Source: Squalus acanthias
Lineage: Eukaryota
NCBI GenBank assembly: GCA_030390025.1
Contig: CM059432.1
Span: 76,262,001-76,326,000 of the forward strand
DNA: 64,000 bases
Direction: 5' to 3'
Shown here: piece by piece, positions 1 through 64,000 of the stretch
Numbering within the stretch: the first letter of the stretch is position 1
How the letters are laid out: every line of letters begins with the position of its first letter
The notes under the pieces: generated by a model
The model's database searches: none
The model's input: the letters and a program-made list of their open reading frames with translations, nothing else
Told to the model about the DNA's origin: nothing
Program-made: the position numbers and the translations under genes

Positions 1-365
1 AAAAATTTTGATAGAGTGGATACAGAGAGAATGTTTCCACTTTTGGGGAAGAGCATAACTAGAGGCCATCAATAAGATAGTCACCAAGAAATCCCAACAG
101 GGAATTCAGAAGAAACCTCTTTACCCAAAGAGTGGTGAGAATGTGGAACTCGCTACCACAGGGAGTGGTTGAAGCGAATAGTATAGATGCATTTAAGGGG
201 AGGCTAGACAAGCATATGAGGGAAAAGGGAATAGAGGGTTATGCTGATAGATTTAAATGAGGAAAGATGGGAGGAGGCTCGTGTGGAGCACAAACGCCGG
301 CATTGACTGGTTGGGCCGAATGGCCTGTTTTTGTGCCGTATATCCTATGTAATCCTATGTAATCC
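1..365 (+). mobile_element. CR1 LINE 3' end (ORF2 C-terminus, 3' UTR and tandem-repeat tail), cut by the window start
   Basis: Nearly identical to 11930-12305, whose frame reads ...FFTQRVVRMWNSLP.... Ends in an (ATCCTATGTA)n tail at about 342-365. Confidence 0.9.
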
Positions 366-2629
366 CTTTGTCACAGAACATCACAGGGTCCTCTTGGACA
401 GAATGCTGAAATGAAAGCCACCACAAAACAAACATTACAAACATAATTTATAAATTGATAATTCCAATATAACATTACAAAGTCAACTAATCACCCTTGT
501 GCATTCCCTTAGTGACTGTCTTTTGTGTCCCTTTGCCTATTCTAGTGCTTCTACGCAGTGCTACCCCAGTGGCTGCAACTTGGCTGGTGGTAGACTGGTG
601 ACTTTCATTGGGGGACATTGCAGATGGCCTTGCAGGACAACCTCGAGCAGCTCTGGGCCTAGAAGGTGCGGCTGTAGACTGTACCACTTCGGCATGGACT
701 GGCTGGCTGACAGGCAAATGTAATGACACTGGTGAAGTGGCAGTGGTGGGAATACGAATGCTGTCATCCTGAGAGAGGACAGCAGGTTCTTGATCCAAGG
801 AGTCACTGCCACTCTCCCGGGGCAGCACCTCAGCATTCCTAGCCACCTACTAGAGCACAGATTGCTAGACTGCTGTGAAACCCTGCAAGCTCCTCTCCAC
901 ACTCGTAAACCAGGCACAATGGCAACAGTCTGATCTTGCATGGCAGGAAGCTGAGACTGCATGAGAGCCGTCTGAGCTTGCGCGGCAGCAAGCTGAGCCT
1001 GCTGGCAGAAGTCTGAGCTTGCACGACAACACTCAGATGTTGGGTCGCTTTCGCTTGTGATGCAATGGAAGCTGCGACATTGCCCATCACACACAGCATC
1101 GTGGTTGGGTCCACAAGTTCTCTAATCGCTTCCATCTCATAAACCATGTGTCCCAAGCTCCGCGCAAAGCCGCGTGCAATGTTGGAGCCGGATTCCTCCA
1201 TGCTCCTTGACACTGACAAGAGGCTCCCTGGCAGGCCTGCTATTGCACCTAGCATTTCTGTGTGCAATTCCCATCACCCTTCTTTTGAAGGCCTCCCCAT
1301 CGACGTCCTCATCTGAGTCCTGTGCAGCAGAATACCCTACCCTTTCCCCCCAGCCTGGCTGCAGCCCACTTGAGCCCGGTGACTCACCATGTGCAGATCC
1401 CACCCTATACTACCCTCTAAAGTATGCGCTGTGCCATTTTCTGAGCTGGTGCCTGGGAATGTCAGATAGAGTGATGGTGCCTCTTCTTCTCCATCACTCT
1501 CCTTCTCTACTTCTTGCTACTGGCAGTTCTTGGGTATCTGAAGGTAGAAAGGCACAAGGGTCGGGTTGTGGTGAGGAAGGGGGCTGAAGCAAGATGTCTA
1601 TGCATACACAATCAGCAGCTTGGAAGTGAGAAGAGATTGTGGGATGAGGGGGAAGTGGGATGTGAGAAGAAGGATTCGGTATGAGCATCATCAATGCTTT
1701 CAGCCTTGCCCAGCACCGCGGCCTCAGTGACGGCCCCCCAATGATCTCCGGCACAGTCTACGCCATGGGGATTGGTTGTGCAGCCATGCGGGCCCCCACC
1801 TGTTTGTTCCTGCTCTCTCCTGTTATGAGCCACTTGGCCTGCAAGAGAAAGGGAAGAGTGTCAGTGAGCGTGGTGCAATGTGTTTGGGTGATGTGCCTGT
1901 CATGGTTGAATAGCTGGCATTGAGTGCAAGGTGTGAGATGTGGGCGTGAGGCTTGCAGCAGTGGTAAGTGCGTACGGGTGAGGTGAAGCTATGATTGTGA
2001 GGTATGAGTGGTGATTGCTAGGGATTGTTGGTAGGTGAGTGATGGGGGTGTGGTGCAGTTGGTGGGATATGGCATTTGATGATACATTCACTGACCTTGA
2101 CCACTCGAGTGAGGTTATTAAACTTCTTCTGACAGTGGATCCATGTCCTGGGGGAAAGACTGGTTGCACTGACTGCTTCTGCGATTTCCTCCCACTGCGT
2201 TCACACAGCGTGTCTGGAAGGCCTCCTGGCCCCCTTGCGGGTACAGGACCTGTCTCCTCCTGTACACCCCCAGTACCAAGGCCTCCAGGGCTGCATCTGA
2301 GGACCGAGGTGCCGCTCTCTCCCCTGTTGAGACATATTGTTCCAGCGCCAGCAACAATGAGGTATTTCTGTATCAGAGCACCTCCCCTTTAAGAAGTGCA
2401 GAACAGCCTTTGACTCTGCATGCAACCTTTGAATAGAGAGCAGATTGCACAGGATATTGAGCACTGAGCCAACCAGCAGAGTGTTTAGCACTGTGCTCAG
2501 CGCTGCAATCATGGTAATGAGCAGGCAGCATTAATTTCGCGTTCTGCCTGCACTACTTTCAACGGGCGTGGGCAGATCGCGCATCGCGATCCCCGTGCCC
2601 ATTTTCGGGCTGAATTGAATTTTGCCCCC
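366..2629 (-). mobile_element. Decayed Harbinger element (family B, copy B1): Myb/SANT-gene half and one terminus
   Basis: Broken ORFs (AHNRREQEQTGGG..., MHTEMLGAIAGLP..., PAVLSQDDSI...) match the intact Myb/SANT protein at 17414-19233. The terminus AATTTTGCCCCC at 2618-2629 and its subterminal region resemble 26139-26300 and 57240-57376. Confidence 0.85.
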
Positions 2630-2836
2630 ATAGAATCTTACAGCACGGAAACAGGCCATTCTGCCCAACTGGTCTATGCCGGTGTTTATGCTCCACACGA
2701 GCCTCCTCCCACCTTACTTCATTTAACCCTAGCAACATAACCTTCTATTCCTTTCTCCCTCATGTACTCATCTAGCTTCCCCTTAAAAGCAACTATGCTA
2801 TTCACCTTAACCACTCCATGTGGTAGTGAATTCCAC
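2630..2836 (-). mobile_element. Short 5'-truncated CR1 3' fragment
   Basis: Reverse strand encodes WNSLPHGVVKVNSIVAFKGKLDEYMREKGIEGY followed by the CR1 3' UTR. Confidence 0.85.
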
Positions 2837-3184
2837 AAAACCTGCAAAACCACAGCCAATACCAGCAGAAACCAGCCACCAGTAGTCATCACCAGCAGCA
2901 GCAACTAGTAGCCAGTGGAGAAAAGTTGGGGCCTGGAACTTTGGGAGGGGAAGGAGGGGTAAGAGAACACATGCCAAACGTCAGTGTTTCGCGCTGTCAC
3001 AGTTTCCCCAGCTCCATCAGCATTTCCTGATCAATATCAGTGTTTATTTAATGGCCTTGCTGACTGCAAGTAGTTTGAAAGCCAGTAAGCACCACAATGA
3101 AAAGCAGATCTGAAAAGGCTGCGCTGGGAACTACCATCCTCGTCCTTGTTCTACTGATTTTAGAGTGGAAGTGGGGCGGGAAGG

Positions 3185-3896
3185 AAGAGGGGTAGAAAAT
3201 GGGATGGGGGTGCACTCCATGGTATCCCCACCCATTTTTATGCCATTGCAATTCCCATCAGCAACCTTCAATGCAACCATTCATATACAGGCAGGCATAT
3301 TGAAATTCAAATGATGGAATACATTGAAACTGGGGGGAGCCGGGGGTGGGGGGCAGTTAAAATGGAGCGGGGGGACCTATCCATTCCTTTGCTGCCCCAA
3401 TCTGACCGACTGCAATGTCCAAAAGCAGCTCACTGCAACCAACGGCACCAATTTGGACTGGCTGTGATGCCAGCAGCGGCCCTCAGGTGGGTCCTACAAG
3501 AGGAGGTGGAGGCGATGCTGAGAGAGGTGAGCATGGGTTGGTAGTGGCCCCCCGTTGTATTGTGGAACCACTGACTCCACAAAATACCAACATTTTCACA
3601 GTTTTTGGGCCTTTTTTCAGCAGCCTCCAGCGGTCTTTTAAGGACTGCTAGTTAAGCCACTCTAAACCCAAAAGAACTAGTCAGAGCTTGTGCGGCACAA
3701 GCTCCGCCTACTTGCTGTCCAATTTTATATCGGGGTCCTACAACTGACATAGGACCCCCATTTGAACAACTAAATCAGTCTGCCGCCTGTTCCGGGCGGG
3801 TGCCCTGGGCGACTAAAAGTTGCCTGATTCAATTTTGCGTGAGGTGCACTTCCGGGCTTAATCGGGTGTGGGAGATTACAATCCGATTTTGGACCC
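3185..3896. mobile_element. Possible decayed Harbinger-type MITE remnant
   Basis: GC-rich segment with motifs (GGCAGTTAAAATGG, terminal CCGATTTTGGACCC) resembling other MITEs here. No clean TIR pair or TSD. Confidence 0.3.
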
Positions 3897-5599
3897 TGTT
3901 TGTTCTATTCCACGCCCGAAAAATAGGCACGTCAACGTCCAATTTATTCAGCAATGAGTTTGTCTATATGGACTACTTGGGGAATACTAAAGCAAATGAC
4001 TTTAACTGATGCACCAGAGGGCGTACTATCAAAAATAGCTGGGTTATTTAGGAATTCTCCATTGTCTGCTCAGCCATAAGAAAACTATTACAGTCAAACC
4101 AATAAACATATTACTGTTACCCAGAGACTCGATGGTAAATTTTCTGACAACAAAATCTATGGTAATTCACAGTAATTGTTTTCTGGGCATAGTATTTGAA
4201 AAGAGCTCAAAATTGCAGAGTTCATTTGAAATAACAGTGCTCGGGATTTTTCCACGATGTTTGGCAGGATCACCAGCTGACACGATGCTGCGGTTTTTGC
4301 GTTCTGAAGCTGTTGATATTTTTCACAGGCTCCTTTTCTCATTCTAATTGTGACAGAGAGACAGCCTAAATACCATAATAACCGTGTCTCTGCGCTGTGA
4401 ATCTGGAGCAACAGGAAGGGAGTAGTTCATACTGCATAAAGGAACTGTGCCTGCATTAAAACCACTGCCATTTATCACTGAAGTACAACGTTCAATTTTC
4501 TATCCTTTGCTGCTACAGTTTCAACAAGAATTTCGTGACTTTTGCGGCTATCCTCTGTGAAAACATGACAGCCACAGATTTAATGGCATTACAGGACCTT
4601 GCAGATATTGACAGGTTATGATATATGACTCAGACACAAGTGCACACTAATAAAATACCTCTTATGGTTATGAAAGAGTGAGCGGGAGATGATGACGTGT
4701 TTATGTGACAATAGCAATATTAAACAAGAGTGCCACCATTTTGAGAATCCGTGAGGGAGATGCATCTTCCAAGTTGTGTTTATTGGCAAGTATGAGATTG
4801 TCGGCTGGGAGGAGCACCAGTTTTGGCTAAATTTCTGCTGGGCTGAATTGTCCACCTCACATTAACTTGGGCAGAAAAACATTTCTAAACAGCGTCAGAA
4901 GCCACCACCGTGGCCAATTATCAGGGGGTGAATCCCATCAGGGGTCAGACTGGAGCAGCCACAATAATGCACATGTATTTCTGAAATGGTACAACCCAAA
5001 CCAAGGGTGTAAGGTTACTCTTATCAACAACTTTAGTGAAACAATTAGCTTGAGTACATAACAGGAAATTCTGTTTTGTCCTTGTGTTCACTTTTTTTTG
5101 CTAAAATTGTCCCTCAGAGGAAATGCACCTTCCACATGGTGCATTGATATGGAAAGAAAGACAGGGCACCCTCTATGCCACACAGAGACAGATGATTTCA
5201 GGAGCTCTCCAATAACCACATAGCTGGAGGTTGTACTGTTAAGTTGGCAACTTTTGATATAAAATCTGAATAAAAAACTACGATGGTCAAAAAACAATTT
5301 TTTATTAGAAACATCATAGAACATTCGACAAGTAAAAGAGTTTATGTATTGTAAGTCTATTTAGGTTATGGCCCCAGTTTTCTGCATCAATAACACAGTA
5401 TAACTAGATTTAAGTTACATAAAAGCAGCTAAATATATTATCCTTCTCCTGCCACTAGCGGTGGTGCATAATTTCACTTTCTTTCTCGATTTTGAAATCC
5501 CCTATAATGTGGCACGTCAAGCTACACCAATATTCCAATATCACTTGCATTCATTTTAGCACCATTCAAACATGGCTAATGGCAACAACAATAACAATA

Positions 5600-5890
5600 A
5601 TTATTATTTTCGCTGGCTGATGAATTGGTACCAAGGGGGCAGAGGCTGAGAATTATTACTGGAAGAACAAAGGAGGTAGTTAGAAGAATTTCTTTTCACA
5701 CAGAGGGTTATTATAACCCAGAAAGCATTACCACGAATGGCTATTGAGGCAGAGAATATAACATCATTTAAAAGGGAATTGGAGAAGTATTTGAAAAGGA
5801 AGAATATAAAAGGATATAGAGAAAGGGCAGGAAATGAGATTAGAGCAGTCTGCTCTGGTTGAGGAGCTGGCATGTAATCTCTATGATTTC
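5600..5890 (+). mobile_element. Old CR1 3' fragment
   Basis: Degenerate RRxFFTQRV-like coding stretch (agaagaatttcttttcacacagagggtt) followed by a CTATG-type tail remnant. Confidence 0.65.
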
Positions 5891-6018
5891 TATACCCACA
5901 TAAACGTCACGGCTGGTTGATTATATAAATTCCAATAAAACACTTTGAAACTCTTTACTAGTATTTTAAAATGTTACTATATTCATTAAAAATGACACAA
6001 ATAGACTAAAATGACAGT

Positions 6019-9000
6019 GGGGGTGATTTTTGTTTTCAGCCTATATGGGGTGGGCAGTGGGTGGGGCCTCTGCCCTGCTTTCCCGCTGACATCAGAGGGA
6101 CGCCTGATCGATTTTCCTGGTTGGGCCTCATTGACATTGAATGGGTGAGCGGCCAGCCCTACTCGCACTTCTTATAGGTAGCTCGTTTATACAGCAGGGT
6201 TCATGGGCATTTTCCCATGCTTTTCTCTTTCTACTTAGCTCTCTCCCTCACACACTCACTTAGCATGACAACCTAGGGTTGCATTGCACCGCCACTCATC
6301 TGCTACTGCTTTCCCTTGCTGAACTTGTCCCTCTGCCGTGCTTCTCGGTCCTTCAGATTACTCAGGTCAAGCCGCCACCCAGACTGAGGAAGAGAACCCT
6401 TCCAAAGATGCACCATCACTTGCTCTTACCCTTCCAAGCAGCAGCACAGAAATCGACATAAATAGTGAATGAGAGGAGCCTGTGCAGGGTGATTGACTGA
6501 GCACAAGTGAGCAGGGGCAGGTGCCAGTACAACGAGCAGCCAGGAAATGGCTCACTAGAGGGCCAGCTACATCCTAGCTTTGCTGAAGAGGACAGAGATG
6601 TGGGCTTTAGGCGCCCAGCCTTTAAAGGACAAGTGCTTTCTGTGCACCAACAATTGCTCAAATCGTTGGTCTTCATGTCAGGGAGCTGCCAACTTCTGTG
6701 GGGTGCTCTTGCATGGCATCGACAGTGCAGTCAATCATGGAACATGTGGTCACCTCACCAGATGCTGTAACTGGGCCCTCTTTGTAGGAGTCTGTGGCAT
6801 CAGTAGTAGCATCTCTCAGGGATGCTCATACCAGAACAATGTAGGCTCTGGGTTCCATCCTCTCCTCTGCCTTGGAAAGGCTGGGAGATGATATGGATTG
6901 GGGTCATGGATGTCTTACAGGCTCATCTTCTGCAGATCAGTGGAAGTGGTGAGCTGCTGCCCAGTAGCAGGGGCAGTCATGCAATGAGAATGGAACATGA
7001 GGCCATATCTCAGGATGACAGCAAGTCTGCGCCCTTGCCATTCCCGCAACCAATGCCTGCCCTGGTGCTAGAAAGCCAGCTGGGCCAGACTGTCCTAGCG
7101 GACGCTGAGTTATTGCGGTCTTCACCTGGGCCCCCTCAGGCCCAAGCTCCTTGAGATCACTGACCACAAGCATCTCAAGAGCCCTTGACTGAACCAAAGT
7201 TGCCTTCCATCTCTCATGCTGAAATCACTGGGGGACCACGTCATATGAGCACTAGAATAGGTAAGAGAGCTCTCAGGACAGGCACTAGGGCCTCATGCCA
7301 GGGTGGTAATTAGTGTGTGACCATTGTGTAACAGAGTAAAATGATAACCCTTTTTGAAATCTTTGCAGAGAGTGTTCCTGTACTAGCTGGTGACCCTGCT
7401 ATGTCAGGTGACATGAATATAAATGTTGGTCTTTGGGCAGATGCAGTTTATTGGAGGGTGGAAAGACTGGGACAGATGTTGGACATGACTGTTAATACAA
7501 GGGAGCAGGCAATACTCAGTTGCCGCCCTCTTCAATGAGCTGCTGCCAAAGAGGTCTGGGTGCAGGAAGGTGTTGGAGCCCTTCCACCTCCTCACCGCCC
7601 TCTATGTTTTTGCCCTCGTCATGCTGAAAGTATTGGTCAATTGAGGCTCCATGTGTTGTCCTCATTGCAAAGCAAAGTTATGCAGCATGCAGTAAACCAC
7701 AATCATATGGGATACTTTTTGTGGGCTGTACTGCAAGAAGCCACCAGACCTATCAGGCAGCGGAATTGTTGCTTGAGGAATCTAAGGGCTAGAAATTGAC
7801 CTTCTTAGTGCCTCCCGTTATCGCCTCTGGGGGGCGATAATGGGAGGCGCTAAGCACTTATCGACCGGGTGCGGCGAGAAGATCGACTCTTGCTATATTC
7901 GGCAGGAGGTTTGTGGTGGTGGTATGGCATTGCGCCCCGATCTCCTCCGCCCGGAGATCGTGACGTCAACGCCAAGCGCATCGCCCCGGTAGTGCCCCGG
8001 ACCCGAACTTCGGTTCCGCCCCCTGCAGCATCGCCGGGCACACTGGCAGCTGCAGGAGACGTTCATCGGGAGGCCAGGTGCTTCGGGGCGATACTTAAAG
8101 GTGAGGTGGCCGAGGTAAGTGGAAAAAATTGTGACATGCTCTTTATCTTTTTTTTCATTTCTCTTCGCCAGCGATCAATCAGCCCGGCACTCTGCTGCAG
8201 TGCATCAGGCTGATCGGGCCGGATCACGGCTGCTGTCAGGGACCAGGTAAGTTTTCCCCTTGCAGAGCCTGCAACGATGGCCCTTCCCTTTAAGGGAGGG
8301 AAGGAGCCTTCCAACGCGGCAGTGATGCACGGCCCATTGTGCAGCGCTGCACACCTACCACACTGCCTGCTGCCTGTTGCGCTCCAGGGAGGAAGTGGAG
8401 CGCTTGATTTAGTGCTCCACTTCCTTCCCGGAGCGCAAAACTGAATTTTTTAAAAGTTGAAAACATTATCGCCGAGCGCTAATTTTTTCAACATTTAAAA
8501 GTTAGCGCCCCAACGGGACGATACTGAATTTCTCCCCCTAAAGATCTGTTCGATGAAGGCACTAGTTGATCACACACCAGTTGCCCATGAATGGAATATA
8601 TGTCCTTACAGTTCATGAAGACAGTGAGGTGATGTAAAAGAACCCATAGGGCAACATGGGTGCAGTCAATGGCATCTTGGATTAAAGAAAGACTGCAATC
8701 TACACAAGTATCAGAGCCCTATCCTGCTGCTTCCGGTTGTCCATGGGGAAAATGATGGAACTATTTGCTCTAATAAACATGGCATCAGGCGTCATAGCCA
8801 GAGGCAAAGAAGTTGAAGGCTACAGTGACCTTGACTGTAACAAGCAATGTTGTGCTAGCGGTGGGAGTTAGGTACAAGTCTTGTTGCAGGAGTTGACACA
8901 ACTCTGTGTCAGTCTCCCTAGAGAAGTGCAGTCTCCTTGTGCACGACTCCTCAGAGAACTGCAGTTACGTTGTCCTATGCCTATAAACTCTGTTGGGAGG

Positions 9001-9628
9001 ATAATTACTCCTGCGAGCACACCTTTTTCTATTTGTTCTCCCTGCAGCTGTAGCCCTGTTTGCTCCTTTTTTCTGTTGCTGCTCCTCCTCCTCCTCATTG
9101 TCTAGCTTGAGTGGAATTGCCTAAAGGTCCCCCATGAAATGTAAAAGCACTTTGACGAAAACTCCTTAAGAATTCATAATGTTGTACAGCCACTACAAAC
9201 ACTTTAACATAGTCTAAGTAGCAAAAAAACCCACAATATAACACAAGCAAAATGTCTCTTAAACCTTTCTAGCATTTTACCTGAGAGCAGGTGAGAATTC
9301 CTTTAAAAAATCTCTGGAAATGGCCACCTCCTGACATGTACCACCTGTGGTTTGTAAGTAGTTGAAGACCTGGTGACAGCAAGGTGGGTTGAGATGAAAA
9401 TGGGGTCAGGATGTTAACTGTGTCATTTGACCTTGATTTGCATTCATTAATGAGGCTCCTGCCTGTTTCCGGCAGGTGCTCTGGCTGCCTAAATTGAGGT
9501 CCTCCTGAAAATCGGAATGGGCGGTTCTCAGGCGGTAGGTTGGCAGGTCAGTCCCCCATGTGATTACCATCTTGATACTACCCCATTTTTAGGCATAAAT
9601 GGGGGATAGTGAGATAAAAAACACCCAC
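6019..9628. mobile_element. Heavily decayed two-gene Harbinger (Myb/SANT remnant on +, transposase remnant on -), interrupted by a MITE
   Basis: The + strand has an 'AISQDDS' Myb-gene homology near 7000. The - strand has GCCATTGACTGCACCCATGTTGCC (AIDCTHVA) near 8650-8673 and a C-terminal acidic stretch. Degenerate termini are GGGGGTGATTTT and AAAAACACCC. Confidence 0.7.
7786..8538. mobile_element. Harbinger MITE related to family A
   Basis: TIRs GGGCTAGAAATT / AATTTCTCCCCC; TAA TSD at 7783-7785 and 8539-8541. The right terminus (...CGATACTGAATTTCTCCCCC) matches that of 31975-36014. Confidence 0.9.
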
Positions 9629-10064
9629 GGTTAGTCTTGCATCTGCCTTTACAGATTAATATATAGTTCAAAGGAAACAATATTTATGTTTCATTCATCT
9701 AATTGTTACAGCATGTTATTTAATATAGAATTTCAGCACTTCTTTTCTGCACATAATGGATTATGAGTGAAAGTAAGACATACAGCCAAAAGTTATTGAC
9801 ACAAATGGAAGAACATTTAATTCAGCTTAAAATAAAAACCATTAGTGCCAATCTTTCGATAATATTTTTCAAGCAATTAGTGCTTGCATATCAAAATAAA
9901 GTCAGTGAAATAAACTCTTTAAAATGTTTTTACACTGAGCAGTAAGTAAAAACCAACTGCAACAACCTAAACAGGATATCAGAGTACTTCAGAGTACTCA
10001 AATAATAATCACTTTGAAGGACACATCTACTAGAGTTTTTCTGGCAGCTTTATTTTCATTTACA

Positions 10065-10650
10065 AAACTTTGTTACCTCCAGACTTGACTATTCCAACAC
10101 ACTACTGGCTGGCCTCCCACGTTCTACCCTACGCAAACTTAAGGTCATCCAAAACTTGGCTGCCTGTGTCCAAAGTCCCGTTCACCCATCACCCCTGTGC
10201 TCGCTGACCTACATTGGCTCCCGGTTAAGCAAAGCCTCGATTTTAAAATTCTCATTCTTGTTTTCAAATCCCTCCATGGCCTCGCCCCTCCCTATCTGTC
10301 TAATCTCCTCCAGCCCCATAACTCCCCCTCCCCCCCCACCTCAAGATATCTGCGCTCCTCTAATTCTGGTCTCTTGAGCATCCCTGATTTTAATCGCTCA
10401 ACCATTGGTGGCCGTGCCTTCTGTTGCTTAGGTCCTAAGCTCTGGAATTTCCTCCCTAAACCTCTCTACCTCTCTTTCCTCCTTTAAGACTCTCCTTAAA
10501 ACCTACCTCTTTGACCAAGCTTTTGGTCACCTGCCCTAATTTCTCCTCATGTGGCTTGGTGTCAAATTTTGCTTTATAACACTCCTGTGAAGCACCTTGG
10601 GATGTTTTACTACATTAAAGGTGCTATATAAATATAAGTTGTTGTTGTTA
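10065..10650 (+). mobile_element. L2 LINE 3' fragment
   Basis: ORF 10197-10487 (LHWLPVKQSLDFKILILVFKSLHGLAPPYL...GGRAF...PKLWN) is typical of the L2 ORF2 C-terminus. Tail TATATAAATATAAGTTGTTGTTGTT. Confidence 0.9.
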
Positions 10651-10654
10651 ACAT

Positions 10655-12305
10655 CAGGATGAGGAGATTAGTAGTTAGATAAGAGCATTTAATATAAAAA
10701 GAGGGGATATATTAAATAAACTAATCAAACTCAAAGAGGATAAAACCCCTGGTCCAGATGGATTGCATCCATGCATTTTAAAAGAATCTAGGTAAGAGAT
10801 AGCAGAGGCATTACTACACATATTTAATCATTTGTTAGAAGTAACGTAGCTAACGTAATACCTATATTCAAGAAGGGAGATAGAACATGTCCAGGGATTA
10901 TAGACCAGTCAACTTAACATTGGTGGTAGGAAGAATAATGGAATCCCTACTAAAGGAGAAAATAGAAGAACATCTAGAAACCAAAAATATAATAAGGAAT
11001 AGTCAACATGGATTTCAAAAGGAAAAGTCTTGCTTGACCAACCTCATTGAATTTTTGGAAGAGGTAACAGAGAGAGTAGACAATGGTAATGGAGTAGTTG
11101 TAATTTATCTAGATTTTCAAAATGCCTTCGATAAGGTACCCCATAATAGATTGATGAGCAAGGTCAGAGAATGCGGAGCCAGGGGACAAGTAGCAGAATG
11201 GATAGTTAGCTGGCTTCAAGACAGAAACCAGAGAGTAGGGGTAAAGGGTAGCTATTTACAGTGGCAGAAGGTGGGTAGTGGTGTTCCAAAAGGATCAGTG
11301 CTGGGAACACTGTTGTTCACAATTTACATTAACGATTTAGACTTTGGAATCAAAAACACAATTTCTAAATTTGCGGATGACACCAAATTGGGACGGATAG
11401 TCAACACTGAGGAGGACTGCAACAAATTAAAGGAAGACATTAATAAACTTGCAGAATGGGTATATAATTGGCAAATGAAGTTCAACACAGATAAATGTGA
11501 GGTATTACATTTTGGGAGAAAGAATAGTGAGGTTACTTATCACTTGGAGGGTGTGAGTCTAGGTAGGGTAGAGGAACAAAGGGATCTCGGAGTACAAATA
11601 CACAAATCACTAAAAGTTGCAACACAGGGAGGCCATAATAAAAGCAAACCAAGGGTTTATTTCTAGAGGTATAGAATTGAAAAGTAGGGAAGTTATGCTA
11701 AATCTGTATCGAATCTTGGTTAGACCACACTTAGAGTACTGCGTACAATTCTGGTCGCCATATTATAAAAAGGATATAGAGGCACTGGAGAGGGTGCAGA
11801 GAAGATTTCCAAGGATGATACCAGAAATGCCAGAGGGTATACATATCAGGAAAGGATGAACAGGCTGGGTCTCTTTTCTCTTGAAAAAAGAAGGTTGAGG
11901 GGTGACCTAATAGAGGTCTTTAAAATTGTGAAAGGTATTGATAGAGTGGATACAGAGAGAATGTTTCCACTTGTAGGGAAGAGCATAACTAGAGGCCATC
12001 AATATAAGATAGTCACCAAGAAATCCAATAGGAAATTCAGAAGAAACTTCTTTACCCAGAGAGTGGTGAGAATGTGGAACTCGCTACCAAAGGGAGTGGT
12101 TGAAGCAAATAGTATCGATGCATTTAAGGGGAGGCTAGACAAGCATATGAGGGAGAAGAGAATAGAGGGTTGTACTGAAAGATTTAGATGAGGAAAAACG
12201 GGAGGAGGCTTGAGTGGAGCATAAATGCCGGCATGGACTGGTTCGGCCGAATGGCCTGTTTCTGTGCCGTATATCCTGTGTAATCCTATGTAATCCTATG
12301 TAATC
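10655..12305 (+). mobile_element. 5'-truncated, frameshifted CR1 LINE (RT domain to tail)
   Basis: ORFs 10887-11666, 11617-11859 and 11856-12191 carry YRPVNLT, QHGF, YLDFQNAFDKV, GVPKGSVLG and FADDTK. (ATCCTATGTA)n tail. Confidence 0.95.
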
Positions 12306-15300
12306 AGATCTGATCAAACAAATTTCTATATTCTCCAGGGAACACAAGAAGCAAAACTTTACACACAACCTCTGCCTGCTGTGCAAGTCTCTCCTAGGCA
12401 GTATCGTCATCTGAACTCTGTCTATTATGTGCAGAAGTTTAATGTTGGGTTAACTGATACTTCCTGAAGCATGAATACCTGCATTAGGTTATCATACGAC
12501 TTGTCTCTTGCCCATTGGTAGCCCAATACTTTATTTTGTATTCTGTATTTTTTTTCTGAGCTCCCAGTAACTGCCAGGGTCAGATTCATGAGACTTTGTT
12601 CTCATTTACAGTTGCCATCGGCACTTCTTATGCCATCTAATAGACTAGGAAAAATTGGGTCACAGAGAGCTGACTGATGCCAAATGGTTTAATTAGCTCT
12701 GTGTTCCCCTTACTAGTATACAACCCACTAGAGACTGTATTATAACCATTAGCAGACATATGGGTTGAAATCATGTTGTGCAATATTAGTAACAATGTAG
12801 GACCAAAAATAAAAACGTTAATACATTTGTTAAAATAGCAGACAAAGGATTTTTATATACGGTGTTAATTTATTGCTACTAATATTTCACAGCGTAATTT
12901 CAACTCAATGCCCTTCTTCCTGAGGATAGGCGCTCACTGGCTGATTGTGTAAACTGCCGGCTAATATAACAGATAGCTGTTGGGCCCATTTGTTGTTTCT
13001 GTTTGTTTGTGTTGATCATTATTTGGGGGTAATTTTCAACTGCAGCGGGCACGGAAGACTGTAGAAAGGTAGATCAGGCAGGGTGCATAAGGGCGGCTGA
13101 TTCACTACCACCAGTTTTCCACCCCCATCACAAATGAAAAGGACCCTCTTTGTGAGAAGAATTTCTTCACATCAGTCACAGGATTACTTAAGATTACATA
13201 GGATATACAGTACAGAAACAGGCCATTTGGCCCAACCAGTCCATGCTGGCATTTATGCTCCACTAGAGCCTCCTCCCATCTTTCCTCATCTACCTCTATC
13301 AGCATAACCCTCTATTCCCTTCTCCCTCATATGCTTGTCTAGCTTCCCCTTAAATGCATCTATACTATTTGCTTCAACCACTCCCTGTGATAGCAAGTTC
13401 CACATTCTCATTACTCTCTGGGTAAAGAAGTTTCTTCTGAATTCCCTATTTGAGTTCTTGGTGACTATCTTATATTGATAGCCTTTAGTTTTGCTCTTCC
13501 CCACGAGTGGAAACACTCTCTCTGCATCCACTCTATCAAAACCTTTCATAATTTTAAAGACCTCTATTAGGTCAGCCCTCAGCCTTCTCTTTTCAAGAGA
13601 AAAGAGACCAAGCCTGTTTATCATTTCCTGATAGGTATAGCCTTGCGTTTCTGGTATCATCTTGTAAATCTTTTTTGCACCCACTGCAGTGCCTCTATAT
13701 CCTTTTTATAATATGGCGACCAGAATTGTACACAGTACTCCAAGTGTGATCTAACCAAGGTTTGATACAAGTTTAGCATAACTTCTCTACTTTTCAATTC
13801 TGTCCCTCTAGAAATAAAGCTGCGTCGCTACTCTTAGTGATTTGTGTATTTGTACTCCGAGATCCCTTTGCTCTTCTACCCCATTTAGATTCTTATTTTC
13901 CAAGTAATATGTGACCTCCTTATTTGTCTAGTTGTTCTTCTATTTTTTCCTTTAGTCGGGATTCCATTATTTTTCCTACCACCAATGTTAAGCTGACTGG
14001 TCTATAGTTCCCTGGTCATGTTCTATCTCCCTTCTTAAATAAGGGTATTATGTTAGCTATCCGCCAGTCCTCTGACACTACACCTTTTTCTAATGAATTA
14101 TTAAACATGAGTAATAGTGCCTCTGCTATCTCTTCCCTAAATTCTTTTATAATGTGCGGATGTAATCCGTCCGGACCAGGGGTTTCATCCTCTTTGAGTT
14201 TGATTAGTTTATTTAATATATCTCTTTTTATTTTAAATGCAGTTATGTCATTTCTAATCTCATTTTCCGATGTCATGTCCACCTGATCTGTCTCCCTGGT
14301 AAATACTGAAGCAAAGCAATTGTTTAATATTCCTGCCATTTTGCTATCGTTGCCTGTGATTTTATCCTGACCGTCCCTTAATGGCCCTATTCCCATCCTG
14401 ACTTTACTTTTTTTATTTATGTGCCTGTAGATTATTTTACTATTTTGTTTTATGTTCCTTGATAATTTAATTTCATAGTTCCTCTTTGCCTTCCTATTTG
14501 TTGATTTGACTTCTCTCCTAATCTCTTTGTATTCTCCCTTGTCATGCTGTCTCCTGCTGTCCATGTACTTAGTGTATGCCTCTTCCTTACTCTCAATTTT
14601 TCCCTTATGTCTTTATTCATCCATGGTGTTTCATTAGTGTTTAGCTTGTACTTGTTTTTTAGTGGAATATATCTTTCCTGGACTCAGTTGCTGTTGTTAT
14701 TTTCTCAAATTCTATTCTCAGCCCCTCAAAATAGGCTTTTTTTCCAATCTATTACCCTGGTCTTTGTATTACTTATGTCCTTCTCAATTATTATTTTAAA
14801 GCATATTATATTATGGTCACTATTGCCTAGATGTTCCCCTACTTTTACTTCTGTTATCTGCTCTGGTTCATTCCCCATTACTAGATCCCTTGTCGGGCTT
14901 CTTACATATTGGGTTAGTAAGGAGTCCTGTACACATTGTAGGAACTCCATTCCCTTATCCCCTTTACCTACCTCTTCTGGCCAATTAATTTCGGGGTTGG
15001 TGAAATCCACCATGATTATTATTCTATGTTTGTTACTCATTTCCCTAATTTGTTTGCATATTTCTTCCTCCACCTCCCTTCCACTATTAGATGGTCTGTA
15101 GACTACCTCTATTAGTGTGATTGATCCTTTATTATCTTTTATCTCTATCCATTCTATTTCTGTCTTACTGATAGCTGTGTCACTTTTTTCTACTGCCATT
15201 ATGTTATCGGTAATAAGTACAGCTACTCCACCTCCCCTTTTTCCCTCTCTATCTTTTCTAAACATGTTGTACCCTGCAATGTTTAATTCCTAGTCCTGAT

Positions 15301-15940
15301 TTCTTGTAGATCCCTTGTTATGAATGCTTCATGGATTCAGATAAAGTGCCTTTAATTTTACCTTTTTACCATTATTCCCTGACTTTAACCTTATTCGCTG
15401 ATGCACTATTACCATTAAACTCTCTGGGGTAAAAATTCAGTTGGTTGCGCCTCCCGTTAGCGCCTTAAGAGGGCGCTAATGGGGCGCAAAGCCGCTAACG
15501 CCCGGGCGCAGCGATGTTTGCGCCGCTCGGGAACTTAACTAGACATTGTGCGGCGGCGCTAAACTTTACCGCTGCGACCACCTGCGCGCGCAGATTGTGA
15601 CGTCATTCCATGGTGCAACGCCCTTGTGGCGCCCCGGAGCAGAAATTGAGTGGCGCCCCCTGCCTTACTGCCTGGCGCATCCAACGACCGGAAGACTGGA
15701 ACGCTATCAATCGCTGTGGGGCTGGGGGGGGGGGGCGCTATTTAAAGGGGGCCTCTTCCTGTCTTTTTCTGTGGTTGACATTTTTGCACCACTCGTTCTG
15801 AGAGAGAGAGAGAGATTCGGAGAGAGAGAAAGAGAGACTTCTGCATTGAGTCAACGCTTTGTGAGGTAGTTTTGCCTACTGATCCTAACTTCGCTGCTAC
15901 TTTGGTTGCTGTCCTTCATTACTTTGCTTGCAAAGAGACT

Positions 15941-17101
15941 ATGGGGGCTGCACTGATTGGGGGCGTCGTCCTGCTCCAGCTGAATCGGAGGACACAGAGA
16001 CGCAGAGAGAGACTGGCAATGATGGCCAGACGGAGGAGGGCCAACAGGCGTATGTACAGGAGAGCTTACCCTCCCAGGGTATATTGTGAACAGCTCTCCT
16101 ACCTTCATATGTCTGAGGAGCTGTGTTTGCGAAGGCTGCGATTCAGCAAGGAGGTGGTCACTGAGCTCTGCCACCTGCTGCAGCCAGATCTGCAGCCTCA
16201 ACTGAGGTCCAGGACGTCTCTGTCGGTGGCAGTGAAGGTCACAGTGGCTCTCAACTTCTATGCTACTGGCTCATTTCAAGCTGCTGCTGGGGACCTCGCA
16301 AATATCTCCCAGTTCGCGGTGCATTTCTGCATCCAGCAGGTCACAAATGCCCTCTTTAAAAGGAGACGAGAGTTCATCTCTTTCCCCATGACCCCAGACA
16401 AGCAGCGTGACCGCGTTCTGGGCTTTGCGAGGATAGCGGGCTTCCCCATGGTGCAGGGCGCCATTGACTGCACGCATGTGGCTTTGCGTGCTCCACCTGA
16501 GAATGCCGAGGAATTCCGGAACAGAAAGGGGTTCCATTCCTTGAATGTTCAGTTGGTCTGTGACCACAGACAGCTGATACTCGCTGTCAATGCCCACTAT
16601 CCTGGCAGCTGCCACGATGCTTTTATCCTGCGCCAGACTACTGTGGCAGACCTTTTCGAGGCACCGCATCAGCCAGTTGGTTGGCTTCTCGGGGACAAGG
16701 GGTATCCATTGAGCACCTGGCTGATGACACCGCTCCGTACGCCCAACACCCCTGCTGAGCTGCGGTACAATGAGAGCCATCAAGCTACCAGGAACATCAT
16801 TGAGCGCACAATCGGCGTGCTGAAGCAATGGTTCCGCTGTCTCGACCATTCTGGAGGAGCCCTGCAGTACTCGCCTGAACGAGTATCCAACTTCGTAGTT
16901 GTGTGCTGCATGTTGCATAACATGGCAATCGTCAGGACCCAGCCAATGCCACCAGGCCTTGGAGCACCACCAGAGGAGGAGGAGGAAGAGGAGGAAGAGG
17001 ACGAGGAGGATGATCATCAGCAGCACCAAGGCGGGAGGGCGGCCCACAATGGTGAAACTGCAAGGGCCGTCCGTCAACGGCTGATAGCAAGCCGCTTCTA
17101 G
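15941..17101 (+). CDS. Harbinger DDE transposase (HARBI1-like family), 386 aa from the first ATG
   Basis: Uninterrupted ORF with GAIDCTH, NRKGFHSLNVQLVCD, PGSCHDAFIL, LLGDKGY, RNIIERTIGVLK and CCMLHN motifs, and an acidic C-terminal tract. Confidence 0.93.
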   Translation: MGAALIGGVVLLQLNRRTQRRRERLAMMARRRRANRRMYRRAYPPRVYCEQLSYLHMSEELCLRRLRFSKEVVTELCHLLQPDLQPQLRSRTSLSVAVKVTVALNFYATGSFQAAAGDLANISQFAVHFCIQQVTNALFKRRREFISFPMTPDKQRDRVLGFARIAGFPMVQGAIDCTHVALRAPPENAEEFRNRKGFHSLNVQLVCDHRQLILAVNAHYPGSCHDAFILRQTTVADLFEAPHQPVGWLLGDKGYPLSTWLMTPLRTPNTPAELRYNESHQATRNIIERTIGVLKQWFRCLDHSGGALQYSPERVSNFVVVCCMLHNMAIVRTQPMPPGLGAPPEEEEEEEEEDEEDDHQQHQGGRAAHNGETARAVRQRLIASRF

Positions 17102-17413
17102 GGCCCCTGCTGTGGAAATGGCTTCTGCCATTGCTAACAACATCAATGAACCCAGCACGCAACCCCTAAGCCGGCCAAGGCACCAATAATTCCAAACACC
17201 AACCATGTATATTTTGAATACAGAAACTTATTTATTTTACAAACTCTGTGTGTGTCAATTCCTCATGACAAACTCATAGAAATAAACACAAAAAAACAGT
17301 CAATAACATAACTGGTTCTCACAACCTGGAGATAATGTCCAAAACACTAAACAAAAGTTGGACCATGAACCTCGGCCTTTAATAAAAAAATGACCAGCAT
17401 TTTGTCACACCTC

Positions 17414-19233
17414 CTACTTTTTTCCCTTCGAGGGTGATCTCCTTCCCTTGCGCACTTCCCCCCTTCTAACCCTACTGCTCCTCCGTAATGGGACCTCAGT
17501 GGCTGCAGCAAGGCTGGTGGAAGGCTGCTGATCGTCAGACCCTGACACTGCAGATGCCCCTGAAGGACGGCCTCGACCAGTTCTGGGCCTGGAGGGCCCG
17601 GCTGCAGACTGCACCAACTCTGCATGGGCAGCAGCAGTCTGTCCTACAGGCGGTGGCAAGTGCAGTGGAGAAGTGACAGTGTTGGCAGCAGGAATGCTGT
17701 CATCGTGAGAGAGGACAGCAACTCCCTGCTCGCCCGACACACTGGCACTCCCACGGGGCAACACTTCAGCATCCGGAGCAATCTGCTGGAGAACAGATTG
17801 CTGGCCTGCTGCGGCGCGGTGAGAGCCCCGGGGACATGTGAACGAACCATCGAGGTTGGCAGCAGTCTGTGCTCGCGTGGCCTCAATCTGAGTCTGCATG
17901 AGAGCAGTCAGAGATGGGATCACGGCAGCCAGTGACTGAATTGCAGCACTAAGCGTTAGTGTGGCATCCGCCTGTGCTACAGCGAAGTGCTCCACACTCC
18001 TTGCCAGTGACTCAATGCATTCGGGCACCCTTCCCACTGCACCCATGAGCTCAGTGTGCATGCCCACCGCCTGGGTGTTCATTTCTGCGATCAGCCGCTC
18101 CTCCTCTGCGTCCATTGCAGTAGGAGTCTCTGGCATACTCTCCCTCTGGGGAGAAGGCCCCCGTTCTTCCCTACCCCCATGGCGTTGCTGCAGCCCGCTG
18201 GGTCCTGGAGCTTCACCCTCATCAGACCCTTCCCCCCTGCTCCCCTCCAGGGAAGGCGTGTTCCCAGTGTGGGCATGGGCTTCCTCGGGAGAGGGTGGCA
18301 CTGATGCTCTGGCTTCCTCTTCCTCCTCGCCTGCAGCTTCACTCCCAGTGGCAGCTTTAGGGCCCGTCTCCTCAGCTGGTGAATCACCATCTGAAAGCAG
18401 GGAGGTACAAGAGTGGCTTTAGCGTGAGGACAGGGTGGCAGTAAGGGAGGAATAAGTGCAGCGAGTTAGCAAGTTGGATTGAAAGTGTCAAAGGCTGGTG
18501 TTGTGAGGGACAAGTGGAAGGACAGAGGACAAAAAGGTGATGACCTTACCATTGCTGTCCAGAACGGGGTCGGCGTCTCCAGTGGCGACGGGACCGATCA
18601 CCCGGCTTGCCACAATCCTGTGGACGCGCTCCTCAAGATCGCTGAGGGGTTGCAGCTGAGGCCGCCCTCCACCTGTCCGTTGCTGCTGTCTCCGATTATG
18701 CGCCAGCTTGGCCTGCAAGAAAAAGGACAGCATCTGAGTAAATATACAGCCATGGTCTTGCCTGATGTGCCTCCCATAGGTGAATAGCCCTTACTGTATG
18801 CAGCCATGGTCTTGCCTGATGTGCCTCCCATAGGTGAATAGCCCTTACTGTATGCAAAGTGTGGAATGCGTGTGTGTGTTTCATGAAAGGGCCATAGGTG
18901 TTGGATGAGTGTTGTGCATTGGGGTTTTAAGACCCTCTGGCCATAGAGTGAGGTTGAGATGGAGGGATGGAGAGGTATTGAGAAAAAGCCACTCACCCTG
19001 ACGACCCGAGTGAGGTCGTTGAACTTTTTGCGGCATTGAACATGGGTCCTGGGCACCATGCTCCTGGAGGAGACGCTCTGAGCCACCTCCCTCCACACTC
19101 TTCTGTACTCGCGTGGCAAAGGCCTCCTGCCACTCTCAGGGAAGAGTATACATCTTCTGCGCTCCACCGCGCCAACCAGAGCATCCAAGGCCCGCTCGGT
19201 GAAGCGATGAGCTCGTTCTCTCACCCTCTCCAT
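17414..19233 (-). CDS. Harbinger Myb/SANT-like DNA-binding protein, predicted 3 exons (19233-18997, 18712-18550, 18390-17414), 458 aa
   Basis: Exon 1 has RFTERALDALV...W.EVA......RT..QCRKKFNDL. Splice sites are canonical (AGG|GTGAGT, TTCTTGCAG|, ATG|GTAAGG, CTTTCAG|). Phases 0 and 1 join into one stop-free 1377-nt frame ending in a basic NLS-like tail. Confidence 0.85.
18747..18856. repeat. Tandem repeat, 2 x 54 bp, in intron 1 of the Myb/SANT gene
   Basis: Unit CAGCCATGGTCTTGCCTGATGTGCCTCCCATAGGTGAATAGCCCTTACTGTATG starts at 18747 and at 18801. Confidence 0.95.
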
Positions 19234-20132
19234 CCTTGGCAGCAAAATGGATTCACAGGTCTCTCCAGGCCGAGATTCAAGGCTGCAATGAGCAGGGTGT
19301 GGCTGGGGAGCAAGTTGGCCCCTCCCGCTTTAAGAACTGGCCGGCGCCAGTGTGTCTGTGTTCCCTCGCTAACTGGCAGCACCTGCGCTGTGCTCGCGCG
19401 CTGAGTTAGCGCCTCACTGCTCGGCCTTTGCACCTTAAGACAGGTGTGCAGCGCCTGATTTAGCGCTCCACTCACCTCCCGGGCGGTAAAAGTGAAGTTT
19501 CCAGTCAGTGGCGATAATTAGCGCCAGGCGCTAATATTTGCGTCCAGACGATATTTGCGCCCCAAACGGGGCGCGACCTAATTTTTCCCCCTCTGTCCCT
19601 TCCTGTCACACTCTGCTTATCTTTACCGAAATCGCTACACTGCTCCATTGCCTTGACTTTTCTTTTTAGATTTCTAAAGTTACCCTCATCTGACCCTTCC
19701 ACCCTTTTTAGTTAAAAGCCCTAATCTACAGCCCTAGTTATTCGATTCGCTAGGGCACTGATCCCAGGCCAGTTTAAGTGGAGCCCGTCCCAATGGAACA
19801 GCTCTTTCCCCAGTACTGATGCAAACCCCCTTCCTCCCACACCACTCTTTGAGCCACACATTTAACTCTCTGATCTGCTTGTCCCAATGTCAATTTGTGC
19901 GTGGCTCAGGTGGTAATCCAGATTTTATTACCTTTGAGGTTCTGTGTTTTGATTTGGACCATAGCTCCTTAAACTCCCTCAGCAGAGCCTCATTCCTAGT
20001 TCTATCTATGTCATTGGTTCCTCCTCCAAAATCTTCAAATAGAGCATGATGTTGAGAAGGAATCCGTAAAGAATCTATTCATGGGGAAACAGGCAGTTAG
20101 CAGGCAGAGTGCAAAGAAGCTGACAGTAAAAT

Positions 20133-23100
20133 TGAGGGAATTTTAACCTGGAAGAGCATGTGTGGTTTGGGTGCGGGGGGGAGGGGGTTAAAACGGGCAA
20201 AAATGTCAGTGCGTCGGGAAGCCAACTTCCGGATTGACTTTCCGGGTTAGGCTGCTTGCGCGCAACCCCTTCGGGAGAGGGGGGTTGCCTATTAACATGT
20301 AGTAATTGATCAATTAAAACGATATTTCAACTGACTTTCAAATTTAATGTGCATCCACGGGTTTCCCGGGCTTTCTGAAATGCGCCAGTGAAGGCAAGGT
20401 GAGAACACAGCGGCAATTGAGGGGGCTGAAACAATCTCATGGAAATACTGCATTAAATACTCAGTAATCACAGCTGGTTTCTTACCTGCTCATGGGAAAG
20501 GGTTTGTTCACAGTACTTCTACTGAGAGGTTACTTTCTACACTTTGGAGGTTTCCTCAATCACACCAGATGTTAGATTGGATCTTGGACGAGGACCAATA
20601 TGACCACCTACGCCAGCGCTAGGCTGCTGTTTAGAGACTTGTAGCTGGACAGCAGAGAGGGGAGCAACAGAAGGGTGCAGCTCACAGGAGGCACTGCCTG
20701 CGACATAGGGAGTACAGGCAGAAGCTGAGTTTCCTTGACATGTCTGAACACCAGTGTCTCAGGAGGCTCAGGTTGTCGCATCAGGTGATGGCAGACATCT
20801 GCAGCCTCCTAGAAGAAGACCTGCTGCCTGCTGGACCTGGTGGCCACGTGTTACCAGTGGCTGTCAAAGTCACCACCGTCCTCAACTTTTTTGCCTCCAG
20901 ATCCTTCCAGGGCTCTGCCGGAGACATATTCAGGATCTCCCAGTCGCTGGCCCACAAATGCATAAGACAGGTGACTGATGGCTTGTTTGCCAGGGCCGGC
21001 AATTATGTCAACTTCGACTGCGATGACACCAGTCACAATGAGCGGGCGCTTGGGTTTGTGTCTTTGGCTGGCTTCCCACAGGTGCAAGACGTCATCAACA
21101 GCACACATGTGGCAATCTGGGCACCCTCAGATCAACCAGGAATATTCGTTCACCGCAAGGGCTTCAACTCCATCAATGTACAGCTGGTGTGCAACCATAA
21201 CAAAATATTTCTGTCGGTGTGTGTCAGATTCCTAGGGAGCTGCCATGATGCTTTTGTCCTGTGCTAGTCTAAGCTCCCTGACATCTTCGGACCTGCAAGC
21301 AGACTTAAGGGGTGGCTGCTAGGAGACAAGGGATACCCACTTCAAACTTGGCTGATGACACCCGTCAGAAACCGGATCAATGAAGCCCAACAGTGCTACA
21401 ATGAATGTGCGATGAAACAAGCCATCGACATGCTGAAGATCGCTTCAGGTGCCTGGATAGATCTGGAGGTGCCCTTCAGTACGCACCAGCCAGGGTCTCC
21501 AGAATGGTCGTGGTGTGCTGTGCTCTGCACAACATTGCACAGCAGCGAGGTTTGGACCTGCAGGAGGAACAAGGTGAAAAGCTCAAATCCTCTTCAGACG
21601 ATTCCAAGGAGGGGGATGAGGAAGGTGAGGTGGAGGAAGGCGATGAGGGAAATGCACCACCAGCTGCTCGCATTGATGCCAGGGATGTCCTTATTCATGC
21701 AATTAGGTTGCACCAGTGGACCCATGTCACAAGCACAAGAAACAGTCAGTCTTCCTGCCCCTGCCCTCCCCAAGCCACTGACACGAAGCAGTCCTGCAAA
21801 TAATCAACCACCCCTTGCACATCCCCCCATTCGGCCCCATCAATTCATGTCTTCCCATTCATCATCAAACGACTCGCCACCCAGCAACCAAGAATGGGCA
21901 AGACGGGAAAGTGATGCAAAAGAATAATATTTATGTGCTTTAACTAAACAACAGAAACTTAACAACACAACATCTTCTCATATACCCATGTACATACCCT
22001 TGTGCAAATATGAAGCTTTACTCTTCCTTTTCCTACTACTCCTACGTGGTGCAACCCCCTGCAGTGTGAGCAGAGGTAGAGGCAGGCTGCTCAGATCCCT
22101 ACTCTGACAGCTGAGATGCTCTTGGCTGATGACCTCTGGGTTTTGGAGTCCGTGAGGGCCCCACCAAAGACTTCTCCAACTGGACCTGCGCAGGGGCAGA
22201 CTCGGCCATCAGGAGATGAGGCAGCATGTGGGGCTAATGACTGAAGGACAGGGGGGAACGGGTGAGAGTGGAAGTGCTTTGAGTGGAGTCCCACTTCCAT
22301 GTCCCCTTTCGTCATCATCCCTCTCATGGCCCAACCGCATTTCACTGCTACCACTGTAGTGGAGAGCACTTTGGTGCGGATCAGGGCGGCATTGTAAGGC
22401 CAAGGCTAGAGTATCTGTCATCCTATTTAAGGTGGCAGACATGTTGTAATCCAGAGACTGCACGGCTGTGGTCAAAGCATGCATAGACTCATTTGATTGA
22501 AGCATTTGGTATTCCATAGAGCTGGCCACGCTATCATTGCAAGAAGACATCATCGCAATGCCCTGTGACATCAACCCATTCATGTTTGAGGTGGACTCCT
22601 CCATTCTTTCTGCAATTGTGGTCAGTGTGCTTGGGAGGCCTGTCAGTATGTCGCACATTGTCTGCTGCTGCTCAATGATTCTCCTTTTCATCGACGGCCC
22701 CCGGGGTACAGCATCTGTAGCCAGCTTGGAGAGGACTGTGCCCTCCGACGCGGACTCTCATCTGCTGTCCCTGTCACCACCATCTGATCTTGTTCACTTG
22801 TGAAGTGTGAGTCACCAGGTGAAAACCCAACTATCTAAGTGGTCCCACTGAAGTGTGAGTATCTGAGCTGGTGCATGGTCTGCATGAGTCCTGTGATGGT
22901 GCACCCTCAGAAGGCCTCAGTTTCTCTGAGGAATCGTCATCGGCAACCTCCACCGACTGTGGCTGCACACGAAAATTCCCCATCAGAGATAAAAGATATG
23001 AATTAGATGATCATATTTCACTCGCTGTTGAAATCAAGTCAACATGACTGAGTGCCGTATGACATGTGGGTCGCTAAGATTTAATTGTGTCACCAGATAG

Positions 23101-23601
23101 CTGGGAACTCCCCGTGTCCCCATCTCCGACAGTCAGGGACGATCCTGCTGCTCACCTCCTGGGCCACCTCCAGCTACGCCTTCTTTGCGGCAGCAGCAGA
23201 TTTCTTCTCCCATTGCTGGGGAAGAGTATCTTACTGCGGCTCCTCACAGCCCCCAGCAAGGGAGACGTCATTGAAACGCGATGCAGCCTTTGCCCGTCTG
23301 GAATCCATCATTTAACTTCCTTTTCCTTTTATGCAAACTCCATCTCCTCCAAATTTCATCTTTGGATTGTCCCTTTAACGACTGGAGTTGAGATCGTGTC
23401 AAGCGGGTCCCCATCATACCCGCTGCTGCGAATTGGATGTCAAATCTGGAAGTAAAATGCTAATGAACTGGCTGAGTTAAAAAGCCACTGACAGACGCGC
23501 CGAACTTACTTCCGGGTTTCCCGCGTGGTATCGGACCCCCCGCACCGCGCCCCCCCCTCCCCCTCCCGCTCTCAACGTGTATCCGCGTAACTATTGGGGC
23601 C
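20133..23601 (+). mobile_element. Decayed two-gene Harbinger of a third family
   Basis: Transposase fragments on + (20740-21267, 21405-21803) and Myb-partner-like fragments on - (22209-22691). Degenerate termini GAGGGAATTTTAAC / GTAACTATTGGGGCC; no TSD confirmed. Confidence 0.75.
20560..21700 (+). pseudogene. Harbinger transposase pseudogene
   Basis: MSEHQCLRRLRL...AVKVTTVLNFFA...RKGFNSINVQLVC...GSCHDAF, then a stop. WLLGDKGY and RCLDRSGGALQY follow in shifted frames, and the first catalytic motif has decayed to INSTH. Confidence 0.88.
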
Positions 23602-26600
23602 ACTGTTTCTGGCAAAACAAGCGAAGCAATAAAACAGCTAAACAGCAACGAAATGTGAAATAGGTGGAAAAAGAAGGTACTTGCAGCAAGTCCAACTGAA
23701 TCAAGCCACGTTAAGAACAAAGGCACTACACGGGGAAGGAAGCTCCCTCGGGGCATCCATTTAAAACAGCTGCTGAACCTCTCGAGCACCTATCAGCATC
23801 ATTATGGGAACTAGCCCTAATTCACATATTTTTCAGCGCTTTTGTGGAACCGTGTGTGCAGCTTCTTAGAGCTAGAACTACTTCTGGATAGTATTATGAC
23901 AATCTCTGAACAGGCCTCAGCACTTCATTATGTAGCAGTGCCATGGCTGCTGATGATCGAAATCATGTGCAAATGGGGAGCAACAGCAGTCGATAGTGAA
24001 AAAGAAATTCATGGAAGACTTTTTGAACATCCTCAAAAAGAGTTACAAAAAATAACTAATTAAGAATTCCACCTTGAGAGCTAAAAATCTGCCTCTGTGA
24101 TGCATGATCAACACAATTAATTATTGTTATAAACGCAGAACGCCACTTACCTCCTGACCAGCAAAATAACTGATCTTAATCATCAGTGAGTGAGGCTTCT
24201 TTCTACATTTAGCTGCATGCATTGCAATCAATCAGTTTTCCAATGTTGCAACAAAAGGTTCAGGATGTTAAATGTCCTTATTTCATATCTTTTGATCATT
24301 TCCTTGTACAGCCTGTGGGTGAGATTTCCACCTGCCTCTGTTACTTTAGGGGCATAACCTGAATTCTGTGAGTCTGACTAAAACATTTCAACATCCAGCA
24401 GATGTTCACTCATATTTAAGTAAGTGGAGTCACAAAGGAACGGTCTGTGTCCTTGGGGTTAACAATAACCAGAATGGTAGTTTATACATCTATACAGATA
24501 CCACCGTCTACACTATACTTCCCAGAAAGATTCAGCAGAAGCTGGCTTGTTAGCATGTAAAGGTTCAATAAAATATTCTACTGAGTTCACAGCAGAAAAT
24601 TAGAACTGTAATGAAGCCTTCATAATGATTACATTGTACGTATCTGAACAGGCATTAGGACCTTCTGAAGCTGAAATTAAAATAATTAAGTCTTCAAGCT
24701 TAATGGCCAATCCTTTAAGGGCATCTCTCAGTAAAGCAGGCTATAGAAAATATAAAGGAATAACCCGACTAGTAAATCCCAGTGCCATCTCTTGCACCTT
24801 TGCTGAATTAGTTAACAAATTAATGCCTTACACACAATATTACAATAATCTCTTCAGTTTTGCAGAAATCTTCCACGACATTTCAATCTATTGTGAGTGG
24901 GATTTTCAATGCTAAACAAAATCTGGACAGAAACTCACCTTCATATTTGAAGAAAAACAGTCTATTCATTGTGTTAGGATGATTGCCTTTCATTATAAGT
25001 AGGTATAGGAAGATACAAAGGAATCATATCTATATTTAGAAATGCTGTATTACACTTGGACCGTCCATGGTAGTCAGGGTGGTCACTTCAGTGACAACAA
25101 AAATGAGGTCACTTCTGACAGACCTTGGTAGAACATTACAACAACAACAACCTTTGCCTAACTGTCTGCACTTTGTAAAACCTAAAGTATTTGCACATTT
25201 TTGCATATAACATCTGCCCAACTAAATCATGAATTACACATTTAACTCTATTTAAACAGCTACTGTCCGAGTACCTCAAGGAGCACATATTTGTTCAATT
25301 TATTAGCTAAATTGGCTTGAAAATAGATCTCTGATTGCTTTAAATAATTTGTTTTACATTTCTGTATTGTAAAATTTAAATTGAATAGGTTTTACTTTTT
25401 CGTTGCCAGCGGGACCCTGCTGTAAACTGACCTTCACTGGCCACGGTGGCTTTCTCACAACACTGTTCTGATGCTTTTACACATTGTGCCGAATTATTTT
25501 AATAAAGTAAACTTTTTGGGGTGCATTTGAAGATCCACCAGACTGAATGTGAAAAGTAAAACAGCAGTAGCCACTGCCATGTCCTTCAATGTAACATTAT
25601 ATCAGCATCACATTTATGACAACGTCTCGCCTTAATTGAAGGCAGGCAAAGTGCTGTCGACAAAATTGCATTGAGCTTTGTTTAGTTTGCACAGCAGGTG
25701 CATGATTTTCATGATGTACTGAATTTTAACAAGATTGCCATGCTACTGCCTCGGGGCCTGCAACTTCAAGCATTCTAACTGAGGTTTGAGCATCCTCGAA
25801 GGAATAACTGCAACCTTCCGCTAGGTTGCTGGAGGTGTTAATGAATTCTACATCAGGCTTCAAACACTTTCTTTTAGTGTGAGGAACTGCTCTCTCCAAA
25901 ATAATGCAGAGGCCAGCCTATTCACTTCCACAGTGTTTCTTCAAAACCGAATCATAATGTGGTTCACTGGGGGTTTGATGTTAGTCACGGTAAATTAATG
26001 GACAGGCACGTCAGGGTTCGGCCACTCCCACTAAACACACTGGGAAAAGGATCAGCTGTTTTTCATTCTGTCACTGTAGCAATTTGAGTCAATTGATTAA
26101 AAGGAGTGTGAAGGAGTTAGTGCAAGTCCAAAGCAATAGGCCTAGAAATTAGATATGGCCCGAAAACGGGCGGTGTCACGGGCCAGCGCTATTTGCCTGC
26201 GCCCATTGAAAGTGGTCCAGGCAGCATGCAAAATTAGTGCTGCCTACTCATTATAATGATTGGAGCACTGATCTCAGCACTAAACACGCTGCTGATTGGC
26301 TTAGCGCTGAATGGGGGGGGGGGGGGCCAATACGGGTGCAATCTAATGGCCAATAATGTTTGGCCTAGGCTCTCTGCACTACTTAACGAGGAGGTGCTTT
26401 GTTGCAGAAGCACCTCATTGTCATTGTAGAGCAAGCCATGGCTCAGCAACCAAGTGAGCGAGCAAGAAGGGTCTCAGACACTGCACTGAAGGCCTTGGTC
26501 CTGGTCGTGCAATGAAGGCGGGGTGTCCTGTTCCTGTAGGGTGGCAAGAAGCCATCCAAGGCCATTTGCAGAAGGCTGTGGGAGGAGATAGCTGACTCCG

Positions 26601-27800
26601 TCACGGCCACCAGTGTGGTCCCAAGGACCTGAATCCAGTGCTGGAAAAAATGTAATGAACTCGCACGGCAGATCAACGTGAGTAAAGGCTTCAGCAAATG
26701 CCATACCCCAGCACCTGCACCACAAGCCTCACACACTGCTCAATGCACCACACCCCCATCACTCACCTACCAACAATCTCTACCTATCACCACTCAGACC
26801 TCACAATCATGGCTTCACTTCACCCTCACAACCTTACCACTGCTGCAACACTCACATCCACATCCTGCTCCTAGATTCTATGTTTCTATGTTTCTATCTC
26901 ACACCTTGAACACACTGGCAACTATTCAACTATGGCAGGCACATCACCTGAACACATTGCGCTACACTCACTGACACACTTCCCTTTCTCTTGCAGGCAA
27001 AGGTGGCACATGACAGGAGGGAGAAATGGCAGACAGGAGGCAGCCAAGCCTCAATACAGAACCTCACCGACCTGGAGGAATCCGTGCTTGAAATTATTGG
27101 AGGGGCAGTGGCCGAGTCCGTGGCCAGCGGAAAGTTGAAGCCATTGCTGATGATGATGGTATAGTCATACTTAATCCTTCTTCTCACATCCCACTTACCC
27201 CTCATCTCACAATCTCTTCTCACATACAAGCTGCTGATGGTGCATTCATGGATATCTTGCTTCCCTCCCTCCCCTCACCACAACCCGACTCTTGTGCCTT
27301 TCTGCTTTCAGATAACCAAGAACTGCCAGCAGGCCAGCCTGTCCCTCATGGTGACCAAACTGAAGGAGATGACGAACAAGAAGAAGACACACCGTCACTG
27401 CATTTGACACTCGCAGACACAAGCTCAGAAAATGACATTGAGCGGAATTTAGATGGTATTACAGAAGCGGGATCTGCACATAGCGAGTCACTGGGCACGA
27501 GTGGGCTGCAGCCAGGCCAGGGGCAAAGGGTAGCTCAGGTGCCAGCACCCTGGGGGGGCGGGTTCGTGCTCAGATTCTGCTGCACAGGACTCAGATGACC
27601 GCGATGAGGTGGCCTTCAGAAGAAGGGTGATGGCCATGCACACGGAACTGCTAGGTGCAATGGCAAGCCTGCCAGAGAGCCTCTTGTCAGTGTCAAAGAG
27701 CAATGAGGAGTCCAGCTCCAACATTGGACTGTGCTTTTCGCAGAGCTTGGAGGCCACGATTTCCAGGATGGAAATGATGGACAACTCCAAGAGAGACCTT

Positions 27801-28564
27801 GGGGCAGAAATTCGGCTGTTGTCGGGTGAGTATGCACTGTGTACTCACCCGTGGATGGAACGAAAGTGCCGGTTTCTTGCATGCACTGCGCATGCGCGGG
27901 AAACCGGCACTTCCATTCCCCTGAGGAAAGGGGTTCAGAGGTCGAATGCGCACGCCGGAGGGCCAGCGCGTTCGCCTCGCACTTCGGATTTTTTTTACAG
28001 GTTCCTCCGTGAAGATAAGCACGGAGAAGATACACTTTTAAAAAGGATGCGCAAGGCCTTCTTTTAACAAGGTAAGTGTTGATTTTATTAAAATTTAAAC
28101 ATTTTTTTCACAGATTTATCTTTATTAATTACTTTAAAGAAAAATAAGTTTAGTTTTAGCCCCATTAAAAAATGTAATTCATTTTTTCAAAAATTTAAAT
28201 TTTTGTTTAAAATAGTTAATTAATGTAATTTTTAGTTATTTTAAAAATGTGATGTTTTAAAAAAAATGTATTTGTAGTTTTAGGGATGTTTTGGGGCCGA
28301 TCTGTATTCATAGATTTGACAGGTCCTGTCAAATCTATGAATGAAAGATGGTCTGCTGCCATTGGCTCTCCATGGCCCACGTGATCCCAGGGGACGCATC
28401 GCACTAACTACGCCCCTGGGATACACAAGCACAGCGCGCCGGCAGTTGGAGGGGGCCCAGGAGCCGAAGTCCCCGTGGGCCCAGAGGTCAACGGCAGGCA
28501 CGGAAGGTAGGTGCGCGCGCGATCCTTGCACCCGCGGGAAGCCAGGGAGCCGAATTTCTGGCCC
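27801..28564. mobile_element. Harbinger-type MITE inserted in the B2 Myb gene
   Basis: 16-bp TIRs GGGGCAGAAATTCGGC / GCCGAATTTCTGGCCC (15/16); CTT TSD at 27798-27800 and 28565-28567. Confidence 0.92.
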
Positions 28565-31500
28565 CTTGTCTCTTCCACTGCAGCACAGGAGGATGCGACC
28601 CAACGTCTGAGTGCTGCAGTGCAGACTCCTCTCCTGCAGGCTCAGCTTGCTGCCACGCAAGGTCAGACTGCTGCCATCGTTGCTGGGTTTACCAGTGTTG
28701 AAAGAGGCTTGTAGGTTGTCAGAGCAGGCCAGCAATGTAGGAATGCTGAGGCGCTGCCCGGGGGGAGTGGCAGTGGGTCTGTGAAGCAAGAACCTGCTGT
28801 TCTCTCTCAGGATGACAGCATTCCTACTCCCACCACTGCCACTCCACCATTACCCTTGCCACTGCCTATCAGCCAGCCAGTCCAGACTGCTGCCGCCCAT
28901 GCCAAGGTGGTGCAGTCTACAGCTGGGCCTTCTAGGCCCACAGCTGGTCGAGGTCATTGTGAAAGGCAACCTGTAGTCTACCCCACTGAGAGTCAGCAGC
29001 CTTCCCCCAGCTGCTGCAGCCACTGGGGGAGCACTGTGTAGGAGCACTAGAGTAGGAAAAGGCACATTGAGCGACAGACACTAAGGGAATTCACGAGGAT
29101 TATTAGTTGATATTGTAATTTTGATTATATTGGGATAAATTTATGATTTTTGTTTGGAATGTTTGTTTTGTGGTGGCTCTCATTTCAGCTTTGTGCCCAG
29201 GAGGACGCTGTGATGTTCTGTGACAGAGGGATGGTATGATTGGGAAGTGGTGAGCAACGGGGATCTGGGGTTTCATTCACTGGAATCGGAGTCTGATGAG
29301 GTGTTAATGGACAGCCCGTTCAGAACGGGGATTTGCTGCCTGCCTCCTCCCTCCCTCCCTCCTCCTCCTCATCTCCCTCCTCCTCATCCTGAGGTAGTCC
29401 TGCAATCCCTGGTGGCAAGGGCTGCACCTTCATGATGGCCAAGTTGTGAAGCATGCAGCAGACCACCACGAAATGGGACACCCACTCCAGCGAGTATTGA
29501 GGTCTCCTCCTGAGTGGTCAAGGCAGTGTAACCGCTGCCGAGCTCCCCGATAGTCTGCTCGTTGATGTTCCTGGTGGCAGCATGGCTGTCATTATATGAG
29601 TGCTGGGCACGAGTGGTGGGGTTGCCAAGGGGAGTCATCAGCCAGGTGCAGAGCGGATAGCCCTTGTCTCTGAGCAGCCACCCTCAGGTTGAGGTGGTGG
29701 CTGGAAGATTGCTGGCACACCATACTGTGTAGGATGATGGCATCATGACTGCTGCCAGGATAGCAGGCATTCACCTTCACGATGCACTGGGCGTGGGCAC
29801 AACAACTGCACATTAAGTGAGTGGTAGCCTTGCGGTTGCAGTACGTCTCAGGATTGGTATATAATGCCCGCAAAGCCACGTGGGGTGTGCACTCAATGGT
29901 GCCTTGCGCCATGCAGAAGCCCGCTATCCTGGCAAAGCCACATGTGCTCTCGTCCTGTTTATCTCTGTTCAGAGAGAAGCCAATGTAGTCTCTTCTCCTA
30001 GAGAGCCTCAGTGACCTCCCGGATGCAGTATGAATGGCGAACTGGGAGATGTTAGCTATGTCTCCTGCTGCAGACTGGAAGGATCCACTGGCAAAGAAAT
30101 TGAGGGCCACGGTGACCTTGAGGGCCACTGGGAGTGCCGTGGTCACCCTGCTCTGAGGCTGCAGGTCTGGTTGCAGGAGGTGGCAGAGGATAACCAGGGA
30201 AAGAGTAGGGCCCATTAGGGACCAAAGTGGCAATCTGTGTGTAGAGCCGGAAGATGTAGGTGAGGTTTTAAATGAATATTTTGCATCTGTGTTCACTATG
30301 GAGAAGGACGATGTAGGCATAGAAATCAGGCAGGGGAATTGTGATACACTTGAACAAATTAGCATTGAGAGGGAGGAGGTACTAGCGGTTTTAGCGGGCT
30401 TAAAAGTGGATAAATCCCCAGGCCCAGATGAGATGTATCCCAGGCTGCTGTGTGAGGCAAGGGAGGAGATTACAGGGGCTCTGACACAAATTTTCAGAAC
30501 CTCTCTGGCCACAGGGGAGGTGCCAGAGGAGTGGAGAACAGCTAAAGTAGTACCATTATTCAAGAAGGGTAGTAGGGATAAACCAGGGAATTACAGGCCA
30601 GTGAGCCTAACATCAGTGGTAGGGAAATTATTGGAAAAAATTCTGAGGGACAGAATTAGTCTCCACTTGGAGAGGCAAGGATTAATCAAGGATAGTCAGC
30701 ATGGCTTTGTCAGGGGGAGATCATGTCTAACCAATTTGATAGAATTTTTCGAGGGGGTGACTAGGTGTGTGGACGAGGGTAGTGCAGTTGATGTAGTCTA
30801 CATGGACTTCAGTAAGGCTTTTGACAATGTCCCGCATGGGAGACTGGTCAAGAAGGTAAGAGCCCATGGGATCCAGGGCAATTTGGCACATTGGATTCAA
30901 AACTGGCTTAGTGGCAGGAGGCAGTGGGTGATGGTCGAAGGATGTTTTTGTGACTGGAAGCCTGTGTCCAGTGGGGTACCACAGGGATCGGTGCTGGGTC
31001 CCTTGCTGTTTGTAGTGTACATTAATGATTTAGATATGAATGTAGGAGGTATGATCAGTAAGTTCACAGATGACACGAAAATTGGTGGAGTGGTAAATAG
31101 CGAGGAGGGAAGCCTCAGGCTACAGGACGATATAGACGGGTTGGTCAGATGGGCAGAACAGTGGCAAATGGAATTTAACCCTGCAAAGTGTGAGGTGATG
31201 CATTTTGGGAGGACTAACACGGCAAGGGAATACACAATGAATGATAGGACCCTAGGAAGGACAGAGGATCAGAGGGACCTTGGTGTGCATGTACATAGAT
31301 CCCTGAAGGCAGCAGGACAGGTAGATAAGGTGGTTAAGAAGGCATATGGGATACTTGCCTTCATTAGCCGAGGCATAGAATATAAGAGCAGGGAGGTTAT
31401 GATGGAGCTGTACAAAACGCTAGTTAGGCCACAGCTGGAATACTGTGTGCAGTTCTGGTCGTCACACTATAGGAAGGATGTGATTGCATTGGAGAGGGTG

Positions 31501-32486
31501 CAGAGGAGATTCACCAGGATGTTACCTGGGCTGAAGTGCTTCAGCTATGAGGAGAGACTGGACAGGCTGGGGTTATTTTCCTTAGAGCAGAGAAGGCTGA
31601 GGGGGGACCTGATTGAGGTGTACAAAATTATGAGGGGCATAGATAGGGTAGATAGAAACGAACTTTTCCCCTTAGTAGAGGGGTCAATAACCAGGGGGCA
31701 TAGTTTCAAGGTAAGGGGCAGGAGGTTTAGTGGCGATTTGAGGTGAAACTTTTTCACCCAGAGGGTGGTTGGAATCTGGAACTCACTGCCTGAAAGGGTG
31801 GTAGAGGCAGGAACCCTCACAACATTCAAGAAGCATTTAGATGAGCACTTGAAATGCCATAGCATACAAGGCTACGGACCAAGTGCTGGAAAATGGGATT
31901 AGAATAGACAGGGCTTGATGGCCGGCGCGGACACGATGGGCCGAAGGGCCTCTTTCTGTGCTGTATAACTCTATGGGGGGAAAATTCAGTTGGTTGCGCC
32001 TCCCGTTAGCGCCTTAGGAGGGCGCTAATGGGGTGCAAAGCAACTAGTGCCCGGGCGCAGCGATGTTTGCGCCGCTCACGAAATTAACTAGACATTTTGC
32101 GGCGGCGCTAAACTTTACCGCCGCGATATCCTGCGCACACAGATCTTGACGTCATATGAGGGTGCAACGCCCTTGTGGCGCCCCGGAGCAGAAATTGAGT
32201 GGCGCCCCCATCCTTTCCACCTGGCGCAACCAACGACCGGAAGACTGGAACGCTCCCCAGTCGCTGTGGGGCTGGGGGGGCTGCTATTTAAAGGGGGCCT
32301 CTTCCTGTCTTTCTCTGTGGTTGACATTTTTGCACCACTCGTTCTGAGAGAGAGAGAGAGATTCGGAGAGAGAGAAAGAGAGACTTCTGCATTGAGTCAA
32401 CGCTGTGTGAGGTAGTTTTGGCTACTGATCATAACTTTGCAGGTACTTTGGTTTTTGACCTTCATAACTTTGATTGCCAAGAGACT

Positions 32487-33647
32487 TTGGGGGCTGCACT
32501 GATTGGGGGCGTCGTCCTGCGCCACCAGAATCAGAGGACACAGAGATGCAGAGAGAGAGTGGCAATCATGGCCAGACGGAGGAGGGCCAACAGGCCTCTG
32601 TACAGGGGACCTTACCCTCCCAGGATATATCGCCAACAATTCACATATATTAATATGTCTGAGGAGCAGTGTTTGCGAAGGCTGCGCTTCAGCAAGGAGG
32701 TAGTCACTGAGCTCTGCCACCCGCTGCAGCCAGATCTGCAGCCTCAACTGAGGTCCAGGACGTCTCTGTCGGTGGCAGTGAAGATCACAGTGGCTCTGAA
32801 CTTTTATGCAACCGGCTCATTTCAATCAGCTACTGGGGACATCGCCAATATCTCCCAGTTCGCGGTCCATTGCTGTATCCGTCAGGTCACAAATGCCCTC
32901 TTTAAAAGGAGACGAGAGTACATCTCTTTCCCCATGACCCCGGACAAGCAGTATGAATGCGCAATGGGCTTTGCGAGGATAGCGGGCTTCCCCATGGTGC
33001 AGGGCGCCATTGACTGCACGCATGTGGCATTGCGTGCTCTGCATGAGAATGCAGAGGATTTCCGCAACAGAAAGGGGTTCCATTCCTTAAACGTTCAGTT
33101 GGTCTGTGACCACAGACAGCTGATACTCGCTGTCAATGCCCACTATCCTGGCAGCTGCCATGATGCATTCATCCTGCGCCAGACTACTGTGGCAGAACTT
33201 TTCCAGGCACCGCATCAGCCAGTTGGTTGGCTTCTCGGGGACAAGGGATAGCCACTGAGCACCTGGCTGATGACACCGCTCCGTACACCCAACACCCCTG
33301 CTGAGCTGCGGTACAACGAGAGCCATCAAGCTACCAGGAACATCGTTGAGCACACAATCGGCGTGCTCAAGCAACAGTTCCGCTGTCGGGACCATTCTGG
33401 AGGAGCCCTGCAGTACTCGCCTGAGCGAGTTTCCCTCTTCGTAGTTGTGTGCTGCATGCTGCATAACCTGGCAATCCTCAGGACCCAGCCAATGCCACCA
33501 GGCCTTGGAGCACCACCAGAGGAGGAGGAGGAAGAGGAGGAGGAAGAGGAGGAGGATGATCATCAGCAGCACCAAGGCGGGCGGGAGGCCCACAATGTAG
33601 AAACTGGAAGGGCCGTCGGTCAACGGCTGATAGCAAGCCGCTTCTAG
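32487..33647 (+). pseudogene. Harbinger transposase pseudogene (A2)
   Basis: Same frame as the A1 transposase, but the start ATG is TTG at 32487. GDKGY is TAT>TAG at 33249-33251, which truncates the protein before the catalytic Glu. Confidence 0.92.
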
Positions 33648-33946
33648 GCCCCTGCTAAAAAAATGGCTTCTGCCATTGAGAACAACATGAATGAAACCAA
33701 CCCACAACCCCTAAGCCAGCTAAGGCAGCAATGATTCCAAAGACCAAACATGTACATTTTGAATACAAAAACTTATTTATTTCACAAACTCTGTGTGTGT
33801 CATTTCCTCATGACAAACTAATAGAAAGAAACACAAAAACACAGACATTAACATAACTGGTTCTCACAACCTGGAGATAATGTTCAAAAGTTTGACCACG
33901 AACCTCAGCCTTTAATAAAAAAATGACCAACATTTTGTCACACCTC

Positions 33947-35689
33947 CTACTTTTTTCCCTTCGAGGGTGATCTCCTTCCCTTGCGCACTTCCCCCCTTTC
34001 CACCCTACTGCCCCTCCGTAATGGGACCACAGTGGCTGCAGCAAGGCTGGTGGAAGGCTGCTGATTGTCAGAACCTGAGACTGCAGATGCCCTTGAAGGA
34101 CGGCCTCGACCAGCTCTGGGCCTGGAGGGCCCGGCTGCAGACTGCACCAACTCTGCATGGGCGGCAGCAGTCTGTCCTACAGGCGGTGGCAAGTGCAGTG
34201 GAGAAGTGACAGTGGTGGCAGCAGGAATGCTGTCATTTTGAGAGAGGTCAGCAACTCCCTGCTCGACCGACACACTGGCACTCCCACGGGGCAGCACTTC
34301 AGCATCCGGAGCAATCTGCTGGAGCACAGATTGCTGGCCTGCTGCGGCGCGGTGAGAGCCCCGAGGAAATGTGTCTGAACCATCGAGGATGGCAGCAGTC
34401 AGTGCTCGCGTGGCCTCAATATGAGTCTGCATGAGAGCAGTCAGAGATGGGGTCATGGCAGCCATTGACTGAATTGCAGCACTAAACATTTGCGTGGCAT
34501 CTGCCTGTGCTACAGCGAAGTGCTCCACACTCCTTGCCAGTGATTCAATGCATTCGGGCACCCTTCCCACTGCACCCATGAGCTCAGTGTGCATGTCCAC
34601 CGCCTGGGTGTTCATTTCAGCGATGAGCCACTCCTCCTCTGTGTCCAGTGCAGTAGGACTCGCTGGCATACTCTCCCTCCGGGGAGAAGGCCCCCGAGCT
34701 TCCCTACCCCCATGGCGCTGCTGCAGCCCGCTGGGTCCTGGAGCTTCACCCTCATCAGACCCTTCCCCCCTGCTCCCCTCCAGGGAAGGCGTGTTTCCAG
34801 TGTGGGCATGGGCTTCCTCGGGAGAGGGTGGCGCTGATGCTGCAGCTTCCTCTTCCTCCTCGCCTGCAGCTTCACTCCCACTGGCAGCTTGAGGGCCCGT
34901 CTCCTCAGCTGGTGAATCACCATCTGAAAGCAGGGAGGTGCAAGAGTGGCTTTAGCGTGAGGACAGGGGGGCAGTAAGGGAGGAATGAGTGCAGCGATTT
35001 AGTAAGTTGGATTGAAAGTGTCAAAGGCTGGTGTTGTGAGGGACAAGTGGAAGGACAGAGGACAAAAAGGTGATGACCTTACCATTGCTGTCCAGAATGG
35101 GGTCGGCGTCTCCAGTGGCGACGGGACCGATCACCCGGCTTGCCACAATCCTGTGGACGCGCGCCTCAAGATCGCTGAGGGGTGAATAGCCCTTACTGTA
35201 TGCAGCCATGGTTTTGCCTGATGTGCCTCCCATAGGTGAATAGCCCTTACTGTATGCAGCCATGGTCTTGCCTGATGTGCCTCCCATAGGTGAATAGCCC
35301 TTACTGTATGCAAAGTGTGGAATGTGCGTGTGTGTTTCATGAGAGGGCCATAGGTGTTGGATGAGTGTTGTGCATTTGGGTTTTAAGACCCTCTGGCCAT
35401 AGAGTGAGGTTGAGATGGAGGGATGGAGAGGTATTGAAAAAAAGCCACTCACCCTGACGATCCGAGTGAGGTCATTGAACTTTTTTCGACATTGTATATG
35501 GGTCCTGGGCACCATGCTCCTGGAGGAGACGCTCTGAGCCACCTCCCTCCACACTCTTCTGTACTCGCGCGGCAAAGGCCTCCTGCCACTCTCAGGGAAG
35601 AGTATAGATCTTCTGCGCTCCACCGCGCCAACCAGAGCATCCAAGGCTCGCTCGCTGAAGCGCTGAGCTCGTTTTCTCACCCTCTCCAT
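33947..35689 (-). CDS. Rearranged Myb/SANT gene of A2; possible 2-exon form (35689-35083, 34923-33947), 527 aa
   Basis: A deletion removed the intron-1 acceptor and the start of exon 2. Exon 1, intron 1 and the rest of exon 2 read as one open frame (ORF 35021-35689). Intron-2 splice sites and exon 3 are intact and in phase. Expression is unknown. Confidence 0.5.
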
Positions 35690-36110
35690 AGTCCTTGGCT
35701 GGAAGATTTAGGCACAGGTCTCTCCAGGCCGAGATTCAAGGCTCCAATGAGCAGGGTGTGGCTGGAGTGCAAGATCGACCCTCCCCTTTTAGAACTGCCC
35801 GGCGCCAGTGTGTCTGTGTTCCATCGCTAACTGACAGCACCTGCGCTGCGCCCGTGCTCTGAGTTAGCGCCTCGCTCCTCGGCCTTTGCGCATTAAGACA
35901 GGTGTGTAGCGCCTGATTTAGCGCTCCAATCACCTCCAGGAGCGATAAAAGTCAAGTTTGCAGTCGGAGGCGATAATTAGCGCCCCAAATGGGGCGATAC
36001 TGAATTTCTCCCCCTATGACTCTATGACCTCCTTGGTGAAGCGGAGTCTCCTAATACACTGATCCTTGCTTTAGTGGAGGCAAGAAAAGTGCTTTAGGAA
36101 GACCCTAGGT

Positions 36111-36983
36111 GTGAGGAGGATGCAATGGGGCTTCAAGGGGATATAGACAAGCTAAGTGAGTGGGCAAGAACATGGCAAATGGAATATAATGTGGAGAAAT
36201 TTGAAGTTATCCAGTTTGTTAGGAAAAATAGAAAAGCAGAGTATTTTTTAAATGGTGAGAGATTGGGAAATGTTGGTGTTCAGAAGGACCTGGGTGTCCT
36301 TATACACTAATCACTGAAAGTTAACATGCAGGTACAGCAAGCAATTAGGAAAGCAAAAGGTATGTTGGCCTTTATTACAAGAGGATTTGAGTATAAGAGT
36401 AAAGTCGTCTTACTGCAATTATATAGGGCTCTGGTGAGACCACATCTGGTGTATTGTGTACAGTGTTGGTCTCCTTATCTAAGGAAGGATATACTTGCTA
36501 TAGAGGGAGTGCAACAAAGGTTCACCAGACTGATTCCTGGGATGGGAGATTGAGTAGGCTAGGCCTATATTCTCTAGAGTTTAGAAGAATGAGAGGTAAT
36601 CGCATTGAAACATACAAAATTCTTATAGGGCTTGACAGGGTAGATGCAGGGAGGATGTTTCCCCTGGCTGGGAAGTCTAGTACCAGGGGTCACAGTCTCA
36701 GAATAGGGGGTCGGCCATTTAGGACTGAGATGAGAAGAAATTTCTTCACTCAGAGGGTGGTGAATCTTTGGAATTCTCTACCCCAGAGGGTTGTGGAGGC
36801 TCAGTCATTGAGTATATTCAAGATAAAGATCGATGGATTTTTGAATATTAAGGGAATCAAGGGATATGAGGCTAGTGCAGGAAAGGGGAGATGAGGTAGA
36901 AGATCAGCCATGATCTTATTGAATGGCGGAGCAGGCTCGAAGGGCCAAATGGCCTACTCCTGCTCCTATTTCTTACGTTCTTA
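36111..36983 (+). mobile_element. 5'-truncated CR1 fragment inserted in the B2 transposase
   Basis: ORFs 36125-36310, 36326-36553 and 36454-36894 are CR1 ORF2 C-terminal. (TTCTTATG)-type tail. Flanks rejoin as transposase ...RPYP|PRVF. Confidence 0.92.
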
Positions 36984-37566
36984 TGGGTAAGGCCTCCTGT
37001 TGAGAGCCCTCCTGGCCCTTCCCCTCCTCCCTCTGCAAACATCTTCTTCTCTTCTTCGCTGCCTCCGCTTCCTCTCCCAGATACTCGAGCCTGAGGGGGA
37101 CTGCCAGTAAAGCCCCCATGACTGTGAGCACGTCATGTGAGCAGAAGCGTTTAATTGAGAATCAAGGTGTTTTCCACTTGCAGCAACACGCCATGTGACC
37201 TCAGCAACTTTAATCAAGTTTAGAAAGCTTCAAGAGTTGCAGAAACTTGGACAGAGCCAGTCAAACTAAGAGACCATGTCAACTGCAAATTGTTGTTGAT
37301 GATCCTTTTAAATATCACTGCGGGGGGCTCGTTCCTGCTGCTTAAAGCTTGGTCAGCTGGTCGTGAGTAAGAGCGGGTGGTAAGTGGAGTAGCGATGGTG
37401 AAAATGTCAGATTGTGCATCAAATGATTGCTGCACACTCATTGACATCACGATCTGCCTCATTTCCATTTCCTTAACGAGTGCAGACAACGGCAGGGCTG
37501 CCGCCATTTTTTTCATCAAAACGGGCCTTAATGGTCGGTGCTAAAGCCCTGAATTTCTAGGTCATT

Positions 37567-38458
37567 GGGGTAGAAATTAGGTCGCGCCCCATTTGGGGCG
37601 CAAATATCGTCTGGCGCAAATATTAGCGCCTGGCGCTAATTATCGGCACTGACTGGAAACTTCACTTTTACCGCCCCGGGAGGTGAGTGGAGCGCTAAAG
37701 CAGGCGCTGCACACCTGTCTTAAGGCGCAAAGGCCAAGGAGTGAGGCGCTACCTCAGAGCGCTGGCGAAGCTCATGTAATGTCAGTCAGCAATGGAACAC
37801 ACACACAATGGCACGGGCCAGTTCTTAAAGGGGATGGTTAATCTTGCTTTCCATCCACATCCTGTTCATTGCAGCCTTGAATCTCGGCCTGGAGAGACTT
37901 GCACATCAAATGTGCTGGAAAGAACAATGGAGAGTACCAGGCAAAGAGCTCAGAGTGCAGCTCCCACAGTCTCTGCTAAATCGATACAAGGAATGTCAAA
38001 TCAAAATGAACCTGCAAAGTGCTGCTCAGTACCCAAAACTCCTTCACACAACGTTGAATCTCTCCAGAAGTCTCTCCCTCTCTCTCTCAGAATGCGTAGT
38101 TCAAAAATGCCACCAACAATAAAAGACAGGAAGAGGCCCCCTTTAAATAGCGCCCCCCCCAGCCCCACAGCGATTGATAACATTCCAGTCTTCCGGTCGT
38201 TGGAAGCGCCAGGCGGTAAGGCAGGGGGCGCCACTCAATTTCCGCTCCGGGGCGCCACAAGGGCGTTGCACCATGGAATGACGTCACAATCTGCGCGCGC
38301 AGGTGGTCGCAGCGGTAAGTTTTAGCGCCGCCGCACAATCTCAAGTTAAGTTCTCGAGCGGCGCAAACATCGCTGCGCCCGGGCGTTAGCGGCTTTGCGC
38401 CCCATTAGCGCCCTCTTAAGGCGCTAACGGGAGGCGCAACCAACTGAATTTTTACCCC
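37567..38458 (-). mobile_element. Non-autonomous, internally deleted Harbinger of family A (A3, 892 bp)
   Basis: Ends are reverse complements of the A1 ends (GGGGTAGAAATTAGGTCGCGCCCC; CAACCAACTGAATTTTTACCCC). ATT TSD at 37564-37566 and 38459-38461. Confidence 0.93.
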
Positions 38459-38591
38459 ATTGTGTTTTGAAGTGAGACTCTTATTCAAAGGTAACTCACA
38501 AAGTAGCACAGCCACACAACTAACTCCGAATAATCAAAAGCTCTTTTGTGAAAGAATGAAGTTGGTAATCAGACAGCAACTGACAGTCTCA

Positions 38592-39192
38592 GGGATGAAT
38601 TTGAACTCCCGGTCGGGAAAGCGGCCTGATGTGCAGTTGACCCATCCAGAAGTGTCAGCAGATGGACCGGCCTCATTAACAAACCGCTGGCTGACTTTAT
38701 AACAAACGGTCGGGAAGTCGTCGAGAAGCGGCTGCTCGGCCATAAAAATCAGGCAGCTCAGAGGCCACCTGTGGTGATGGGGGGTGGGGGGGATTCTGGA
38801 GCAGTCAGTGGTTTGGGAAGTGGGATTGTCCAGGACAGGGGAGGCCTACACTTTTCTTGTGGGGCCCGGAGGAGGACTCCTTCTCCTCTGGGTCCCACAA
38901 AGGAAAGAAGTGCACTTACCTAGAGGGGCCTGTTCTCCCAGTGGTCAGGCTACAGCCTGGCAGAAAAGCCGCAGCTGTTTCCCTGCTCAAACCAATGTTC
39001 TGACGATATTCATCAGGACCCGGTCTGCATATTTAAAGAAGCCCCACTGGCTTTGGGCGGGTGTCCTTGGTGCCTGCAATTTAAAATTGCAGTCTGCCGG
39101 ATCAAGGCGGAGGCCAGTGGGTAAGTCTCCCACTCCATTTTAACTACCCCTTGCCCGGTTTCTGCCAGGTGGGGCGAGTTAAAACTCCCCCC
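38592..39192. mobile_element. Harbinger-type MITE, older
   Basis: Imperfect TIRs GGGATGAATTTGAACTC / GAGTTAAAACTCCCCCC (13/17); no matching TSD. Confidence 0.65.
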
Positions 39193-39305
39193 GTGAGTAC
39201 GTCAAGGAGACATATTACAAACTAATTGAAATATATCGAGCAGCGTTCATTACCTAATGATGCTCATCGATGTACATAGGCACATGCACAGACAAGGAAG
39301 CATGA

Positions 39306-40214
39306 GGCCTGAATTTTGGGAGCGAGAGGGCTCAAATGTGGTTGGGAACAGGCCCTGTTGAATTTAATGGCAGGGCCTGATTTGCATTGGCAACCTCTGT
39401 TTCCCACCTACAGCCAGCCAGATTGAGGGGCTGGCTGGCTGCGGGTGGGTAGGCCTGTGGCAGAGAGGAGTGAGGGAGGGAGGGATCGTGTGGAGGCTCG
39501 GGGGGTGGTCGGGAGGGGGCCAGAGGAGCATGGGGAGGGAAGGAGGGGCGGGAGGGTCAGGAGCTCATTGGGGGGAGCTGCTGATCGGCGGGCCAGAGGA
39601 GCAAGGGGGTGGGTTCGGGAGCTCATCAGGGACTGAGAGACTGATGAGGGCCGGAGGAGCAAGGGGGTGGGTTCGGGAGCTCATCGGGGGCCGGAGCTGA
39701 TGATCAGAGGATCGGAGGGCTGAAGGAGGGGGGTTGGTTGGGAGCTCATCGGGGGGCAGGAGGAGTATGAGGGGATCGGAGGCCTCGTGGGGGGGAGCGG
39801 ATGTATGGGGGGGAATCGGAGGCCTGGGCGGGAGGGGATCGAAAGCCTCACGGAGGGGTCTCTGATCTCAAGGGGTGGGTTCAGCAGGGTTGCTGGATCC
39901 AGGAAGTAAGTGTAAAGGTACTTACCTCTTGGATCCAGCAGTCCTCACCTTCCATTAGCTGGCGGGTTTCACGTGGCCTGAAAAACCCGAGCAGCCACTG
40001 TTAAATTTAAAATGCTGACATGCCAGCCTCATTACAATATTTAAATAGACGACCCGCCTACTAGGACTGGGTTGGTTGCCCTGACCATGTCCTGCTCCAT
40101 TAAAATCAGAAGTGGGTGGGTTGTAGGCGGGTTCTGGTCGGGATTCAGACTTTTAACACTTTAACTTCCCAACTGACCCCAACTCATCTGTTTTTTTGGG
40201 TCAAAATTCCCCCC
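39306..40214. mobile_element. Harbinger-type MITE with an internal G-rich minisatellite
   Basis: TIRs GGCCTGAATTTT / AAAATTCCCCCC; TGA TSD at 39303-39305 and 40215-40217. Confidence 0.8.
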
Positions 40215-42991
40215 TGAATGTCTGTGACAAATATTTAAGGCCCCAACTTTAACTAGAGGCCAGTTTTTGGCAGGTGAAAGTCCCCGATATTAACAGGGAG
40301 GCGGGGAGGGTGCGGAGGAGCACAGCAGCACAGGGAAAAACCCAGCAAGGCCAGGGCGTGGCATCTTAATGGCAGAACACCATTTAAGTAATCTGCTGCT
40401 TACTACAGCCTGACAGCCGGCCTGAATTGACAGTCTGTCCAGCGGGCCTGAGCAGGAATTTGCGGTGGGGACCACAGCTGGGGTCTTGTGGGAACGTTCC
40501 CTGGCAGTTAGTGGGGTGGGGGGGGGTCTGGCCACGATCGGGATTCTTGCTGCGATCGTATGGAGCAGGATGTCGTGTCGTGATCAGGGGGCGAGGCAAG
40601 GGAGGTCCAAAGCCCAAATATCAGTATTGCCAACTCCTGCGATTCCATAGCGAGACACGCAATTTCGGAGTGAAATAAAACTTTACACGTGATGGAATGC
40701 CTAAATCTCGTGATTTTTTTGTGAGGAAAAAATATGTGATTTGCACAAGCGCTTGAAAAAAAAATATATTCAATTTGCGCAGTTTTCTACCCAGATGTAA
40801 AAGCTCAAAGCCAAATCTATTACAAATGACTCCGAGCACTGCACAAACCCTTTAGCAGCGTTAAAGAATAAATAAATAATCAGATAAATCTGCGATTACA
40901 ACCTGTGGCACAGCTCCAGGCCGCAAATGCACTGTGCTTCTAGGACCCACTAATGCAGCTTCCTCAGTGCCTGCTCACATTTATCAGAACGCACGGATTA
41001 AAGAGAGATTTTTTTTAAAGTCTGTTCAAAAGCTAATACAAAAACAAAACAAAAAGAAACAACCATTCCTGAAATGGAAGATGCTATTAATGTTAGATAT
41101 TATTCGAGTTCGACATTTTGTTAAATCACCAAGTCACCTGTTAGGAGCTAAGCGTTTGGCGAAGGACACAAGCAGAACTTTCAAAACAGTTTTGAAAAGT
41201 GAACGTGCAGCTGGTCGCAAGGAATGTATCAGCGTTCGAGTGGCACAGTCCGTGCGTTCCATTGGAGTCGGAAGGAAAGGTCTCTTGGTTAGAATTGGAA
41301 TATGAGGCGGTGGGGTTGGCAATACTGGTGTATTCAGGTCCAGGCCAATTGCCATCCACTCTTCCTTTGGGGTCCCAGTGAGAGTGTGGTGGAAATAACA
41401 ATGATTTTCAGCTCCCAAAGTCAGGAAAAGGGCTTTGAATGTTGGGATCCAGCAGTAAAGCTGGAATCAAATAAAAGAGAACAAATAAATAGCCAATCCA
41501 AATAAACAACCAATGCCGAGAATCCAACAAAGACAAAAAAAAATGAATCCCTTCAAAGGATCAATTGGGATGTTTATAAAGCTACTTCCAGTTGCTGTGC
41601 ACCTGCAGGAGTCTGTTTTTTTTAATTTTCAAAGGTGCACTGCACTGGCCAGGGACAGTAAGGTCACGCCCCCAACATGTCCCTACAGATTGCTGTAGTG
41701 AAGCAAGTGCCATGAAAGAGCAGAAAGCACCGGCGTACCTAGCACATGCCAATCCGAAAACCCAGGGCTAACACAAATCAGGCACACTGACAATGATCCT
41801 GGTTTCTCATTCCCTTTGCATAGAAGCAGAATTTTTGACTGTAAGGGGCCACAGAATGGTTGGTGTGGGAAAAGGAAAAGTATCACACTAGCTCAATATA
41901 GTGTGCTCTTCTGGTCTTGGGACTGGAGAACATTAATGGGGGCTAATATAGACCTCGTCACACCTGGTTTCTGGATGGAAAACAAGGGCACAGAGGTCCA
42001 TTTTAGGGGACCAAACTCACTCACCCGAAAAGCGTCGGAAACACATTTTGTGTGCTGTAGAGGCAATCCACAGTGTCAGCCTAAAACAGCCGTTAGGCCC
42101 CTTGAATATGCTAATAATTAGCCTAACGCCTGTTTTAGGACCTATTCGGTGGGGGAAGGCACTTTCATGAAAAATTGTGACTGGTTGTTACTTTTATATC
42201 AAATTACTAAAGAATATTAGGTGTGTCAGTAAGACACCTAACTATAGTTGGATTGCATCGGACCAATATTCCTCTCCCACCGCTGTGCAGAAGCAATTTG
42301 AGCACAGTTGTACCAGGAGCATGACCACAGCATCCAATCTTCCCGTCAAACCTGATTAACATTTCCCTTATCTGCCTCCAAATAAGCCATGCTGCAAAAA
42401 GAAGGTGGCAGAGTACAAGACGCCATCTCCATCTGCAACATGTACTAAAACAGCAAAACCATTTTTTTATGCAACAAGTAGAAACAAAAGACCATTCTTG
42501 GCTATACCAGCCGATCCTTAATATAGACACCACCTGTACAGTAGCTCTGGAAGCAGCAGTGCAGGCTTTTATGGCACTAGAGCAGGATATCTGTGGGCAC
42601 AGCACTCTGACACTGATTTGCAGACAGGTGCAGCCACCAGAAGAGCCATAGAAAAAATTCAGATGCAGTGCTATTCAGGCACAGAAGGGAGGGAGAAAAG
42701 GATTAGCAGTAGCACCCATTTTCCCACTCTGGTGCATCGATTTTGAGGTGATATTTGGGAGCAGGGCAGAGGAAATTCTACGCTTATACTTGTATAATCT
42801 GCCACATCTTTTGACATGTACGTTGTTAATAATACTAATGAGTGATTCTATAATTACAGTTAAGTCTTTAATTTCCACTAATATCTCATTTTGAATCAAT
42901 CACTTGAAATTTGTAACCGTAAGCACATTTGGTCAATATTCCTTGATAACAGTCTGTAAGGTAAGAGGGAGAGACCTGTGCCCTTAACAAA

Positions 42992-43666
42992 GGCCCCAAT
43001 TTTAAAAGAGTGGTGGGAATGGTGCGCATGAGCCCCAAAGCGGGCGGCACACCCGGAGAGTCTGGGAACATGGAGGCCCTGCCGATCTTAACGACATGGC
43101 CTCATTTAAATAAAAGTTCCTGGAGTCCCACCCGACACCCGGCTAGATTCACTACCGAGCCGGTGGGCGGAGGCGGGAGTTTGGCGGCAAAAGGCCGCAG
43201 CCGGGGACTCTTGACAATGGTCCAGGGACTCGGTGCGAGATCTGGGGGGGAGCAATCCTTCTTCTCCTGGCCCACACGGGTTCTGAAAAAATGCATTTTT
43301 AACGACTTACTTTGGCCTTTTCAACCAGTCGGTGCCTCTCGTCGTGGTTCTGCTGCCAGGCTGCAGACAGTGCAACTCCCCCTCACCTGAAGTAAAGATT
43401 ACGTCACGGCACTGCAGACAGTGCAACTCCCCCTCACCTGAAGTAAAGATTACCTCACGGCACTGATGATGTCATCGAGCTGCGGCTTTTGAATGTTAAG
43501 TAGGCCCTCGCCTGCCTTTAGCGGGAGCCTCGTCGATGGCACGAGTCTTTGTCCTTAAAATTTACGTTGGCCGGGAATGTGGTGGGTTGGAGCAGGGATC
43601 TAGAAGTTTCACATTTTAACCCCTCATATACCATTCTCGCTGCATGAGGGGGTTTAAAATGACAGC
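42992..43666. mobile_element. Probable decayed Harbinger-type MITE containing a 2 x 51 bp duplication
   Basis: GC-rich block beginning GGCCCCAATTTTAA and ending TTTAAAATGACAGC, with motifs shared with 38592-40214. TIR match is weak. Confidence 0.5.
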
Positions 43667-44491
43667 ATTGATCCTAACTGTAGTTATCTTATAGCCTGTT
43701 GAAAGAGTATCATTATTTAAATGCTCTCTCCAAATGTTGTATTAGTCTTCTTTACAGAACAAACCTGTAAGTATCATGTGAATATATGTACTACCACAGA
43801 CCCTGGCCTACAGCTAAGTTGTAACACAGTGGCCACATTGTTATTGCTTGCCTATAGATAGAAATAAGTAACCCATGTAGCGTAGACACCCTAGTCACAA
43901 ACACAGCTTTCTATAAGCTCCATGTATGATGATCCAGTTCTGAGAATGAATTACTCTGTAAAGATCAATCTTAAACTCAATTAACTTTGAAATGTTTACA
44001 GAATGTAATAATGTTAAATATACATGAATCCTATGATTATAATCGTAACGCTGAAATCTTTCAGAAAAATCTAGCAGAGAGCTGGTTGTGAGTTCATTTT
44101 CTAGTGTCAACAGTTATTCAAGTTCACCTTCCCTCACTGAGACATTTTTATCAGGGCTTGACCTGTGTGTGAGCTAAATATTGCTTCTAAAGGGGATTAA
44201 AAGCTAGCACAGCCAATCCAATTCACAAAAACACATCTATAGCTTATACCAGCCAGTCGTGGGGTCATTTGGTATCCTTCCCACATTGCTGAAGAAGGAA
44301 GCATGGCAGCAGTGCTGGGGAATCTTAAATGGAAAGAGGAAAGACTAAAATATATTTTTAAGGTTTTGTGGAGAAACTTTAAATGCGGAAAATAAATTGT
44401 TAAGTTTTTCTGTGTAACTAAATAGTGATTTTTGGTGTAATTTAAACTTTTCTGTACTTTTTCAGTTATTATGTTCCTTATCGGACATAAC

Positions 44492-45957
44492 AGCCCGGAA
44501 CTTGCGGTCCTGATGACGGCGAACTGGCAGCGTTCGCTGTAATTTCGCCTTTGAAACTGACCACAACTTCAGGATTTTGCGAATGCGCAGTCTAACGTGG
44601 AAATCCTGAAGTTGCAGTCTGTCATTTACTGCCCCGACACAGGCTGCACTGTGGATACGCCCCCCTCCCACCCAGGGCCGGAAATCAGTGAAATCACTGA
44701 TCTGACGAAAACTTCTCCTTTTTCGAACAAGAAACCCCATAAAAAGTTAGACCCATTCAAATGAGGTGTAACTGGGTTTTTTATGGTGATCTGTGTAATA
44801 GCTGCTAATAAACAACCAATCTAACCCTGAAAAACTAATTATTATATTGGTGGAATGTCAAATTTCTCCATTAAGTTAAAAATTATTGGCCCAGAAATTG
44901 ATCTCGCTCTGTTCCCGCGGGGGTAAGCCTTCCCCGCGATGTCTCACCTCGCTTATGCTTTTTCTGATCCAGCTCGCACGAACTTGATGTTCCAGACATC
45001 AGCTGTGCTGGGCTTGCGTATCCCAGCGGCGTAGTGAATTCGTGCGAGCTGTGGGATCACGTGACTCAGTTAGAGCCAATGGCAGCACACCATCTTCCAT
45101 TCATAAGTCTCACAGCATGGCTGTGAGACTTATGAATCTTACACCCCCCCAAAATAACAGCTAAACCTCAATTAAATTTTTTTAAAAAACCATCACATTA
45201 ATAAAATAAGTATAGTTAAATAAATTAACCATTTTAAATAAAAAATAAAATTTTTGAAAAAATGTAAAATCACTTAAAAAGTTATAAAAATAAACTTACC
45301 TGTCTTTAAAGTCTCTAAAAAAGATATACCAGTTAAAAAAAATTCAAAAAAATACTTAATTCACTACTTACCTTCTTAAAAGCGGGTCTTACTCTTCCTT
45401 TTTACATTTCCAAAATCTTCCCTACTTACCTGCGCGTCCAAAGCATGAAGTGCACAGCGTGCGCGCAGCCTGTAGCGCGCGCACGCGATGCACCCAGGCC
45501 CCGCCCCCTTTTCAGAAGAGCAATTGCCGGTTTTCAGCGCATGCGCAGGGCATGCAGAAAACCGGCAATTGGAGTGGGAATACGCGAGAGTATGCAGTGC
45601 GTACTCTCGCGTCCCGGGATCAATTTTCGGCCCATTAGATTTTAAAATACTTTTTTTCATTAATTTTAAAAGATTGTTCATGATATTTCAGCTTCTACCT
45701 TAATCCAATGTGCATGTCCCAATCTTTATTTTGGTCTCTGTAATTTTTTTAGAAAGTGTTTGATTATTAGTGCTTAGACAGCTTGTTGATATCACAGCAG
45801 CTCGCACTATGGGATTCCTACTATAACATGTTGATTTCAACTGCACATCGGAAAAGCCGAACTATTCGCCACAGAGACCGTGAGATCTTTGTGGGAAACT
45901 TATTTCGGGGCCAGCGGCCAGCGCCTTTGCTTCGCCGCTGACTGCAAATTACGGGCC
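44492..45957. mobile_element. Outer Harbinger-type MITE, hosting a second MITE
   Basis: TIRs AGCCCGGAACTTGCGGTC / GACTGCAAATTACGGGCC (14/18). The AT-rich core is interrupted at 44888. TSD is not conserved. Confidence 0.75.
44888..45633. mobile_element. Inner Harbinger-type MITE, related to 27801-28564 in opposite orientation
   Basis: TIRs GGCCCAGAAATTGATC / GATCAATTTTCGGCCC; ATT TSD at 44885-44887 and 45634-45636. Confidence 0.9.
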
Positions 45958-46674
45958 ATTATCAAATAATCAGCTGCACTATGTTTCCAAGAGTCGACCA
46001 TACAGATCTCAGATTGTTTCTTAAGGTATAACTCAGTTTGTGCAGTGGTTACGATAGTGTTTAAGAAGGGTTATTCAGTCTCCTGACTACTTAGTGTCTT
46101 TGACTCACCCCTGCAGTGATTGGTCCTGCCCATAACTTGTGACCACCAACCCTGCAACCTTTGATCCTGGGGAGCATCACCAGTGTCAAGGGAAAGAAAC
46201 AGCAGCAAGGCTGGCAAGATGGAATGAAGGCTGATTTCACAAAATATATCAAGTCCTGTAACAGATTCCCCCTCCTCCACCAGCTCCTCATTCTGGCAAA
46301 ACCATCTGAGAGTCTTCCCCAACAACTGGGAGTAATAGAAAACATGTATAGCTTTTACATGAATCCTGCAGAATTCCCCATTTCAACAGTTTGACTTCAG
46401 ACAGAATATATCATTGCAACCTTTTGAAATTAAAAAGAAAACTGTGCAATTAAAGTGTGGATATTATTTTGAATTGAAGAAATAATTATGATCAAAACAT
46501 AATAATAATAAATGCCCTGCAGATTTAAGTTCTGCTATCACTGTTGATAATTCATATGACTGACAAGAATCTAAAGTTAAAATGGACATTATCATTATGA
46601 AGGTGATTTTGACGAACAATTTTTATTTGATGAGACAAAAAACCTCAGTGCCATTTCCATTATAATAGGAATAA

Positions 46675-46765
46675 ACAACAACTTGCATTTATATAGCTCC
46701 TTTAACGTAGTAGTGTCCCAAGGCTCTTCACAGGAATGCTATCAAACAAAATTTGACGGCGAGTA
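46675..46765 (-). mobile_element. L2 3'-tail fragment
   Basis: AACAACAACTTGCATTTATATAG...CCCAAGG..CTTCACAGG is the reverse complement of the L2 end at 10560-10650. Confidence 0.75.
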
Positions 46766-47374
46766 TAGGAAGGAATAGAGGAACATAGGAACAGGAGTAG
46801 GCCATTCTGCCCCTCGAGACTGTTTCACCATTCAATTAAATCATGGCTGATCGGTACCTCAACTCCATTTACCCACCTTTGCTTTATATCCCTTAATACC
46901 CCAACAATTTTCTATCCATCTCAGTTTTGAATTTTTCAATTGACCTAGGCTCAACAGCTTTTGAGGGAGTGAGTTCCAGACTTCCACTACCCTTTGTGTG
47001 AAGACGCGCTCCTGACATCACCCCTGAATAGCCAGCTCTAATTTTAAGGTTATACCACCTTGTTCTGGACTCCCACACCAGAGGAAATAGTTTCTCTCTA
47101 TCTACCATATCAAATCCTTTAATCATCTTAAACACCTCTGGCAAACATTTAAAGAAATATTCCAAAATTCTCAATGAATATACATTCCATTGAGAAATAA
47201 AAACTCCACAGGAAAAGTGATCCATCCGTGGCTAACTAAAGAAGTTAAGGGTAGTATTAGACTAAAAGAAGAGGCTTATAATGTTGTGATGAATAGCAGT
47301 AAGCCTGAGGATTGGGAGTCCTTTAGAAATGAGCAAAGGATGACCAAAAAATTGATAAAAAGGGAGAAAATAGA

Positions 47375-48217
47375 TTTTTTTAAATTAGTTTATGGGATGT
47401 GGGCGTCGCTGGCAAGGCCAGCATTTATTGCCCATCCCTAATTGCTCTTGAGAAGGTGGTGGGGAGCTGCCTTCTTGAACTGCTGCAGTCCGTGTGGTGA
47501 AGGTACTCCCACAATGCTGTTAGGTAGGGAGTTCCAGGATTTTGACCCAGCGACGATGAAGGAACGGCGATATACTTCTAATTCAGGATGGTGTGTGACT
47601 TGGAGGGGAACTTGGAGGTGGTGGTGTTCCCATGCACCTGCTGCCCTTGTCCTTCTAGGTGGAAGAGGTCGCGGGTTTGGGAGGTGCTACCGAAGAAGCC
47701 TTGGCGAGTTGCTGCAGTGCATCTTGTAGATGGTACACACTGCAGCCACGGTACGCCGGTGGTGGAGGGAGTGAATGTTGAAGGTGGTAGATGGGGTGCC
47801 AATCAAGCGGGCTGCTTTGTCCTAGATGGTGTCGAGCTTCTTGAGTGTTGTTGGAGCTGCACTCATCCAGGCAAGTGGAGAGTATTCCATCACATTCCTG
47901 ACTTGTGCCTTGTAGATGGTGGAAATGCTTTGGGGAGTCAGGAGGTGAGACACTCGCCTCAGAATACCTAGCCTCTGACCTGCTCTTGTTGCCACAGTAT
48001 TTATGTGGCTGGTCCAGTTAAGTTTCTGGTCAATGGTGACCCCCAGGATGTTGATGGTGGGGGATTCGGTGATGGTAATGCCAATGAATGCAAGGGGCGG
48101 TGGTTAGACTCTCACTTGTTGGAGATAGTCATTGCATGGCACTTCTGTGGTGCGAATGTTACCTGCCACTTATCAGCCCAAGCCTGAATGTCGTCCAGGT
48201 TTTGCTGTATGCGGGCA
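47375..48217 (-). mobile_element. 3' fragment of a distinct non-LTR retrotransposon (CR1/Zenon-like)
   Basis: Reverse strand reads IYKAQVRNVMEYSPLAWMSAAPTTLKKLDTI*DKAARLIG...SKSWNSLP and ends in an A-rich tail. Host CR1 flanks rejoin (GAAAATAGAT|TATGAGAG). The clade call rests on motif recall only. Confidence 0.75.
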
Positions 48218-49248
48218 TATGAGAGTAAACTAGCGAGAAATATAAAAACAGATTGTAAGAGCTTCTACAAGTATGTAAAAAGAAAGAGAATAGCAAAAGT
48301 AAGCATTGGTCCCTTAGAGGCTCAGACAGAAGAGATTATATTGGGGAATAAGGAAATGGCAGAGACTTTAAAATAAATATTTTGTATCTGTCTTCACAGT
48401 AGAAGACACCAAAAATAGTGGGAAACCAAGTGGCTAATGAGAGTGAGGAGCTTAAAGTAATTAAGATCAGTAGAGAAAAAGTACTTGAGAAACTAATGGG
48501 ACTAAAAGCCGACAAATTCCCTGGACTTGATGGCCTACATCCTAGAATTCTAAAAGAGATGGCTGCAGAGATAGTGGATGCATTGGTTGTGATCTTCCAA
48601 AATTCCCTAGATTCTAGAATGGTCCCAACGGATTGGAAGTTAGCAATGTAACCCTGCTATTCAAGAAAGGAGGGAGAGAGAAAACAATGAACTACAGGCC
48701 AGTTAACCTGACATCAGTCATCGGAAAATGCTGGAATCCATTATTAAGGAAGGGGTAACAGGGCACTTAGAAAATCATAATATGATTAGGCAGAGTAAAC
48801 ATGGTTTTATGAAAGGGAAATCATGTTTAACAAATTTATTAGTGTTTTTTTGAGGCTGTAACTAGCAGGGGAGCCAGTGGATGTAGCATATTTGGATTTC
48901 CAAAAAGCATTCGATGAGGTGCCACATAAAAGGTTGTTACGCAAGATAAGGGCTCATGGGGTTGGGGCTAATATATTAGCATGGATAGAGGATTGGTTAA
49001 CGGATAGAAAACAGAGAGTAAGAATGAGCGGGTCATTTTCCGGTTGGCAGGCTGTAACTAGTGGGGTGCCGCAAGGATCAGTGCTGGGGCCTCAGTTGTT
49101 TACAATTTATATTAATGACTTAGATGAAGGGACCGAGTGTAATGTATCCAAGTTTGCTGACGATACAAAGCTAGATGGTAAAGTAAGCTGTGAGGAGGAC
49201 ACAAAGACAGGTTAAGTGGGTGGGCAATAAGGTGGCAGATGGAGTATA

Positions 49249-50002
49249 GGGGTGGAAATTGCGGTTGGAGGCTTGCTGCAGGCGAACGCCTCCGAACTGC
49301 AAGAAAACTCCGCACCTATCTGATTGCTCCAGACCTTCGAAGATTCCCGCTCCTGGGCCTGCAGGCATATGCCAGCGTCAAGGCCCACGCATCCCAGGTG
49401 TGCATGCGGTTTGCAAGCGGCCCTGGGATCATGTGGGCCGGCCCAACCAAAGACAAAGGGGGATTCTCATTATGCTTATAAGGATTCCATTTACATACGG
49501 ATCCCCATAAGCATATTAGGAATCCCCTGAAAAATAGATTTTCACAACACTGAAATAAAAATAAATCATCACAGGTTCAAAATTAATTAAAATACCATTT
49601 AATTAAACATTTAAAATAAAAATGTAACTTTTTGAAAAATAAATTTAAACATTTTTAAATGGGACAAAAATAACCTAAACTAAGTTTAAATGTAAGGGAA
49701 TATTTAAGTGATTTTAAAAATGCTATTTTAACATTGATTTATCCATTACACTGGTAAAAGAAGGCTTTATGCCTGCTTTTACCAGGTGTAAGGGTTTGGT
49801 GGGTATTCGCTGGGCAGTAGTGGGGCAAATAGACCAACTCTCCGCCAGCGAATGGCCATTACCAGCAGATGCAAATGATCTGTCAAGCAGAAACTTTGCA
49901 GATCACAAGTTCCGGTTTTTCGCGCATGTGCATCACATGCAGAAACCCAGAACTTGCGGGGCACACAGCGTACGCCATCATAGGCCCCGTAAAATCCGGG
50001 CC
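49249..50002. mobile_element. Harbinger-type MITE inserted in CR1 ORF2
   Basis: Interrupts CR1 WQMEY|..GK. Imperfect TIRs GGGGTGGAAATTGCGG / CCGTAAAATCCGGGCC. Same internal layout as 44888-45633. TSD is ambiguous. Confidence 0.8.
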
Positions 50003-51092
50003 AATATGTTGGGAAATGGGAGGTTATTCACTTTGACTGGAAGAATAGAAAAACAGAATATTTTTTAAATGGTGAGAAACTATTACATGATGATGTTCAG
50101 AGAGATTTAGGTGTCCTCATACAGGAAACACAGAAAGCTAGCATGCAGGTACAGCAAGCAATTAGGAAGGCAAATGGCATGTTGGCCTTTATTGCAAGGG
50201 AGTTGGAGTACAAAAGTAAGGAAGTCTTGCTATAATTGTACAGGGCTTTGGTGAGACCACACCTGGAGTACTGTGCACAGTTTTGATCTCCTTATCTGAG
50301 GAAGGATATACTTGCCTTAGAGGCGGTGCAACGAAGGTTCACTAGATTGATTCCTGGGATGAGAGGGCTGTCCTTATGAGGAGTAAAATGGACCTATACT
50401 CTCTGGAATTTAGAAGAATGAGAGGTGATCTCATTGAAACATACAAGATTCTGAGGGGGATTGACAGGGTAGATGCTGAGAGGTTGTTTCCCCTGGCTGA
50501 AGAGTCTAGAACTAGGGGGCATAATCTCAGGATAAGGGGTTGCTCATTTAACACTGAGATGAGGAGGAATTTCTTCACTCAGAGGGTTGTGAATCTTTGG
50601 AATTCTCTGCCCCAAAGTATATTCAAGGCTGAGATAGGTAGATTTTTGGACTCTAGAGGAATCAAGGGATATGGGAATGGGGTGCTAAAGTGGAGTTGAG
50701 GTCGAAGATCAATCATGATCTTATTGAATGGGGGAGCAGGCTCAAGGGGCCGTGGCCTGATCCTGCTCCTTATTCTTAAGTTATGTTCTTATGTTCTTAA
50801 TTAGATCACGCCTTAATATTCTACACTCAAGGGAATACAAGCCTAGTGTATGTAACCTGTCTCATAATTTAACCCTTTTCGCCCTGGTATCATTCTAGTG
50901 AATCTGAGCTTCACCCCTTCCAAGGCCAATACATCCTTCCTGAGGAGCGATGTCCAGAAATGAATGCAGTACTCCAGATGGGGTCTAACCAGAGCGTTAC
51001 ACAAGTGAAAAATAACTTCCACCCCTTTGTATTCCAGCCCTCTTAAGATAAAGGTTAATATTCCATTAGCCTTTTTAAATTATTGACATCAT

Positions 51093-51445
51093 TCAATAAC
51101 AACTTTCATTTATATAGTCCCATTAATATAGAAAAATATACCAAGACGCTTCACAGAGGCATAATCAGACAAAAATTGACACAAAGTATATTAGGAGGGG
51201 TAACTAAAAGCTTGGTCTAGAGAGAGAGGCAGAGAGGTTTAGGGTGGGAATTCCAGAGCTTATGTCCTAAACAGCTGAAGGAACAGCCGCCAGTGGTGGA
51301 GCGAATGGTGTGGCGGATGCACAAGAGGCCAGACTTGACGCACACAGAGTTCTCGGAGTGTTGTAGGACTGCAGGAGGTTACAGAGATAGGGAGAGGCGA
51401 GGCCATGGTAGGAGTTAAACATGAGGATGAGAATTTTCAATTGGA
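51093..51445 (-). mobile_element. L2 LINE 3' fragment
   Basis: Reverse frame LKILILMFNSYHGLASPYLCNLLQ plus the L2 tail. Confidence 0.8.
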
Positions 51446-53559
51446 GGTGGGTTAATTCCTGCTCCCATCGACACACTTCCATACTGTAAACTGCTGGAAA
51501 TGAGACAAAAATGTCGTTCATGTTTGCCATTATTTGTGCCATAGCCTGTTGGCCCCTGTCATCCAGTACTTCAAGGTCAGCTGTAGTAAAACTCTGTTCC
51601 CACACTGGGCAGACTCCCTGAAGGAGACCAGGGAGCCGAAGGAAAATATAGCAATGACCCTGAGGTCAGAAGGTTGACTGGGGTATGGGGCACATCTTTG
51701 TGGCAGGTGTGCCGCAATTCCATGGAAAGGGAAATGTGGGCTGATGCGTTTATGTCATTGTATTATGTGCTTGTCAAAAATGTAAAAGCGGTTTCCCAAA
51801 CACTGAACCCAGAGCCTTTCAAAAACATGAAGCACTACTTATTAGGTGGCTTTATAAGCATACCTCATGGGTGAAATGTTACTGAGAAGAGGTTTTCAGG
51901 TTTGATAAATGCAGAACTCTTCCTAGAAGATGACCTGAAAGTTAAGTGTATTTTATTTTTATTTTGTTTCCTTGTGGGCCAGGAGTAACAGGCGTGCTCT
52001 TCCAGGCCCCACAAGCAAATCTAGGGCCTCCACTTCTTGGTGCTTCCCTCCCCCTATCCTGACCGTGAGGCCGTCCTGAGCCCCCACCCCTCCCCCCCCC
52101 CCCCCCACCACCCCACCACTACCTATCTGAGTGCTGGGGACCAGTCCTTTAGGTCCCCGGCAACAGCCTCATGCTGCCGGTATCCTACTCCTGCCTGCCG
52201 GTGAGTAGGGGAGAAATAAGATGAGATCTGGTCGTTAAAATCTCCTGGGCCTCACTTTATGGATGGATGGTTTGACGTCTGCCTCAGCCCTCGTTCGCAT
52301 AACTCCGACCGGGAGTTAAAACCGAGGCTAGAGTTATTTAGTGCACACTAACTTGCTATTTTCTTTTCTTGTAGATTGCTTATTATTATAAAATATGGCA
52401 ATTTAGCAAATACAAAGTGCCTAAATAACAATGCTTTGAAGAAATTAATTTATATTAATGGAACCTATCATCTAAGTTAATGTTCATAACCATAATAATT
52501 TATGCCTATTTCAGTAAGATTTAACGATGTTTATTTTTATGTATTTAAGACCAAAGCATTGTCTAAATGGATTAATTGTTTCGATCTAACAAACACTATG
52601 AGTGACCTACACTTCCTGATTAATATACTTTGTGCTGATGTGATTTATCATGCCACAAATAAACACTCCACAAGACTGAAAAGCACTATCTACTGCAGCG
52701 GGCAAAGAGTGACCCTATAAATATGCCAGTGGGTCAACACAGCTGATTTCATTCTCCCCTCACAAGACATCTGATGAGGTCTGACAGGGTACTGCCACTT
52801 CATTAATGCCTCACAATGGAAGAGACGGCCTGAAGGGCAGACAATCCTTCTGCAGTAAGCTCGAGGCCTGGCTGCAGCTGTCAGCATAATACTAGGAGAG
52901 CAAGAAGGGCAGATAATAATGGAAGGATGGACAATATCATAAGCTGTTTACTCACTTAGCCATTGCTAGCTGCATAATCTTCTTAACATAGCTCTCATAA
53001 ACACGCTAAAATGCAATTCCATGGTGTTCTAAGTTTAATACTGTCAGTACTCGTACGATACTTTCAGCATGGTATAGGAAAACATGTACTTTTACATTAA
53101 GTGAAATATAAAATAAATGTTTCAATGTTTCTCAAAAATATAGAGGCTTTGAAGAAATCATACATATCCTGATATGAAATTAGATAACTCTCATAGGCTG
53201 CAATGTAAAAAAAATTGCCAGTTCATACTCCAAAATGGTTACACAGAGGCCTTTCATTCCAGCAGACCATTCAGATTTACAGTCTGGGAATGGCTGAAGA
53301 AATCTTACTTTGTGTTTCATTTCTATAGATTTCATTTTTTAAGCTAGTTGATCTCCTATGGTATTGGACAAAACAAATGGTGTCTCACTTTACTGTAACT
53401 GTATCTCTGATGTCTCCTGCTGTCTTTGCTTATCTTCCATTCTTTCCATTTCTCACTCTCTTTGAATGTCTCCCATGCACTTTTTTATATGTCTCTCGAC
53501 CTCTTGTCATTTCTAGAATTGGCAATCTAACCCTGTGGTATCTGCTGAAATGATATTGT

Positions 53560-56500
53560 GGCCGAGAAATTGGTCTTGGTAGCGCTACGAGTGCCCTTAG
53601 AGCTGCAAAATAGCGTCTGCAGTGCACGCGCACCCCTGTGACATGAAGCGCGCCGGACGCCATCTTGGTACAGGCATTACTGCACGCGCAGTGAACGTCC
53701 AGCAGAAGTATGCAGAGCAGGCAGTGCTGCCATTTTGAGCTCAACGCTCCAGCCAACAGACTCTTAAGCTCACACAGCTGAACATGCGTTAAGCAGCAGG
53801 AAGGACCCCTACCAGCAGTATTTAAAGGGATCAGCAACTACTTACAGGTTAGTTGTAGATCGATTTCTTCTTGCTGTTGCTACAATTCTACACGTTTTTG
53901 GTGCTTTCCATAGTTGTTTCAAGTTTCAAAAGTCTACAGGGAGTGGTGTGGCAGGTGCTGAAGTACATTTTGTTGACTTCAAGGCTTCTGCACAAATCAG
54001 TTACTCCCAGACATGGGTGTACTAGTAGGCCTTCCTCTTTGAATACGGCATGACTTGGAAAATGAGCAGAGGCCATGCAGAGCAGGACAAGCTGCTAGAA
54101 GAGGGAGGAAGAAGAGGGGGAGAAGGGCTCTCAGCAGGAGGCCATATCTGCCCAGGGCGTTCAGGGAGCAATTCTCCCACCTGAACCTCAGCGAGGAACA
54201 GTGTCTGCGCTTCACTAAGGACGTCCTCACTGAAATCTGGCAATTGCTGCAGCCACAACTGGAACCTCAGAGCAGGGCAAGGACCACATTGCCAGTGGCT
54301 GTGAAGGTGACCGTGACGATGAGCTTTTATGTGTCTGACTCCTTCCAGTCTGGAGCTGGAGATAAAAGCAACATCTTACAGTTTGCTGTCCACTGTTGCA
54401 TAAGGGAGGTCACTGAGGTTCTCTATTCAAAGAGAGCTAATTTAATTCTCTTTTGACAGAGACAAGCAGGTGGAGCGAGCGCGAGGGTTTGCTAGGATTG
54501 CTGGCTTCCCCATGGTGCAGGGTGCCATTGACTGCATGCACATTGCTTTGCGAGTGCCGCATGTCAACTCTGCCATGTATCGGACAACATGGCTCATGAC
54601 TCTGGTTCGCAATCCACGCACGCGTGCACAACATGCATACAATGAGAGCCATGCTGCCACAAAAAATGTGATCAAGCAGACCATTGGCGTGCTGAAACAA
54701 CACTCCTGCTGACTGGACCGCTCTGGAGCAGCTCTGCAGTACTCGGCTGAGCTGGTCTCAAGATCCGTGGTGGTCTGCTGCATGCTCTACAACCTTGCCA
54801 TCATGAGGGGACAGTCCTAGCCACCAGCTATCAGGTGAGAAGCTATGGAGCAGGAGGAGCAGGAAGAGAAGGAAGAGGAAGAGGCGGAAGAGGAGGAAGA
54901 GGAAGAGGCGGAAGAGGAGGAAGAGGAAGGGAGTTGCAATCTAGACAGCCCCTTTCTGCTTCGGGTGTACGTGAAGAACTAATTCGAGTGCAATACCAGT
55001 AATCACAACCCTAATTCCCCATTCACCAACAATGCCACACTCCTTACCTTCCCTCTGTCACTGACCATCATATCATCCTCTTGGCCAAAATGCAAAAATA
55101 AAAGCCACCACAAAATAAACATTCCAAACCAAATTTTAAAATGAAATTATGCCATATTGCATACAAACGTAAATTAATCACCCTTGTGCATTCTCTTAGT
55201 GCCTGTCTTCCGTGTGCCTTTGCCTGTCCAGTGGCTGCAGCATGGCTGGTAGAAGGCTGTTGACTTTCAGTGAGGGAGACTGCTGATGGTCTTAGAGGAT
55301 GACCTCGAGCATCTCTGGGCCTAGAAGGCCTGGTTTCAGACTGCAACATCTCGGCATGGGCAGCGGCAGTCTGGGCTGGCTGGATGACAGGCAACAGCAA
55401 GGGCACTGGTGGAGTGGCAGTGGTGGGAGGACAGATGCTGTCATCTTGAGAGTGGGCAGCAGGTTCGTGCTCCACGATACCACTGCCACTCCCCCAGGGC
55501 AGCACCTCAGCAATCCTAGTAATCTGTTGAACAGATTGCTGGACTGCTGTGACACCCTGCAAACACTTTGCTCACTGGTATCCGCAGCCATGATGGCAGC
55601 AAACTGACCTTGCATGACTTCAACAACAACAAAACAACTTGTATTTATATAGTGCCTTTAACATAGTAAAACGTCCCAAGGTGCTTCACATGAGTGTTAT
55701 AAGACAAAAATTGCTTCCACTGCAGCACTCAGACTTCTGGTGGAAGCTGTTTGTTCTACAATGGAAGCTGAGACATCGGTCATCAGACACTGAATCATAG
55801 GTGGACCCACAAGTGTGCTAGTGGAGTTGGCCATCACTCCCATGCTGGAAAGGATCGGGTCTAAGCTCTGCGCAAAGCCCTGTGCCAATCTGGTGCCGGA
55901 CTCCTCCATGTTCCTTGACATTGAACGCAAGCTTTCTGGTAGGCTTCCCAATGCACCAAGCATTTCATTGTGTATACCTATCTGCCTTCTTCTGTAACCA
56001 GGCCCATCAAAGTCCTCACCTGAGTCCTCCACAGCAGAACATGTGTGTGACCTCTCCCACTGGCGAGCTGGCACTTGCACTATCCTTGTCCTCTGCCCTG
56101 GCTGCAGCCCACTCGTGCCGAGTCTCACCACATACAGCTCCCGCTTCTAATCTATCCTCTAAGGTACACGCAGTGTCAGTATCTGAGCTGGTGGCTGCGA
56201 GTGTGAAATCAAGTGACGGTGTGTCTTCATCATCACTCTCTTCTTGCTGTTCCTCCACTGCCTGGCCAGGTTGCACTTCTTGGGCATCTGAAAGGAAAAC
56301 AGCACAAGGGTAAGGTTGTGGTGAGGGGAGGGGACTGAAAGTAAGAGGTGCATGCTTACACCACCTCAGCTTGTAAGTCAGGAGAGAGTGTAGGATGAGG
56401 AGAAAGTGGGATGTGAGAAGGAGGATTAGGTATGAGGATACCGTCATTTTCAATAGTTTCAGCCCCATTGCTGGCCACGGTCTCAGCAATGGGCCTTCCG

Positions 56501-57376
56501 ATAATGGCTAGCACCGTCTCCTCCATGGGGGTAAGAGAATGCAGGCACATCTGTCCCCCTCCAGTTAGCTCCTGCTGCTTACAGTTGTGCGCCACCTTGT
56601 CCTGCAAGAGAGAGGGAAGTCTGTCAGTGAGTGTGGTGCAATATTTTTGGGTGATGTGGCTGTCATGGTTGAATAGCCGGCAGTGTATGCAAGCTGCAAG
56701 ATATGTGGGTGTGAGGCTTGCAGCAGTGCTAAGTGTGTGAGGGTGCGGTGAAGAATATGAATGCTTGGTATGAGTCCTGATTGATAGAGATTGCTGGTAG
56801 GTGAATGATGGGGGTGTGGTGAGGCTACTGGTGCAGTTGGTGGAATATGATATTTGAAGATGCATTCACTGACCTTGACTACTCGTGTGAGGTCATTAAA
56901 CTTCTTGCGGCACTGCATCCAGGTTCTCAGGGCTAGACTCCTGGCATTGACCTCCGCGGCTATCTGCTCCCACGGCCTTTTCAACATGTGTCAGGACGTC
57001 TCTCAATCCTTTCCACCTCCTCCACCAAGGCCTCCAGTGCAGTGCCGGAAACCCTGGGTGCCCTCTCTCTCGCATGTTCAACCATTCTTCTGCCTTTCCC
57101 AGGTCAGATTCAGTGCACACAGGACTCTCAGCACCTGCTCCACACTACCCTTTAAGAGGTGCAGGCAAGCTTTAAGTAGTGCAAGCAAGTTTTCGGCCTC
57201 CTGCTGAGTTGTGCAGCCCATCAACAGTGTGTTTAGCGCTGGCTGCATGCTGAAATCATGTAAATGAGCAGGCAGCACAAAGATGGTGTGCTGCCTGCAT
57301 TACATCCAACGGGCGTAGGTTAATCCCGCATCGCGATCCCAGCGCTCGTTTTCGGGAGCTATCCAATTTAGCCCCC
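53560..57376 (+). mobile_element. Decayed full-length Harbinger (family B, copy B3): transposase pseudogene on +, 3-exon Myb/SANT pseudogene on -
   Basis: Termini GGCCGAGAAATT / AATTTAGCCCCC with TGT TSD (53557-53559, 57377-57379). Transposase pieces at 54055-54456 and 54470-54712, with the catalytic middle deleted. Myb WEQIAAEVNA..RTWMQCRKKFNDL at 56870-56987. Confidence 0.9.
55621..55712 (-). mobile_element. L2 3'-tail fragment inserted in the B3 Myb gene
   Basis: CAACAACAAC...AACTTGTATTTATATAGTGCCTTTAA...CCCAAGGTGCTTCACA matches the L2 end. Confidence 0.85.
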
Positions 57377-58167
57377 TGTCACTCGCTGCAGAGAGAGCCT
57401 GAGTATCAGTCTCATCCTCAAATTGCTTTGGTAGAGTTGAACCACAACAAAAGTACTTGAGGTCTGGCAGGGTGTGGAAAAAAGGCAATTTGTTGGGCCT
57501 GGACTTGGGCAGGAGGCAGAGAACTTTGCCATGGAGTTGAACACCTCAGAAGGTCTGGACACGGGTGGGTTGCGGAGCACTGAGATCATCCATATCTGAT
57601 TGGTTTCTGGTAAACACGTAACTGATACATTACATCTGTACCATGGACCAATGAAATGTTGGATAATGATTGCAAAGCACCATTCTGATTATTTCTTAGC
57701 AAGAGGATTTGCAAAGTATCCCCTCTGAGTTCTAAAGTGGCATGTCTGCACCAAACAGGTTACATTTGAAATTAATTAAAAATGTTCCTTGACTCAATAT
57801 TTCCTTGATTTCATTTCTCAAAATTAATCCATAAAATAGTTTCTGAAGATGCTTTCTGAAATAAAAGTGGAGATTTTGAAAGGTAAAAATTATGTTCAGT
57901 GTTCAATGAGTTAATGTTTTAAGCAATTGTGATGATAAATTTTAACAGTAATTTCTAAAATAAATTCATGTGTTGTAAACATTCACCTGCATCAATGAAA
58001 AGGATTAACACTTGTTTTGGGAGTGGGCCGGAATAGTGTAGTAAATAGGCCTAATTCCTGTACATATGCAATTTATAAATACAAATCAGAACTCTGGCAA
58101 ACCCATATTTAACTCTCTGAGCTTTTTAATTTAAAAAATACTTTTGCGAAATACTTATCTTTTTTTG

Positions 58168-58235
58168 GCAGCTAAATTGGGTGCGGGGATCGCGATGCGC
58201 GATTAACAATTGCCCATTGATTGCAATGCAGGCAG
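58168..58235. mobile_element. Isolated terminal fragment of a family-B Harbinger
   Basis: GGCAGCTAAATTGG...GGGATCGCGATGCGCGATTAAC...TGCAGGCAG matches the reverse complements of 57290-57376 and 2545-2629. Confidence 0.7.
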
Positions 58236-58240
58236 ACAAA

Positions 58241-59048
58241 GTGGAAACGGTAGCATAGTGGTTGTGTTACTGGACTAGTAATCCAGCAAGCCTGGACTAA
58301 TGATCCAGAGACATGAATTCAAATCTCACCATGGCAGTTGTGGAATTTAAATTCAGTTAATTAAATAATTCTGGAATTAAAAAAAAGCTAGTTAATGGTG
58401 ACCATGAAACCCACCTGGTTCACATATGTCCTTTAGGGAAGGAAATCTGCTGCCCTTACCTGGTCTGGCCTATATGTGACTCCAGACTAACAGCAATGTG
58501 GTTGACTCTAAACTGCCCTCTGAAATGGCCTAGCAAGCCATTGTATTCAAAGCATTGGAAAAAAACAATAAAAATAAAACCAGACAGACCACCCGGCATT
58601 GACCTAAGCATGGGATTTGGCATGGCGAAGACACATCCAGCCCAGTCAACCCTGCAAAGTCCTCCTCACTAACATCTGGGGACTTATGCCAAAATTGGGA
58701 GAGCTGTCCCACAGACTAGTCAAGCAATAATCTAACATACTCATACTCACAGAATTATACCTTTCAGCCAACGTCTCAGACTCCTCCATCACTATCCCTG
58801 GGTATGTCCTGTCCCACCAGCAGGACAGAGCCACAGAGCCACCAGAGGTGGCGGCACCGTGGAATACAGTTAGGAAGAAGTGACCCTGGGAGTCCTCAAG
58901 ATTGACTCCAGACCCCATTAAGTCTCATGGCATCAGGTCAAACATGGGCAAGGAAACATCCTGTTGATTACCACCTATCATCCTCCCTCAGCTGATGAAT
59001 CAGTACTCCTCCATGTTGAACACCATTTGGAAGAAGCACTGAGGGTAG
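58241..59048 (+). mobile_element. 5' end of a non-LTR retrotransposon with a tRNA-derived head and a decayed APE endonuclease start
   Basis: Box A TAGCATAGTGG (58251-58261), degenerate box B (about 58315-58327) and anticodon-arm hairpins. From about 58668 it reads TNIWGL..KLGEL...ILTE.YL...IPGY.L....DR...RGGG. Confidence 0.75.
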
Positions 59049-59454
59049 AATGCGTCGGAGTGAAAGTCTGTATTACCCGAATACCTCGCTATTCTTTGTG
59101 CGCAGTCTGTGAGACCAGCACACGATAAGTTGAAACAGTTTTCTACTGAGCATGGGCTGTAAATTAGGTAAGGAGATTTTCAAGCAAAGTATCTCCACAG
59201 ATCAGAGGGCTGACCTGTGTGCGTATCAGATCACTTGTGTTTAGGGGAATGGAGTTTTATTATGGCAATAAAACAATTAGAACAGTTGAGTGCCTGATTG
59301 TTTAGTTTATGTTGTTATTCTGTTGTCAATTGTATGTACTATGATTTATTTGTAGTATGCATAGAATGTAGTGATCAAAGGTGAAAATTAGTATAAAAAA
59401 TGTAAGGGAACACTGTTTAGCAGCAGCTTACACTGGAATCATAAATTGTGGTCT

Positions 59455-61593
59455 GCACAGAGCGGAATTAAATGGAGTGCACTTAAACAGAGTGTTTCAT
59501 TTGGGAATTTGGAAAGAGTGGGAATTTCTGGTAAGTATTGGGTAAGTAGAAGCTGTAAATAGTGAAATTTAGTTTAGCATTTTGATTTAAACCTAGAACT
59601 TTAAAAACAGTAGTTAATAGAAGCTGCCTGCCAGTGGCAGTTAACTGTCAGTCAGCTGTAAGTGTTCGTCTTGAATAGGTGCTAATCACAGGGAGCAGGG
59701 GAGCTGAGTCAACACTTGTAAATTGGGTGAGGCTCCTAGAGTATAAAAATAAACAGTTCTGCAGAGCACAGAGCAGAATTAAACAGAGTGATCATAAGCA
59801 GAGCGTTTCATTTGGGAATTTGGAAAGAGTAGGAATTTGCAGAAGAGGGGGAAGGAGTTGTTGCTTTTTGCCTACACTACTTGTAGTGCTTTGTGTTACA
59901 GGTAGATATTTAATTTCATTACCCATAACTTAATCTAGATCAATTAAGCAGTCAAGAAACTAAACTGTAAACTAAGTTACTGAAGTACAAATTTAATTAA
60001 AGTTAATTAAATAGAACAAGGTCATATAGGGATGGCAGTGCAGGTGGTGTGCCTCAACTGCAGCATGTGGAAGTTCGTGGAGAGCATTCTGATTCCGGAC
60101 AACCACGTTTTCAGTAAGTGCCTGCATCTTGAGGAACTTCAGCTCAGAGTTGTTGCGCGGGAGTCTGAGGTGCAGACATTGTAGGGCATCAGGGAGGGGG
60201 AATGTTACCTGGATACTTTGATCCTGGAGGCAGTCACACCCCTTAGGTTAGGTAGTGGTATAGGTCTGGTTAGTGGTCAGGGACAGGAGGGTGTGACTGC
60301 AACTCAGGCAGGTAAGGGGACTCCAGGTGAAGTGCTGGAGGAGCCTCGGCATTTGTCCTTATCCAACAGGTATGAGGGTCTTGCTGTGTGGATGAGGGAA
60401 AAGCCTGCAAGATGGATGAGCAAGCTGACCATGGCACGATGGTGCAGGAGGCCATTCAAGTGGGGGGAGTGAAAGGGAATATAGTTGTGGTAGGGGGCAG
60501 TATAGCCTGAGGGATAGATACTGTTCTCTGCAGCTGCGATCAGGAGATAGGAAGGTTGTGTAGCCTGCCCGGTGCCAGGGTTAAAGACATCTCCTCGTGG
60601 CTGGAGAAGAACTTGGAGTGGGAAGGGGAGGATCCAGTTGTCGTGGTCCATGTAGGAACCAATGACATCGGTAGAACTAGGAATGAGGTACTGCTGAGAG
60701 AGTTTGAGGAGTTGGGGTCCAAATTAAAAAGCAGAACCTCAAAGGTAATAATCTCTGGATTGTTACCTGAGCCACACGCCAATTGGCATAGGAATCAGAA
60801 GATTAGAAGATTAAATGCGTGGCTCAAAGAGAGGGAAAAATAGAAATAAGTCAAAGCTAAAGGCACTATATCTGAATGCGCAAAGCAGTCGCAACAAATT
60901 AGATGAATTAATAGCGCAGATAGAAATTAATAGGTTTGATCTAATAGCCATTACAGAGATGTGGTTGCAAAGTGACCAAGGTTGGGAACTAAATATTCCA
61001 GGATACTTAACTTTTAGAACAGATAGGCAAAATGGAAAAGGAGGAGGGGCAGCCCTGATAATAAAGGATGGGATAAAGACAGTAGAGAGAAAAGATCTTA
61101 GCTGTGAAAATCAAGAACTAGAATCAGTTTGGGTGGAGCTAAGAAACAACAAGGGGCAGAAAACATTGGTGGGAGTTGTTTATAGGCCCCCAAACAGTAG
61201 TTGGAATGTAGGGCAGAGTATGAATCAGGAAATTAGAGGCGCATGTAACAAGGGTAATACAGTAATCATGGGGGACTTTAATCTACATTTGGACTGGACA
61301 AACCAAATTTGCAGTAATAGTGTGGAGGACAAATTCATGGAATGTATGCAAAATAGTTTTCTAGATCAGTATGTTGAGGATCAACTAGGGAACAGGCTAT
61401 TTTAGATCTAGTATTGTGCAACGAGAAATGGTTAATTAATAACCCTGCAGTAAAGGGGCCTTTGTGGAAGAGTGACCATAATATGATAAAATTTTACATG
61501 AAGTTTGAAAGTGATTTAGTTAAATCCGAAACATAGGGTCTTAAATCTAAACAAAGCAAACTACGTAGGTATGAGGGGCGAGTTGGCTAAGGT
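59455..61593 (+). mobile_element. 5' part of a CR1 LINE: repeated 5' UTR, decayed ORF1 (Zn-finger/coiled-coil plus SGNH esterase), endonuclease
   Basis: A ~70-bp direct repeat (about 59455-59527 and 59766-59838), MAVQVVCLNCSMW at 60032, SLPGARVKD...VVVHVGTND (60556-60843), and LYLNA...ITEMWL...GKGGG...VYRPPN...MGDFN (60815-61405). Confidence 0.88.
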
Positions 61594-64000
61594 ACATAGA
61601 ACATAGAACATAGAACAGTACAGCACAGTACAGGCCCTTCGGCCCTCGATGTTGTGCCGAGCATTGTCCGAGACCAAGATCAAGCTATCACACTCCCTAT
61701 CACTCTGGTGTGCTCCATGTGCTTATCCAATAACCGCTTGAAAGTTCCTAAAGTGTCCGACTCCACTATCACAGCAGGCAGTCCATTCCACACCCCAACC
61801 ACTCTCTGAGTAAAGAATCTACCTCGGACATCCCTTCTATATCTCCCCCCATGCACCTTATAGTTATGCCCCCTTGTAACAGCTGCCTCTACCCGAGGAA
61901 ATAGTCTCTGAACATCCACTCTATCTATCCCCCTCATCATCTTATAAACCTCTATTAAGTCGCCTCTCATCCTCCTCCGCTCTAAAGAGAAAAGCCCCAA
62001 CTCCCTCAATCTTTCCTCATAAGACCTCCCCCCCAAACTAGGCAGCATCCTGGTAAATCTCCTTTGCACTCTTTCCAATGCTTCTACGTCCTTCCTATAG
62101 TGAGGTGACCAGAACTGCACACAATATTCCAAATGTAGTCTCACCAAGGTCCTGTACAGTTGCAGCATAACCTCACGGTTCTTAAACTCAAACCCTCTGT
62201 TAATAAACGCTAACACACCATAGGCCTTCTTTACTGCTCTATCCACTTGAGTGGCAACCTTCAGAGATCTGTGGATATGAACCCCCAGATCCCTCTGCTC
62301 CTCCACGTTCCTCAGAACCCTGCCGTTGACCCTGTAATCCTTATTCAAATTTGCCCTACCAAAATGAATCACCTCGCACTTATCAGGGTTAAATTCCATC
62401 TGCCATTTTTCGGCCCAGCTCTGCATCCTATCAATGTCTCTTTGCAGCCTACAACTGCCCTCCACCTCATCCACTACTCCACCAATCTTGGTGTCATCAG
62501 CAAATTTACTGATCCACCCTTCAGTCCCCTCCTCCAAGTCATTGATAAAAATCACAAACAGCAGAGGACCCAGCACCGACCCCTGTGGCACACCGCTGGT
62601 AACTGGTCTCCAGTCCGAAAATGTTCCATCCACCACCACCCTCTGCCTTCTATGAGTTAGCCAGTTACTTATCCAATCGGCCAAATTTCCCTCTATCCCA
62701 CAACTCCTTACTTTCTTCATGAGACGACCATGGGGAACCTTATCAAACGCCTTACTGAAATCCATGTATACGACATCAACTGCTCTACCTTCATCTACAC
62801 ACTTAGTTACCTCCTCAAAGAATTCAATCAAATTTGTTAGGCAAGACTTACCCTTCACGAATCCGTGTTGACTATCCCTGATTAAGTTGCCCCTTTCCAA
62901 ATGGTCATAAATCCTATCCCTCAGGACCTTTTCCATTATCTTACCAACCACCGAAGTAAGACTAACCGGCCTATAATTACCAGGGTCATTCCTATTTCCT
63001 TTCTTGAAGAGAGGAACAACATTCGCCACTCTCCAGTCCTCTGGCACCATCCCCGTGGACAGTGAGGACCCAAAGATCAAAGCCAGAGGCTCTGCAATCT
63101 CCTCCCTTGCCTCCCAAAGAATCCTAGGATATATCCCATCTGGCCCAGGGGACTTATCGACCCTCAGGTTCTTCAAAATTGCTAAAACATCTTCCCTCAG
63201 AACATCTACCACCTCCAGCCTATCCACCTTTATCACACTCTCATCCTCAAGAACATGGCCCCTCTCCTCGGTGAACACTGACGAAAAGTATTCATTCATC
63301 ACCTCTCCTATCTCTTCTGACTCCATGCACAAGTTCCCACTACTGTCCTTGACCGGCCCTACCCTCACCCTGGTCATTCTTTTATTTCTCACATAAGAGT
63401 AAAAAGCCTTGGGATTTTTCTTGATCCGACCCGCCAAGGACTTCTCATGCCCCCTCCTAGCTCTCCTAAGCTCTTTTTTTAGCTCATTCCTTGCTACCTT
63501 GTACCCCTCAATCGACCCAACTGAACCTTGTTTTCTCATCCTTACATACGCTTCCTTTTTCCTCTTGACTAGACATTCAACCTCTTTTGTGAACCATGGT
63601 TCTCTCACTCGGCCATTTCCTCCCTGCCTGACAGGGACATACCTATCAAGGACACGCAGTAATTGCTCCATGAAAAAGCTCCACTTTTCGTTTGTGCCTT
63701 TCCCTGATAGTTTCTGTTCCCATCTTATACTCCCTAATTCTTGCCTAATCGCATCATAATTACCCCTCCCCCAATTATAAACCCTGCCCTGCCGTATGGC
63801 CCTATCCCTCTCCATTGCAATAGTGAAAGTTACCGAATTGTGGTCACTATCTCCAAAGTGCTCTCCCACATACAAATCAAACACTTGGCCCGGTTCATTA
63901 CCCAGTACCAAATCCAACGTGGCCCCACCTCTTGTCGGCCTATCCACATATTGTGTCAGGAAACCCTCCTGCACACACTGTGCAAAAACTATCCCATCCG
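61594..64000 (-). mobile_element. Young CR1 LINE inserted into the preceding CR1; continues beyond the window
   Basis: (TTCTATG)n tail at about 61594-61616, a 3' UTR and an uninterrupted ORF2. Confidence 0.95.
61680..63998 (-). CDS. CR1 ORF2 endonuclease/reverse transcriptase (5'-partial, more than 764 aa, no stops)
   Basis: TLDLVL...SDHN (end of endonuclease), [32 protein letters not shown] and FADDTK. The frame stays open to the window edge (DGIVFAQCVQE...). Confidence 0.93.
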   Translation of the reverse strand, partial: DGIVFAQCVQEGFLTQYVDRPTRGGATLDLVLGNEPGQVFDLYVGEHFGDSDHNSVTFTIAMERDRAIRQGRVYNWGRGNYDAIRQELGSIRWEQKLSGKGTNEKWSFFMEQLLRVLDRYVPVRQGGNGRVREPWFTKEVECLVKRKKEAYVRMRKQGSVGSIEGYKVARNELKKELRRARRGHEKSLAGRIKKNPKAFYSYVRNKRMTRVRVGPVKDSSGNLCMESEEIGEVMNEYFSSVFTEERGHVLEDESVIKVDRLEVVDVLREDVLAILKNLRVDKSPGPDGIYPRILWEAREEIAEPLALIFGSSLSTGMVPEDWRVANVVPLFKKGNRNDPGNYRPVSLTSVVGKIMEKVLRDRIYDHLERGNLIRDSQHGFVKGKSCLTNLIEFFEEVTKCVDEGRAVDVVYMDFSKAFDKVPHGRLMKKVRSCGIEGNLADWISNWLTHRRQRVVVDGTFSDWRPVTSGVPQGSVLGPLLFVIFINDLEEGTEGWISKFADDTKIGGVVDEVEGSCRLQRDIDRMQSWAEKWQMEFNPDKCEVIHFGRANLNKDYRVNGRVLRNVEEQRDLGVHIHRSLKVATQVDRAVKKAYGVLAFINRGFEFKNREVMLQLYRTLVRLHLEYCVQFWSPHYRKDVEALERVQRRFTRMLPSLGGRSYEERLRELGLFSLERRRMRGDLIEVYKMMRGIDRVDVQRLFPRVEAAVTRGHNYKVHGGRYRRDVRGRFFTQRVVGVWNGLPAVIVESDTLGTFKRLLDKHMEHTRVIGSVIA

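What the first reader, a model, noticed from the sequence alone, without database searches (positions are those of the whole stretch)
27801..28564. MITEs built like portable promoter/first-exon cassettes, with hairpins that stay perfect while their sequence changes
Seen: this MITE and the inverted one at 44888-45633 are divergent but keep the same ordered modules. (1) A subterminal hairpin: CGGGTGAGTA/TACTCACCCG at 27823-27851 vs ACGCGAGAGTA/TACTCTCGCGT at 45582-45612. (2) A hairpin enclosing GCGCATGCGC. (3) AG|GTAAGT donors pointing away from module 2. (4) An AT-rich spacer. (5) A perfect 18-bp palindrome with different cores: ATTCATAGATTTGACAGG-t-CCTGTCAAATCTATGAAT at 28306-28342 vs ATTCATAAGTCTCACAGC-atg-GCTGTGAGACTTATGAAT at 45099-45137. 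(6) CCAAT and CACGTG exactly 12 nt apart (28361-28365/28378-28383; 45058-45063/45076-45080). The MITE at 49249-50002 has decayed versions of modules 2, 4, 5 and 6. Known: NRF1, NF-Y (CCAAT), USF/MYC E-box and GC-box motifs (GC box at 45499-45507) plus a downstream U1 site typify vertebrate CpG-island promoters. Inference: these non-coding elements are under selection for structure and transcription-factor binding, and may seed promoters or first exons, or open chromatin to aid mobilisation.
Basis: partly seen in the sequence, partly recalled or inferred. Interest (0 to 1): 0.72.

Follow-up and report, generated by a model that had tools for sequence, protein, structure and literature searches.

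The report
Harbinger MITE keeping hairpins, promoter motifs
This is an old, very abundant family of gene-less 'cut-and-paste' jumping elements whose diverged lineages kept the same hairpins and promoter-type binding motifs, most likely because these help the element itself spread; no sign was found that the host uses them as promoters.

Summary
The three ~750-bp elements are diverged subfamilies of one high-copy Tourist-like PIF/Harbinger MITE. They have 3-bp target duplications and share their terminal repeat with nearby transposase + Myb/SANT elements, so the shared module order is common descent.

The mirrored stem changes are real: 9 of 41 named stem pairs changed on both sides and none on one side. 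Modules are 77% identical between M1 and M2 against 43% for GC-rich spacers, although the AT-rich 'spacer' is as conserved (68-76%). The E-box-12 bp-CCAAT module matches the published USF/NF-Y geometry.

The perfection belongs to the amplifying lineages. Against family-majority letters, M1 has broken stems and has lost two of three family splice donors. Autonomous Harbinger ends here also carry hairpins and promoter-like motifs, and a neighbouring 753-bp MITE is built from such ends. No direct parent was found.

Best reading: inherited Harbinger end regions, filtered for the element's own mobility, with template switching supplying the mirrored changes. Promoter or exon seeding in the host is untested and unsupported.

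The parts
27801..28564 (+). M1: 764-bp non-autonomous PIF/Harbinger element (MITE); 14-bp imperfect TIRs; 3-bp TSD CTT at 27798-27800 and 28565-28567 inside a palindromic target context
27823..27851 (.). Stem H1: outer 10 bp perfect; extends to 14 bp around a 1-nt loop with two CpG-type mismatches in M1; 2 compensated pairs vs M2
   Evidence: family majority letter at 27833 repairs one mismatch
27864..27912 (.). Stem H2: 13-bp arms enclosing GCGCATGCGC (27888-27897; NRF1-type, motif name recalled); 2 compensated pairs vs M2; also present in M3 and M4
   Evidence: highest summed contig depth on the stretch in X1, X11 and X12, second in X14
27943..27974 (.).
27989..28020 (+). Acceptor-like site ending at 28000 (M1 only) and family donor a (cut 28014|28015), whose GT is lost in M1
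   Evidence: 28015 reads G in about 100% of depth in all four runs
28041..28077 (+). Stem H4 (28041-28065) followed by intact donor b AAG|GTAAGT (cut 28071|28072)
   Evidence: M3 counterpart 49751-49785 has perfect 10-bp arms but no donor
28078..28270 (.). AT-rich core, conserved between subfamilies; holds an acceptor-like site ending at 28113 and family donor c (cut 28143|28144), lost in M1
28306..28342 (.). Stem H5: perfect 18-bp palindrome; 5 of 18 arm positions differ from M2, all mirrored
28345..28383 (-). YY1-like core (28345-28351, name recalled), CCAAT (28361-28365) and CACGTG (28378-28383): read inward from the right end, 5'-E-box-12 bp-CCAAT-3'
   Evidence: geometry as in PMC4889920 and PMC12065363
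28384..28422 (.).
28504..28512 (+). Donor-like site pointing outward, about 55 nt before the right end; donor-like sites at the same place in M2 and (weaker) M3
   Evidence: untested
44888..45633 (-). M2: 746-bp member of a second subfamily; TSD ATT; three intact AGGTAAGT (45424-45431, 45366-45373, 45294-45301)
49249..50002 (-). M3: 754-bp, more distant member inside a CR1-type LINE; TSD imperfect; keeps H2, H4, H6, the AT core and a hairpin at the H5 position; no donors; E-box CpG-decayed, CCAAT lost
44334..44681 (-). M4: truncated fourth relative (left part only) with a 14-bp H2 stem at 44564-44614
   Evidence: nhmmer E=4e-4
26139..30188 (.). Broken autonomous-type Harbinger that hosts M1 (Myb-side TIR at 26139; transposase remnant 29358-30188 on the minus strand, cut by a LINE); M1 interrupts its Myb/SANT-side gene in sense orientation
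   Evidence: 70% DNA identity to the transposase at 16166-17006 and to the Myb-side gene of 53560-57376
7786..8538 (+). Comparison element N7786: 753-bp MITE (TSD TAA) made of the transposase-side and Myb-side ends of the autonomous family at 15426-19591 and 31975-36014; two AGGTAAGT donors
15426..19591 (+). Comparison element H1: full-length Harbinger, same TIR type, TSD TCT, DDE_Tnp_4 transposase and convergent Myb_DNA-bind_5 gene
53560..57376 (+). Comparison element H3: decayed full-length Harbinger (TSD TGT); transposase-side end has NRF1-like, YY1-like and TTTAAAG motifs and a donor-like site at +287, with an acceptor-like CAG just before the ATG

Best explanation
M1, M2, M3 and M4 are subfamilies of one old, high-copy, gene-less PIF/Harbinger (Tourist-like) element, moved in trans by the transposase plus Myb/SANT protein of autonomous Harbingers with the same terminal repeat (membership shown; mobilisation inferred from family knowledge). 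It arose once from the two ends of an autonomous ancestor. Those ends carry the promoters, 5'-UTR splice signals and subterminal inverted repeats of the two convergent genes (inferred by analogy). The lineage then diverged by 35-46% as a MITE. Copies that kept paired inverted sites or hairpins at fixed places, the AT core and host-factor sites (NRF1-type, USF/NF-Y-type) out-amplified the others, probably through better transpososome assembly or chromatin access in the germ line (conservation shown; cause inferred). Mirrored arm changes were most simply supplied in one step by template switching, for example during gap repair after excision (inferred). Once a copy has landed, nothing maintains it and it decays (shown for M1). 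Any promoter or exon given to the host is a by-product.
For: Membership: 7 strong TIR pairs with identical 3-bp TSDs in the window include M1, M2 and full-length elements coding DDE_Tnp_4 and Myb_DNA-bind_5.
Single origin: colinear alignment across the whole length including the centre; lengths 746-764.
Abundance: 13,413 and 20,187 contig pieces laid from two DNA-type runs of two organisms.
Conservation: modules 77% vs GC-rich spacers 43%. Named stems: 9 of 41 pairs compensated, 0 one-sided. Neutral arm homogenisation alone would let arms drift as fast as spacers (inference), yet only 22% of pairs changed.
Decay after insertion: 5 of 7 shown majority letters in stems repair M1, 3 of them at CpG; two donors lost almost only in this copy.
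Ends of relatives: median folding z is -5.3 for 9 MITE ends, -2.85 for 8 autonomous-type ends and 0.05 for 32 controls. N7786 is built from both ends of H1/H2 (z 16-38) and folds better than they do.
Precedent: internal sequence tunes mobility of the Harbinger MITE mPing, with nucleosome occupancy proposed (PMC9921582). Template switching perfects stems (PMC8794818; PMC8604942) and does so during break repair (10.1101/2023.08.09.552703).
Against: No autonomous parent found: profiles of the Myb-side and transposase-side ends miss M1-M3 at E<=5, and the best pairwise hints are weak (1, 3 and 21 of 300 shuffles, picked after many comparisons). Neither GCGCATGCGC nor E-box-12-CCAAT occurs in any autonomous end in the window. 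Only three full copies could be aligned, and the module limits came partly from them. M3 lacks donors and CCAAT, so these are not needed by every lineage (or M3 is old). Two of the 7 stem variants break pairing (their partners may be among 140 hidden rows). Nothing here measures transposition, binding or chromatin. In mPing no shared promoting sequence was found between elements.
Confidence: 0.55

Rival explanations
1. Relic only. Selection acted on the promoters of autonomous parents. The MITE subfamilies were re-derived from, or repeatedly recombined with, such parents, and the hairpins are perfected by neutral template switching. Nothing in the MITE matters beyond the TIRs.
For: N7786 shows that 750-bp MITEs here are made of parental ends. 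Autonomous ends also fold better than controls (7 of 8 at z<=-2.4). Weak same-orientation likeness of M1/M2 right ends to the H3 Myb-side end and of M1's donor region to the H3 transposase-side end. Template switching mimics selection (abstract of PMC8604942).
Against: M1, M2 and M3 align colinearly through the centre at near-equal length, which independent deletions would not give. M3 has a hairpin of unrelated sequence at the H5 position. The H2 loop keeps one orientation in 4 of 4 copies, with no spacer inversion. MITE ends fold better than autonomous ends (p=0.004, ends not independent).
Confidence: 0.22
2. RNA-level function. The element is transcribed from its own promoter motifs; the stems act in the RNA (structured non-coding RNA or small-RNA precursor) and the tandem donors recruit U1 or splice a short intron between donor a and the acceptor at 28113.
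For: The family majority has three tandem donors and an acceptor in sense order. 8 of 9 AGGTAAGT in the window lie in TIR-bounded non-coding elements (expected 1.86 in all). The strand carrying the donors folds slightly better at the M1 and M2 left ends.
Against: No Rfam match in the window. Both strands fold about equally in z for most ends. The lineage differences in the named stems are strict Watson-Crick swaps, not G-U wobbles. A cut-and-paste element has no RNA step (family knowledge). M3 has no donors.
Confidence: 0.1
3. Host-selected portable promoter or first exon: inserted copies are kept by the host because they start transcripts or add first exons.
For: Canonical promoter grammar: E-box-12 bp-CCAAT, an NRF1-type site and CpG o/e 0.74-1.15 in M1/M2 ends against 0.42 for the window. 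An outward donor-like site lies near the right end. Retroviral LTR12 and MLT1K carry the same composite and are bound in cells.
Against: M1 has lost two of three donors and several stem pairs since insertion. CpG sites in the stems are decayed in about 4-6% of depth in X1. M1 and M3 lie inside dead transposons. Host selection on single copies cannot by itself explain conservation between amplifying subfamilies (inference).
Confidence: 0.07

Closest known systems
mPing and other Tourist-like MITEs of the PIF/Harbinger superfamily (PMC2836001, passages read; PMC9921582, abstract, Background and Discussion read)
   Same: Non-coding, short TIRs, 3-bp TSD with an extended target preference, dependence on a transposase plus Myb-like protein, internal sequence that can promote or inhibit mobility.
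   Different: mPing is a 430-bp perfect deletion of a known parent. This family is about 750 bp, has no parent identified, has diverged 35-46% into subfamilies and keeps a string of six stems plus vertebrate promoter motifs.
Vertebrate Harbinger elements, including zebrafish Harbinger3N_DR (seen only as cited in PMC2836001, PMC9392472, PMC9179366; primary paper not held)
   Same: Two-gene autonomous partners with DDE and Myb/SANT domains; Myb-like protein binds terminal regions; short non-autonomous variants also known in sea kraits (PMC8437027, passages).
   Different: No passage read describes internal hairpins with compensated changes or promoter modules in these non-autonomous elements. 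The TIR here is about 14 bp against 25-50 bp stated as usual.
E-box/CCAAT (USF1/2 with NF-Y) composite in promoters and in LTR12 and MLT1K repeats (PMC4889920 and PMC12065363, passages read)
   Same: Same order and spacing: E-box 10-12 bp before CCAAT.
   Different: There it is in retroviral LTRs, which need a promoter, and binding was measured. Here it is in a gene-less DNA transposon and binding is untested. PMC12065363 reports NF-Y-bound repeats in human and mouse as retroviral only.
Template-switch (quasi-palindrome) correction of inverted repeats (PMC8794818, PMC8604942, 10.1101/2023.08.09.552703; abstracts read)
   Same: Gives perfect arms and multi-base mirrored changes without selection; occurs in double-strand-break repair.
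   Different: It does not by itself fix hairpin position or slow the arms relative to spacers; no spacer inversion was seen in 4 copies.

Membership tests
PIF/Harbinger non-autonomous element (Tourist-like MITE) | 3-bp target-site duplication | tested here: met
   M1 CTT, M2 ATT; M3 imperfect (ATA vs AAT, or ATA with a one-base shift): 2 of 3 exact
PIF/Harbinger non-autonomous element (Tourist-like MITE) | TIRs shared with elements coding a DDE transposase and a Myb/SANT protein | tested here: met
   Same TIR type at 15426-19591 and 53560-57376; Pfam DDE_Tnp_4 (E 6e-39) and Myb_DNA-bind_5 (E 4e-10)
PIF/Harbinger non-autonomous element (Tourist-like MITE) | Short and without coding capacity | tested here: met
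   746-764 bp; the one frame running from the host into M1 has no Pfam match; somewhat longer than the 100-600 bp given for MITEs
PIF/Harbinger non-autonomous element (Tourist-like MITE) | High copy number | tested here: met
   13,413 and 20,187 contig pieces in X1 and X11; no true copy number, as no genome is held
PIF/Harbinger non-autonomous element (Tourist-like MITE) | Extended palindromic target preference | tested here: met
   A-N-N-Y left of the TSD in 6 of 7 and R-N-N-T right of it in 5 of 7 TSD-bearing elements, M1 and M2 included
PIF/Harbinger non-autonomous element (Tourist-like MITE) | Deletion derivative of an identifiable autonomous element | tested here: inconclusive
   No parent among the autonomous-type ends in this window; weak hints only; genome not held
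PIF/Harbinger non-autonomous element (Tourist-like MITE) | Mobilised in trans by transposase plus Myb-like protein | not testable with these tools
   Needs an excision or transposition assay
Vertebrate CpG-island promoter / first-exon cassette | CpG-rich with NRF1, NF-Y, USF, GC-box motifs | tested here: met
   CpG o/e 0.74-1.15, GC 56-66% in M1/M2 end regions; motifs present; GC box in M2 only. Autonomous H1 ends are as CpG-rich (1.02-1.05)
Vertebrate CpG-island promoter / first-exon cassette | USF/NF-Y geometry (E-box 10-12 bp before CCAAT) | tested here: met
   12 bp in M1 and M2; a loose-end variant in X11 has a third 12-nt spacer; not met in M3
Vertebrate CpG-island promoter / first-exon cassette | Transcription start site, open and unmethylated chromatin | not testable with these tools
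   Only contigs were served; they show no starts or strand. CpG decay in copies points to germ-line methylation (inference)
Vertebrate CpG-island promoter / first-exon cassette | Donor spliced to a downstream exon | tested here: inconclusive
   None of the 15 shown joints (of 34) has depth in the two RNA-guess runs; these runs may be DNA
Curated structured RNA or miRNA family | Match to an Rfam covariance model | tested here: not met
   0 matches at gathering score in the 64-kb window

The most novel reading that the evidence does not exclude
A gene-less DNA transposon lineage has, for long enough to diverge 35-46%, been selected to keep a working CpG-island-type promoter grammar (NRF1 site, USF/NF-Y composite at exact spacing, U1-type donors) together with a cruciform-prone perfect palindrome beside an AT-rich core. 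It does so not to express anything but to hold its own chromatin open and win the transposase in the germ line. Its many copies would then scatter ready-made promoter modules through these genomes as a side effect.
Probability: 0.25. Interest if true: 0.72.

Novelty: new variant of a known kind. Interest (0 to 1): 0.42.

Why it matters
Why a few deletion derivatives become hugely successful MITEs is an open question; work on mPing points to internal sequence and chromatin but found no shared motif (PMC9921582). This family offers naturally evolved, position-fixed candidates (six stems, an AT core, a USF/NF-Y composite) that can be mutated singly, with compensatory rescue already supplied by the subfamilies. 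It is also a caution: mirrored stem changes in a DNA transposon need not mean RNA structure or host function. If the genome is a shark's (earlier notes only, not tested here), it adds to the open point in PMC9179366 on Harbinger presence in cartilaginous fish.

Tried and rejected
Whole genome: none held, so no genome-wide consensus, R-scape-type test or parent search.

Other sequence sources: the module-6 pattern found 0 matches in metagenome contigs. No RNA holder is on record among 20 listed runs.

Splicing: in two RNA-guess runs (X12, X14) none of the 15 shown joints has depth, 19 more are hidden, and several contigs run unspliced across donor b. One X14 contig ends exactly at 28071, the last base before donor b, but a contig end can also be a subfamily branch. 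No verdict either way.

Depth by bin is no copy number. Module bins exceed left GC-rich spacer bins about 10- to 150-fold in X1 and X11, but in X1 the right-hand spacer bins (0.64-0.86 million) are close to module 6 (1.2-1.3 million), and low complexity may inflate the AT bins. Used as a weak pointer only.

Parent search in the window: negative. Empty site: two paralogous host copies lack M1 but carry some 20-35 more bases at the site, so the pre-insertion sequence was not rebuilt exactly; two X11 contigs also skip the element.

Host gene nearby: 0 Pfam matches in 69 frames, 67 of them of 75 aa or more from the less repetitive parts; short exons would be missed.

Myb-like binding site: I recall a 9-bp site for the zebrafish Harbinger3 Myb-like protein that resembles the H1 arms. 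The primary paper is not held and a text search returned unrelated papers in the 20 listed of 67, so it is unverified and not used as evidence. The idea that GGTAA is a trihelix site and not a donor is recall only; PMC13538051 passages gave no motif.

ERSE (CCAAT-N9-CCACG, recalled) does not fit the spacing. Strand asymmetry of folding was small and mixed.

Literature: searches gave 0 papers; others listed none describing this family. The library lacks most subscription papers and Repbase/Dfam, where the family may already be named. PMC7786948 passages gave nothing on Harbinger. No supplements were opened.

Full report
Observation. I read the three regions and checked every coordinate by script; all nine sets are right. 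The two 18-bp palindromes are the longest of 50 perfect inverted repeats (arm >=9, loop <=45) in the window. M1 holds 6 such repeats (0 of 150 block shuffles reach that), M2 holds 4 (2 of 150) and M3 holds 6 (0 of 150). Whole elements fold far better than shuffles (z -12.2, -10.8, -9.4). CACGTG-N12-CCAAT occurs only in M1 and M2, as does GCGCATGCGC.

What the elements are. M1 (27801-28564, +), M2 (44888-45633, -) and M3 (49249-50002, -) align colinearly at 65% (M1/M2) and 54% (M1/M3) identity. A truncated fourth relative lies at 44334-44681. The shared module order is therefore common descent. A terminal-repeat profile built from window ends finds 7 strong pairs with identical 3-bp duplications (and one weaker pair), among them M1 (CTT), M2 (ATT) and full-length elements of 3.8-4.2 kb. 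Frames from 15426-19591 match DDE_Tnp_4 and Myb_DNA-bind_5, and a frame from 53560-57376 matches Myb_DNA-bind_5. This is the two-gene plan and 3-bp duplication of PIF/Harbinger (PMC9179366 Introduction; PMC2836001 passages). Flanks read A-N-N-Y on the left in 6 of 7 and R-N-N-T on the right in 5 of 7. M1 interrupts the Myb-side gene of a broken Harbinger and M3 sits in a CR1-type LINE. The family is abundant: 13,413 and 20,187 contig pieces were laid from X1 and X11, and 530 and 546 from two RNA-guess runs, covering three coded organisms. I did not determine the taxon; earlier unchecked notes call this genome shark-like.

Are the stems kept while the sequence changes? On the three-row alignment, 16 of 74 pairs show a two-sided change against 8.3 in shuffles (0 of 500) and 1-4 in slid controls. 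With three related rows, a structure taken from M1, and M3 poorly registered in H1 and H5, this is not a probability. Taking all six stems, perfection is partial: 50 pairs same, 9 compensated, 12 broken in one copy, 3 in both. At the H5 position M3 has a longer imperfect hairpin of unrelated sequence, so position is kept where sequence is not. H6 is the reverse: its outer 6 pairs never vary in 3 of 3 copies, as expected of paired protein sites.

Are the motifs better kept than spacers? Summing, module segments are identical at 208 of 270 positions (77%) and seven GC-rich or mixed spacers at 116 of 269 (43%). I left out of both sums the TIRs (64%, 79%), the 12-nt spacer (50%) and the two AT-rich segments (68%, 76%), which are about as conserved as the modules. 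Module limits were partly drawn from these copies, so the contrast is inflated. The 12-nt spacer changes in sequence but not length, and a loose-end consensus in X11 shows a third 12-nt spacer between ATTGG and the E-box. Read inward from the right end the order is E-box, 12 bp, CCAAT. That is the preferred USF1/2-NF-Y arrangement in promoters and in LTR12 and MLT1K repeats (PMC4889920 and PMC12065363, passages). The names NRF1 and YY1 for the other motifs are recalled. M3 has a CpG-decayed E-box and NRF1-type site, no CCAAT and no donors.

Where does the maintenance act? The laid contigs give majority letters (40 of 180 rows shown). Seven shown rows fall in stems: 5 turn an M1 mismatch into a Watson-Crick pair, 3 of them at CpG, and 2 break a pair. 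At 28015 and 28144 essentially all depth reads G in all four runs, restoring GT. The family thus has three tandem donors, as M2 does, and M1 has lost two of them; in X1 the depth lacking G is 68 and 38, about that of one or two single contigs. So the intact state belongs to the amplifying lineages and this copy is decaying. That speaks against host maintenance of M1.

Where do the modules come from? Autonomous ends here also fold better than controls: median z is -2.85 for 8 ends against 0.05 for 32 controls, while 9 MITE ends reach -5.3 (ends are related, so the p values 9e-5 and 0.004 are indicative). They carry promoter-type motifs and a TTAAAG-type box 200-320 nt inside, and H3 has a donor-like site at +287 with an acceptor-like site just before the transposase ATG. 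The 753-bp element at 7786-8538 is a natural control: its left part matches the transposase-side ends of H1/H2 (z 37-38), its right part the Myb-side ends (z 16-23), and it has two AGGTAAGT donors. For the M family itself no parent is in the window. The best hints are M2-right vs H3 Myb end (1 of 300 shuffles), M1-right vs the same (3 of 300) and M1's donor region vs the H3 transposase end (21 of 300), all picked after many comparisons; end profiles miss M1-M3. Origin from parental ends is therefore inferred, not shown.

How it most likely works. A MITE has no gene to express, yet this lineage kept stems, an AT core and factor sites through 35-46% divergence with one shared centre. The simplest filter is its own amplification. 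In mPing, internal regions promote or inhibit transposition and nucleosome occupancy is the proposed cause (PMC9921582); Myb-like proteins bind terminal regions. Mirrored changes need no two-step compensation: template switching homogenises arms in one event (abstracts) and perfects palindromes during break repair (abstract), the kind of repair by which cut-and-paste elements gain copies (established knowledge). Neutral homogenisation would not slow the arms or fix their positions, so I combine the two: mutation by template switch, filtering by mobility (0.55). Rivals are relic only (0.22), RNA-level function (0.10) and host-selected promoter (0.07).

Expression. Untested in effect. No listed run is on record as RNA. 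The two RNA-guess runs show no depth at any of the 15 shown joints (19 hidden), and contigs cannot show starts or strand. No Rfam match. No Pfam match in 69 frames scanned for a nearby host gene.

Novelty. The kind is known: Tourist-like MITEs, some predicted to fold (PMC5172404 passages). I found no description of a Harbinger MITE with position-fixed compensated stems and a USF/NF-Y composite in searches, but repeat databases and subscription papers are outside the library. Verdict: a new variant of a known kind, interest 0.42. The open, testable point is whether a gene-less transposon keeps promoter grammar for its own spread.

Noticed in passing
window 7786-8538: A second ~750-bp Harbinger MITE family, built from both ends of the H1/H2 autonomous family; its hairpin at 8390-8425 is perfect (12 bp) where H1's counterpart is not. 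Four of the five complete TSD- or TIR-defined derivatives of this TIR type are 746-764 bp, which may hint at a preferred length.
   Followed up: partly
window 37567-38458: 892-bp internal deletion derivative of the H1 family (TSD ATT), inserted directly against the terminal repeat of another Harbinger at 37563.
   Followed up: partly
window 39306-40214 and 38592-39192: Two non-coding elements with a related terminal repeat; the first has TSD TGA. Each has an AGGTAAGT on the minus strand about 270-295 nt inside the right end; in the first it lies in a hairpin (39891-39940) beside a GTAAGT-like copy on the other strand.
   Followed up: partly
window: 8 of 9 AGGTAAGT in 64 kb lie in TIR-bounded non-coding elements of three different families (expected 1.86 in all); the ninth, at 24145-24152, is unassigned.
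   Followed up: partly
window 15426-19591 and 31975-36014: Two 90%-identical near-intact Harbingers; the first has a 388-aa open transposase frame and a convergent Myb/SANT gene, and is a candidate recent source of transposase.
   Followed up: partly
window 27534-28067: The host element's reading frame runs on for about 88 codons into M1 and stops just before donor b; no Pfam match; probably chance.
   Followed up: yes
window 57268-57298, about 26220-26245 and about 2525-2550: A subterminal hairpin shared by three Myb-side ends with different loops; its left arm and loop in H3 match 16 of 17 bases next to the CCAAT of M1 and 16 of 16 in M2.
   Followed up: partly
window 58174-58236: Isolated fragment matching the Myb-side end profile (E 3e-9).
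   Followed up: no
window 11523-13924: Two LINE 3' portions in inverted orientation, 85-90% identical, under 1 kb apart.
   Followed up: no
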